From Pocillopora damicornis (taxonomy: Eukaryota), in contig NW_020846941.1 of the NCBI RefSeq assembly GCF_003704095.1, forward strand, positions 496,001 to 560,000: DNA of 64,000 nt, given 5' to 3'. The translations under genes and the position numbers were made by a program. Positions 1 to 64,000 of this stretch are shown here, in pieces. The first letter of the stretch is position 1. Every line of letters begins with the position of its first letter. Below the pieces are notes generated by a model. That model had not been told where the DNA came from. It searched no databases and saw only the letters and a list, made by a program, of their open reading frames with translations.

Positions 1-227
1 TTTACGTTGAATTTACTGAGAATACAAGATGTTTTGCCATATTTCTTCCACGTTAATTTGGGAATAATAAAGAGAATTGAAAACCGGAATCCAATCATGC
101 CGCTTGCCGCCAACAAGCGGCCCCATGTTTTGAATTACGCAAGAGCCGTTGAGTGATGATGCTTTTGAACCAAAATCGTCTTTATCATAGGGGATCGGTA
201 TTGCTACTTTTGCACAATATACCGTAC

Positions 228-398
228 CTCATCGCCGGCTTGACACTCTTGCATGCACTGGGATGATAAAAGCAGTACGGAACGTTCGGAACAGAATCGT
301 CCCAACAACATCTTCGCAGACCCACACAGGTTGCCTTGGTGATACCAACATAACCACAGTCTACTCGCTGCTGAGAATTGACAGAAGAACACAGTCCT
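228..398 (-). CDS. Trefoil (P-type) domain and start of a second one, after MAM24
   Basis: [41 protein letters not shown] fits the six-Cys trefoil consensus (R.DCG..GIT...C....CCWD......CF). It is followed by CKSVKPAMR. Confidence 0.88.
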
Positions 399-3300
399 AT
401 ACAGTAGCCATCGTCGAACAAAATGTCGTCTATGGCGATGTCGCTATGGTAGTCTTTTCCCCTTACACCTTCAAAAATTATCTGATAGCTTGTCCTGCTG
501 GTTACTGTCACCTCTGCTTTGCGCCAGACATTGCCCTGCAGAGCAGAAAAAAATGGTAATCCAAGAAAGACTAATTAATGAAGGATGAGTGTAATGAAGG
601 CAAGGTTACAGAGAGCATGTTGGTGAAAATGTGTCTACCTGTGAGCCGTTGAGGTTCCAAACCAAACTCTCTGGCTTGCCAACTTGTTTCATGTAGATAT
701 TAAGGTTGGCAACGGTTGCACCATACATGTGGAACCACCATGACATGCACTTTCCAGTAGTGGAAGCGAACATTTTACTTCTCAATCTGGCTATTTCACC
801 TGACTTTCGAGGACTTGATGTTTCAATAAAAGCGTAAGTTCCTTTAAAGAACCAAAAACAAATACGTCAAATAGCCCAAATATAAAAACGATTAAACAAA
901 AATTCCTGAAGAAAATCTTAACGAATTTTCGAGTGCAGTGCATCAAAGGCATCAAAAATTATATTAGTAATTATACGTCTTGGGCATTGTTACGGTGGTG
1001 AAACAGCAGTAAGTTGTTCAACATACGAAACCCACGACTCCTTTTACAAAGCCACTTTAAACCTACCGACGGCGGATCCAGTCGTGTGATCACTCGACGG
1101 TCCCGTTTGGTAACTCGGTGTGCTGCCACTTCCCAGAGTCCAATCAAAATCATCCAGACCCGAAGACCTATTACCATTAGGTACATTGAGCCATGCACAG
1201 AAACTCTTTTTCTCAAAGTCACAACTTCCTGTGTTCAAAAAACAAATCATTCAAATACAAAAAAACAAGTTCAGTACTGTCAGGTGTAATAAGGAAACAC
1301 GCTTTTAGTTGAAAAAAAAATTGTTTGTGAATTTAGCATGGTCATTCAATATCTCAGTTTTAAGAAATTATTAATCAACCAGTATAATTTCCTAACTATT
1401 TAATATATATTTCAAAGCTATGCAGCAACTCAAAACATACATATCCAAAAAGGAAAGCTAACAGAAGGTATGAATAAATAAAAGAGGGTGGCTATCGAAG
1501 GTTGGAAGATTCTTGGTTAAAACGACTGAAATGTTCGTTAGTTATGAGGTATGAATCAATAAAAGACGGTGGCTTTCAAAACTTGAAAGGTTCTTAGTTA
1601 AAATGACTGAAATTTACGCTAGTTATGAAGCTCGAGAATCAATGTTCTGCGCTGTGAATTTGTAATTTCGCTAGTACTGCTTGTCAATTTGAAGTTAATA
1701 ACTCACATTCAAGAGAACAAACCAAGACGGTAAATGACATACTGTAACATTGTGCCTTTAAGGCCCAGAGGTTTATTTTTCACGAAACTTTCAGTGTAAT
1801 TGAAATCAAGCTCTTTTTGGCTTGTTTCCAGTCAAGACTTGCCCTCAGAGAGCTTTGAAGGTCATCGAAAGGAGAACATCATTTGCATAGGACACAAGGC
1901 AAAGCCATATTTTGAAATACGAATTAAAAAATTAATTCATAAACCCTAAGTAAACACTGGATAATTAAATACGAAGAACAACCTTCTGGTGGACAGGGGC
2001 TGTCATCAATGCTCAAGTCATCAATTGCAATATCGCCCTTATAACTCTGGCCTCTGATTCCTTCAAACAAAATCTTGGAAGAAAACAGTAAAACTTATCA
2101 ACATTATACTTGTCGTAAATGAAGTTTTCTTCCACCATCATGGTTTGAAAATAAATAAATGTCATTGCTACATATGCGTGATCGTCTATTTTTGAAATGA
2201 ATTCATAATTCTCTAAAGAATCTCGCGAAAGGGTGGATGGTTTACTGTATCGAGGGGCACTTTAACTCAGCTTCATCATAAAATATGAGTGCAACATTGA
2301 ATTCGAAATACAAAGATAATTTATTGAACGTCAAGGTTTTCGAACTAAGACTACGCAAGTTTTAGTGATTTTTCGTTTTTGTTTAACAGAGGACGTCTGG
2401 AATATGAATAAAACTTTAGAACGCACGTGCTGAGCTACTATGCTCATTTAATGTTTTGTGTCGCCATGTCCTCGTCGCCGCCACCGTTGCCGTCTCTGTC
2501 GCGGTTTGCTAAGGGTCCTTTTCCATGTTAGCCTAAGCATAAACCTTATCGCAGGCGAGGTTAAAAAGTAGATATACTTCATAAAATTATGACATGGGGT
2601 ACCTGGAAATCTCCACTGATCTTAACAGGTGCTCTGGCATGCAGCCAGAAATTACCCTGGTCACCAGTCTCATTCCAAACCTTTGAACCCATCGACGGGG
2701 AGCCAAATGTTTTGACATACACATTCAGTTGGCCAATATGAGGCCCAGCCATATGGTACCAGAAATTCAAGCATTTGCCATTCTGTGCTCCTGTGTACTT
2801 GGGACTGATGAGCCATGCGACGTCGCCTTGTTGGCGAGGGGAGGATGTCTCGATATACATGTAGTAACCTGGAGAGTGAACATTTTAAAAGGTTAACAAA
2901 ACTACTTGTAATTCACTTCCTACCGATCGTTTCTTAATCTGGACTGGAATTAATCTGATAAATACCAGAATAAACACAAGAACGATCCAAACCCACCATT
3001 GCTCGTTCCAGTGGTATGATCGGACGAAGGTCCTGTCCCCAAGGACGGTGTCCCCCCACTGTCACGCTGCCAATTAAAACTATCGCCCACTGTATTTTTC
3101 CATAAGCACATGTCAGTTTCAAAGTCACAAGCCTTTGGAGGTGGACAAGGCCCATCTGCAACATCCAAATCATCGAGGGCGATGTCTCCCATGTAACTAC
3201 TACCACGAACCCCTTCGAAAATGACATAGAACGGCTGGTTGCTTATCAGGTTCACTTGGGCATATCTCCACTTGTTACCTTGTGTTCCTCTTCGAGTCCA

Positions 3301-6300
3301 AATTCTACACAATAAAACGACATTTAGCTGTCAGTTGAAGGCTCCCAGGAAGTCAAAGAAGAAATTATTATCTGATTTAACTGCAGTCTTTTCCAACTTT
3401 TCGCATCCTCGTTCTACGCAATATAATGACATTAAGCTGTCAGTTGAGAGCAAGCATTTACATCGGCTCCTAGCAAACTGAACAAAGAGTTTTTCTGGTT
3501 TTGCCCCTAGAATATTTCCCATAGCATAATGAGATAAATGACACAAGCAGATGATAGCTTATCATCCATATTGCAATAATTCATGGAGCAAATTTAAATT
3601 GAGTGTCCAAAGCACATTGTGGTTGCTTTGTTTTTGGTTTACTCCACTAGCTCCAGAAACTCGTCTCATCCCCTCGACCAATCGGACGCGAACCAAGCTT
3701 TAGGGTTTTCATGCGCATCAATTTCCCTGTCATTAATCAGAATACTCGTTGGCTACGGATAAGATTTTCCGTTTCCCTGATTGGCCATGTTGATTGCTTG
3801 AACTCTGGTTTGGCAACAACAAAAAAACCAAAAGGCACTGAGTTCTTCCACGAGAAGCTCACCTGACTTGTGAAGAGCTATCTTTACGGTAGACATTAAG
3901 GGTGTCCACGTGTTGACCCCACATATGGAACCAAAACTTCAGGCATCGTCCTGAGGTGACCGTGGTTGGCTGTATCAAGCCACTTTGGAGCTGTGCCTTG
4001 TCGTTCTGACGACGCGGAGAGGATGTCTCGATGTAAACATAGTAACCTAGCAAATGTTAAAAAAAATCGTATGGCTCTCTCATCCCATTTCTGACATAGC
4101 AATTGGGTTATATTAATATAAACTCAGCAAAAATTGATTTACCAAATGCACTTATTTGAGGGAGTATGGTGCTTCGACTATGAATTTGTACTTGCCTAGG
4201 GGAGGTGTTAAAATGCATGGAAATTCTACTGTATTTTAGCACATCTCACGAATATTACATAAGTAGCTAGGCTCGTGGAGTTTTAGATAGCTGTAGACTA
4301 CGCATACGATATCCAAGGAAATCTTAATCGTTTAACTCAATTTTTGCCGTTGGAGCAATTTTTAACTGAGTATCGAAAGTAATTAGAAATTGCGTTTGTT
4401 TTGCTTCGCTGTATCATTGGTCCATAATAATCCATCAATCAGAAGCAATTTGAGCTCTCAATGGCTCCTTCTCATATTTTTTTCCATCACGCTAGGTTTC
4501 GTTGGTGTAACATACGGAAAACACTTAAAACTAATTCAGGATACCTTGAGAAGTTCCTTTCGTGTGATCAACAGTCGGTCCTGTGCTCCACGAAGCCGTT
4601 GATCCCCTGCTCCTTGTCCAATCGAAATCATCTCCATTCAGGTTTTTCCAGGAGCAGAACCCTCCTTCAAAAGTACAGTTGTTGATGATGGGAGGGGGTT
4701 TGGTGGGTGGTGGAGTGGGGGGCACCGCCAAGGAAGGCACAACAGAGCATTTTGATGTAGAGAATGTGATGTCATCGATTGCGATGTCACCACTGACGCT
4801 ACTTCCTCTCACAGCCTCAAAGACCACCTGTAAGAAAATGTGGAAAAAATTGAACTCTATCGTTACAATAAAACTTTGAGAATAGGTATAATATAAAATG
4901 TTCTTTGCATTGATTATTATTTTAAATCGAACATTTCCAACATATAACATTCCAGCGAAAAATTACAAATTCTCGCCAGAAAATTATAATCAGCCTCAGT
5001 CATACATGAATTTTTCTACTGATTTGGTTATTCTGACCTAACTCCCGTCAAACTGCAGCCTTGATGGAGTCACAGCAGTCACTTCATTCAGTCACTTGTA
5101 GCAGTCACTGAATACTACACGTGCCTTCTTTTTTTTTTTAACGAATATTACCTGGTAAGGAGAACCACTTGTAATAGGGGCCTGTCCACTGTACCACTGG
5201 TCACCAAAGTTTCCACTGACCTCCCAAATGACACTTTCTGATTTGTTTCCTGGACCAGTTTTCTCCAGAATTCTAAGCGTGCCAATTGAAGCACCATACA
5301 TATGATACCAGAACTTCACACATCTTCCATGGATTGTGACTGGTGAGAAGTCCTCACTGACAAGACGAGCCTTGTCGCCTTGCCTACGAGGTGATGATGT
5401 TTCTATGTACATGTAATGACCTGCAAAACAAGAGACTCGTTCAGCCTCACAAGAGTCGAGTGGTCTATACTGTCAAAGGCTAATCCTGGTTTCTATAGTA
5501 TCAAGCGACTACCATGTACGAGTATTGCCACTGACTGGATGTGATGCTAGTCAATCGCAGATTACCCTATACATCAGGTTTTCCAACAGTTAGCCAGAAT
5601 ATATTTACATTCCTGAATGGAGAGGATTACCGCGAGGATCATGTGCCTCGCCTAAGCACAGAACAGAACGGCCTCGTTGCAGACTGAATAAAGCTCTGAG
5701 GTCGTAGGGAGATAGGGACCAAAAAGCCATTGCATCTCCAAGTAAATAACAAGGCCAACTATAAGTAACAACATCTCTTCCTTCTTATATACCATAGTTA
5801 AGCAATTAAGCGCCACCCTGAGTTAACGCCGACAAGAGAGCAAAAAATTGATGGGCACTGCCGTCGAACAAGAGCCACTCATAAAAATGAGGCATTTAAT
5901 CCATAAAATACAGTACACTTCAGCTGCAGCAGTCTCACAACACAGAATACTTCACCTAAACCAGTCCCCAGAGTATGATCCACCTTTGGGCCCGTCCTCC
6001 AGCTTGGAGTTGCTCCTGCATTTCTCAGCCAGTCAAACTGATCTTCAGTCGGGGTGTTAGTATAGGTGCACATTCCACTTTCAAAATCACAGTCACCTTA
6101 AAAAGGCAAATAGTCATGTGTTTTAAATTCAGTTATTGGCTCACCCATTTCTAAATCAAACACTCTTTCCATCGTTTTAGATGTTACTGATTTACCTGGT
6201 AATGGACAAGGGCTCTTGATTAACTTCATATCGTCAACAGCAATATCCCCCTTGTAGCTCTTGCCTGCTACACCCTCTACCACAATCTGCCACAAGGGTT

Positions 6301-9300
6301 CAAAAGATAATTCAGAAACTCTTTAAATACTTGATAAAATTTTTACCCCTGCTTATTATAAATTAGCTATTAGTATCGTTAATTGTTGTAAGTATGCTAG
6401 CGTTTTATCACAAATATTGCAATCTGATTGGCTTTGCTACTTTAATTTATTTTGTGACAGAAAGTGAGCAGGAAACAGTGTGGCGGGACCTATTTGAATC
6501 ATTATTCAACAACAGTACATTATTTACTCTCGATTTCTATGCCTGATTCGCTTTTAGCGCTGAGTCCAGAGATCTGACACTCACTTCTCCCATTTGATGT
6601 CCATAAATTTCTCTGTTTCCTAATTCTAATAATTTGATGTTATATACAAACAATAATCACTGTTTGAATAATAGTAAATGATTCATAATTGTTTCTGCAA
6701 AAAATGCACCTACCTGGAAATTAGAGCTTGAAGTGACTGTAACCTGAGCAATCTTCCAGATATTTCCACGATCACCCGACCTAAGCCACACTGGCACGCC
6801 AGGTTTACCCGATGGTGACTTCACGTACACATTAAGTGTGCCAATGTCTTGGCCATACATGTGGTACCAGAATTGGAAGCACTGGCCTCCCTTAACAGCA
6901 GGGTAAGTGGGGCTAATAAGCCTTGCTTTGTCACCCTGTTTCCTTGGATAAGACGTCTCGATGTACATGTAATACCCTATAAGCAAAACAGAAAAAAAAG
7001 AAAAATATATCAAGGTGATAACATGAAACCACGATTACATGCGAGGTGGGTTCATCCTAAGGACTAGACAAAATGTTCCCTGAATAGAAGTTTCTAAAAG
7101 AAACTTCCCAAACATATACAAAAGGTTGTACGAAAGAGTAACGTCTCTTTCAAGAACGTGATGACCATTTCAACATTTGATTTCGAGTCTGTTGTGAAGT
7201 TGTTACGTGTGTTTTGGGAACACATGGAAGGGTACTTACCATAGAAATGGCGTGCGGCTGAAACATTCAACCAAGCCCTTGCTACTATCTGCTTTGTTCT
7301 GAATTTTTTTTTTTATATGTGACCCAAAAAAAACCCAATTATGTGGTGGGGTGCTTGTCATAAAAACTTACAAAAAAAATCATTATTCAGCATTTCTTAC
7401 CCTGTTTGGTTCCATAGGTGTGGTCAAATGCTGGCCCGGTCTGGTAACTAGCAGTGGAACCACTTGCACGGGTCCATTGAAAGTCATCAGTGGTATCTTG
7501 CGTCCAGCCGCAAGTATGTGATAATGATCCCACAAAGGCCTCAAAGGTACACTCACCTGAAAGTAAAACACACATGAGCTAATTAAACAACCGTGGAGGA
7601 TCAATACATGTTGTCATAACTATGAATTGAAAAGCTATAATGGAATCCAACTTTCCTAACCCCTTTTGAAAACGAAATTGGTTCAAGTTATCGAAAGGTT
7701 TGAAAAATAGTGTGGGATGGAGGTAAAATGTCTTTTTCTTTATAACGAAGGGTAACTAGCTTTGGTTCAAGAAGGGTAACTAGCTTTGGTTCAAATCATG
7801 TGGAGTTTTAAGAACAAAAAAAGAAACCTTTTTAACTCATGGGCGTAGTGGCTTTTCCGTGCACTGCTGTACATTAGACTGAATAACTTTGTTGTGCCAG
7901 GAAATAACATAAAAAAGGCAGATTGTAACATGACAAAACCTAAGTCCGTTCTGTTAGTGAAACTAAACCTTAGCTGAAACTGTTGGTTAGCATATCAACC
8001 TAAAGAAGGGAATCGCGGAAATTAGCACAGTCCCAAAAATATATCGCAGCTCCTTATAGACAAAAAACACATAGTCAGTCCTTACTTGCTGCTGGACAAT
8101 TGTTGTTTTGGAAAGAAATGTCATCCAACGAGATGTCCCCTTGGTAACTAGAGCCACGTACTCCCTCAAAAGTAACCTGCATTGAGATTTAAGTACAAAA
8201 TATTAGGAATCAGAATTCAACTCTAAATTAGTTGTTATGGAAAATACCGTACTTGGAATGCTCTGCAAAGTATTTTTTTTCGACGGGTTTTGTTCCCAAC
8301 TATAGTTCGTTTCTGACTTTTCATGAACATTGGCTTATAGGTAAGGAAATCTTGAGGATAATCTAATTTACATGGTGAATATATTATACTGCAATGTACG
8401 AGTCATACCTGGTAGGAACCTTGAGTTGTGTTGAATTGCACAAGTCCTTGTTTCCATTCATCAGCCTGAGAGCCAACTTTTTGCCACGTGAGAGTTTTTG
8501 GATTGTTTCCATCCTGAAAATGAACCACTAGTTACTAAATCTGAAGAATTTAAACCATCAGTTGAGAATACAACAATTTGTTGCAATAGGCTAGCATTGC
8601 AATGCTTTGCTCTTTTCATGCTCTTAATTTCCTGCGCAGACCATAAATGGTAAAAAAGGCATCACCTAAATCAACTTTGGTACAGCAGCCTATGTTGGTT
8701 TGGCTTGTCCTCTTGATCTGTCTTCCCTCGAAGCCCTTATCATAGCTTACACTAAAAAGTTACTCTTATGCCAAGAGAGGAGTCTAATAACACGAAAATA
8801 CCACCGTGAATAGCTTGAAATATGAGGACACTGGTAGAACTAAGGATTTTCATTTCAAGTCTCGTATTAGCAAAACTCCGTAATCTCTTGAAAACAAAGG
8901 AAAATTGTTTTAAAATTTAAAACAGTATGAGCATATGAACACTACCTTCACGTAGACGTTAAGAGAAGCAATGTGAGGTCCAAACATATGGTACCAGAAC
9001 AGCACACAAGCAGTTGGTCCTGACGTCGGAATAATTGGACTAACCAATCCAGCCGTGTCGTTTGGTTGGCGAGGAGATGATGTCTCGATGTACATATAGT
9101 AGCCTTGTCCTAGAAAGCGTTACAAGGTAGCAAAATATTTGAGACGAACTATTTTACACGAAGTAATCGAAGCGAAATAACACGGAAATGTTTTGTTAGC
9201 CTTTCATGCATCAAGAAACTGAGTAATTCTCAACTCTTTCATGATGTGCAAAAAGAAATCTATTCAATAATTTGAAATGGATCAGATCGCTCACCCGTAT

Positions 9301-12300
9301 TTCCTAAAGTGTGATCATATTTGGGTCCAGTACCAGAAGATGCTGTGGAGCCCTGGTGACGGGTCCAGTTAAATTTTCCATTGGAGTCAAAAGTCCAAGA
9401 GCATATCCCAACTTCGAAATTGCAGTCATTTCCTTGATTTCCTACAAAGACAAAAACAGTATGGTATATTAGGCTTGACACCTCATTTCACTTTCTAGAA
9501 TGTATCAACGTACATCTCTTATATTTCTTAACTGTTGTACGAGAGTTAAGTAACCAGTGAATATATATGTTCGCCTAAACATCCTACAAGAAGGAAAGTT
9601 TCAATCAAAGCACATGAATGTAGCCTTTTTCAATTATATGTGATGACAGTAATGTCCACAACCACAATGGCCATGAAAAATTACAAGGATCCAGTAAGAA
9701 CAAGAACAAATGCCAAAGATAGCATGCAAACAGGCCATCTTATTCGCACAGCAGGATGCGCGTTTCCCCACCCGCGAGAAGATATGAGACGACTGGGGGA
9801 GTCTGGCACTAATTATGAGGTACGACGCACGCTAGTGCTGAAGCGTTAAAGTAGAGGACCTGTACTCAGGCTTAAAAAAATGCGACGAAGTTACCATTCG
9901 ATTATTTTGCATCTTACGGTGTAAAAGGATGGTACATACTTTCTTGACCAATCACAGGGTAAAGAAAAAGCAAGAGTAATGCAATGATTTCCTTTAATAC
10001 AGTGCATTATCTATTCAAGGGTATGGATGGACCTACCTATTGTGGTTGGGGTAATAGACGGAGATGTGGTGACAGGAGGAGCTGCAGTTGTCATGTTAAC
10101 AGGCAGTGCATCATAAGGCTGCAACCTGCAGTTGGCCGCGCCAACCGTGAAGCTTACGTCATCCAGTGCTATGTCACCGGTATAACTATTTCCACGGATA
10201 CCTTCAAACAGAACCTACATGAAAGAAATATAGACCATTCATGTTGTAAAAAATCAAGGCTGGTTCTATGTTCTGCATCCTGTAAAAGTCAGGGTGTTCA
10301 TCAAGCAGATCTCTCCATAATAATTTTCATGTCCAGCACTTCTTTTAATTTAGACGTGAAAATTGGTCTCCTGTCACTTTACAGTATAATCCGCGAGGTA
10401 CAATTTTGTAACGGAAGCTCAAAGGGAAAGATTGTGGCAAGTGGCAGATCTGGAATATTCCCAAATTAAGTATACATGCACTCTGACATCTCACCTGATA
10501 CTTGACGCTGCTTCTTATGGGCGTTTGTCCAAGCAACCAGTTATCGCCCTTATTTCCTATTCTCTGCCACAGCAGAGACATTGTTGAGAAGTTGCCGGTG
10601 TATATGTAGACATTCAAGGTGCCAATTGAGGCTCCTTTCATGTGATGCCAAAACTGTAGACATCTACCACTACTGGAGGTCGGGTCAAAAGGTTCACTGA
10701 GGAGATATGCCTTGTCGCCAGGCACTCTCGGGGATGAGGTCTCGATAAACATATACTGGCCTAGCATTCGAAAAACATTGAAAATTGCACAACAATTCAT
10801 TTTTTAGAATCAGATTTGAAACAGCTTGCAGAAAAAAACATATTTACTACCAACGACAGGCTGGTCCGTCGGCATTAATTTTTAAGGTAGGAAAAAGGGT
10901 GAACTATGCCAATTACAAAAAAGCAAATAAAATAAAAAAACCTACCAGAGCCTGTTGTGTGGTCTTTGGAAGGTCCTGTCAGAAAGCTTGGTGTTCTTCC
11001 ACCTCCTACAATCCAGTCGAATGTATCCCCAGTTCGGGCGTTAGTCCAAGTGCACATACCATCGTCAAACGAGCAATCTCCAGGTGATGGACAGCTGCCA
11101 TTCATTATTTTGACATCATCAATGGCTATATCTCCAGTATAGCTTGCTCCCTTTACTCCTTCAAAAACAATCTTTTGAAAAATAAGTTTACTGTGAGTTA
11201 AAGAGTGGTTTAAGTGGAAGACAAAGACACGCAATATGAAGTCAAAATGTTGGGATTTTCATGAGTGATCAGGTAGTGAGACGAATGATAATACTTCATT
11301 ATTACTGTATTTCACCAAAATGGATTAAAATAACCGTTCTTACAAAACCCCATACCTGATATCCAATACGACTCTTGATGTTTACTTGTGCTACATTCCA
11401 GATATTACTGTCATTGCCTGTTTTGCTCCATACTTTAGACTTGAATATAGAGAAGGTCTCGACATATACATTCAATGTTCCAATGGTGCGGCCATACATG
11501 TGATACCAGAACTGAAGGCATGAACCCTGTGTGGCTGGATATCTTGGGCTTCGCAGGTGAGCTGTGTCACCCGCATTTAAGTTTAAGGGAGAAACCTCAG
11601 TGTACATGTAATGGCCTGAAAAGCAACAATACAACCATCAGAAACTTGATTTTACTTCTCCTCTCTTCTTGTATTCTGTATTATTATTTAAATGGCTCCA
11701 ACTTCAACTCAGGCATTTTCAATATAACCATTTGCCAAAAAATAACTAAATGTTATACCATTTCAAAGCTTATAAAATAGTTTGCAAGTTTGTGTCTTAA
11801 GCGCAGGTCGCAAAACTGACTAATTTTAAAGCAAAGTTAAAGTCCAATAGTTTTCTTCTTGCCAGTTCTAGCTTGGTGTACAGTTAGTCTATTGTGATTT
11901 TTAAAATCATAAACAAAAAATTTTAGATGCAGACTTCTGGTTCTGACAAGGTTGTGGAAGTAAATCTTACCATACACAGTCCCATAGGTGTGATCTGCCA
12001 CTGGCCCAGTGCCAATACTAGTAGTTGGACCATTGCTTCGGAGCCAGTTAAATTTGTCCGTGGTGTCATAGCTGTTTTGATACCCGCAGATGTCAGCTGC
12101 TTCAAAACTGCACATTCCTAAATAAGAAATATGATAAAGTTTAGTAACATGTTGACTGATGTATGGCACTTGTAGGTCAAGTTATCATTTAAAGCAAGAA
12201 AATAAGAAAATATCATCACGGGCAAATCTGCTATATATTCAAAAGTTTTAAGTTGGAGTACATTCTGTCACGTAATGTATTTAAACAAAATAAACGCTAG

Positions 12301-15300
12301 CAAAAATATTTAATGAATTTTAAACTAGTCTATGACAAAGTAAATGACTAAGTGCTTGAACAATCAGACCGAGCAAATCTCAAAGAGGTTTTCTCGTTTA
12401 CCTGATGAGGGACAGCTGCCATCTTTCAGTGAAATATCATCAAGCGCAATATCTCCACGGAAACTTACTCCTCGAACTGCTTCGAAAACAATCTAAAAGA
12501 TGAAAAAATTTTAAGGGTAAGAGTAAAGGAGAAGACAGCATCAGCGACTACTACGCTCATAAGTCATACAAATAACAACAAATTCTGCAAACCCATCTGT
12601 AGTCATTCACAAGGAGAGCAATGCAGATGTAATATACGCCATTCATCTTGATCAATTATGCAGAAGTTTAACCTAATTTGTGTAAGTCTACCAAAAACTG
12701 ATGTCTATCTATACCACTCAAATAGAAATTCATTCGTAATGAAAAATTTTTGCACAAAATTGTTGCTCTCTTGAAACAAGAAAGGGTGCCCAAATTGTTG
12801 AAGAAGATTGTGAATGGCACTACGCATAACTAAAACTTACTTGTACATCTTTGATGTGTTCTACTGTGTACTCTCCCTGTATCCACTGATTTCCTTGATC
12901 TCCTTGCCTTACCCACTTGGGTTTCCCTAAGGTAGAACCAACCTTCTGGTACAGTCGTAACGTGTCCACATGAGGTCCATACATATGATACCAGAAGGAC
13001 ACACAGTGAATTGATTTTTGGGACCCATCTGCTTTAATTGTTGGACTAAGGATGCGAGCAGTATCATTAACTTGCCTCGGAAAAGATGTTTCAATGTAGA
13101 CGTACCAGCCCTGACCTGTAGACATTCCAAAACAGTGTCAGCCTTAGATACCTCAAGTTAACACCTTAAATTACTTTCCTAAAAGAAAACGAATAAAACG
13201 ATAATGATAATGATAAGGAATTTATATAGCGCTAAAACTGTAAACAATATTCAGAAGCGCTTTACATAAGTTAAAGTTCTCTACTAATTAAAATTAAAAT
13301 ATTCAAAGGCAATAAACAAACTAAAAGCTTTCCTCAATAGAAATGTATTAAGTTGCTTTTTAAAAATGGCGAGGCTACTACTTGTTCTTTTAGTTAGTGG
13401 CAGCGAGTTCCATAAAACAGATGCAGCATGTGCTAATGCCCGATCCCCAAGTGAAGAGCAGTTGGCTTTTGGAACGAACAGAAGAGATTGAGCAGACGAG
13501 CGAAAAGCATAGTTAGTAGCTGGTTTCAGGGACAAAAGATCTTTAATGTAGGGAGGACTTTGGTTGCGCAATGACTTGTAAACAAAGAGGAGCAATTTAA
13601 ACTGAACTCTGAACGTTACTGGGAGCCAATGAAGGTCGATAAGTGCAGGTGTGATATGTCATGTAAAAGAGACCAAAAGGCTCACCAAAGGACAGCTGCT
13701 AAAAGCAAAACGGAAACTGCTCACAGTATTCATTAGATCTGTACAACAGTTCCAAAAAATTGTCAATTAACGTGAGCCATGGGGGTTTGTAATGACATTC
13801 AGAGTCTCTAAACAGTAATTTAATCCTTACGTGTGCCTGTTGTATGGTCGATGCTGGGCCCTGTCAGAACACTGCCTGTTGAACCCCTATGTCTTGTCCA
13901 ATCGAAGCGATCTGTGATAGACTGGCTCCAAGAGCATATTCCATTTTCAAAGTTACAATCAAATGGAACTGCACTGACCGGACTTGTTATACATTTACCA
14001 ACAGTTGTAGTAAATGTTATGTCATCGATCGCTATGTCACCTTGATAATCAACTCCACGAATGCCTTCAAAGATGATCTACAAGAATTATCATTGACGTC
14101 AGCATCTTTTTCAAGACAAGAGCTACATTTAAGGGTGATTTAACCCTTTACACCCTAACATCAGTATGCATATTCTCCATATTGATCTCTCATTTCTAAG
14201 TAGGATATGTTTTGCAATCAAGAGCCTCTTTAGTTGGTGATCATTTCCTTTATTCTCATGATCTGAATGTGGAATAAGGGGTGATATTGTAAACAAATTA
14301 GATGCTACTCACTCTTAGGGGTCATAGAGTTAATGCGCAATCAAATACAAACACTGCTGACAAAATTCACATTCTAATAGATAGCTACTACCATCCACGC
14401 AGACACATTTGCTGTGTGACCAAGAAGACAGAATGTTCCTTGGCCCTAAAAGGATAAGCTTCAAAATGCAGAGATGGAAAAAAGGATGCAAAGCATAACA
14501 ATGTAATTTTCTGCCAAAACCATGTACATTTTGCGAATGGGTTCAAAAGATCTGAGATCTGGGATTCTCTATGTCAGTTGTTTACCATAACGCAAAAAAT
14601 GCCATGACTAGTTAAAGAGAAAGCCTCAAATTATGAGTTACCTGATAATGGCGACCACCACTTAGAATTTGCAGTCGAGCAGCTTTCCACGCAGTCCCTT
14701 GATCACCAGAGAGTGACCATAACTTTGTCTCTGACTGCCCATACACTCTCATGTACACATTCAAGGTGCCAATATGGCTTCCATTCATATGATACCAAAA
14801 CTGCATGCATCTGCCATTGCTAGGAGTTGCAGGGAAAACTTCACTTTCCAGCCTTGCACGATCTCCACGTCTTCTGGGGAGTGAGGTCTCTATGAACAGG
14901 TAGTTTCCTTTCACAAGAAAGTAAAATAATATGTTAATATTTGCAGGGTTCAAATAAACTCTTTGTCCACTATTCCATTATAAATCTTTTTTTGACGAGA
15001 ACATTAAGTACAAATGCAATTATAGCAATTGAACAGGTTGGAAGTCTACAAATATTGTAGTAAATTCTACTGACAGTCTAAGTGAGTTTTAATTATTATT
15101 TGCCCAAGGTTTGTGGAGTAAACTTTGCATCAGTGAAAATCAATTTTAACCTTAAGCAACAACTAACCATTTGTTGGGTTACTTAGACACAACATGACGA
15201 GAACTAACCAAAAGGGAACAAAGATAAGTATGAGGAGATTATTAAAGTTTACTTGTGCAAAACTTTGAAAATCAGGCTCAATTCCATGAGATATCAAAAA

Positions 15301-18300
15301 CCGTGCACCCACAGACCTGCATTAAAGGTTGTTAACACTCACTTTGCAAGGAAAGATAAACAGCAAAGATGCAAAAGCAGAAAAAAGATAAGAGATACTG
15401 ACCTTTTGCTGAGCCCGTTGTGTGATCAATCTTTGGTCCTGTAAATTGACTTGGTGTTCCACCACTTCCTCGCGTCCAATCAAATTCATCCTCTAAGACA
15501 TTTGGTGAGTTAACCCATGTGCACATACCTTTCTCGAAGTCACAGTCACCTTTGTGAAAAATTGCAATTTAACAAGGAAAAGTCAATCAAATGGGTTTCC
15601 AAATGTATTTTCATCAAAAAAAGGTATTACCATACAGATATGGTGCTACAGGTAACCTTGAGTAACTGGACAAAAACAGTGCAAGTTTCGCATTCTGTGT
15701 GTGTCTTTAGAGAGAAAACTAGTCACACTCTCTCACTCAGCCAAAAGAACACCAAACTAAAACCATGCAAATTAGTTATGGTCCCTTGCATCTTCCTAGT
15801 GTACAAGCAGTTTGCATTTTCAATTTTGAGTAGTCATCAGTTTCGCATAATGTTTTCTCTTGTTCTTCTTATTTGACTTTGGTCAACACTTCTACACAAG
15901 AATTGGACTCATAGCCCTCTCCATCGTTCTTCCACTTGCAAGGTCATACTTTTTATTCAAATTGCTATAAAAACAGTATCAAGAGGACACCATGCGAAAC
16001 AGCAATCAATTAACACCCACTCACTGGTAAGAGTTCAATTAATACAGGTTTTACTGTAAGTTAACCGATCAGTCACAAGTCAAATTTCTGAATCACTTTC
16101 AAAACTATCCACCCACCAGGTAAGGGACAGGCACCATCCATGATCTCCACATCATCAATAGCAATGTCACCAGTATAGCTTGTGCCTGTGATGCCTTCAA
16201 ATATTACCTAAATATACAATGATACATGTTATCTTAGTGCTATAGCTGGTAGCAAACAGAGAGAATACCACACTCATGTTTACTTTCCTTTCCTCATTTC
16301 AAAAGAGCAAGTAAGCCAAAACTGCCAAGGACCCACTAACTTGTATCTCTCATCCAAACAGCTTTTCCCACTTTCCTCAGTTTTTCCACAATTATATTCA
16401 TGAGGAATGTAGGCTTAACTACTTACGTTGGACAATACTGGGTGAAGGTAAAATAACACGTTTGTCTTTAGGAAAACATAATATACTTAGTGCAAATGCT
16501 AAATATTCAATTTTAAGAAACAGTCGATAAATGTTACATTTAGTGTAAACAAATTATTCCTCTCAACTTCTTAAAGATTTAAGGTGGATAAGAACAGCAT
16601 ATGGGACAAACAACATTCTAAAGTCTTTTCCTACCTCCTATTACAACAAGTTGAAGCACTTACACTAAAGTCAACAGCACTGTTGAGTGTGACTTGGGCA
16701 ACTCTCCAGATGTCACCTTGGTTTGAAGACAGGCTCCAGATTGGAGAAGAGCGGGTTTTGTTTTGTAGTAGAAGAACATTTAGGGTTCCAATGGTTGAGC
16801 CATACATGTGGTACCAGAACTGGAGACATCTTCCATTGGTTGATTTAAACTGTGGACTCACAAGCCAAGCCTTATGCCCCTTTGAGCGAGGTGAAGAGGT
16901 CTCGATGTACAAATAGTAACCTGTGAATGTTTTAAGTATAGAACTTACAGTTGAAGTGTTTCAAGTCCATGGTTTCTGGTTCCCTTGGTAATGCAAATGC
17001 AAGTGTATAGCAACCTGATATGTGTTCAGTAGTGAAAATCACACTTGTGGAATTGTAAGAAGAATATCAATGCTACTCAGGACTCCACTATTTATAATCT
17101 AAAGAAAACTGGACTATTGGAGTCATTCGCTCTCAGAGGAATTAGGAACTGGCATTTTAACCACTTGGTTTATCTCCCTCTCCTCATAAATGCCATGGTG
17201 TAGATTTGAATTAGTTATAAAGCATTCAAGTCATAAATGGAATCTACGTCAAAGTGAAACAAAATATTTTTACTCCGTTTCAGTAATAAGATTGTTAAAG
17301 CACTCTTCATCCCCAGTCAGAGTTCCAGCCACCTTGCAAATGAAAACAAAACCCTTAAGGGCATTCTGAGTGTGCATCTGACCCTCATGGTCAGAAAAAA
17401 GTAATAACCTTTCAAGAAAACAATTTGCTATTCTCTATATGACTTAACCATACTATTGAAAGACCTCTGAACTCATAAAATGGTTTGCCTGAGCCCTCAA
17501 GACAGACTGACACCCACCATTAGCTGTTCCTGTGGTGTGGTCAAGTGATGGACCCGTTCCTAAACTGGCTGTGAGGCCATTGGCTCGTGTCCAGTCAAAG
17601 TTGTCACCATTAATATTCTTCCATCCACAGAGCTTTTGATCTTCAAAGGAACACTGAGTCTGCGGTGGACACTGTCCATCTTGCATGGATATGTCATCTA
17701 GAGCGATGTCACCAGCCCAGCTGGAACCTCTGCGACCCTCAAAAACAACCTTAAGGGAGAAATATCAAAACAACTGCATGTCACTTTTTAGATAACTCAG
17801 CTTGAGCCACAAACATAATAAAAGCTTAGCTTATGGGACATAAAGTTCTCTGCACTCTACATTCCCTCACTAAATGCTGTATGAAACAAATTCTTGCAAG
17901 TATACCATGGAGATGTTCAAAAGTAACATCATTTTTGTTTACCTTAAATTTAGATGACACAGTCAGAGAAAGAGTAGCATGTTTCCATTTGTTTCCCTGG
18001 GTGCCACTTCTTGTCCACACGGGTGACCCGAGTTGCTGGTTTACTTTTGTATACACATTAAGAGTGTCAACATGAGGGCCATACATGTGATACCAGAACT
18101 GCAAGCACTTTTGTTGTGTGGCAGGGACCATTGCACTCTCAAAGCGTGCTGTGTCATTGGGCTTTCGTGGATATGAAGTCTCGATGTACATGTAAAATCC
18201 AGTAGCACCTCCTGTGGTGTGATCTGTAGATGGTCCAGTGAACCGAGATAGTGTACTCCCTTGATGCCTTGTCCAATTGAAAGTGTCATCCAATGCTTGA

Positions 18301-21300
18301 GTCCATGTGCATGTGTTGTTCTCAAATGTGCAGTCATAGATGGAAGGTGCTGTCAAGAAAAACATTTTACTAAGAATTGTAGCTGACTCTCGACCAGCTT
18401 AATATAAGCATAACATGATGCCTACAGAAAAGACATTTACCGAAACAAACAGTTCTCCATTTTGCCCCTTCACTCAATTCTGCTCTTTAAAAAAATCTCA
18501 ATTTATATATGCATTTGTAGGTAGCTAAATATCCCGAGGAATTACACTTCTCTGGGATTTCAGGTTGTTTTGCAAAGACTGTAATCATCATTCTTCCAAG
18601 GGAAATAAAATCATTGTTTACCTGATGTTGGGGCTGTGATAGGTGGTGAGGTGGTCACTGCTGGGGTTGTCCAGGGGTTTAATGGCCTTGCACCAGGAGG
18701 CAGGACAACACACCAGCCAACTGTAAACTGGACATCATCGATAGCAATGTCACCTTGATGACCTTGGCCCCTGACACCTTCAAAGATAACCTGGAAACCA
18801 AAGAAAGAACACAAGTATTCTATATTTTCTTTGTCAACAGAGAGTAACTAAAGCCCACATACAGAAGACATTTTAACTAGTTAGTACTGGTATTTGTTAA
18901 TTCATCCCAATTAAAACTCTGCAAAGAAAAAGTGTTTAGTTATAAAATAAGTTTTTCCAGCATTTTTACTATGTGAGGAAATCTGTATTAAACCCAATTT
19001 CTCTTTGAAGCAAGGAACTCTTAAGTTCTTGTTATAATATTAGTAAATGATCAGGTTAACAGGTGATGAAAATTGGCAAACATACTGTGATCAGCTATAG
19101 GGTGTTTTCTTGACTTGGTGCTAAATTCCTTTAACTAGTTTCCTAGGAAGTCAAGCTTTTAACAAGGTAAATGAATAGCCAGATCTCTTGAATGTCCTTA
19201 GAGAAAGACTGAGAAATCAGCTTCAAAAAGAACAACTTGCTCATTCAAGATCACAATCATTTCCTCATAAATTTCTATGATTAAACCTAAAAATACATTA
19301 ACCTTCTAGGCCTGAAAAGTGACTTTATAAAAACTTAAGTTCAGACCTGATAGACACTTTTACTGCTGACGGGAGCTTGAGCAAATTGCCACTTGTCACC
19401 TTTATTACCAGTAAGAGTCCATATCTGACCAGATGAACCATTGCTGCTGATCCAGACATTAAGTGATCCAATAGAAGCCCCATACATATGATACCAGAAC
19501 TTCAAGCAACGTCCTGATGCACCTGTTGGTTGGAATTCTTCAGACTCCATCCTGGCCTTGTGATTAAGCAGACGTGGACTTGATGTTTCGATATACATAT
19601 AGTACCCTACCAGGATGAAATAAACAAGCTGCATCAGCATTTCTGTTTGTAGGATGCAGCTAAAATAAACAAGCTGCATCAGCATTTCTCTTCATAGTAT
19701 GCAGCTAAACTTAACAAGCTGCATCAGCATTTCTGTTCGTAGGATGCAGCTATAAAATGGCACCTACCTGTTCATTTCATATTCAGGATAAACAAGCAAC
19801 ATTAACTGCCCCTGTTGTCTAGCAACAAAAAGCTAAAACAGCCAAAGCTCATAAACCCCTCCACAATTCTTCCTTCAGCAAAGATCACAAAATAATGATG
19901 AACTTAACCATTGAAAAACATACACTAAATGCAATGTTTTAAGCTCTTTCAAGGCAACCAAGTGCTTTTCAATACAAAAATAAAGCAAACAAAACAATTT
20001 CACAATGACAAGTCTGCAATTTAAAGTCAATTTCCATATAGGCATAGCCTTTTCCTTTTTCTTACAGATGCCAAAATGCAATATACCAAACAGAGCTTCT
20101 TTCTCTCTTTCTGCACATGAAATGCTGTAACTTCCAGAGGAGAGAGGGTTTTTCTAACCAATGCAGCATCAGAAATGTTATGTGCCAAGCCAGCACTCAC
20201 ACCTTAACAATCCTTCAAGGACATCTGTAATCGTCTTTCTTCACCTCCTTACCCAAAAATGTTTACTTATTGCTACATGTATGATCTTACTTTTCAGCTA
20301 TTTACTCACCTCCTTTTGTCTTTGTTGTGTGATCAGTAGAAGGACCAGTGCCCAAGCTACTTGTTTCACCATTATACCGCACCCAATCAAAATCATCCTT
20401 TTGTGCCACATTAACCCAGGTACACATGCCAGTCTCAAAATTACAATCACCAGGGGGTGGGCAAGCATTGTCCAGTAAAATTACATCATCAATGGCAATG
20501 TCACCCTGATAACTGCTTCCTGCTACTCCTTCAAATACTATTTGGTAATCACTTACAGATGATACAGTTACCTGAAAAGAAAAACAAATTCATGACAGTG
20601 GACTTTTTTCCCCTTTACAAACTAGAGTTTCTCAGATTCCATAATTAACAATAATTATCAAAAAATGAGACCCTTTGCAGCACAGATAATAGAAGGAACA
20701 AAATAGAAAAGGGAAGCTGATGATATTTGCATAAAGATATCCTCCAGAAACTATTAACACACTTTTGTACTGGTTTTAACAGAATTGAAAATTGTAAAAA
20801 AAAAAATGAATTGAATTATGATAGTTTTACCTGCGCAACCCTCCAGCGGTTTCCATGGTCACCTGATCTGGACCACTGTAGAAAGTAGGTGGGTTTACCT
20901 TGAACCAAACGTCTAATACGGACATTTAATGTTCCAATGCTACGTCCATACATATGGTACCAAAACTGCAAGCATTTTCCGTTTGTCGCACCGTATCTGG
21001 GGCTTAACAGCTGTGCCTTGTCCCCTGTTTTTCTTGGAAAGGAGGTTTCAATAAACATGTAGAATCCCTTTGCTGTCCCAAAAGTGTGGTCAAAAGTTGG
21101 ACCTGTTCCAGAGCTGGATGTGGAACCACTCTGCCTTGTCCAGTCAAAGTTATCAACACTACAATCATATGCACCAAAAAGGAATAATGAAGAAAATGGG
21201 ATTCTTTTGTCAGAAGGTAGGATATATCATTTTTACCGTGGTACTTCTTTACCAGCACAGATCTTTTTAGCCTACTCTATAACAGCTTTTACAGCAACTA

Positions 21301-24300
21301 CACCCCAATACTTTTGACTTAATATTTCAATGTGTACAAAACACCTCAACAACACAGAAAAGTGATTGCAATGATAGGGCCACCAGTAATTAACAAACTC
21401 ACTACAGTCTGACAAAAGTACCTCTTTTCATCTGACCATCCACATAAGCCAGTTTCTTCGAATGCACATTCTTTCAGAGGTGGACAGAAGCCATCTTTGA
21501 CAGCAATATCATCCAATGAAATGTCACCCAAGTAATTCTTTCCTCGCACTGCTTCAAAAACAACCTGTTAAGGTCAATCAAGATTTCTCAATGACAAGAC
21601 CATCATTTCAAAAGTGATTTCACAGCAGCTTTGTTTATCAGCACAACAAATAAATGCAATTTGCACTGTTTGAGTGTTCATTAAGAACTGAATGTTATAG
21701 AATTCTCTGCCAACTACTTAGAATTTTCTGGCTTAATTTTAATGAAGGGGGCTATTCTTTGTTGACAAATGGGAAATATCATTTTTTTTACTTTAACCTT
21801 AAAAGAGCAAGAGAACCATTATCTCCGAAACCCTTCAGTGTAACTAGGATCCAATTTCTCTTCACAGTATCACCACTGGATCTAACATTTAGTCCTGAGA
21901 ATGAAAGCAATGATTATGCACCAACTTAAAAACTGCTCATTTCCTACTTAAATTGCATTCTCATTGTCAGTACCACAGGGAATGTATAGAGAACAGTGTA
22001 ATACAAATATGCCTGGTGATGTAATAATGTAAATGTTTATACAACTGTTTTGCTGGAAGGAAGATTTAACAAATTCATGGTGTAACCCTTTTGCTTATGA
22101 TAGGATCATATCACTTGTTAGAACAACTTGGATATAAAAAGAAAACATAGAATACCATTCCCTAACCTGGTAGTTTAGAGGCTGCCTGACAAAGACTTGG
22201 CCATATTTCCATACATTTGCTTGATTTCCTTTCTTTTGCCAAATGGCTGTGCCAAGAGATCCTCCAACCTTCGTGTACACATTCAGGGAGTTAATGTCAG
22301 CACCGTACATGTGATACCAGAAAGAGATGCATGTTCCAGGTCTTGTGTTACTTTGAAGTGTGGGACTGATCAGTCGAGCTGTGTCATTCAGTTGCCTGGG
22401 ATATGAGGCTTCAGCATAGGCATAGGTACCATTTCCTGAAAATACACAACAAATAACCATATTTATACACTATACTAGTAGTCACATATAGCTGTCCAAT
22501 TTACAAAAACAAATCATTGCATCATACAGAGTAAAATTATAATTCACTGGCCACAAATTAGGCATGGATCTTATTGTACCAATTTACTGCATTGGACTCC
22601 ATCTTTAAATGAGCCAGAGCATCAAAATTTAGTTTATTTCTAAGTAATAAAAGAGATAATGTAACTCCACAAACTACAAGAGCTTACCCAGTATTACCAG
22701 CATGAACTCACTAGGGTTATTTCTTCACCCTTGGAATGGCATACTAGTGCTATGAATAAATAACTCCAGACATTTTGTTGAGTTTTTGCTAACAGGTCAA
22801 CTGAAACCATTTACAATCCTGAGTTAGGAACTGGTACAGCATGATTCAGCAACTTAAGCACTTTAGCCACTGTGTATCCCACATGAAGAGTATCAATTCC
22901 TGCCTAGACTGTACCTGTTTTAAGAGTGTGATCAGTGGTTGGCCCAGTGTCTGTTGATGATGTTGGTCCGCGATGCCTGGTCCAGTTGAAACTGTCAGTT
23001 GAATCTTGTGTCCAAAGACAAAAGCCACCTTCAAAGTCACAGTCAAATTTCCCCTTGGGTGGAATTGTTGTAGGCCCAGTTGTAGCTGGCAGAGTTGGTG
23101 GAGGTGTCGGTTTAGCATTGTGTGGCAAAACAGTACAGGCTCCAACTGTAAATGCGATGTCATCAATTGCTATATCCCCTCGATAGTCACTTCCTCTGAT
23201 GGCCTCAAATACAACCTGTAAGAAAAGAAAATTTGCACTAACAATGTGAACCTATCACTGGTGCATGACTCAAACCTCACACACCTTATAAAGGTAGTAT
23301 GAGAGGGTCCACATATGAGCCAAAACGTTTCTTAGCTGTAAGATAAGGTACTGCAGTTTAGGCTGATCTGCCTAAAGCTGCTCATCTCTACAAAGGACAT
23401 CTTTGTATTGTTTCCCATACATTAAGCAAGCAGATCACTTCCTTACTCATGCTCTCCAGCATAATCAGTCAGAAAGCAGCCAGGGTTTCAACAACGATGA
23501 CAATTTTTCAAAGTCTTTTATTGCAAATTGAAATATTCTGGATGAAAAATTTTGTTCTTCTGGGAAAGAATATGCTACTCTTAAAAGAAACATCAGCTCA
23601 AGATAAGAGACAGTCCTGAATCCTAGAAACAGGAAGAACACTGTTTTCATTTCCAATCAGAAACCATGGTGGACGTTAATCAAGGAAGTGCCTGAATACA
23701 AGCCATTCCAAATTCCTACCTGATATCCACTTTGCGCACTCACAACAGGGGCCTGCCCAAATTTCCATTGATCTAATTGGTTGCCAGAAAGTGTCCACAC
23801 AATATCCTCAGACCGATTGCCTGCACCAGTCTTGACTAAAACATTTAGGGTACCTACTGAAGGACCATACATGTGATACCAAAACTTAATGCAAGAGCCA
23901 CCTGTTGGTTGGAAGCGTTCACTGTACAGTCTGGCCTTATCTCCTGGTCTGGTTGGTGCAGATGCCTCCATAAACATGTACTTTCCAATACCATGTCCTG
24001 CAAAACAATCATAAATCTTCAATATTTATCCTGTTCAGAATAAAAATTAGAGGAGGAATCATAAAATGTACTGTTTATGCTGATACAACCTGGCTAGTAG
24101 ACAGCCTTTTCAGTTGCAAATGTGTGTACATGTTTCTTCCCTGTTGTAAACAACTACACCATCTTAGTCATCAGACAATGTACACTAAAATTGCGTACAT
24201 CAAACATACTGTAATTCAAAATTGAGTGAAACATTAAATCCTTATGATGGGAAGTTTTACAAAGATACCATACTGCAATCACATTGGAATCTACTAGGGG

Positions 24301-27300
24301 AACAAAAATATTTTGAGATTCCAAGGAGTTTGAGATGACCTGAGAGAGAGAGAGAGATATCTCAAACAAACTTACCTAAAAATGTACTTCAAGGGAAAGG
24401 GCTTAAAGTTAAAGTGCATTAATAATAATAATAATAATTAATGGAACAAACCTGTCGTATGATCAACAGCAGGCCCAGTAAAGGCTGATGGTGTGCTGCC
24501 ACTACCAACTAACCAATCAAAGTTGTCCTCTCTCTTGTCATTTGTCCAGGTACACCAGTCATCTTTCTCAAAGTCACAATACCCTGCCTGATTACAAGGT
24601 CCATCCATGAGCTTAAAGTCATCAATTGCTATGTCTCCAGTGTAGCTTGTGCCACGTACACCCTCAAATAACACCTGCAAAACAGATTTAAATCACACAA
24701 TTGACAATAATGTTTACTAGAATTAAATAGTGGAAGAGAGCACTTGTTCCAGTCTCCAGAACCCCTAAAAGGATACTCTTCTGGGAAGCAATCAAAAAGT
24801 TTAGATAGGGTGTCTAAAAGTTGTGCTTGCAATCCTACCAAAATATTACCATCCTCGTTATGCCAAAACATAGGATATTAGATGGTTGAATGTCTGTATC
24901 TACAAGTATAACTTTTGAACTATATACTTTCCAAAAGCACTATAATGTAGTTGAGATACAATTGAACCAAGTCTCCTAACTATTTCAAACAACTGAAATA
25001 CATTGTGTCAAAATAAAATTTTTACATAATTTTTTCATATTGAATTTTACCAGAGTTTATGAAAATTACAGCAATTTAAATTTATCCAGCTACATTTCCC
25101 ACATTTAGCACAATGTTGTAGTTAACATAGCTATCACAAGTGAGTCTTCAAGACAACCAGTCAAACTTACATTAACATAGTTAGGGATTGTGATGGATAC
25201 TTGAGCAATATACCACAAGTTCCCTTGATCTCTCTGTCGTGACCAAGCAGGAATAGATGGAACTGTTTTTGATGTCATGAGGTAAACATTAAGTTGACCA
25301 ATACTGCTCCCATACATATGGTACCAGAACTGAAAACACTTTCCACTCTGTGGGTTAATCTTTGGACCTATCAACCAGGCTTTGGAGTTAGGGGCAACAA
25401 ATGATGTCTCAATGAAAAGGTAATGTCCTGTAAATACAAAGCAACAAATACATTAAAATTTAGTTTTATTATTTGCACCTAGTACACAGAGAAGCTTTTC
25501 TCTCACTTAAAATTACAGGCATTCAGTGATGGTAGATTGATAAAAAGATGCAAGTTATTGTTATTGAAAATTTCCTACAACAAAAGGCCTTATTATATAC
25601 ATTTCAACCCACATAATATGAAAGACAATTACATATTAATAAGACATTAGCCTTGATTTAGGTGCTTAGTTCACCCCTTTCCGCCATACATGTACATCAA
25701 TGCCAGTTCCTTTAGAAGGTTTATAAGTTATTCTATTGATATTTAAAGATATTTCCTTGTTACCTCTGCCATCCCTAAGGGTGTGATCACTTGCTGGTCC
25801 TGTGTTGATTGATGATGTGTTGCCTTGACCAAGACGCCAGTTGATATTAGCCCCAGGATATTGCTTCCAACCACACAATCTCAGCTGGGATACTGGACTT
25901 TCAAAGTCACAGTCCATAGTTGGAGTACACTGGCCATTGCTGAGCTGAATGTCATCCAGAGCAATATCACTTTGGTAACTTGAACCACGCACACCCTCAA
26001 ACACAATTTTGTAAGGATTGTTATTTGTTAGCTCTACCTGACCATTCAACCATTTGTTGCCATGGGAGCCAGATTTGGACCAGACAGGGGAGTTAAGCTG
26101 GCCACCAGCATAGCGGTAGATGTTAAGTTGCCCTATGTGAGGTCCATACATATGATACCAAAAGGAAAGACACTTGGGCTGCGAAGGGTTAGTATTGACA
26201 TAAGGAGAATGAATTCTTGCAGTGTCACTAGGCTTCCTTGGGAATGATCCCTCTATGTAAACATACCATCCACGTGCTGAAAAGATAAACAAAATGCATG
26301 GTTACAGTCTCATATCTTAATTATTTCTTTCTCATCTTATTTAGAATCATTGGCTTTCAAGAGCCCTGGAGATGATATGAATGCTGTTCATATTATCTCT
26401 TGATTGCTGTTGCATTTTTGTAAATATTAAACAAAGACAATTATTACACTTAAATTTCAAAACTAATTCAATCTGTGCCTTTTTCCTGATTCTTTGCTTA
26501 GGGTTAGTTGGAAGAAGAAGGATGAAGAGAGCTAGATCAAGAAAGAAAGCAATGCAAAGTGTGTGGTTATAGACTTTGTGCTTCTGGAAGATAGCTACTG
26601 ATCTGCATATAAATAAATTATCATGGGCTCCCACACTGAGATTCTTAACTTATACGTCTCTGAAATCACCTTTTTTCATCCAACTCTCCTATTACAACTC
26701 AGTTAAAACACTTTCTGGTAATAGCAGACTGATTGCAACCCTTTGCAATAAAGTGAAATTTATTTTTGAAGATAAGGTGCAATATGTGCTCAAAACAAGG
26801 GAAACTTCTCTTTTTTCAAGTATATAGTATTTTCTGATAGTGAATCAGATAATCTCTGTTTTGACTTACTTGGTTGCCACCTGAACTGCTGATCCTTGTT
26901 ATCACAAGTTGTATTGAGGAGAAGTTTGCCATCATTTACTGCCTTACCACCATATGGAGTCCAACATTTGCTTGTTGGTAGATGCTGTATTGAACCTTTG
27001 GAGGTGAATTTCCACTTTTCACTGCACTTGTCATCTAACACAACATCATCAGCATTGACACCAGATCCCCCTCTTCGTCGCAGACACATATTGTACTTGG
27101 TATATTTAATATAACCATCAGATGTTAGCTGAAACTCCAAGCGACTCTCTCCACATCCGTCATAAGTCACTATAACAGTGCCTGGGGTTGGTTTACGAAA
27201 CCCACCCAAATAGACATGTATACACTTTGCAGATAACTTGTGTTGAAGAGACCCTGGACCATTGGGTCCTACTACTCCTTGTTGTTTGGTGTGATCTGCC

Positions 27301-30300
27301 GTTGGGCCAGTCCCTCCAGAATATGTGCCACCTTGATGTCGTGTCCAGTTAAAGATGTCTGTTATGTGCTCTTGGGTGTAGTTACAAAAGCCACTTTCAA
27401 AGTCGCAGTTGTACAATGAAGGCGCAATGGTGGGTGGCAGGGTGAACTGGGTGGTAGCTGTGGGCATTGAAGTTGTTACAGGGTTAGGATCTGCATTAGC
27501 TGGGAATGTGGTACAATCTCCACTTGTTATGAGAATATCATCAATGGCAATATCTCCACGGTAACCAGTACCACGTATTCCTTCGAAGATGATCCAGAAG
27601 TCAGAGCTTGGAACCTTGCTGAGGGACACTTTTCCATTTAACCACTTATTACCCTGCTGACCTTGCAAAGTCCACAGAATGTTTTCAGACTTGCTTCCAG
27701 ATGTTGTCTTTTGCACCACATTAAGGGTTCCAATATCAAGACCATACATGTGGTACCAAAACTGAAGGCATGTTCCTTTGGCAGGAACAGCACTTAATGT
27801 CTCGCTGAAAAATCTTGCCTTGTCGCCAGTTTTTCTTGGTGATGAAGCTTCAATAAACATGTAGGTTCCGTTGGCAGAGTTAGTGGTGTGGTCATTAGAT
27901 GGCCCAGTGGTAGATGACAGTGTATTACCTTTGCCTTGTAACCAATCAAAGTCATCTCCCTTACGGGTGTTTCTCCAGGTGCATGTTCCCTTCTCAAAGT
28001 CACAATTTCCTACAAAGGGATTAAAAATTTTCACATCACTTCCATATGATTTAAATATGAATTCTCAGCTCGTCCTTATCCTTTTTTCATTTTTCAACTG
28101 GAAGAAGTTTTGGTGTTCAATCTTTCTTTCTTCTCATCACCCTTGAAATGGAATCACATTGAAGGGAGAAACCCCTGTTTGGTCAACTTTGAGAGGGAAG
28201 AGGATAAGACAATAGATGTAGGACAAAAGTGGTCAACAATATAACAGAAAGTGATGGATGGTTCCAAAAAAATGTACATCCTTTAGGAACTTGGAAACTA
28301 TGGATTGAGGAATGATTGTTGTAAACTTCTACACATGATTGTTATAAAATTCTCAAGTAGTGTATTAAGACTGACAATGCACACTGAGACCCTCCAATTT
28401 GTCATTTATGTGTCAGATTTTGACTGTTTGCTAACTGTACAGGAAAAAGCCTGACACAAAAGCGCATATTTGGCTTTGAACCTTGGAATTTAAAGAGTGC
28501 AGTACCAAGCCTGTACTCACCAGGTGTTGGGCACTTGCCCGCAAATATTTCAACATCATCAATGGCAATATCTCCTGTGCTGCCAGCCACCTGACCTTCA
28601 AATGAAAGCCAAAATGGTTTTACAGGACTCCACACACTAACTTGTGCAACAAGCCACTCATCATCTTGATCCCCAGAGCGTCTCCAGATGCGAATACCCA
28701 CTAAAGAACCTGTTTTCTTATACACTGCCAGAGTCCCTACCGTTGATCCATACATGTGATACCAGAACTTCAGACATTTGGCACTAACTTTGGGCATCTG
28801 AGGAGTCAGTAATCTGGCCTTTTTCCCACTTTGAGCAATTGAACTGTCGATATACATGTAAAACCCTAGATGTATTCAGACAAAATTTTAAGCTTGTGAG
28901 TATAATTATACAGAAAGCCCAACATGGGCAAATGGTGACAGGCTGGGTGTGAGATCTTGATCGAAGTTTAAAGGGGGTAAGTTTCTAAAGAATCTGTGGT
29001 GCTGCATCAGTAGGGGAGCATAACAAGATAATTGTGGCTTTATCAACTGAGATGAGAGACAAAACCAAAATTATCCAATTTTCTATCACCAGTTGTTTAT
29101 TAAGTATCTTGTGTTTTTTAAATAATATTGCTGTAGAGGAGAGTAAAGTTGAAGTTCCTTACAAAAATATACAACAGTACTGTTATTAACATTTTTTCTT
29201 GTAATTGTGAATAGCCTTCCAGTCTCAAAATTATTAGTGTCAGTTTTCAACAGCAGAGATAGGACTACTGGTAACATTTTCTCTGCTAGACCATAGAATA
29301 CCTTCTGATGCTCAATAGCATTATTTGCATATATAATAATATTGATAGGCAATGAAGAGAAAGCATCTTCACCCTTTCCCTTAGAAAAGCTAAGTGTCAC
29401 CACAGACATACCTGAAGCTGATCCTAATGTGTGATCAGCAGCAGGCCCAGTGTTGGGGGTAACTGTTGCTCCACTGCCACGAGCCCAATCAAAATCATCC
29501 GTTGTATCCTGTTGGTAACCACACATGTGACTTTCTTCAAATGTGCAGGTTGCTGCAATGTCCAATTAAAACAATTCGAACAGTCAATCGAAATTTAGCC
29601 AGACATAAAAACAAAACTTTTCTTACATAAAATTTCACTGACTTCCATTATACTACAATTCCCCACACGTTGACGAGTTAATTCACAGCCAATTTGCGAC
29701 TTCTCATTCTTTAACTTCCAAGCTCTGATTGTTAATTCTCTCCTTAGCTGCTACATGTTTCCTTGCTAATTAGTTACAAGAATTTGGTGTTAGATTAAGA
29801 TAACACCTTCTATCAATTGAAATAAGTTTGTGTATTCTTATAGGGAGAAGTTACATGTTAATCATCTCTGGAATTTAAGGGTAAAAGTAAATGGGGGTGG
29901 ACAGAAGGAAAAATGTGGAGCCACAGTAATTTTATAGAGGTAAGAGAGGTTCAATCATAATTTTTCCTACTGTTTACCTTTTTACACCCTAGCATCAGTA
30001 TCTATACTCTTCATATTCTTCTCTAAACATTTCCTTTGGTACTAACAAGGACAATTGCTTAAACAAGCAAGACTTCTTAAGTTGGTGATCATTTCCTCTA
30101 GTCTCATGATCTTTGACTTCAAGGGGAAATTAGATGCTTGACACCCTTACAGTTTTAAGGTTTTAATTCGGTTTCAGGGCTGTTTCATTATTGAGCTTAT
30201 TAAGAAGCAATAAACCTCAAACAACAAATAGTATAAATGTGGCAGTCAGCTTTGCTATATTTTTGAGCCTACTCTGAGTACTTATTTTGTCCTTGGTCAA

Positions 30301-33300
30301 AAGGTAAATATATATTAGGGCTGTTTCATCATTGAGCTTATTAGGTAGCAATAAACCTCAAACAGCAAATAGTATAAATGTGGCAGTCAGTTATGCTGTA
30401 TTTTTGAGCCTGCTCTGAGCACTTATTTTGTCATGGGCAAAGTAAATATTAGTCTCTCCATTCAAAGTTCCTTCCTGTGCCTTTCCAACCCCTTTCCAAC
30501 CCCTTCAGTTTCTCACAAATATGACAGCATGAAGATTCCTAGGCAATTCTGTGCAAGGCTCATGGCTAGGTTGTGAGATATCCTGTGCAGCCATACATTG
30601 AATAGTTTAGTGTCTTAGGACATTGGAAAAACCAGAAGCCCAAGAACATCTCAGGCATTTTTTAGGATGAACCAGGTGTTAATTAATTTTACATGTTGTC
30701 CAATACATACTTGAGTCATAGTTGCAAGGTCCATCTGTCATAGAAATATCATCCAAAGCAATGTCTCCTTGGTAACTTTTGCCAACTGAAGCAGACATTA
30801 CAATCTGTAAAGAAATGCAGGGTTGCAGAAAATAAAGGTTTTTACTTTTTTTCTTTCTGCTTACTTATCACCTACAGTTAGTGTTTCACACCACTTTTAT
30901 GTTTTTTTGTGTCGTTCACTAAAACTGTTATCTACAATACCATTATTTTGTTCCATTCCACTCCAATACATAGGCTCCTTTCATTACTAGAAATAACAGA
31001 TCTCACAAAATGCCCCAAAGAATTGCACAGTTTTAAAATGAATATTTGACTTCAAGTTTACCTTAAAATGATCTCTACTGGTCACAGTTGCTTGGCCTTG
31101 AATCCATTTGTCTCCCCGTGTTCCTGTCTTAGACCACAACATTGAATCATGGGCACCTGTCCTGACGTAAACACTAAGGGTATTGATGTCTGCTCCATAC
31201 ATGTGATACCAAAATGACAAGCACTTTCCTTTGCTAGCAGTAGTTCCTGGAATAGAACTACTAATAAGCCTTGCTGTATCATTCATCTTTCTTGGCCAAG
31301 ATGTTTCAATGTAAACGTACCAGCCATTACCTGCAAACCAGTTCACCAAAAGAATGTCAGCAAAACTAAGGAAAGACACAATAAGTAATCGCTATCTCTC
31401 ACCAACAAGTGGACATCAGGGCAGATGTCTTGCCAATGTCAAAGTAAATTCTAAGTAACAAGTACCTGGTGGAAGTGAAACATTTCATTATTTTATTGTT
31501 TAAAAGTAGCATCACTGTTATCACATTACTAACCATTTCCTTTCGTATGGTCAGCAGAGGGGCCTGTTGATGATGATGCAGTAGAGCCTGCTCTCCTTGT
31601 CCAGTCAAACTGGTCTGTTTTGTCTTGTGTCCAGGTACAAATGTCTGATTCAAAGTCACAGTTTATGCCACCACTTGCTGCAGAGAACATTTTATACACA
31701 TAAGTAAGGAACTTCAGAAAAAACTGATAATATGATTTGAGTTCAATATGCTATATGAGTTTGGTCACTAAATAGCCTACCGGGCACAATATACTTATAC
31801 AGAATAGCAGACAGGGACATAGTTTCAACTCTACAGCCAAAAAACAAACACATATTGTGTGGGAAGGAAAGAAATGCTTCTACATTGATAACCTAAGATA
31901 ATAAAAAGTTCATTGTTTACATCAAGTTTACAGCTGTGAGCAAAAAGAGTTTCTTGCAGCTCTTGTAGTCAGATCAGCATAATAAAAAATTGTTGCATAT
32001 TTGAACATGATACTGCAAAGAGATTCCTACAACCTCCAAGACCCAACCTTAGGCAAATTGCCATTAACTCCCAAAGGTTGCCAAACTTACAAGCATTACA
32101 AGACTCTTCCATTTGCATTATTTGATTTTGAGTTTTATTGCATGATAGAATGTTACTCCACAAAAAAGGCACTTAAGAAAGTACACAAGAAGGTAACTTA
32201 CGAATAGGCGTTGTTGTGGCTGATGAAGTTGTTGGAGCTGCAGTGGTAACATAGTTTGGAGCAGCTGCTGTCGGACTCAGTTGACAATTGATTCCTGGAA
32301 GGAACCTAAAGTCATCAATGGCTATATCTCCTTGATAACTAGTTCCCCTGATACCTTCAGCAATGATCTGTTGTGTGTATCAAAAAAAAATTAAAGCTCA
32401 TCAGTACTGGCAGGGATGTGCTAATCTATCAAAGCCTGAATGTCACAAGAAAGTGGCTCTTGTCTTTGGGTAACTTGCTAAATTTAACCTTCATGAAAGC
32501 TTCCAATTCTTAAAACTACTAGGAACTGATAAATGCTTTACTTTTCTTATTACATTATCTGATTCTTTCTCAATCAAACTAGAGAATTTAGTGAACAAAT
32601 AAGAAAACACCCTCTGGCTGATTTTCTGGTTTATTCACATCACCCACTAGTTGACACTAGTACAAAATTGAGAGCTTCAGCTGTATTCACCCCAGATCTC
32701 AAACAAAAGAGCCCCTTCAGGTCTCTTATAATTAAACTGAGGGAGCTTTGACTGGCAAACACTATAACCCTTAGAAGTAACAAATACATGTACAGCCACT
32801 TATTACAAGCAATAACACATTCTCATTAGACAAGTGACACTCAGTAAAGCCCTAACCATTGTTCTGTTTGTTTATAGAAAATTTACCAAATCTTCTGTAT
32901 TCCTTGTTTTAAATTGTGCTTTTGTCAGTCTATTCAAAAGTTGTTATCATACATTACCAAATCAAACCTCAGAAGGAAAAAAAATATAATAAGGGAAAAA
33001 AAAGACTCTTCTAGACAAAAACATTTACATGACTGACATATTGGTTGAAACTGCCTTCAAGCAGAATCTTAATTTGCTTCCCAAGGCTGGTAATTATAAC
33101 ATTATTGCAGGCTGCTAGTAAAAGGGGGCTGACAATGTTTGGCTACCTTATATTTAGCTTGATTTCCAACTGGCACTTGTCCATTAAACCATTGTCTTCC
33201 TTTATTTCCTGAGAGGGTCCAGATGAGTGTTTCAGTATTACCAACTACTTGGTAAAGATTGAGGGAGCCAATGCTTGAACCATACATGTGATACCAGAAA

Positions 33301-36300
33301 GTAAAGCAGTTCTTGGAGGCCGTTCCATTAAACTGTGTACTGACTAATCTTGCTTTGTCACCTTGTTTTCTAGGACTTGATGTCTCAATGAAGGCGTAGG
33401 CACCTAATGACGAGAAAGAAGAAAAAGCAAAGAAAGAAAAAGAATTGTTTCCTTGCATAATTTTACTTTTGTTCTCACCAAATAGGTGGGAATAAATGGG
33501 AAAGGTTTAAAGGACTATGACACACTTGTATCTACTTTCTACAGTAACTATAGCCTTGTACCTTGAGAAGAACCCAGGCGATCTGTATCAGGACCTGTAA
33601 AGAAACTTGGTGTTTGTCCTGATCCCCTGATCCAATTAAAATCATCACCAGCCATGTTACTCCAAGTACAGAAGTCATTCTGGAAATTGCAGTCCCCTAC
33701 AGTGAAGATCAAAGTAACTCAGGACTTTATTCTATGCTATGTATGGAGCCAAGGTTGATTGTATGAAGTTGTAGCATGTTTTAATGTTACAACCCTTGTT
33801 TTATGACATATGAAGAACTAATTTAAAGTTTTGCCTTTGTTTTTTGCCTCTTGTCTATGAGTGGTAATTAACGCAGTTAACCTTCTGTCAGAAAAATTGC
33901 AGATTTCTGTACTGAGCAATTCCTAATCATAGACCAATCCATCTTTTAAGTATGCCATAAGCCATGATACAGGAAAAAAGAGGTACACTAACCAGGATTT
34001 GGACAGTGGCCTGAAGACATGGAAATATCGTCAATAGCAATGTCACTTCTGGCACCACTTCCTCTTACTCCTTCAAAAACAACCTGTAATACCAAAAGAA
34101 ATTATCAACATGCTTAAAATTGTCTTATCTGCCAGTGAAAGGGTTAAGAGGCAAGTTTTTTAACAGTGAAAAAAATGTAAGCAATCATAGTCAAATGAAT
34201 GCGAAACCAATATATAATAAGAAAAGAACTTCTGTCAGTAAGTCAAAAGTAAGGTTAATGACAAACTCATAACTTAGTTGCAATTTTCCCACAGTTTTTG
34301 GGAGTGGAGAAGTAAATCACATATTTAACATAGCAAGTAGCAAATATCATAAGTTTTTCATAATTACATCTAGTTTGTGGTTTTGTGGTTTGCTCTTAGT
34401 AAAAAAAAAAATTATCTCAAATGTAATTCATCAGAATGAAACAATAATTGTTGTCAGTGCTAATCATGACAGCTTGTTCCCAAAGTATTTCAGGCATCCA
34501 CAATTATTTGCAGATGATTGGAGTAAAAAGAAAAAGTACCTTAGTTTGTCTTGGCAAAGTAAGTTTAGAGGCAAGTACCATTAACACTTTCACTCCCAGA
34601 AGTGATGGACATAAATTTAAACCTCTCCCTACAATATCCATACTTTCTTCAGCAAACAAGTGATGAGAATATTCAAACTTATCCGGTAGAAGCTGCTATC
34701 TTGATCTAGCACCAAGTTCTCATAACTAATTTACAAGGAAATGTGTAGCAGCTACAGGGGAGAATAAAACCATCAGATCTTGGGAGTTGAAAGGTTAATG
34801 ATAACAATACATTTTAATTCATGGAAACAGCTGGTGACCTGACAACACTACAATCTGTGGTTCTAAAGTTTCAAACACTGTTGAGAGCTAAGATTACCAA
34901 ACTTACAGTAAATTGGGCTGTACTGTTGAGTGTGACACGTCCTTTTAGCCAAGTCCTCTGAACACCCTGGTCACCTGAGACAGTCCAAATTGCACTTCCA
35001 AGACTATTTCCAACTTTCTGATAGACATTGAGTGTACCAAGGCTTGAACCATACATCATGTACCAAAACTGAAAGCAACTTTCTGTGACTGTAGCCTTCT
35101 TGTATGTTCTCATTATCCTGGCCTTATCACCATTGCTCTGGTTTGAAGCTTCAAGTAACATATAATAACCTGCAGAGAAACAAAAGAAAAGTTACCAAGT
35201 AAGCATTTTACACTTACCACATTGACAGCATTAGAAAAGATGCTGCCATATTGTTTGCAACCAAGCCCGGGCTGAATCACACTTTTAAGGCTATTGGGCA
35301 ACATACTCGTACAGAAGCCATCTCCACCCTGGAACAGAATCTGAAAATTGCAACCAGCTGCTCAACAATGTGACTGAGTCACTTCACTGTTGGTAACTAA
35401 ATTCTAAAAGTTGTCTCCAGCAGGTAATTTATTTGAAGTCTCATCAACCTTCTTAATGTGAAACAACACACAAGGAATGACACGACACCAATAAACAATA
35501 GTAAATGACAGGAAAACCCTCACCAAGGTGATTGAGCAATCAACTGATTCTCCCATGCAGGTTTGAAAAATTTAGTTATCATAAGGTTTCACTGAACAGA
35601 ATATTTTGGGAACTTACCAAGAATAAGCCTAGGTGATAATCAAAATTACCAAGAAATCATCAATATCATCAGCAGTTTATCTTATTAGCAATCAATTAAA
35701 TCATAAAAAAATAAAACCTTACCCAATATAGATCCATATGAGTGGTCAACAGTTGGTCCTGTTCCTGGAGTGGGTGTGGAACCCTTAGTTCGTACCCAGT
35801 CAAAGTTATCTGTGTTGTCCTGTGTAAAGCTACAGCTATCATCTTGAAAGTTACATGGGTCACCTAGGAATAAAAAAAGAAACAAAAGTAGTGATCTACA
35901 TCTCTACCTGCACTTTTGCTGCCACTTGCACATGGTACGTAAGGCCTGAATGCTTTAACATGAACAAAAATTGACTTCACTTAATATTTAATGACTGCAT
36001 GCCTCTTAAAACAGTGAATAATCTCTCTCTCTCTTGCAGGACCTCCTCAACTTCTACCTCAGGGATCTGGTTCAAGCACTGTAGTGCCCCAAGCTCACTT
36101 CTCTACCTCTTTTTTTTTGGCCACCAAAACTTATGAAATAACCCCTAAAAAATGTTATATTAATTGAATGCAAAAACAGCATGATACCACCACATCCCTG
36201 GTATTTGAATGGACCAACACATTGGCATCCCAACTACTATGAACACATTCAGAGAGGCACATTAGACCACTAGGCTTAATTCTTGAGAAAGCAAGTTGGA

Positions 36301-39300
36301 AGACACAATATTATCAGGAAACAGACAGTACATCAAACAGTGTCCCATAACAGCCCCGTAAGCTATTATCTTATCTGAAGGAGTGAAAAGACTCATAGCC
36401 ATGTTCTATACTACTAAGAACAAGCATCTAAGATTTTCCACAAGTTGTTTTTTTTCCAGGAAGTGTACACATTTTGTCTACAAATAACACTCACCAGAGT
36501 AATCACATGATCCAGTTGCCAACTGAATGTCATCCAAAGCAATGTCTCCTTTATCATTCCCTTCTGCTGTTCCTTCAAAAACCAGCTAGAAAAGGCAAGA
36601 AAAAACATTGATCAAATTACACTCAGCCACATGAAAATAAAGACAATATTATTATGTTCTATCTTTTTTTACAAATATGATCAGAAAATTGCCATACCCT
36701 TATTATCTGGCTAAAAAACAGATTCACAATATATAACCAGAAAAACTTTAATTTCTAAATAAATTAACTTTCTATAGTTTGTACAAAATTATATGATAAA
36801 GACTTAACACATTATTGATACCTAATTCATTAGCCTATAAATGAAATCAAAGATGTTTGTTTTAAAAACTGTTGGCAAGTTATTGTGCACATCCATCCTT
36901 ACCTTAAAACTTCCTATCCTTGCCTTTTAAAATTCCTGGAAAAAGGAATTCCTTTTTTTTTCCATGCTCAAGCATGGAAAAAAGGCCAATGTTATGAAAG
37001 CCAATGTTATGAAAGCCAATGTTATGAAAGCCAATGTTATGAAAGCCAATAGGAAAAAACTTACAGAATAAGACTGGCTCATTACAACATCAACTTTGGC
37101 CAGCTTCCACTTGTTTCCTTGTGTACCATTCTTTGACCAGATAGGAAATCCCAAAGATGTTGTGTTAGCATACACATTAAGTGATGCTATGTGAGGCCCA
37201 TACATGTGATACCAAAACTTCAAGCACTTAGTGGTTTTTTGGGACACAGAAACCAATGGGCTTGAGATGCGGGCAATATCTCCACTCTGCTTCCCATTCA
37301 CCTCAACATACATATATCGACCTGCAAGAAACATACAAGAAGGCAAATGTAATTAGTCAATTAACCTTTCAAGGCTGCTAATATGTTTGGTGAAAAGTGA
37401 ATATTTGGCTGAGAAGCAAAGCCTCAGTGGCAAATGTGAAATTTTTAGGACAATCTCTCAGCCAAGGATGTTATCAGCCAACATACAAGCAAGCCAGGAG
37501 GGGGTTTATTCATTTTATAACCCTCCCAATAATTTTCATGCCATGCTTTGACAGCAGAATTTTGTTGAATTTTTTCTGGAGCAGTATTTGATGTCAGCTT
37601 TTCAATGTCACTAACACTGAACTCTACAAAACAAGTGCATTTTGGTTTTCTTCCATGTTAAGTAATAAAGATGAAAATGAGAAGCTCTTGAGCTGGCTTC
37701 TCGAGTTGGCTTCTTCCCCTGGCTTTGATTTGTTTGTTTTTTCAATGGAAATAGTGGGAGGTTATTGTAAGATAACTGTACCATGATCTTGTGCCGTGTG
37801 ATAAGTGAGTTATAATACAAAATNNNNNNNNNNCCCTCAGGTCAAGAACACAGACCTCTCTCCTGGCATCCAATGCACTGACTGTTTTGCCACTGTCTCT
37901 CATACAACCCAGCCACAATTAAATGATGCACATTTTACCTGTAAACAAGAACACAGATGTTGTATTGGTGTTCTGAGTACCAAGACCTTGTGATCCACAG
38001 CTAAAAGAAGGTCCATGTGTATTGTATCGCAGATCAGCCTCTTCATCCGCGTAGCAACGGTAATAAGAACCATAATTCCTGATACCAATGCCTTGAAGGT
38101 TTTTTTTATTTTTTTTTTTATATGCCTTTGCTTCAGTAATGCACTGTTGGATAACATTTGTTCCCCTGACTGTACCAGGTAGGGTAACTCTAAAGATATG
38201 GTTTCCATTGTATGTTAGATAGCAGCCCAATGAATAAACACCTGAAAGAAGAAATGGAAAAATTAAAACCTGTCATATCAAATTCTTGTTAAATTCCTTT
38301 CTAGGGAATTTAGCCTGACACCCTTTCGAAATATTTCTTTTTCTAATTACTCAGCTGCCTCACATAAAGGTGAGGTACAGACACCTTTCTGAAACAGACA
38401 TTTAGTGTCAGTCTTGAACATCTTTTTCTAAGAGAGTTTCAAGTCATGGTCACTCACCATCCGGGACACAATTTCCCCATTTACGATCTTTGTTATAATC
38501 ACTTGTGGTAGCACACCAAAGGAGAGAGTGAGCTACGGCTGTACATTGGCTATAATTTCCGGTAAGATATCTGAATGGAAACACACAATCTGCACCATTG
38601 GAGTTACCACCAATAGTTTTTACTGAAAAAATAGAGAAAGAAACATTATTTAGACATGTATATAATTATTAATAAATACATATATATCTATATTGGAAGT
38701 CTGTGTTTTGATTTTTCTGTTGTACAATGCTTGATACCTAGAAGTAGAGCACAATAAATATTGAGATAGGGAAAAATTTTTAAGTAGTTTGAAAGTATTA
38801 CTTCATTAACTCCCCAGATCTGTATCCATACTCCCTCTTTTCCCATTTGTTCCTTGGGAGATTCTGCCTCCAACAAGACTATTGGAAGTTCTAGATTCTT
38901 GCATTTGCACATTTTTTGAGCTTTATGTAGCATTGAAGTTGTTCTCATCAAATATTTTCAAACACTTTGGCCTTTTCTCAGGAGAATTTTTTCGGCATGC
39001 AAGTAATAAAATGACATTTGAGAAATTGTTATTTGAAGTTAAGCTACACCTCCTTACAAGCTGATACATCTTTCCACTACCAACCTGCTGTTAAAACCAT
39101 TCTTACTGTCACTATAAACACAACCATTAACATAGGAAAATAGGGTTTAAAAGAAATCAGTTTATAGGTTTATTACTAACTAACAAAGTACAGTTGTGCT
39201 AAAACTGACTCAGTGCTCACCTTTATCGGATTTTGGTGTATGATCTTTGGCAGGTCCTGTGCTTTTGGTATCTGTAGCACCATGATACCACCTCCAATCA

Positions 39301-42107
39301 AAGTTATCAGTCTTATCCTGTTTATAATTGCAAACACTGGACTCAAAGTCACAATTTTGTGCAGAGGTTCCTTTAAGGAAGAAGAAAAAAGGAAACCATT
39401 TTTAAAGGTGTTCTGAATGAGCAAAGAACTTTATTTGCATGTCTGATAATGGTGATCAAAATCAACAAACTAGACATTAGGCACAATTTTTGCACAATGA
39501 TTAAAGGCTAGCTGACATATAGGTTTCTTTCTTTGCATAAGTTGGCATGATAGGTAGGCTGGTCCTCACTCAAGAGTAATCACATTGTCATCTCTCTTTC
39601 CTAACCTGAAACATCTCCACTGTTCCAACTTTTTTTGCAATTGATCTTTTCATTATTTTGTGTTTACAAACAAATAACCTAGCATTTGGATAACACACAA
39701 GCCATAATGCCTGGCTTTGTTTCACCAGATAGCAATATTTGGTTGCTAGTAGTTGATTTGAAGAGATGTTACAAAAACCTAGCAAAGGAGTTTTGCCCTA
39801 ATGCTTCTTTGGAAGATGAGCTGAGAAACTCATTTTGAGACAAGGAAGCAAGTTCACTCCAGAAATATTTTCAGAGTTTACAAGACTAATGAGCTATTTC
39901 TGAATTTTTCTTAAGTTATTTCAAGTCAGATCATGACCTACAGATAAATTAATTCAAAATGTTTTGAACATGCATATTCTTGGAAACAATGTCAACACTT
40001 GCGGTTACATATAAATTAAGCACGTTTATTATATTGGTGCCAGCGCCCGTGGGCAAGATGAAGCAAAACTAATGTTCGCATTAACTACGCAAGTAAGAAA
40101 ATGCTTGGAGCGGACTTACAAAGTCCACAACTTTTGGTCAATGTCGGCGATGCAGTCGCAAAAAGCGGCAGAAGACAGTTAAGATAAAGAAAAAATAAAC
40201 GACTTTCTGAGGGTTTATTGTGCTGCAAACACAGTAGGCTTTGTTTCCTAGCTCTGGAAATCGACCAGTCATTCTTGATTCGTATTAGAGCGAATTTATT
40301 TGGTATATAGTAAATCCTTTACTGACAAAGCTTGTTCGGTCAAGATGGCTAGATAGCAGCCTGATCATTCTTTTTCTACGGTTTTTGGACCTTGACTTCG
40401 TCTCGGTCCATAAAAACGCCAAAATAAATTCCGCCAGTATCAAGCCATCTTGACCTCACGCTTGATCAGTAACGAATATGTATTTCAGGCATTAACCCGC
40501 GTCTTGTTTCACCAATTCTTGAGGAACGCATTCTTTATATGTAAGCAGCACGTTAATGAAGAGGAACTTGGCTCGTTAGGAAAACGTAGCTCATTCACAA
40601 ATAAACAACGAGTGCGTTCTGGAGATAACAAAAACCGCACGCACACCAGCGTTACACAGCCAATGAATTCTTGTCACGGTAACTGACTATTACTTTCAGT
40701 TCGATTTGTATCTTTCCAATTGGACGAAAAGCCACACACAAAAAAAACATGCAGGTAATCCAACCTAAGAACTCTGCGTTATCCTAAAGCGATTTTCAAC
40801 ACTTATCTAGAGCCTGAACCCGATCAAAGTAACCAGAAATTACCGAACAGGAACGATTGGGTTAACTCCTAATCAAAATTTTCATCCGCTTTAGATCAGC
40901 AATGAAGCTAAATGGAAATAACAAAGCCAGTTCCACTTGACTGTGTCACACAAGACCTTCTAACTATTAAGCTTACCGTCCTACTGAAGATATTTAAATG
41001 CGAAATTACTCCTTGAATACATTTTGGATCAAAGTGAAACTCGATTTGCGATCTGTACAGCTGTTTAACAAAACTCCCTACCCTCCCCCAGTAGAGCACA
41101 TTCTCAAGCTGACTTCTATAGTTTGGGCGTGTTAGAGTTTGTTTTTCAAACACAACTCAGAAACTAGGAAAAAACTAAAAGAAACTTAATAATCCCTTCT
41201 TCTTAGTGAGATAAAAGCATATACAGATAACCTTTCGAACAATTCCAATTACTTATTTTGTTAGGGACCCTTTATGTATACCATTCGTAAGTTACTCGCT
41301 CGCAAAGAAAGCCTTTTGGAGCCGCTATTAAAGAAACAGTTTACATAAACGAGATACATTTACTTAAAAATAATCTCGTTGCGATTAATTTCACCCAAAT
41401 AAGCAGTATTGTTTGTTTTCCGTTTGCCGACATTGTGTCAGACTCTGTGGGCTGTTTGACCTTAGGGGAAAAGTAGCAATGTGCTCGCGTAATTTGATTA
41501 CCAACTTGTGTCTTTGTCGAAGTCTTTATTGAAAAAGAAGGAAAATTTTCGCTATGTTCACCTATAAACAAAACGGGTAAAGGTGGTAGGATTATAGGCC
41601 GTTAAATTTGAGCATGACAAATTCAAAGGAACATCCGACAGTATACTTGAAAACTGTGTAAGCTCGTACCATGCACGGAAAAGTTTTCAACTATCTTTGA
41701 ACCGAAGAAAGCTTGTCGCGTTTCAAGATTAACTGGTTAAGCGAACGATCTGTTTTTTCCTGTCTTAACTTGTCTCTATAATACTTTCGAATTCTTAGCA
41801 ATATTTTCGGCGTTATTTAAATAGATACTGATTTCAGTTAAATTGGTATTGATGTTGAAGTAGCTTGATAACAAAATTGTTTAAATGAAATTATTCCGAT
41901 GATAAATTTTTAAAAAGCGCCGCGCCGACCGTTGTTCCAGTTCCTTATCGAACCATGGACATTTTACATACGTAGCTAATCGATTTTCCTATGTGTAAAA
42001 CCAATTCCTCAAAATGTCCTTCCTAACTCAAAGAAAAAATAGATTTACTGTAGTTACTCACCTGATACGCACAACACAATGACCACGAGCAGAGTAGCTC
42101 GTTGCAT
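228..42107 (-). CDS. Giant secreted MAM-domain repeat protein (24 MAM + FN2 + WSC-like + ricin-B + trefoil), related to coral 'MAM and LDL-receptor class A domain-containing' proteins; 3'-partial, continues beyond position 1
   Basis: 60 GT-AG exons with mutually consistent phases, 5'->3': 42062-42107, 39221-39370, 38458-38622, 37939-38241, 37065-37321, 36495-36585, 35723-35863, 34907-35169, 33993-34083, 33562-33696, 33147-33403, 32202-32367, 31534-31677, 31062-31330, 30711-30804, 29412-29552, 28521-28865, 26870-28009, 25764-26276, 25171-25427, 24452-24674, 23720-23997, 22915-23215, 22167-22435, 21422-21564, 20831-21158, 20310-20571, 19347-19606, 18622-18790, 17943-18349, 17518-17749, 16664-16920, 16117-16207, 15403-15549, 14642-14907, 13831-14077, 12841-13115, 12402-12492, 11971-12117, 11356-11615, 10946-11171, 10495-10760, 10037-10214, 9295-9441, 8946-9109, 8409-8513, 8086-8176, 7401-7556, 6714-6976, 6196-6286, 5956-6096, 5152-5420, 4545-4827, 3863-4046, 2997-3304, 2603-2868, 1983-2073, 1067-1228, 639-841, 228-535. 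Sum 13,523 nt, about 4,507 codons. MAM motifs recur throughout: CxFE..C.W, DxFDW, TGP..DHT, YMYIETS, C..FWYHMYG, FEG.RG...GDIAIDD. No LDLa domain seen inside the window. Confidence 0.93.
1467..1630. repeat. About 80-bp tandem duplication
   Basis: AGGTATGAAT.AATAAAAGA.GGTGGCT...GACTGAAAT...TAGTTATGA occurs twice. Confidence 0.8.
5445..5740 (-). mobile_element. Degenerate tRNA-derived SINE relic (second relic at about 22665-22845)
   Basis: Blocks CCTGGTTTCTATAGTATCAAGCGACTA, GGATGTGATGCTAGTCAATCGCAG and ATTTACATTCCTGAATGGAGAG resemble, from memory, the antisense of a common cnidarian SINE. Similar blocks recur near 22.7 kb. Confidence 0.5.
13200..13660 (-). mobile_element. L2/CR1-clade LINE 3' fragment in a MAM gene intron
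   Basis: Minus frame [30 protein letters not shown]...[18 protein letters not shown]....SLAIFKKQL is the RT C-terminal tail. It is followed by AGCGCTATATAAAT and an (ATT/ATC)n tail. Confidence 0.85.
14140..14333. mobile_element. TTAA-flanked CCCTTT MITE (piggyBac-like ends)
   Basis: TTAACCCTTTACACCCTAA...TTAGGGGTCATAGAGTTAA. Related copies at about 21830-22030, 29710-29885, 29975-30165, 34581-34798, 57811-58218 and 63333-63420. Confidence 0.7.
19622..19751. repeat. 45-bp tandem repeat x3 abutting a splice acceptor
   Basis: Unit AAACAAGCTGCATCAGCATTTCTGTTTGTAGGATGCAGCTAAAAT; each unit carries the internal inverted repeat AGCTGCATC/GATGCAGCT. Confidence 0.9.
26870..27275 (-). CDS. Ricin-B (beta-trefoil) lectin-like domain inserted within MAM7
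   Basis: Three subrepeats, each with a Cys pair and a QxW-like end: [17 protein letters not shown]; [17 protein letters not shown]; [17 protein letters not shown]. It lies between DHT and the (T)RGWYVYIE strand of the same MAM domain. Confidence 0.8.
30176..30450. repeat. About 141-bp tandem duplication
   Basis: AGGGCTGTTTCAT...CTTATTTTGTC starts at both 30176 and 30317. Confidence 0.9.
34581..34798. mobile_element. TTAA-flanked MITE copy
   Basis: TTAACACTTTCACTCCCAGA...TCTTGGGAGTTGAAAGGTTAA; the internal sequence is similar to 57811-58010. Confidence 0.7.
36985..37050. repeat. 15-bp minisatellite (GCCAATGTTATGAAA) x4.4
   Basis: Perfect copies directly visible, inside an intron. Confidence 0.95.
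37824..37833. other. Assembly gap (10 N)
   Basis: A run of N in the intron between the WSC-like exon and the continuation of MAM1. Confidence 0.99.
37939..38241 (-). CDS. WSC-like cysteine-containing domain exon (phase 1-1) inserted within MAM1
   Basis: [13 protein letters not shown]...[11 protein letters not shown]...[14 protein letters not shown]...[29 protein letters not shown]. The pattern LGCY...C..A...G.....C....Y..HG.S..C...G.G......VF resembles WSC-like modules. 303 nt, open frame, canonical splice sites. Confidence 0.65.
38458..38622 (-). CDS. Fibronectin type II domain exon (phase 1-1) inserted within MAM1
   Basis: Manual translation [55 protein letters not shown] matches the FN2 consensus (GGN..G..C.FPF.Y....Y..CT......WCATT..Y..D.KWG.C). 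Not listed in the supplied ORF track. Confidence 0.9.
40339..40455. repeat. Degenerate palindromic repeat (part of an element at about 40030-40480)
   Basis: GGTCAAGATGGCT ... AGCCATCTTGACC arms with inner TTTTTGGACC/GGTCCATAAAAA and apex CTTGACTTCGTCTCG. Confidence 0.7.
42062..42107 (-). CDS. First coding exon of the MAM gene: signal peptide [15 protein letters not shown](G)
   Basis: AAAATG start context, hydrophobic core, G|GTGAGT phase-1 donor joining in frame to [10 protein letters not shown] at 39370. An acceptor at 42202-42204 implies a further upstream 5'UTR exon. Confidence 0.8.
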
Positions 42108-45100
42108 TTTTGGAGAGCTCTAGGATGTTCGCCGATAATCCTCAACTTCCTCAAAGAATTGCAGCTTTTCCTAACAAATCAAAACGCTCAAGATTCCAGA
42201 CCTACGAAAAGAATGTTCACAGTTAGCCAACATTTCCGTGGTAATGAAAGATGTGACAATATTAGCTTTATTATTCTTGAAAATATATTGAACGGAGCAA
42301 AAATAGACAACATGTGAACAACATTGGAAAACAGTACATTTGTGTATGGCACATGAAGTACCGAGCTCTGAGGGGGGCATTGGATTTTCAAGTGAGTCCT
42401 GAGTTCAGTATTTCCATCAAAAAATTCCGACGTAAATATTCAGCGAGATCTGAGATAGAGAAGTTAACTAATGACTGTGTGTTTCTACAAAATATTGAAG
42501 CAAGCTTGTCTGTATTGTAATCTTGATCATTTGAAAAGGGTTTATGGGTATTACATAAGCACCTATATAGGGCCACGCGATAAGAAACCAGTATTATTTT
42601 AAATATTGCTGAGCAGAATAAAGAGAACTTAGCCAAAAATAAGCAGCTTTTTTATTTTGATGACATACACAAAGTAATATCGATATTGTTGAGCTAAGGC
42701 AATAGTGGTTCTGAGAGAAAAAGTTTAGCGGAGCGCTGCGCTGCAATACGGAGCGAGGAGCAGACCTTTATACGGTACCAGGGGCAAGCTGGCGCGAAAA
42801 AAACAGATCAGCGACACGCTTTCTTTTCGAAGTCTGACACTTAAAACGGCACCCTTTCCGAGGTATATACATATTTCTACAGTTCACTCGGCAGTTTGAA
42901 TCTATTTTATGCTCGTTAGAAGGAATTATCGAAGAGCGCAGTAACTAGGTCGCATTATCACACTTCCTCGAGATCTAATGTTGTGTTACGGATTAGCGCT
43001 GGAGCCCCAATAATATCTGCATAAACTGAACAACAGAGCAAACATATGAAACATGACAGCGACCAGTAGCCTAGCCATTCCGTAATTGAACGTGTGCGCA
43101 GAGATATACGAAAATTTTGTAAAGTTAGCACGATTGGAACGTTATTTGACGCTACCGCAACCTTCCCACCAACAGTATTATAAATTCGACCATCATCAAT
43201 CGCGTCACCCAAGCGAATCACAAAGCGCGCAGTTGTTAAGCAAAGACGAATGAAAAAATGACACCTGAAAGTCCTACCTTCGTGATGTCCACAAGTCTTA
43301 TTTGACTGTGCTACATGAACCACATGAAGGATTTCTTGTGTCAGCAGCAGGAGATGAGGGATATTTCAATCCCTTCCTTAGAGCAACGAGAGGCTGGTAC
43401 GGAAGTCCTTTGAAACATCTCCAGACATTTAGTGACCGCAGATTACAATAGACGCCAATCATTCAATTAGTGAAATATTGAGCCAATCATATTAAATGAG
43501 AGGAGGTGCTGAAATTTTCTGTGTAAGGGAAGATGTGTTTTCATGTCACCTACTTCGCGGTTTACAGAGCCAGAATCTTTACGATCCACTCATTTCCTCA
43601 TAAACCGGTTTAACTATTATTCTGCTTCTTATGGGAGGTTAAGAAACTTTTTTGTTTTTGTATATCTTGATTATTCAAAACAGACCGAATTCGATGCAGT
43701 TATGTATACACAAATGTCAAATAGCCTAATTTAATTCCATGGCTTGTAAGAGGCTCGATTTCCCAGAACAAGATAAGTTAAACTGGATCGTAATTAACAA
43801 GAGGAATGAGCGCGATTCGTTAGCATACTATTGATCGAATCTGTTAAGGTTAAAAGCTCAATGTAAATACGATCCACAACTGTTTGAAAGCTTCGATAAC
43901 ATTAATTCACGTGGGGGCGGCGTGGGGTTAAAGAAATGTGAGAACGAGAAAATTGGGAACTCAGATGACGGCAGCAAAAATGTAGAGAAGCAGCGAGGGG
44001 TCGGGAATGCCGTACACATCGAAGACACGTTGTCCCTCCTTAGGACTATTAAAACCCTTTGCATGGGCCAGAAGCAATAAGCATATCAAATATTTGGCGG
44101 TGCTTGCTGCCAATGCGATTTTTTTCTTCATTTTCCTTAGTTCTTAGTCAGTGCAAAGGCAAATCCTGACTGTAAAAAGGAATTTTGATTTAAGTTCTTG
44201 TTTGGGTTCTCTTTCAAATAAAGTATTTTTGTTATAAACTAATTTCTTTCAACTCTACGACTGAATTGGAAATGAGAAAAATTTTTTTAGAGCCAAGAAA
44301 ATCACCCATAAACAGTCAGAAAAAGTTACGGGCACCTCCGAGAAGTTTTAGAAACGCATTTCTACTCATACTTTCGGTGTCTACCATGAACTTGTTTCAT
44401 TTTCTAACGAGCAAGCAGCGAAATAAGGCCGCGACCTGTCTCAACATGTTAACTTTTACGGTCTTTGTTGCTGAGAGTTAAATTGAATTATGAAGTCTAC
44501 TCACGTAGCTGAATCAATAAGGAAACAGGGAAACTAGATAGCTCTAATGGGCACGACAAACTAAGCATTACGTGGAGAACATTCCATATTTCCGTAGCAA
44601 CGCGAGAGACCCTTGGAATTCTGAAGACGCAGGCACTTTTTGAGGAGATGTCGTCATGTTTCTTCAGTGTGCGATCTCGAAGGTTGTTCTGCATTTTTTT
44701 GTCAGTTTTTTTGAAGTGTGGCTGTCTGCGATTGGTGAGAGGTCGCGGTTATACGGTCCTGCACATTAAATCACAATAACTGTCCACTAGATTTCACATT
44801 CTTATATAAAAATATTTCTCAGCGACATGTAGCAAGAGAAAAGAGAGAATGAACATGTTGGTTGTGGAATCATTCTTCATTGTCACTGTTATTGTCAACG
44901 TCCTCATCAGTTGTCATTGCAACTGTCAATCGTCAATGTCATTAACGTTGTCATCGTCATTGTCACTACTGTTGTAATTGTATCTGGGAATCGTTTTATT
45001 GTTAATTCGCCATAAATACGGAAAATTTCTTGTAAAATGGTCCAACTTTACACTAGGCCAGAATCAGTAATCATAAAAGCTGCGTTGTATGGTCAGCTGA

Positions 45101-45394
45101 ACTTCTTCTCTGCTTTTCGAGCCATAACGTGACGAAGCACAAAGAATGAGGAAGTCATAAACTGAAAACCGATAACCTGATTTCGGTTTCATTAATTCGA
45201 TGATCGGAGATCACGAAATATCAGAAAGATGATAGCCTCCGCTGCAGCCGTTAATATTGGTCTCGTCACGTGAAGCGCTACTTTCTTTGTTCTAGTCCCT
45301 CCCCAAACCAATGACAACTGACCGCAAGATGACGCAATTTGATTATTCCATTTCACTTGTGCCGAGAGATTATCAACTGTTGACATTCTCTAGC

Positions 45395-45740
45395 ACCTGT
45401 ATTAAGTAGAGCCATATTAAGCTGTCACCCTGTATAAAGCGGTCAGCTGTCAAAGTCACGAATTTGTTTCAACTAAATCACTGTAATTTTCACCTCTATA
45501 AAGCGGTCGAGGTCAACGTGACCACTCAAATAAAACTAAGTATAATCTTCCAAGTAGTTTTTTATCTATGTTTTTCTCCCAAAATGAAAGTAACTTACAT
45601 TTTGAGCGAGATTCTGTACAAGACCTGGTCAATTATGGTATAAAGTGGCGTTGTTTATCGTTTTCTCTTTAATAATACCCCCAATCTGTGGAACCTGTAT
45701 TAAGTGGTCAACCTGTATGAAGCGGTAACCCCGCCATTCC
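45395..45740. repeat. Clustered CCTGTATTAAGCGGTCA-type motifs, probable DNA-transposon terminal repeat relics
   Basis: At least five variants of (A)CCTGTAT(T/A/G)AAG(C/T)GGT within about 350 bp, including GTGGAACCTGTATTAAGTGGTCA. Confidence 0.45.
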
Positions 45741-46883
45741 CCGAGCGCATAGAGACGATGGGACATATGTCCCACCGAGAATTGAGCTATCACTAATTCA
45801 AGGTCTAAAACGGCCCTTTTTGACCTTTTTGGCTTTACAGAGACATAACGATCTCAGTTTTTCGACTGCAATCTCGGTTACCGGGCTAAGAATTTCCCCA
45901 AGACCTGCACCTCAGCTTGCTTTCCAAAACAATCATGAAAATTAGGACGCTGCGACTTGTACGTCGATCCCCGTAACGAGCTGGAATCTTCCACAAATCA
46001 AGCTAAAACTTTTTTATGTGACAAGAAGACAACAATTCTTCCCGTTTATTCAGGTAAAAGGGCTACATAACTCTCGTGACCTCACACTACTACAACGTGA
46101 TATCCCTCGAAATGCGTTCACGTTTTAATGTCGAAACAGCTTTTAAAAAGCTTTTCAAATCCGTGGTTGTACGTGTGCCCGGCATCAGCTTCCTATTTCA
46201 CGCAAGGAAGTGGCTAGATGAAGATGGTACATTTTCTCACGCGCTTACGAGAAAGGCCAACTAAGCCTTCCAAAACTTCTGCGCATGTGAAATTTATGGA
46301 TAATGGTATTTCCTAAAGCTCATATGTCGCCAAGCATGTCGTTTTCAGTAAATAAGCGCTATTGACCAGTCGTGATAGCTGGATCTGGTCAATTTTAACG
46401 TCTGAGACGAATTCCTCAACAACAATACATTCATCGAAGCCTCACGCAACCCGCAATTAGTAATGGCTATTTATATACTAAAAAGGAAATATAGGAGGAA
46501 AATTGACCTGTTCCTGTATTGCTGAGAGGGGTTCATACATCCAGGAGATAATGATAGGATTACGGAAGTACTTCAGCTATTAAACCCCAAGAGTAGGGTC
46601 TGCTCCTACGTAGGTTGGATTTTGGGTAATGATATTGTCGCGCAAATGTTGTTATTTTACAAAGGTTGAAAAGAAAAAAGATGAAAATGAAGAAAATCAT
46701 ATCGTGATCTCATTTCTGCTACAAGAGCAGTGACAAGGGAACCTGGGATGTTCTTCGTTTCTTTCCCAGACACACGACAAAAACGAGAAAAACATTCGTG
46801 ATTTGAAAATCAACTTCTCAAAACTTACGATCCTTTTTATTCTATTGACACGCTCGACGTTTTCAACATTGCAGATCATAAAA

Positions 46884-47030
46884 GCATCGGAGCGCGAAAG
46901 CCACAGATCTAAATATCAATTCCTCTTTGGAGACTAGAATTTTACCTTTGTCCAGTGCCCATGACAATATCGAGAATATTTCTTTATTCATAAACCGAGC
47001 TCAAAAATTACCATTTTTCTTATTCTAGCT
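46884..47030 (+). mobile_element. Degenerate tRNA-related short interspersed repeat (second relic at about 48795-48950)
   Basis: AGCATCGGAGCGCG...TTCCTC...AGAATTTT..CTTTGTCC...CCGAGCTCAAAA.TTACCAT. The CTTTGTCC...TTAC(A)CCAT blocks are shared with the 48.8-kb copy. Confidence 0.45.
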
Positions 47031-47565
47031 TACCAAGAGATTATAATCTGTTGATTTTACCTTGCAATGGACCTTCGTGAAGATCAACCAAGACAAAGTC
47101 TGAAATATAAACAGTTTCTGAGCAAAAGAACTTCAGAGATACGGGTAGTTTCTCCTTTCATATCCAAAATAAACATTTTTTAGTGTACCGGTCGAGTCCA
47201 AATTTAACACATGAATCAGGAAGCCGGCATGAAAAGTTTTGTAGTCAAGAACTCGATCGATATTAAGCCAAAGACCGCAGTTGAAAATGCGATCATCATG
47301 CATCGCACAGACAAATCGAATCAGTCGACGGATGAAGATTGGCTCATCGTTGGAGAGATTACGGTCTTAGAGACTTTTATGGCACAGAAGAAGATTTAGG
47401 GAACGCTTACCGCGGATTTGGTGCGACTTCCGCAATTAAAGAAGCCGAAGAGAACCGTTAAGTGTTCACTCCTGAACCATGTGGAACGTTTGATGGGCAT
47501 GTCATTTCATTCAGCTTAGGAGCAGAATGTGCGATCTTTCAGACATGATTTCCTATCGGACCGAA

Positions 47566-47962
47566 AACCGAAAGTCAATACTTGTGTATTTGACATGCTT
47601 TCAACGACTCACAAAACGGCTTAGGTTTACATAAACACTTGAGAAGAGCTAATACAAGAACTCGAAAATGTAAATAGAATCGGAAAGATAGAACGTTTAT
47701 TTTGAATCAAGTATCCTCTCAGCTGACTACAAAAGATATCTAAGGCTGCGACTCGATTTCACTCTGGAGCGTAAACCAAAAGTCAATACTTGTGTATTTA
47801 ACATGCTCTCAGCGACTTAGAAAACGACTTAGGCCTTTCGTTAATACTTGACAAGAGCTGCTTTAATTAAGAACTTGCAAATGTAAATAGAACTAGTAAG
47901 ATAACAGGTTTATTTCGAATCAAGAATCTTCACAAATGATCACAAAAGACATCTAAGGTTGC
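47566..47962. repeat. About 205-bp tandem duplication
   Basis: AAAGTCAATACTTGTGTATTT...ATCTAAGG.TGCG occurs twice. Confidence 0.85.
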
Positions 47963-50606
47963 GGTGATTTTGGCAAAATATGTCACAACTATTCGTGTTT
48001 GGCTCGAAATTATGCTTGTGCCTTGAGGCTTGCCCCACTTAGGGAGCAGGATGTAGTTGGCACCTTTATCAATCTTCCTATCGTAGAAAATACCTTCTCA
48101 AAGCGGAGAGTGCTGTATGAATACTCGAAATAACGGAAACCCAAGTGTTTTTCCCGTCCATTTTTTTAACTTTTGCTTTAGATTTAACAAAACGTCAACG
48201 TACTTTTCAAGCGACTAAGTTTCTTTGATGATGGTGTTCATGAGCGACCCGGAGATGCAGAAAATACAGATACTATTAACAGATCGCTGTATTAGTTTTA
48301 TTATTCATCTCAAGAGATGAGATTATATCCTCTTGTTTCTATCTGACATCGAAGAATGGGCAAGCTACGATAATGTGAAAGCAGAGAAGTCAAGTCGAAC
48401 ATCACTGAGTTTTGTTCTTGAAAAGTTGGCTTCTTTCTACCAATCATATCCTATAGCGGTAACACAAAAGAAATTCCATGATGTGCATCCAGTTAGACCA
48501 AGTGTATCAAGTGCATTTGATATTCAAGTGTATCATTACATAATGACTTTGAGGTCCGATGTAACATCGACTGTGATAGAGCAAATGAATATCGGTATGA
48601 AAAAATAATGCCGTTTGCATTAAATTGCAAGAGACACAGTAATGTTTGAAATTCAGGAGAAACAAAACAATCAAAACTGATCCAGACTAAAAGAACCTCT
48701 TAGACTATATACCCTTGAGGTCACAAAGAAAGCTAGCGTCAGATTCACCATAGTGTCACTGTACTAATAACAACCTATACATTCAACCTTATACGTGGCC
48801 TGACTCACAAATGAGTTCTCTGTAGGTTAACAGTCAGCGCAAAGTCTGACTTTCATATCTCCTCGAAGGGAACCTTTTTCTTTGTCCGACGCCACAGACA
48901 AATAAAAACATCTTCCTTTTACATACCTGTCTGTAGTTACACCATCTGTTTATAATGCTGTCACTTGTTTATTCTCCTACTCAGTACCTCGTGCTTGCTC
49001 TAGAGGGCGTGAAAAATTACCAGTTCCTCATTGACATTGTGCCAAACGCTCATGGAAAATGAAATTACGTATAGGCGTTACCTAAAAGGTGGAAATATAA
49101 TCTGAGCTTTCTTGATCAGTTTCATTTTGCCATTTTGTATCATTTTTTATATTTGGTTATTCATTCTTGGTATCGTGTGATAAATTACCCTTGTCTAGAT
49201 TTCTGTACTGAGAAAATGAAAAAAAAAACCTTTTACTGATTAACTTCTCGATCCCCGGAAGAGGTAAGTATTCTTAGCACGCCTATGGTCGGTCATGTTT
49301 CAGACATAGACAATTACGCTCATGCACGATCGTGTTACAAGAATGGTTTTCTGAGTAGGACAACGTTGATGGTCAGAAGCCATCATCGGCAGATGACAAT
49401 TTACTTTCTTGGGGGGGTGGGGGTGGGAGAGAGGACAGCATAAATTTACGCTGGCAAGTCCAATGCCTTAGGAAGAATTGATTGTTGGGCAATGCGTCAG
49501 ACCAATTGTAGGTCGACAATTGAAGTCATGCAGCCGTAACTTCGTTGCTCATTTTTGTTTCTATATTATTGTACTAGTGTTAAACGTAATTTATAATAAA
49601 GTTCGGATATAACGCGCGCTGTCATTGGTTGAAAGAGCGTGTTCTATGAGAGTATAGAGCATAGAACTGAGCTAAAGCTGTCACGCCATCTGCCAAATTG
49701 TACTAATTTACGTTATTAACACGTGAGCAGATATGAAAATCCTCAAAGGAAAAACAAAATAGACATTCGAGGTTTTAAAGATTGATTCACGCTCAGTTAG
49801 ATTGCAAGCTTACGTACGGAAATAAAAATCAAACACAGCTAACACTCATATAGTATATAAAGTTCAGTGTTCAAAAACAAAACAGAACAAAACAGAAATG
49901 ATGAAAAATATAACCAAACTGGCATAACTGTTAAAATTCATTCTAATCATGACGGTGTCTGAGCGAATATGATCATGCTGAAGTCCATTGCGGCTCGCTC
50001 ATCATGGCGATCTCCGGTCATCACAGCAAGCCTCAGAAACTACATCGGCCGCCCTTCGAGTGAAAAAATAAGAGCTTGCTCTGATATCCTTTCCGATGCG
50101 TTGAGTGGAAAGTCACATCTGTCACTGCAGCCGAGTTTTGCGGCGCTGTCATCCCGAGCGATCTTCATGTTCCGGTGAATTCGGCTGTCGTTCATTCAAA
50201 AAACACTCGCCCTGAACAGTTTGTTTTCTACCTTGTCATGTGAAAGAACTCGCGTGTTTTTATGAGCCATAATTCGGCTGAAGTTCACTGAACATTTCAC
50301 TTCAAGATTCTGTATTAGAGACTTAAAAACTTCAGGCAAAAGTGTTAAATTCGACCTGCCGAACTATTTAGTTTGTAAACTATCGCTTAAGGTGAACTTT
50401 GATGGTTTGACACTTTTGACAGCTTTAGTCTTGTACAGCCAATCAGATTATTTGAACCATTCTAACAGGGATTCTGATTGGCTTATTGTAGCGTGCTTTA
50501 TGAGAGTGTAGAGCATGCTGACGCCACTGTTGTTCGCTTTGGAAATAAAGTTTGTTTTGAAAATTGAAAGTAGTGCTCGGGGAATTTAATGGATTCTTTA
50601 TTATAA

Positions 50607-50795
50607 AACAAATAGAGAAGCCTTGGCTGTGCTCTGTTCTGTTATAAAGCACTTAGGAAGCGGCTAGAGTACTCAAGAAGTGGGGAGAAACACTCGACTA
50701 CGTCTCGTGTTTCTCCCTACACTTCTTTCGTGCTCTAGCCGCTTCCTGCGAGCTTTATAACAGAACAGAGCACAGCCAAGGCTTCTCTATTTGTT
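50607..50795. repeat. 189-bp near-perfect palindrome, likely the terminus of a repeat element starting near 49590
   Basis: AACAAATAGAGAAGCCTTGGCTGTGCTCTGTTCTGTTATAAAGC... pairs with ...GCTTTATAACAGAACAGAGCACAGCCAAGGCTTCTCTATTTGTT. Apex CTCGACTACGTCTCG. Confidence 0.9.
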
Positions 50796-50801
50796 AATTA
50801 A

Positions 50802-51592
50802 GGCCTAGTTCAAACGTCGATCATTACATGTACCGAACCTAACGTTTCTATTAAGTACATGTAAAGATCGACGTTTGAATCAATTAGGATCGGCAGATTT
50901 GTATTCGGATCGACAGTGCCGTTCTATCCGACTCGGCTAGTCGGCTAGTCGGATAGAACGGTAAAAGATCGGCATTGATTCATACGTCGTACTTTACATG
51001 TACCGAACTTAATGCATACATTATACATACGTTAAAATAATTATGTTTTACCCACAATTCAAGAAAGTTCGCTTACGTGCCATGCGCGAAAGCCTTCGAA
51101 CCATTCAAACAATATGGCGGGAAAGGAGGAAGGCTCGTGCTCCTCTTGTTTTAAATTGATAATTGTTGCAAACATTTTCCCACCAGCCAGAATTTCTTTT
51201 CAGTCGACGACACGAACGAACTGGACGAGGAACTGTGATGTTCCTTTGGGAAATAAGCAATAATAGAAGGCAAGCCAAATTCAAAACTCGTCTTCTCCTG
51301 GCAGCAAGGTTGTTTAATGCTAACTGCATCTTGAGTCGCCTTTTTCTACCCTCCTTAATCGCATTTGCAAGAAAAACACGCTCTTCATTTCCACAAGTTG
51401 TGCTTCCCGCATTTTTTTCCGCCATTTTGGTAGGCATTAACCGCTGACTACCATGGAGTTATGTTCAGTTTTGCAATTAGGATCGACTAAATTCGGATCG
51501 ACGTTTGAATCAACTGCCGCTCTTAATTATTCGAGTCGACCCAAATTGCAATTAGGTTCGGTACATGTAAAGATCGACGTTTGAACTAGGCC
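50802..51592. mobile_element. Internally deleted PIF/Harbinger DNA transposon
   Basis: About 41-bp TIRs GGCCTAGTTCAAACGTCGATC.TTACATGTACCGAACCTAA and a TAA target-site duplication (50799-50801 / 51593-51595). Minus ORF 51105-51437 ends in RSCRRLKRNSGWWENV, resembling a Harbinger transposase N-terminus. Confidence 0.85.
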
Positions 51593-53258
51593 TAAGACTG
51601 GCCTATGAAGAGAGGAGTTGAAAAGAGAAATTTGCAGTTCATGACGATTCTGTTTACTGTCTGCGATCTGACGGCTTTAATCCAAAAGATTTTGCCAATT
51701 ATTAGCAGTTTTGGCATTTACCGCTCATCTTATCAGGCTTAATAAAAGCTCTAACTTAGGCAGAAGCGATAAAAACAACTTACTTGAAAAGGGAAATAAC
51801 GACTCGCAGGCAGTATGGCTTAATGGCAGATAAACTTCCTTACAATGCTCGAATTGCTGTCCTCAATTTCACTGGTCTTAGCCTGTCACAGTTCAGCGAA
51901 TTTAGTTCCTTTTTATAGCAGTCAAAATTTGTTTTACCAAACGGAAAAAAGTGAAATATCTGTAACTAACCTCAACTCCGCTGAAAAATTTCCCCCAAAC
52001 ATCAAACTTTGTTCGCGCACGTTAGTACACTATCGCTGTGGAAGATTAATATATTCTAACCAAAGATCGCGTCTTCCTCGTCGAAACTGAGGAACTTTTC
52101 GGCCTTGGAGTAACCGAAAGTTTCAGCCTTTCCTTTCTATCTTCTAAAACTCTGAATTTTTCTTTATCTTTTCTGCGCGGGGAAGGCCTTGCCGTCCTTC
52201 TGCCGATTTTAAAGGCCATCTGAGGGGCCAATAAATTTATATTGATCCATTGTCAAATTAAAAACAAAAACGCTCTGAAGTTTGCAATAAACACAGCTGT
52301 GGAAAGTTATTTCTAGCAGCTGCGAGGAAGAGCCGGGACATTCGAACTCATCGAATATTTCTTTTTCTAGGTTTTTCTTCTGGAAAAAAACCTGTGAAAA
52401 AAACTCGGAATCTTAGGTTTTCTTATCAAATGCGGTTTCCCATTTTTGGAGATTTGGTTTTCCATGTTCAGACTAAGAACTTGGTTTCGTCCTCATTTCT
52501 TCGATTACTTTTGATATTTTCGATCGAATTTCATTCTCGGTTTTTGGTTTTGAGATAGATTTTAACCAGTTTTTCGAGTTTTGATGGGCTTCTTTTGACC
52601 ATCCATTTCTCCCATCAGAAAGGACACCGGTAAGGACGTAGCAAAACAAAAGAACAAATGGGAAAAACGAAAGTTCAGCATATGCGTTTTTAAGACCGAG
52701 TACATTTCTTAGACATCCCCTCCAAAACATCAACGTGAAATCACCAAAATTTGCGTCCTCTACAAACTGAAACTGCGACGGCAAATAAGTTTAATTTTCA
52801 TTTGAAACTAAAAGCTGAGTGACGCCGAAAGAGACGCCAACCACATGCAACCGTCTGCAAAATTCTAACTAAAAATAGAAATTCATTTTTTAATCGACGT
52901 TTTCCTCAGCGTTATCGTCCTGACTGCTTAAAATCGATGATGATTTTTCCAAATCGGTAAATATTAATTGACAGCTCAGAGCTGACTTACATTGTCGACA
53001 TTCATCGATTTATGTTACTAAACTGGATTCTCTCGTTTTTATCGACTGCCCACCGTGGGAGAGTAACTAAGGAACCCTCCACTAATCTATCGCTCTGTAA
53101 ACGACGTCGTTCACTTCCCTTAACCCCGCACAACCCTAAGTAATTTCTGACGCTCTTTTCACTTCGAAAAAAAGAGAAATTTCACTGAGTTTTTCAAGCA
53201 ATTAATGTGTTCGCGATACCTCGAGTCACTACGACAGCGCCCATTTTTAAAACTTGTA

Positions 53259-53332
53259 CTGGAGCGCGCAAGAACTGGAGCGAGGTCTGGAGCGAGGTCT
53301 GGAGCGAAGTCTGGAGCGAAGTCTGGAGCGAG
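53259..53332. repeat. 12-bp minisatellite CTGGAGCGA(G/A)GT
   Basis: About five tandem copies plus one upstream variant. Confidence 0.9.
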
Positions 53333-53475
53333 TTTAAGAGATAATTCAAGTCATTCGCACAGTGAGAACTCCTTCAATATTTCTTAATTTTGCAAGTGTT
53401 ACACCCAATGAAAGCCGGGAGGTGTAGAGTGCATTTATCCTAAAGTTCTTAACCGTAGTGATATTACAATATAAG

Positions 53476-53637
53476 TTGGTTTTATCAACCGAGTTCATAA
53501 TGTAAATTTGTCACCGTAAGGATTTTCTAAAACCGACGTTTCGAGCACTAGCCTTCTGTCGCCCTGACGAAGGGCTAAAACTCGTAACATTAGCTTAAGA
53601 AACTCTCTACGAGGTCAACTCAATTGATAAAGCCAAA
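53476..53637. mobile_element. Short palindromic repeat element with degenerate hammerhead-like cores
   Basis: Inverted ends TTGGTTTTATCAA / TTGATAAAGCCAA. The centre GACGTTTCGAGCACTAGCCTTC..CTGACGAAGGGCTAAAACTCGTAACATTAG gives opposed CUGANGA/GAAAC-like cores. Confidence 0.6.
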
Positions 53638-54017
53638 TTAATCTTCCTTTTAATCGTTTTCAATCAACCGTGTGGAGAGACAAGACAAGATATTCTTTCT
53701 GCATACGAAACACAGATCTCGCGGAAATAACATTAAGTCACTTTATGCTGATGAAAACGGGGATTAAGCAGTAGTAGTCTAGTCGCTTTTGCCTCGAAGA
53801 CTTTCCTGACAGCCCCAACTTCAGCCATTTACTTTTTCGTTTTAATTCTGAGCCCGATCTTTAATCAATCTCGGAGACTGGCTGCTCATTGAGCCGTGTC
53901 TTCGATCCTTTCAAGCCTTTGGGTGAGAGGGGAAGGGTTACTTCCCGATGAACATCTCTAATAGCCGAAGAATGTTTTCAAAAAGGACACAAGCACTTGT
54001 CTCTAGAGTTGTTATTT

Positions 54018-54023
54018 TTTATT
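54018..54023 (-). terminator. RPS14 polyadenylation signal AATAAA
   Basis: TTTATT on the plus strand about 25 nt downstream of the RPS14 stop codon. Confidence 0.7.
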
Positions 54024-54047
54024 TCACCGCTTGTCACAGGCGCAAAT

Positions 54048-58808
<4,761 letters not shown>

Positions 58809-58949
58809 ACTATGGAAATCAAAAGAAAAATAACAGCATAGTGCTGTTCATGAATAATGAAGATATCATTTTATTATGTAATAGACACCGATGATTCAAA
58901 GTTTCGGGCGAGATTGAGAAGATTGTGACACAAATCTCCTAAGACAAAC

Positions 58950-58978
58950 CTGTGTTGATCACAGAGAAATAGAAGAGG
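58950..58978 (-). promoter_or_regulatory. RPS14 non-coding exon 1 with TCT initiator / 5'TOP pyrimidine tract
   Basis: Minus strand reads CCTCTTCTATTTCTCTGTGATCAACACAG|GTTTGT. The acceptor lies 1 nt before the ATG at 58808. A pyrimidine start is typical of ribosomal protein genes. Confidence 0.75.
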
Positions 58979-59127
58979 ACGAGACCATGATGCGTTGCAC
59001 TGAAGCAAACATACTGCGCATACTCTTTGAAGGGAATCCGCTGCATTGTGACAAACGAGGGAGTTTACAAAAATTCATAAGAGATTCACAGGTAGTATTG
59101 AGTTTTTACTTTCACTTTTAATTTACT
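58979..59127. promoter_or_regulatory. Compact bidirectional promoter region RPS14 / ATAD1
   Basis: The inferred RPS14 TSS (about 58978, minus) and the ATAD1 ATG (59128, plus) are about 150 bp apart, head-to-head. Confidence 0.7.
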
Positions 59128-62100
59128 ATGCCTGATAATCGAGCAAGGTACGTAGCTACAGTTATACAAGCATTTATTCTTGGTGCTGTAACGTATTACG
59201 GTGTTAAATGGTTAATGGACGCCATGGATCCCACGAAAAAAAACCGCTTAGCTGCGCAAAAGCAGGTAATGATTGTTCACTTAAATGCCGGTAAATATCA
59301 GTGTTGTTATCGATTTTTCAAAGATTTATTCAAGGAACCCGGCGGTAGATATACTTTTGTTTTGAAGTGATGAAATGTGTGCTCGAATTAGTGTAAAATT
59401 TGTGACCGTAGCGTTTGATTCGGAATTTGTCTTTCATTTATTGATGGCAAGATTTCATGTCGATTGTATTATATTGGGAATAATTTCTAGCGAATTCATG
59501 CACGTGGGTTAGATTTCTAGCTTCTGGGAAACAGCGATCAGTTAAGTTTAGAAAATAACTTTACAACCACGTGTACTTTAAGGCCGGTCCTGATGAGCTC
59601 AGGCTTGTAATCTGCGGTGTGCACTATCATAAAGCACCATTTCCGCTCGCAGCAGAATGCTAACTCACATGACTCAACTCTCATAGACTTCATGGCCTTG
59701 GGTGGCTTGGTTAAGGTAATAAAATTGAGTTCTGACCAGTTTTCATGCCACCTTTTTCATTGAGCCCTCTGCTTGTCTTATCAGTAACCATCGTTTCAGG
59801 ATCTCTGTCTCAGGAATGAGACAACATACCAGAGTTTGATTCACCTACTGGTGTAAGATCCCTCTACCTGACTCACTTGAGTCTATGTGTACTTATTAGC
59901 TCTCATCAATTGCCATCTTCCACAGTTATTTATCTTGACTTTTACTCTTAATGAGAATTTATATCATTATTGGGAGAATAATAATTTCAAGTCACCTCTT
60001 GTTGTGGCATAAAATATACTTCTGAAAGATTGAAGTGGATAACATGTGCAAAAGTTTTTTCTACTTTTTATGTGATATCTTGGAATAAAAAATTACAAAA
60101 AAATTATCCTCTCTCTATATAAGACAGTTGTTCATCACCAAGGTATACAGTCCATATTAAAATGTATCTCACATTGATGTGACATTTTGTATGGAGAGAC
60201 CCTTTTCATGTGAAAAATGCAAATATGCTGCACTAAGACAAGGTACATGTACATTGTAGGTATATTTTGTAAATTTTCTCTTGACTTAAAAACTGTTTTC
60301 TTTCAGGCGCAAAAGCTCTTAAAGAAAATTGGTATTGAAGGGGTAAAGGTAATGTTAATCAATATCAACCTTGTACATGTATGACAAACTTTCACCTATT
60401 TTGCTACAAAATGGTAACATTGTCTGACAGGTTTGTTTCACCTTTTGTCACACAGTGTCTGTTTAGATACATTTTTGAGAACTTTTATAAAAAATGAACT
60501 TATTCTACAATTTTGAATTATATATTTTTGAGAGTTGTTATTATTATTTTTAATTGATGGTTTATATTTTCATGTCATGTTAAGTTGGTGTAAGTGATAC
60601 TCTTGAAATCAGTGATAGACTTGTTACTGTGACAAAAAAATGTCCTTAGTTTTATAACCAGAGGTGATAACATCATTATTGCATTTCCTATTCGCTATAG
60701 TTAAGTGAATATGAACTCACAGTAGCAGCAGATATTGTGGATCCTTTAATTCTACCAATCACATGGAAGGACATTGGAGGTCTTCAAGAAACAATTGAGG
60801 AAATCAAGGTAAGAACAATGGTTTGGTGTTAGTGATTGGATGACCCTTTTCAGTATATTATTATTCTTGTACATGTTATCCTACTGGTTTAACCCTTTCA
60901 TTTCTATTATTTGAAAGACAATGTCTTTCCTTGTCTTGCAATTCTTTTCTCTTAACTTTAGTCTAAGGAGTTGGAGTGGAATTAAACAATGCTATATATT
61001 TAAGTTCACATGGCAACCAAGTGGACAATAAAAAATGGTTTGATACTACTCTGGTTTAAAGATTTAATGAATGTAACCAAGAAGTTACAATTCCTAGACC
61101 CAATGTTTCGACACTCCTGTCTAGCATCTTCATCAGGGGTGATCTAAATGCTACAACAAGAGGTCTTTTTATACGCTCACTAATTAGCTGCCCCTTTTTC
61201 TGACAAGAGTAAATAGGCATTGGGAAGTAAGCCACCATCATCACAATTTAAAGGAGCACGAGCAGAGTTGATATGCCAGGCTTCCAAACAAAGGCGCTAG
61301 TGGTAATGCCGATTAGTGGTGATAATTTTAGACTTATTGCACCCAATTGTATGGTTGGTTAGACATGTGTGCTGCGATAAAGCTGAATTTTCTTTTTTGC
61401 AAAAGAAGACCGCTTTTTGATGCTCTTTCAAATGTGTACCAAACTGACATTTGGTCTGTCCCATATACTTGTTATCATAGTCATTGCACGGAATAGAATA
61501 TATAGTGTTGGTTCATTTTTCTTTTGTGACAGGATCCTTAGGTTTGGCAAAAATATGCCCCAAAGTCTGAAAAGTTTTTTGAGCAACTTTAAGAAGTGTT
61601 GAAACATTGGGTCTTGTTACATTCTGTCGTTGTTATTCTTTCTTATCCTCAGCTTCCTGACTGAAAATGTCTTTAATATATTCTAGGAAGTATATGCTTA
61701 GTAACTACAGAAGTGAAAAGTTTAAGCAATATTGTAACCATTCTAATCAGTGATGTATTGTCAAATGACTTTTGCTATTGTCTTGTCTGAAATGGTTTCT
61801 TTTTGTTTCATTGCTTTCACTGCTTTCTTACAATCTTAATTAACTAATAACAATTTATTGTGTACACTCAAAAAAGGTTTTTTCAATCCTTCACCTGTTG
61901 TGTTATGTATCAATTTTATTTTCATACAGGAATCAGTTATTTTCCCAATACAACAAAGGGATATTTTCAAAAATTCTTCTCTTCTTAGTGCTCCTAAAGG
62001 TATGGAAAAGGAACTGTGTTAGTTTATAAAGTGTCTATGGAAAGTGATCTATTATTAGTTGTAAAATGAAAGCAATGATTTTCATGTAATTGTGTTTGTT

Positions 62101-63897
62101 AAGAAAAGTTTTTTTTCACCTTGTACTATTCAATGTAGGAAACTGTTTTGTAGACATTACATTTAAGGGAAACTCAAACTAAAGGGCGCTTTCTTCTCTC
62201 TTTGTGTAGGTGTTTTATTACATGGTCCTCCAGGATGTGGAAAAACAATGATAGCCAAGGCAACTGCAAAAGAAGCAGGTAAGACACTAAACTTTATTTC
62301 TAATTAATATATTGTGATTTAATTAAAAATGTCTGAATAACCTTGATTACAGAGTAATGTACTTGTCCATGCAGATGAGGTATTTTGAAAATGATTTTTA
62401 TCAATTGAAAGTGAATTGTTTTGTTTCAATTTAGGTTGTCGATTTATCAACCTTCAAGTGTCCTCTTTGACTGACAAATGGTATGGAGAATCACAGAAAC
62501 TCGCTGCCGCTGTCTTTTCACTGGTAAGGCAATTAGGTGTTTTTCCAATAAGACCATTCAAAAGAACAAGCTTAGTCTTGTAGAAAATTCTTGCCTCCAG
62601 TTCTTTCCTCTGTAAAAAGTGCCATCTTGGCTCACTGACCAAGCTGAAATTTACAATGCAGTAGAAGACAAAAATTTACCCTCTGATAATACTTGAGCCC
62701 AGTTGCTAGCTAAGTGAAGAGACGAGACCTCAAAGGGGTAATATTACCTTGCAGAGGTTGTTGTTCAAATATTTTATTCTTGCTTTTAAGGTTTTCAAAC
62801 CAGAAAAATCTTATCATAAATTTCTCAACAAAAAATTAACCTGTGATGTTCATCCCCACTGAAAAGTATACATTTAAGCAACAGCTGACCCTTTTTTGTG
62901 TACGACTTGAAGAAATTGTATGGCATTTTTCAGTGTTCTCTCTTATTTTAAGCATGACTGGTAAGATAAATTTCAAACTGGTAGTCAAAAGGGCAATCCT
63001 TTTATCTGTTGAATTTTCAAGAATTTCAAGGAATTTTAGGTGATAATTACTGGTGGTTAGAGTCTCTACCAGTCAGTAAATTTTACTGATTACCGCCCAA
63101 AAAGGAGAACACTATTTTTATGGTCATCACATGATTATAAGGAAAATGTTTTGATTAATATATTCCATGGCTTTATTTGCAGGCTGTCAAACTACAACCT
63201 TGTATTATATTTATTGATGAGATAGGTATGATGTAAGAGATTTATATTAAAGAAAAGCTATGGAAGAGTACAGTCATGAGTTTCTCTTTGTATCACTAAT
63301 GAAACTGAATTTCAGATTCTCTTGAGTAATAAACCCTTTCAGTCCCAAGATCTCACTAGTAATCCTCTTCACTGTCTGCCATATATTTCTTCTAATATCA
63401 GCTCTGAAAAATTAGTGTTTGATGTAGTGTATTGATTATACATGTACCTATCTTAATTATTGACAACAACCTTAGTATGGGTTCTAAGGTGAGCACTTTG
63501 TACTTAATTCAGTAAATGTACTACTCGCAGTAATCCTACTGTACTGGAAATACCTGCATGCTGTAAAATTACTATAAGTCAGTAAACTCTTATACTTGTA
63601 TATGTGTAATGTGTTTGTCAGTAAAGTTTAGTTAGCCTTTGGCAATGAAGAAGGAATAGTCTCTCTATGTCTGAATGACGACACTACATTTGATTAATGA
63701 ATAACCCCCTTTGGGGAGCCAAAGAGTGGCAGCTTGGAGCAATGTCTGTTCTCTTCTTGGTGCATGGAAACTTAATTGTTGCCTCTAATTTGGCCATAAT
63801 TTGATTTTTTTAACAGACTCCTTTCTTAGGATGCGTGACAAGAGTGATCACGAGGCCACAGCAATGATGAAGGCACAGTTTATGAGCCTGTGGGATG
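59128..63897 (+). CDS. ATAD1: ATAD1/Msp1 (outer mitochondrial membrane AAA+ dislocase), 3'-partial
   Basis: Exons 59128-59265, 60307-60348, 60701-60808, 61930-61999, 62210-62278, 62435-62523, 63183-63225, 63817-63897. N-terminal TM anchor followed by MDPTKK, then LSEYEL, WKDIGGL, Walker A GPPGCGKT, pore loop [11 protein letters not shown], Walker B IIFIDEID and [18 protein letters not shown]. Confidence 0.95.
61060..61625 (-). mobile_element. 5'-truncated Penelope-like retroelement (GIY-YIG endonuclease remnant, pLTR with hammerhead-like core) in an ATAD1 intron
   Basis: Minus frame about 61575-61210: [41 protein letters not shown]...SALSQH...[11 protein letters not shown]...[13 protein letters not shown], with two stops. 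Downstream ACCC-CTGATGA-A-GATGCT..AGTGTC-GAAAC-ATT-GGGT (61098-61140). An inverted partial copy of that end lies at about 61595-61625. Confidence 0.85.
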
Positions 63898-64000
63898 GTA
63901 ATCTTAAGCTCACCATGTTATTCCCAATCTAATTAGAATTGTTTCTCTAAACTTCTCATCTACTTCTTATCTTGCTCAAATGATTTTATCTTATGGGTTG

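What the first reader, a model, noticed from the sequence alone, without database searches (positions are those of the whole stretch)
26870..39370. MAM domains used as a display scaffold: unrelated binding modules inserted twice at the same internal loop
Seen: MAM1 reads CDFE...DNFDW...[13 protein letters not shown], then an FN2 domain and a WSC-like domain, then resumes with GRYMYVE...FWYHMYG...GDIALDD. MAM7 reads CDFE...FNW...[12 protein letters not shown], then a complete ricin-B beta-trefoil, then resumes with RGWYVYIE. The other 22 MAMs have only a short loop (typically DHT.G...G) at this site. Both hosts are the first member of a MAM triplet. Established: FN2 binds collagen/gelatin in fibronectin and MMP2/9; ricin-B and WSC are carbohydrate-binding folds; giant MAM/LDLa proteins are reported from coral skeletal organic matrix. 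Inference: this is a giant extracellular scaffold presenting glycan- and collagen-binding heads from a permissive loop, by domain insertion rather than end-to-end fusion. Standard domain callers would probably report these as broken MAM halves.
Basis: partly seen in the sequence, partly recalled or inferred. Interest (0 to 1): 0.8.

Follow-up and report, generated by a model that had tools for sequence, protein, structure and literature searches.

The report
Binding modules nested inside MAM domains
In a giant coral cell-surface and skeleton-matrix protein, two of the many MAM domains are split at one surface loop by whole extra domains (FN2 plus a WSC-like domain, and a ricin-type lectin), and that loop is where a conserved intron sits, so it is a clean natural case of domains being inserted by exon shuffling.

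Summary
On the minus strand, Pfam places MAM1 positions 1-43 and 42-135 on either side of a complete FN2 exon and a 101-codon exon. It places MAM7 positions 1-43 and 41-158 on either side of a complete ricin-B domain.

RNA contigs from four independent studies join MAM1-N, FN2, the extra exon and MAM1-C in one mRNA. They splice straight across the intron that holds the N gap.

The unassigned exon has a WSC fold: VIA Z 9.0-9.6 to Kremen and yeast Wsc1.

An AlphaFold model of a database-held spliced protein rebuilds a whole MAM sandwich from the two halves (Z about 21, about 160 residues aligned).

Both insertion sites coincide with a phase-1 intron in a Gly codon, present in about 20 of the 24 MAMs in the window. 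FN2 and the WSC-like module are symmetric 1-1 exons. The mechanism is therefore exon shuffling into a loop intron, as for FN2 in gelatinases.

The nesting is conserved. MAM1 is nested in six further coral sequences. MAM7 is nested in more than 25 coral exon ORFs and in an octocoral gene model.

The gene matches the published coral 'MAM and LDL receptor' skeletal-matrix protein. Binding functions remain inferred. The scan noted nested MAMs elsewhere in this genome; I did not test those.

The parts
42062..42203 (-). Exon 1: 5' UTR, start codon and signal peptide ([15 protein letters not shown], ending in a phase-1 split Gly codon)
   Evidence: RNA joint 42061/42062 to 39369/39370 in four runs. 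Translation. Same N-terminus in the spliced database protein P0124.
39221..39370 (-). MAM1 N-half exon (CDFE...DNFDW...[13 protein letters not shown]), ending G|GTGAGC in phase 1
   Evidence: Pfam MAM profile 1-43, E 2.8e-8. Donor read. RNA joint 39221 to 38622.
38458..38622 (-). FN2 module, a 165-nt symmetric phase 1-1 exon nested in MAM1
   Evidence: Pfam fn2 1-42/42, E 1.4e-16. Splice sites. RNA joints on both sides in four runs.
37939..38241 (-). WSC-like module with four conserved Cys, a 303-nt symmetric phase 1-1 exon nested in MAM1
   Evidence: No Pfam hit. AF2 model pLDDT 80. VIA Z 9.6/9.4 to the Kremen WSC domain and 9.0 to yeast Wsc1. Transitive HMM link through P0131 and P0128. RNA joints.
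37824..37833 (.). Assembly gap, inside the spliced-out intron 37938-37322
   Evidence: Located. RNA contigs of four runs skip 37322-37938 as one intron with GT..AG ends. Not filled.
37065..37321 (-). MAM1 C-half exon (G|RYMYVE...FWYHMYG...), with a phase-1 acceptor
   Evidence: Pfam MAM profile 42-135, E 4.8e-19. Acceptor read. RNA contigs.
36481..36585 (-). Stop-free segment holding the last MAM1 strand (LVFEG...GDIALDD...C). Exact exon ends not determined.
   Evidence: Stop-free segment. Contiguous with the previous exon in P0124.
26870..28009 (-). One 1140-nt exon: complete MAM6, Thr/Pro linker, MAM7 N-half (27410-27288) and ricin-B beta-trefoil (about 27272-26871). Donor CCA A|GTAAGT in phase 1.
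   Evidence: Pfam MAM 1-158 plus a second stretch, and Ricin_B_lectin 3-126/126, E 3.5e-10. Boundaries. The exon is conserved at 55-99% identity in 25+ coral ORF proteins.
25764..26276 (-). Exon with the MAM7 C-half (T|RGWYVYIE...GDIALDD) and the MAM8 N-half, with a phase-1 acceptor
   Evidence: Pfam MAM profile 41-158, E 6.5e-38. Acceptor. The octocoral gene model P0022 has the same junction (P-T-RGWY). Loci L035 and L038 show the same phases; L038 reads T-RGWY and L035 reads T-MGFY.
188..39370 (-). Host array of 24 MAM domains in triplets with Thr/Pro linkers, ending in a trefoil domain at 574-188. The gene continues beyond the window start.
   Evidence: Trefoil E 1.4e-14. Continuation.

Best explanation
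[quoted passage not shown] It has a signal peptide, at least 24 MAM domains in triplets and trefoil domains. Further down the contig there are MAM/LDLa alternations, a transmembrane helix and an NPVY tail.

Two of its MAM domains are true nested domains. MAM1 carries FN2 plus a divergent WSC-fold domain. MAM7 carries a ricin-B beta-trefoil. In both, the insert sits in the loop between the TGPxxDHT turn and the Y-x-Y-x-E strand (Pfam position 42/43), and the two MAM halves still assemble into one beta-sandwich.

The shared site is where nearly every MAM repeat of this gene, and most MAM genes of this genome, has a phase-1 intron splitting a Gly codon. FN2 and the WSC-like module are symmetric 1-1 exons sitting in that intron. 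The ricin module keeps the 3' intron and has lost the 5' one, in an exon that has also lost the two introns of MAM6.

The origin is therefore classical exon shuffling into an intra-domain intron that happens to lie in a surface loop. The arrangements were then kept for a very long time: ricin-in-MAM is shared by stony corals and an octocoral.

Shown: the architecture, the splicing of MAM1, intron phases, conservation, and fold compatibility.

Inferred: that the inserts act as collagen- and glycan-binding heads projecting sideways from a rigid MAM array on the cell surface or in the skeletal matrix.
For: - Pfam half-domain coordinates are complementary in both MAMs.
- All junctions are phase 1 with consensus GT/AG.
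- About 20 of the 24 loop introns in the window show a phase-1 G|GT donor and a phase-1 acceptor, and three MAMs lack the intron.
- Genome-wide, most MAM mid exons begin at profile 39-43.
- RNA contigs from four studies (X2, X6, X7, X13) carry joints 42061>39369, 39221>38622, 38455>38238 and 37937>37319. X2 has them in one 19,241-nt contig.
- The spliced database protein P0124 (421 aa) has exactly these junctions. The Desmophyllum pertusum model P0132 is 60% identical with the same order.
- Loci L031-L033 from other corals keep the exon order and all phases. L034, a short metagenome contig, holds only the WSC-like and MAM1 C-half exons, in the same order.
- The MAM7 exon is conserved in 25+ ORF proteins.
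- L035 and L038 keep its donor, acceptor and C-half exon.
- The Paramuricea clavata model P0022 reads N-half, ricin-like insert (40% identity over 180 aa), then T-RGWYLYIE C-half.
- RNA runs hold 0.61-0.64 of the sampled words of 25600-28100. Exons without the ricin part could give at most about 0.50.
- In the AF2 model of P0124, the N-half has pLDDT 81-93 and the C-half 87-97.
- VIA-align of that model gives Z 21.5 to 8yt7 (163 residues aligned), 21.2 to meprin beta 4gwm and 19.1 to RPTPmu 2c9a. The model range is about 16-339 and includes the chains' N-terminal strands.
- The third module has a WSC fold.
- The published A. digitifera skeletal protein has MAM/LDLr repeats plus fibronectin, EGF and trefoil domains and is classed as transmembrane (PMC4890752).
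Against: - It rests on splice signals, orthologous loci and one octocoral gene model.
- RNA evidence is from assembled contigs. They show presence, not absence, of isoforms.
- The AF2 alignment contained intact MAM rows that I had checked were aligned across the insertion. The model therefore tests compatibility rather than being blind.
- The FN2 part of the model is poor (pLDDT about 30, only two rows).
- The WSC-like exon has no Pfam hit of its own and only 4 of the usual 8 Cys.
- The ricin QxW motifs are degenerate (xEF, EKW, FRW), so sugar binding is uncertain.
- No binding or localisation data exist for this protein. Orthology to the Acropora skeletal protein is judged from architecture only.
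- Whether the downstream TM exons belong to the same mRNA is inferred from strand, order and the 19-kb contig length.
Confidence: 0.8

Rival explanations
1. The FN2 and WSC-like exons are optional cassette exons. Because both are 1-1, skipping either or both restores an ordinary MAM1, so the nested form would be one regulated isoform among several.
For: All four junctions are phase 1, so every skipped form stays in frame.
Against: Contigs of four RNA runs from four studies all carry the fully included form, at the same depth as the flanking exons. No 39221>37321, 39221>38241 or 38458>37321 joint was listed. P0124 and P0132 include both exons. Contigs can hide minor isoforms. For MAM7 the canonical loop donor is gone and only a weak GTCCAG remains nine codons on.
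Confidence: 0.12
2. The split MAMs are dead remnants. The halves no longer fold together, and the protein is simply a linear string of FN2, WSC-like and ricin modules flanked by degenerate MAM fragments.
For: Domain callers see only fragments. No experimental structure exists. The AF2 result was helped by my alignment.
Against: Both halves keep the family's conserved residues and are conserved between corals at 60% or more. For MAM7 the N-half, insert and C-half are all retained in an octocoral. The N-half has pLDDT 81-93, and about 160 residues of the model superpose on solved MAMs at rmsd 1.9-2.6 A. That is impossible with the C-half alone, which has about 118 residues.
Confidence: 0.05
3. 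Assembly artefact: the N gap at 37824-37833, or a misjoin, hides complementary MAM halves or brings unrelated exons together.
For: A gap does lie between the WSC-like exon and the MAM1 C-half. One low-depth X13 contig shows odd 'goes back' and 'skips 953' joints touching the right edge of the gap.
Against: mRNA contigs of four runs splice 37939 to 37321 with GT..AG ends. Independent assemblies of other corals have the same exon order without such a gap. The spliced proteins P0124 and P0132 agree. The odd X13 joints are non-canonical and at about 8x depth against 362x for the mRNA contig.
Confidence: 0.02
4. The shared site reflects structural permissiveness and selection only. The intron is incidental, for example gained later or irrelevant to the insertions.
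For: The ricin insert has no intron on its 5' side. n = 2 events. Loops are the usual place for tolerated insertions in any fold.
Against: The intron is at the same codon phase in about 20 of 24 repeats and in most MAM genes of the genome, so it predates the repeats. FN2 and the WSC-like module are exact 1-1 exons bounded by that intron in every species checked. The exon carrying the ricin has also lost the two MAM6 introns, so 5' intron loss is a simple explanation.
Confidence: 0.1

Closest known systems
Gelatinases MMP-2 and MMP-9 (three FN2 modules inserted in the catalytic domain)
   Same: FN2 modules sit inside another folded domain rather than between domains. They are class 1-1 exon modules (established knowledge: Patthy's exon-shuffling work). 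The host fold stays intact. MMP-9 FN2 repeats were the best non-MAM hits to P0124.
   Different: The host is a MAM beta-sandwich, not a metzincin protease. There is one FN2 plus a WSC-like module. A second MAM of the same protein carries a ricin-B at the homologous site.
[quoted passage not shown]
   Same: Long MAM repeats with LDLa repeats plus fibronectin, EGF and trefoil domains, classed as transmembrane and thousands of residues long. This gene has a MAM array, FN2, two trefoils, MAM/LDLa alternation, EGF-like Cys-rich exons and a TM helix.
   Different: Orthology was not tested by sequence here. The texts I could read list the domains but do not say that any sits inside a MAM domain, and do not mention ricin or WSC modules.
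Vertebrate MAMDC4/endotubin and MALRD1/Diet1
   Same: Type I membrane proteins built of alternating MAM and LDLa domains. PMC4890752 names them as the vertebrate counterparts.
   Different: No nested modules are known to me in them. They are much shorter and have no 24-MAM N-terminal array.
Kremen1 and yeast Wsc1 WSC domains (PDB 5fwt/5fwv, 7pz2)
   Same: The fold of the third module: Z 9.0-9.6, rmsd 2.1-2.4 A over 81-82 residues, 17-21% identity.
   Different: Only four conserved Cys instead of eight. It is below Pfam detection. It belongs to a cnidarian 4-Cys subgroup also seen in P0131 and on contigs C4228, C2867 and C4317.
Mannose receptor family (MRC1, MRC2/Endo180, PLA2R1, LY75)
   Same: Combines a ricin-type Cys-rich domain and an FN2 domain in one ectodomain. 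There is a faint Pfam hit of the ricin part to CysR_MRC2_N (E 0.0013, below cut-off).
   Different: There the two are consecutive N-terminal domains followed by C-type lectin domains. Here they are nested in separate MAMs about 11 kb apart. No homology of the whole proteins is implied.

Membership tests
MAM domain (PF00629) | Full-length match to the 158-position profile, here split over two pieces that together cover it | tested here: met
   MAM1 matches 1-43 plus 42-135, and the rest is in the next exon (P0124 stretch 41-157). MAM7 matches the N-half plus 41-158.
MAM domain (PF00629) | Jelly-roll beta-sandwich fold formed by both pieces | tested here: met
   The AF2 model of P0124 gives Z 18.5-21.5 to six different solved MAM proteins, with 149-166 residues aligned and model range about 16-339. 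This is a prediction, not an experiment.
Fibronectin type II (PF00040) | Complete 42-position profile with four Cys and the aromatic core (FPF, Y, WC, TT, Y, WG.C) | tested here: met
   E 1.4e-16, profile 1-42/42, score 60.7 against cut-off 22.2. Motifs read.
Fibronectin type II (PF00040) | Binds collagen or gelatin | not testable with these tools
   Inference from family only.
Ricin-type beta-trefoil lectin (PF00652) | Full-length profile match above the gathering score | tested here: met
   E 3.5e-10, 40.6 bits against cut-off 29, profile 3-126/126. Six Cys are conserved across 26 orthologs (five invariant, one nearly so).
Ricin-type beta-trefoil lectin (PF00652) | (QxW)3 repeats and sugar-binding residues | tested here: inconclusive
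   Read from the sequence, only degenerate forms are present (LEF, EKW, FRW). The octocoral ortholog is not recognised by Pfam at E 0.01.
WSC domain (PF01822) | Profile match above the gathering score | tested here: not met
   No hit even at E 10 for the window exon. Ortholog P0128 reaches E 0.06. The related repeats of P0131 reach 28.8 bits against cut-off 27.8.
WSC domain (PF01822) | WSC (PAN/apple-like) fold | tested here: met
   VIA Z 9.6, 9.4 and 9.0 to Kremen residues 117-210 and to Wsc1. These stand clearly above the PAN/apple tier at Z 5-7. Foldseek's top four hits are the same entries. The model has pLDDT 80.
WSC domain (PF01822) | Eight conserved cysteines | tested here: not met
   Four conserved Cys in eight orthologs. 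I therefore file it as WSC-like, not as a canonical member.
[quoted passage not shown] | MAM repeats with LDLa repeats plus fibronectin, EGF and trefoil domains, and a transmembrane segment | tested here: met
   Read from the window and 60 kb downstream on the same strand, compared with the description in PMC4890752. That all exons are one mRNA is inferred.
[quoted passage not shown] | Sequence orthology to the Acropora proteins, and presence in the skeleton | not tested
   The Acropora sequences were not retrievable within the length limits and caps of the searches.
Nested domain made by exon shuffling | Insert is bounded by introns of the same phase as a pre-existing intron of the host domain | tested here: met
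   FN2 and WSC-like are 1-1 exons in the phase-1 loop intron, in this genome and in L031-L033. Ricin has a phase-1 intron on the 3' side only.

The most novel reading that the evidence does not exclude
The phase-1 intron in the MAM loop may be a general hot spot through which anthozoan MAM proteins have repeatedly acquired different recognition modules: FN2, WSC-like and ricin here, and, if two unchecked notes of this scan hold, F-type lectin and pentraxin in other genes. On this reading the MAM sandwich works as a natural loop-display framework for lectin-like heads on cell-surface and skeletal-matrix proteins, with individual insertions kept since before stony corals and octocorals split.
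Probability: 0.3. Interest if true: 0.65.

Novelty: new member of a known kind. Interest (0 to 1): 0.45.

Why it matters
The case shows, in one gene, every step of the textbook model of domain insertion by exon shuffling. The host intron is still present in the sister repeats. The inserted 1-1 exons are still bounded by it. An older insert has lost one flanking intron. The host fold is predicted to survive.

It also warns annotators that 'broken' MAM halves in cnidarian giant proteins can be intact nested domains. This changes domain counts and architectures for a protein class repeatedly found in coral skeleton proteomes.

For coral biology, it puts three candidate ligand-binding heads at defined places on a protein that proteomics finds in the skeletal organic matrix. 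That gives concrete constructs for binding assays.

It is not a new principle. Nested domains and FN2 insertion in gelatinases are well known.

Tried and rejected
- **Complex prediction.** I meant to test the MAM7 N-half plus ricin against the MAM7 C-half.
- **Alignments for the nested fold.** Three MAFFT alignments had to be discarded. One put the N-halves of intact MAM rows on top of the WSC-like region (A3). Two scattered FN2 and WSC fragment rows (A6, A10). A7 gave MAM1 no depth. Only A11, checked by eye, was used.
- **Search for further nested MAMs in this genome.**
  - The 30 best FN2 loci and 30 best pentraxin loci have no MAM motif within 1.5 kb. This was a regex check with short flanks, so it is weak.
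  - The five weak WSC-like paralog loci sit beside other WSC-like and C-type-lectin-like exons, not beside MAM halves.
  - L041 is an ordinary MAM.
- **Triplet periodicity by identity.** A test at index difference mod 3 failed because my regex missed six mid exons. I rely on linkers and signatures instead.
- **Literature.** I found no paper pairing 'MAM domain' with 'nested domain', and the single paper pairing it with 'domain insertion' was not opened. The D. pertusum skeleton preprint says nothing on this protein.
- **No joined exon model.** Exons were searched one by one by reference. The spliced forms used (P0124, P0132, P0022) are database proteins returned by the tools.
- **The N gap** was not filled.
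Full report
**What is there**

The window comes from a Pocillopora coral, according to earlier notes of the scan. The finding lies on the minus strand, in a gene whose first exon is at 42203-42062 and which runs down past the window's first base.

Exon 1 encodes a start codon and a signal peptide. After it I count 24 MAM N-halves in the window and a trefoil domain at 574-188 (trefoil E 1.4e-14).

Pfam, run exon by exon by reference, gives the following:
- 39401-39213: MAM profile 1-43.
- 38665-38453: a complete fn2 (E 1.4e-16).
- 38272-37922: nothing.
- 37352-36930: MAM profile 42-135.
- The open frame 28034-26793: a full MAM, a second partial MAM stretch and a complete Ricin_B_lectin (3-126/126, E 3.5e-10).
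- 26292-25669: MAM profile 41-158.

The two split MAMs are therefore cut at the same profile position, 42/43, and the pieces are complementary.

**The gap**

The only N run is 37824-37833. It lies in the intron between the third exon of the insert (ends 37939) and the MAM1 C-half exon (starts 37321).

RNA contigs of four runs from four studies skip exactly this interval with GT..AG ends. The letters on either side of the gap are intronic, so the gap cannot affect frame or hide exons that are used. I did not fill it.

One low-depth X13 contig (about 8x, against 362x for the mRNA contig) has non-canonical joints. These place about 81 nt from the gap's right edge next to 38868-38878. I took it for a local rearrangement or a contig chimera and did not pursue it.

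**Splicing**

Read from the DNA, every junction is phase 1:
- ...AAA G|GTGAGC (39221)
- CAG|TA (38622)
- GAT G|GTGAGT (38458)
- CAG|GT (38241)
- ACA G|GTAAAA (37939)
- CAG|GT (37321)
- For MAM7: CCA A|GTAAGT (26870) and CAG|CA (26276)

FN2 (165 nt) and the third exon (303 nt) are symmetric 1-1 exons.

Read laying on 37055-42900 showed the joints 42061>39369, 39221>38622, 38455>38238 and 37937>37319 in all four runs. In X2 they lie within one contig of 19,241 nt. No exon-skipping joint was listed, but contigs cannot exclude rare isoforms.

Indirectly, poly-A RNA runs hold 0.61-0.64 of the sampled words of 25600-28100. Exons give 0.66 with the ricin part and 0.50 without it.

**Why the same site**

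In about 20 of the 24 MAMs in the window, there is a phase-1 G|GT donor three to five codons after DHT. There is also a phase-1 acceptor just before the Y-x-Y-x-E strand. Three MAMs (6, 11, 13) have no intron there.

Genome-wide, most MAM 'mid' exons begin at profile 39-43, on many contigs. The loop therefore carries an old, conserved phase-1 intron in a Gly codon.

FN2 and the third module are 1-1 exons sitting in it. The ricin module is fused to the N-half, in a 1140-nt exon that has also lost the two introns of MAM6, and it keeps the 3' intron. This is the classical signature of module insertion by intronic recombination. It explains the 'same loop twice' at least as well as structural tolerance does.

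At the MAM7 loop the canonical donor is gone (CAA GGA GTA). A ricin-less in-frame form would need a weak GTCCAG donor.

**The third module**

The third module has no Pfam hit even at E 10. Several independent lines point to a WSC relative:
- The ESM Atlas put it next to cnidarian clusters partly annotated WSC.
- A full HMMER search of 1.84 billion representatives found only ten relatives. Nine are orthologous exon ORFs or spliced fragments. The tenth, P0131, has repeats that just pass Pfam WSC, at 28.8 bits against a cut-off of 27.8.
- Ortholog P0128 reaches WSC at E 0.06.
- An AF2 model from eight orthologs has pLDDT 80 and pTM 0.74.
- Foldseek's top four hits are Kremen and yeast Wsc1.
- VIA-align gives Z 9.6/9.4 to Kremen residues 117-210 and Z 9.0 to Wsc1, at rmsd 2.1-2.4 A over 81-82 residues. 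PAN/apple folds follow at Z 5-7.

Only four Cys are conserved. I call it WSC-like by fold, not a canonical member.

**Do the halves fold together?**

The search returned P0124, a 421-residue protein from an RNA-derived Logan contig, 94% identical to the window in the WSC-like exon. It reads signal peptide, MAM1-N, V, FN2, G, WSC-like, G, MAM1-C, then the start of MAM2. These are exactly the junctions predicted.

I built an alignment in which 18 intact MAM sequences span the insertion. Orthologous exon pieces fill the halves, and I checked it column by column.

- The model has pLDDT 81-93 for the N-half, 87-97 for the C-half, 71-76 for the WSC-like part and about 30 for FN2, which had two rows only.
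- VIA-align superposes it on solved MAM domains:
  - 8yt7: Z 21.5, 163 residues aligned.
  - Meprin beta 4gwm: Z 21.2, rmsd 1.9 A.
  - RPTPmu 2c9a: Z 19.1, chain residues 21-183.
  - Neuropilin 5l73: Z 18.5.
  - Model range about 16-339 in all of these.
- The C-half has only about 118 residues, so the N-half must be in the sandwich.

The alignment encodes my assumption. This shows compatibility, not proof.

**Conservation**

MAM1:
- The Desmophyllum pertusum gene model P0132 is 60% identical with the same order.
- Three loci from other coral assemblies (L031-L033) have MAM1-N, FN2, WSC-like and MAM1-C exons in the same order and with the same phases.
- A Tara metagenome scaffold (L034) holds the last two of these.

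MAM7:
- More than 25 exon-level ORF proteins at 55-99% identity carry MAM6, the MAM7 N-half and ricin in one frame.
- L035 and L038 keep the donor CCA A|GTAAGT, a phase-1 acceptor and the C-half exon.
- The NCBI model P0022 of the octocoral Paramuricea clavata reads N-half, a 140-residue insert 40% identical to the window's ricin, then P-T-RGWYLYIE and the rest of the MAM.

The ricin insertion therefore predates the split of stony corals and octocorals. I could not date the FN2/WSC-like insertion beyond stony corals.

**Rest of the gene and what is known**

Downstream on the same strand of contig C3576 there are:
- a second trefoil;
- about ten more MAMs that now alternate with LDLa modules;
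- Cys-rich and EGF-like exons;
- a transmembrane helix;
- a tail exon with NPVY.

Takeuchi et al. 2016 (PMC4890752) describe the Acropora digitifera skeletal-matrix 'MAM and LDL receptor dcp'. They describe it as long MAM/LDLr repeats with fibronectin, EGF and trefoil domains, class it as transmembrane, and compare it with endotubin and Diet1. The A. millepora lists include MAM and LDL-receptor proteins 1 and 2 (5145 and 7311 residues, both fragments) and a 'MAM and fibronectin-containing protein' (PMC4043741).

The gene family is thus known. None of the texts I could read says that a module lies inside a MAM domain, and a full-text search for such a statement found nothing.

The closest known mechanism is the insertion of FN2 modules into the catalytic domain of MMP-2 and MMP-9. 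I cite this from established knowledge. MMP-9 FN2 repeats were also the best non-MAM hits of P0124.

**Function**

Shown: a transcribed gene for a secreted or membrane-anchored giant ectodomain, in which two MAMs carry nested modules.

Inferred: FN2 binds collagen-like ligands and the ricin-type and WSC-like modules bind carbohydrate. Sitting on a loop on the side of the sandwich, they would project from a stiff MAM array. The array is interrupted every three domains by Thr/Pro-rich, probably O-glycosylated, linkers.

The ricin QxW motifs are degenerate and the WSC-like module is reduced, so actual ligands are open.

**Limits**

That step is left out, and spliced database proteins stand in for it.

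**Verdict**

The architectural reading is supported, and the functional reading is untested. The mechanism is exon shuffling into a conserved loop intron. This is a good new example of a known kind, and of moderate interest.

Noticed in passing
window 188-574 (-) and G000:C3576 about 495898 (-): Two trefoil (P-type) domains follow MAM24 (Pfam Trefoil E 1.4e-14 for the first). The second lies just outside the window and leads into the next MAM. Trefoil domains are mucin-associated in vertebrates.
   Followed up: partly
G000:C3576:450000-491000 (-), outside the window: The same strand continues with MAM/LDLa alternations, Cys-rich EGF-like exons and a clear transmembrane helix (about 450664). 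A tail exon then carries an NPVY motif of the NPxY endocytosis type (about 450003). This suggests a giant type I receptor rather than a purely secreted protein.
   Followed up: partly
G000:C3576:457300-458410 (-), outside the window: Two or three Cys-rich exons of unknown family sit between two MAMs (end to end, not nested). Not searched.
   Followed up: no
window 37834-37914 and 38868-38878: One low-depth X13 contig joins about 81 nt from the right edge of the N gap to 38868-38878 on both sides ('skips 953' and 'goes back 1045', non-canonical ends). It is either a small duplicated or mobile segment that is polymorphic in the upstream intron, or a contig chimera. I used none of it to fill the gap.
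   Followed up: partly
window 36985-37050: A perfect 15-nt tandem repeat (4.4 copies) starts 15 nt after the MAM1 C-half exon, in the intron.
   Followed up: no
window about 13110-13840 (-): The loop intron of MAM16 holds a 124-codon open frame ([14 protein letters not shown]...). I took it for a transposable-element fragment rather than an inserted domain; the only check was that it carried none of my MAM motifs.
   Followed up: no
whole genome: Most MAM 'mid' exons on many contigs (C4228, C4204, C3188, C3313, C629 and others) start at profile position 39-43. The loop intron is therefore a general feature of MAM genes in this coral, not of this gene alone.
   Followed up: partly
G000:C4228:269675-275643 and 322899-323869; C2867:64625-64888; C4317:40874-41092: A family of 4-Cys WSC-like domains (GCY...KC...GG.C...CG..G.GG) occurs in tandem, next to C-type-lectin-like exons. 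It is related to the module nested in MAM1 and to the repeats of P0131.
   Followed up: partly
G000:C2706:19454-64354 (-): A tandem array of more than 25 FN2 modules on one contig, apparently a poly-FN2 gene and a possible donor pool for the FN2 insert.
   Followed up: no
other pieces of this genome (notes s1-762977, s1-765224): First-reader notes report a MAM interrupted by WSC-like and F-type lectin domains, and a pentraxin inside a MAM. I could not locate or check them.
   Followed up: partly
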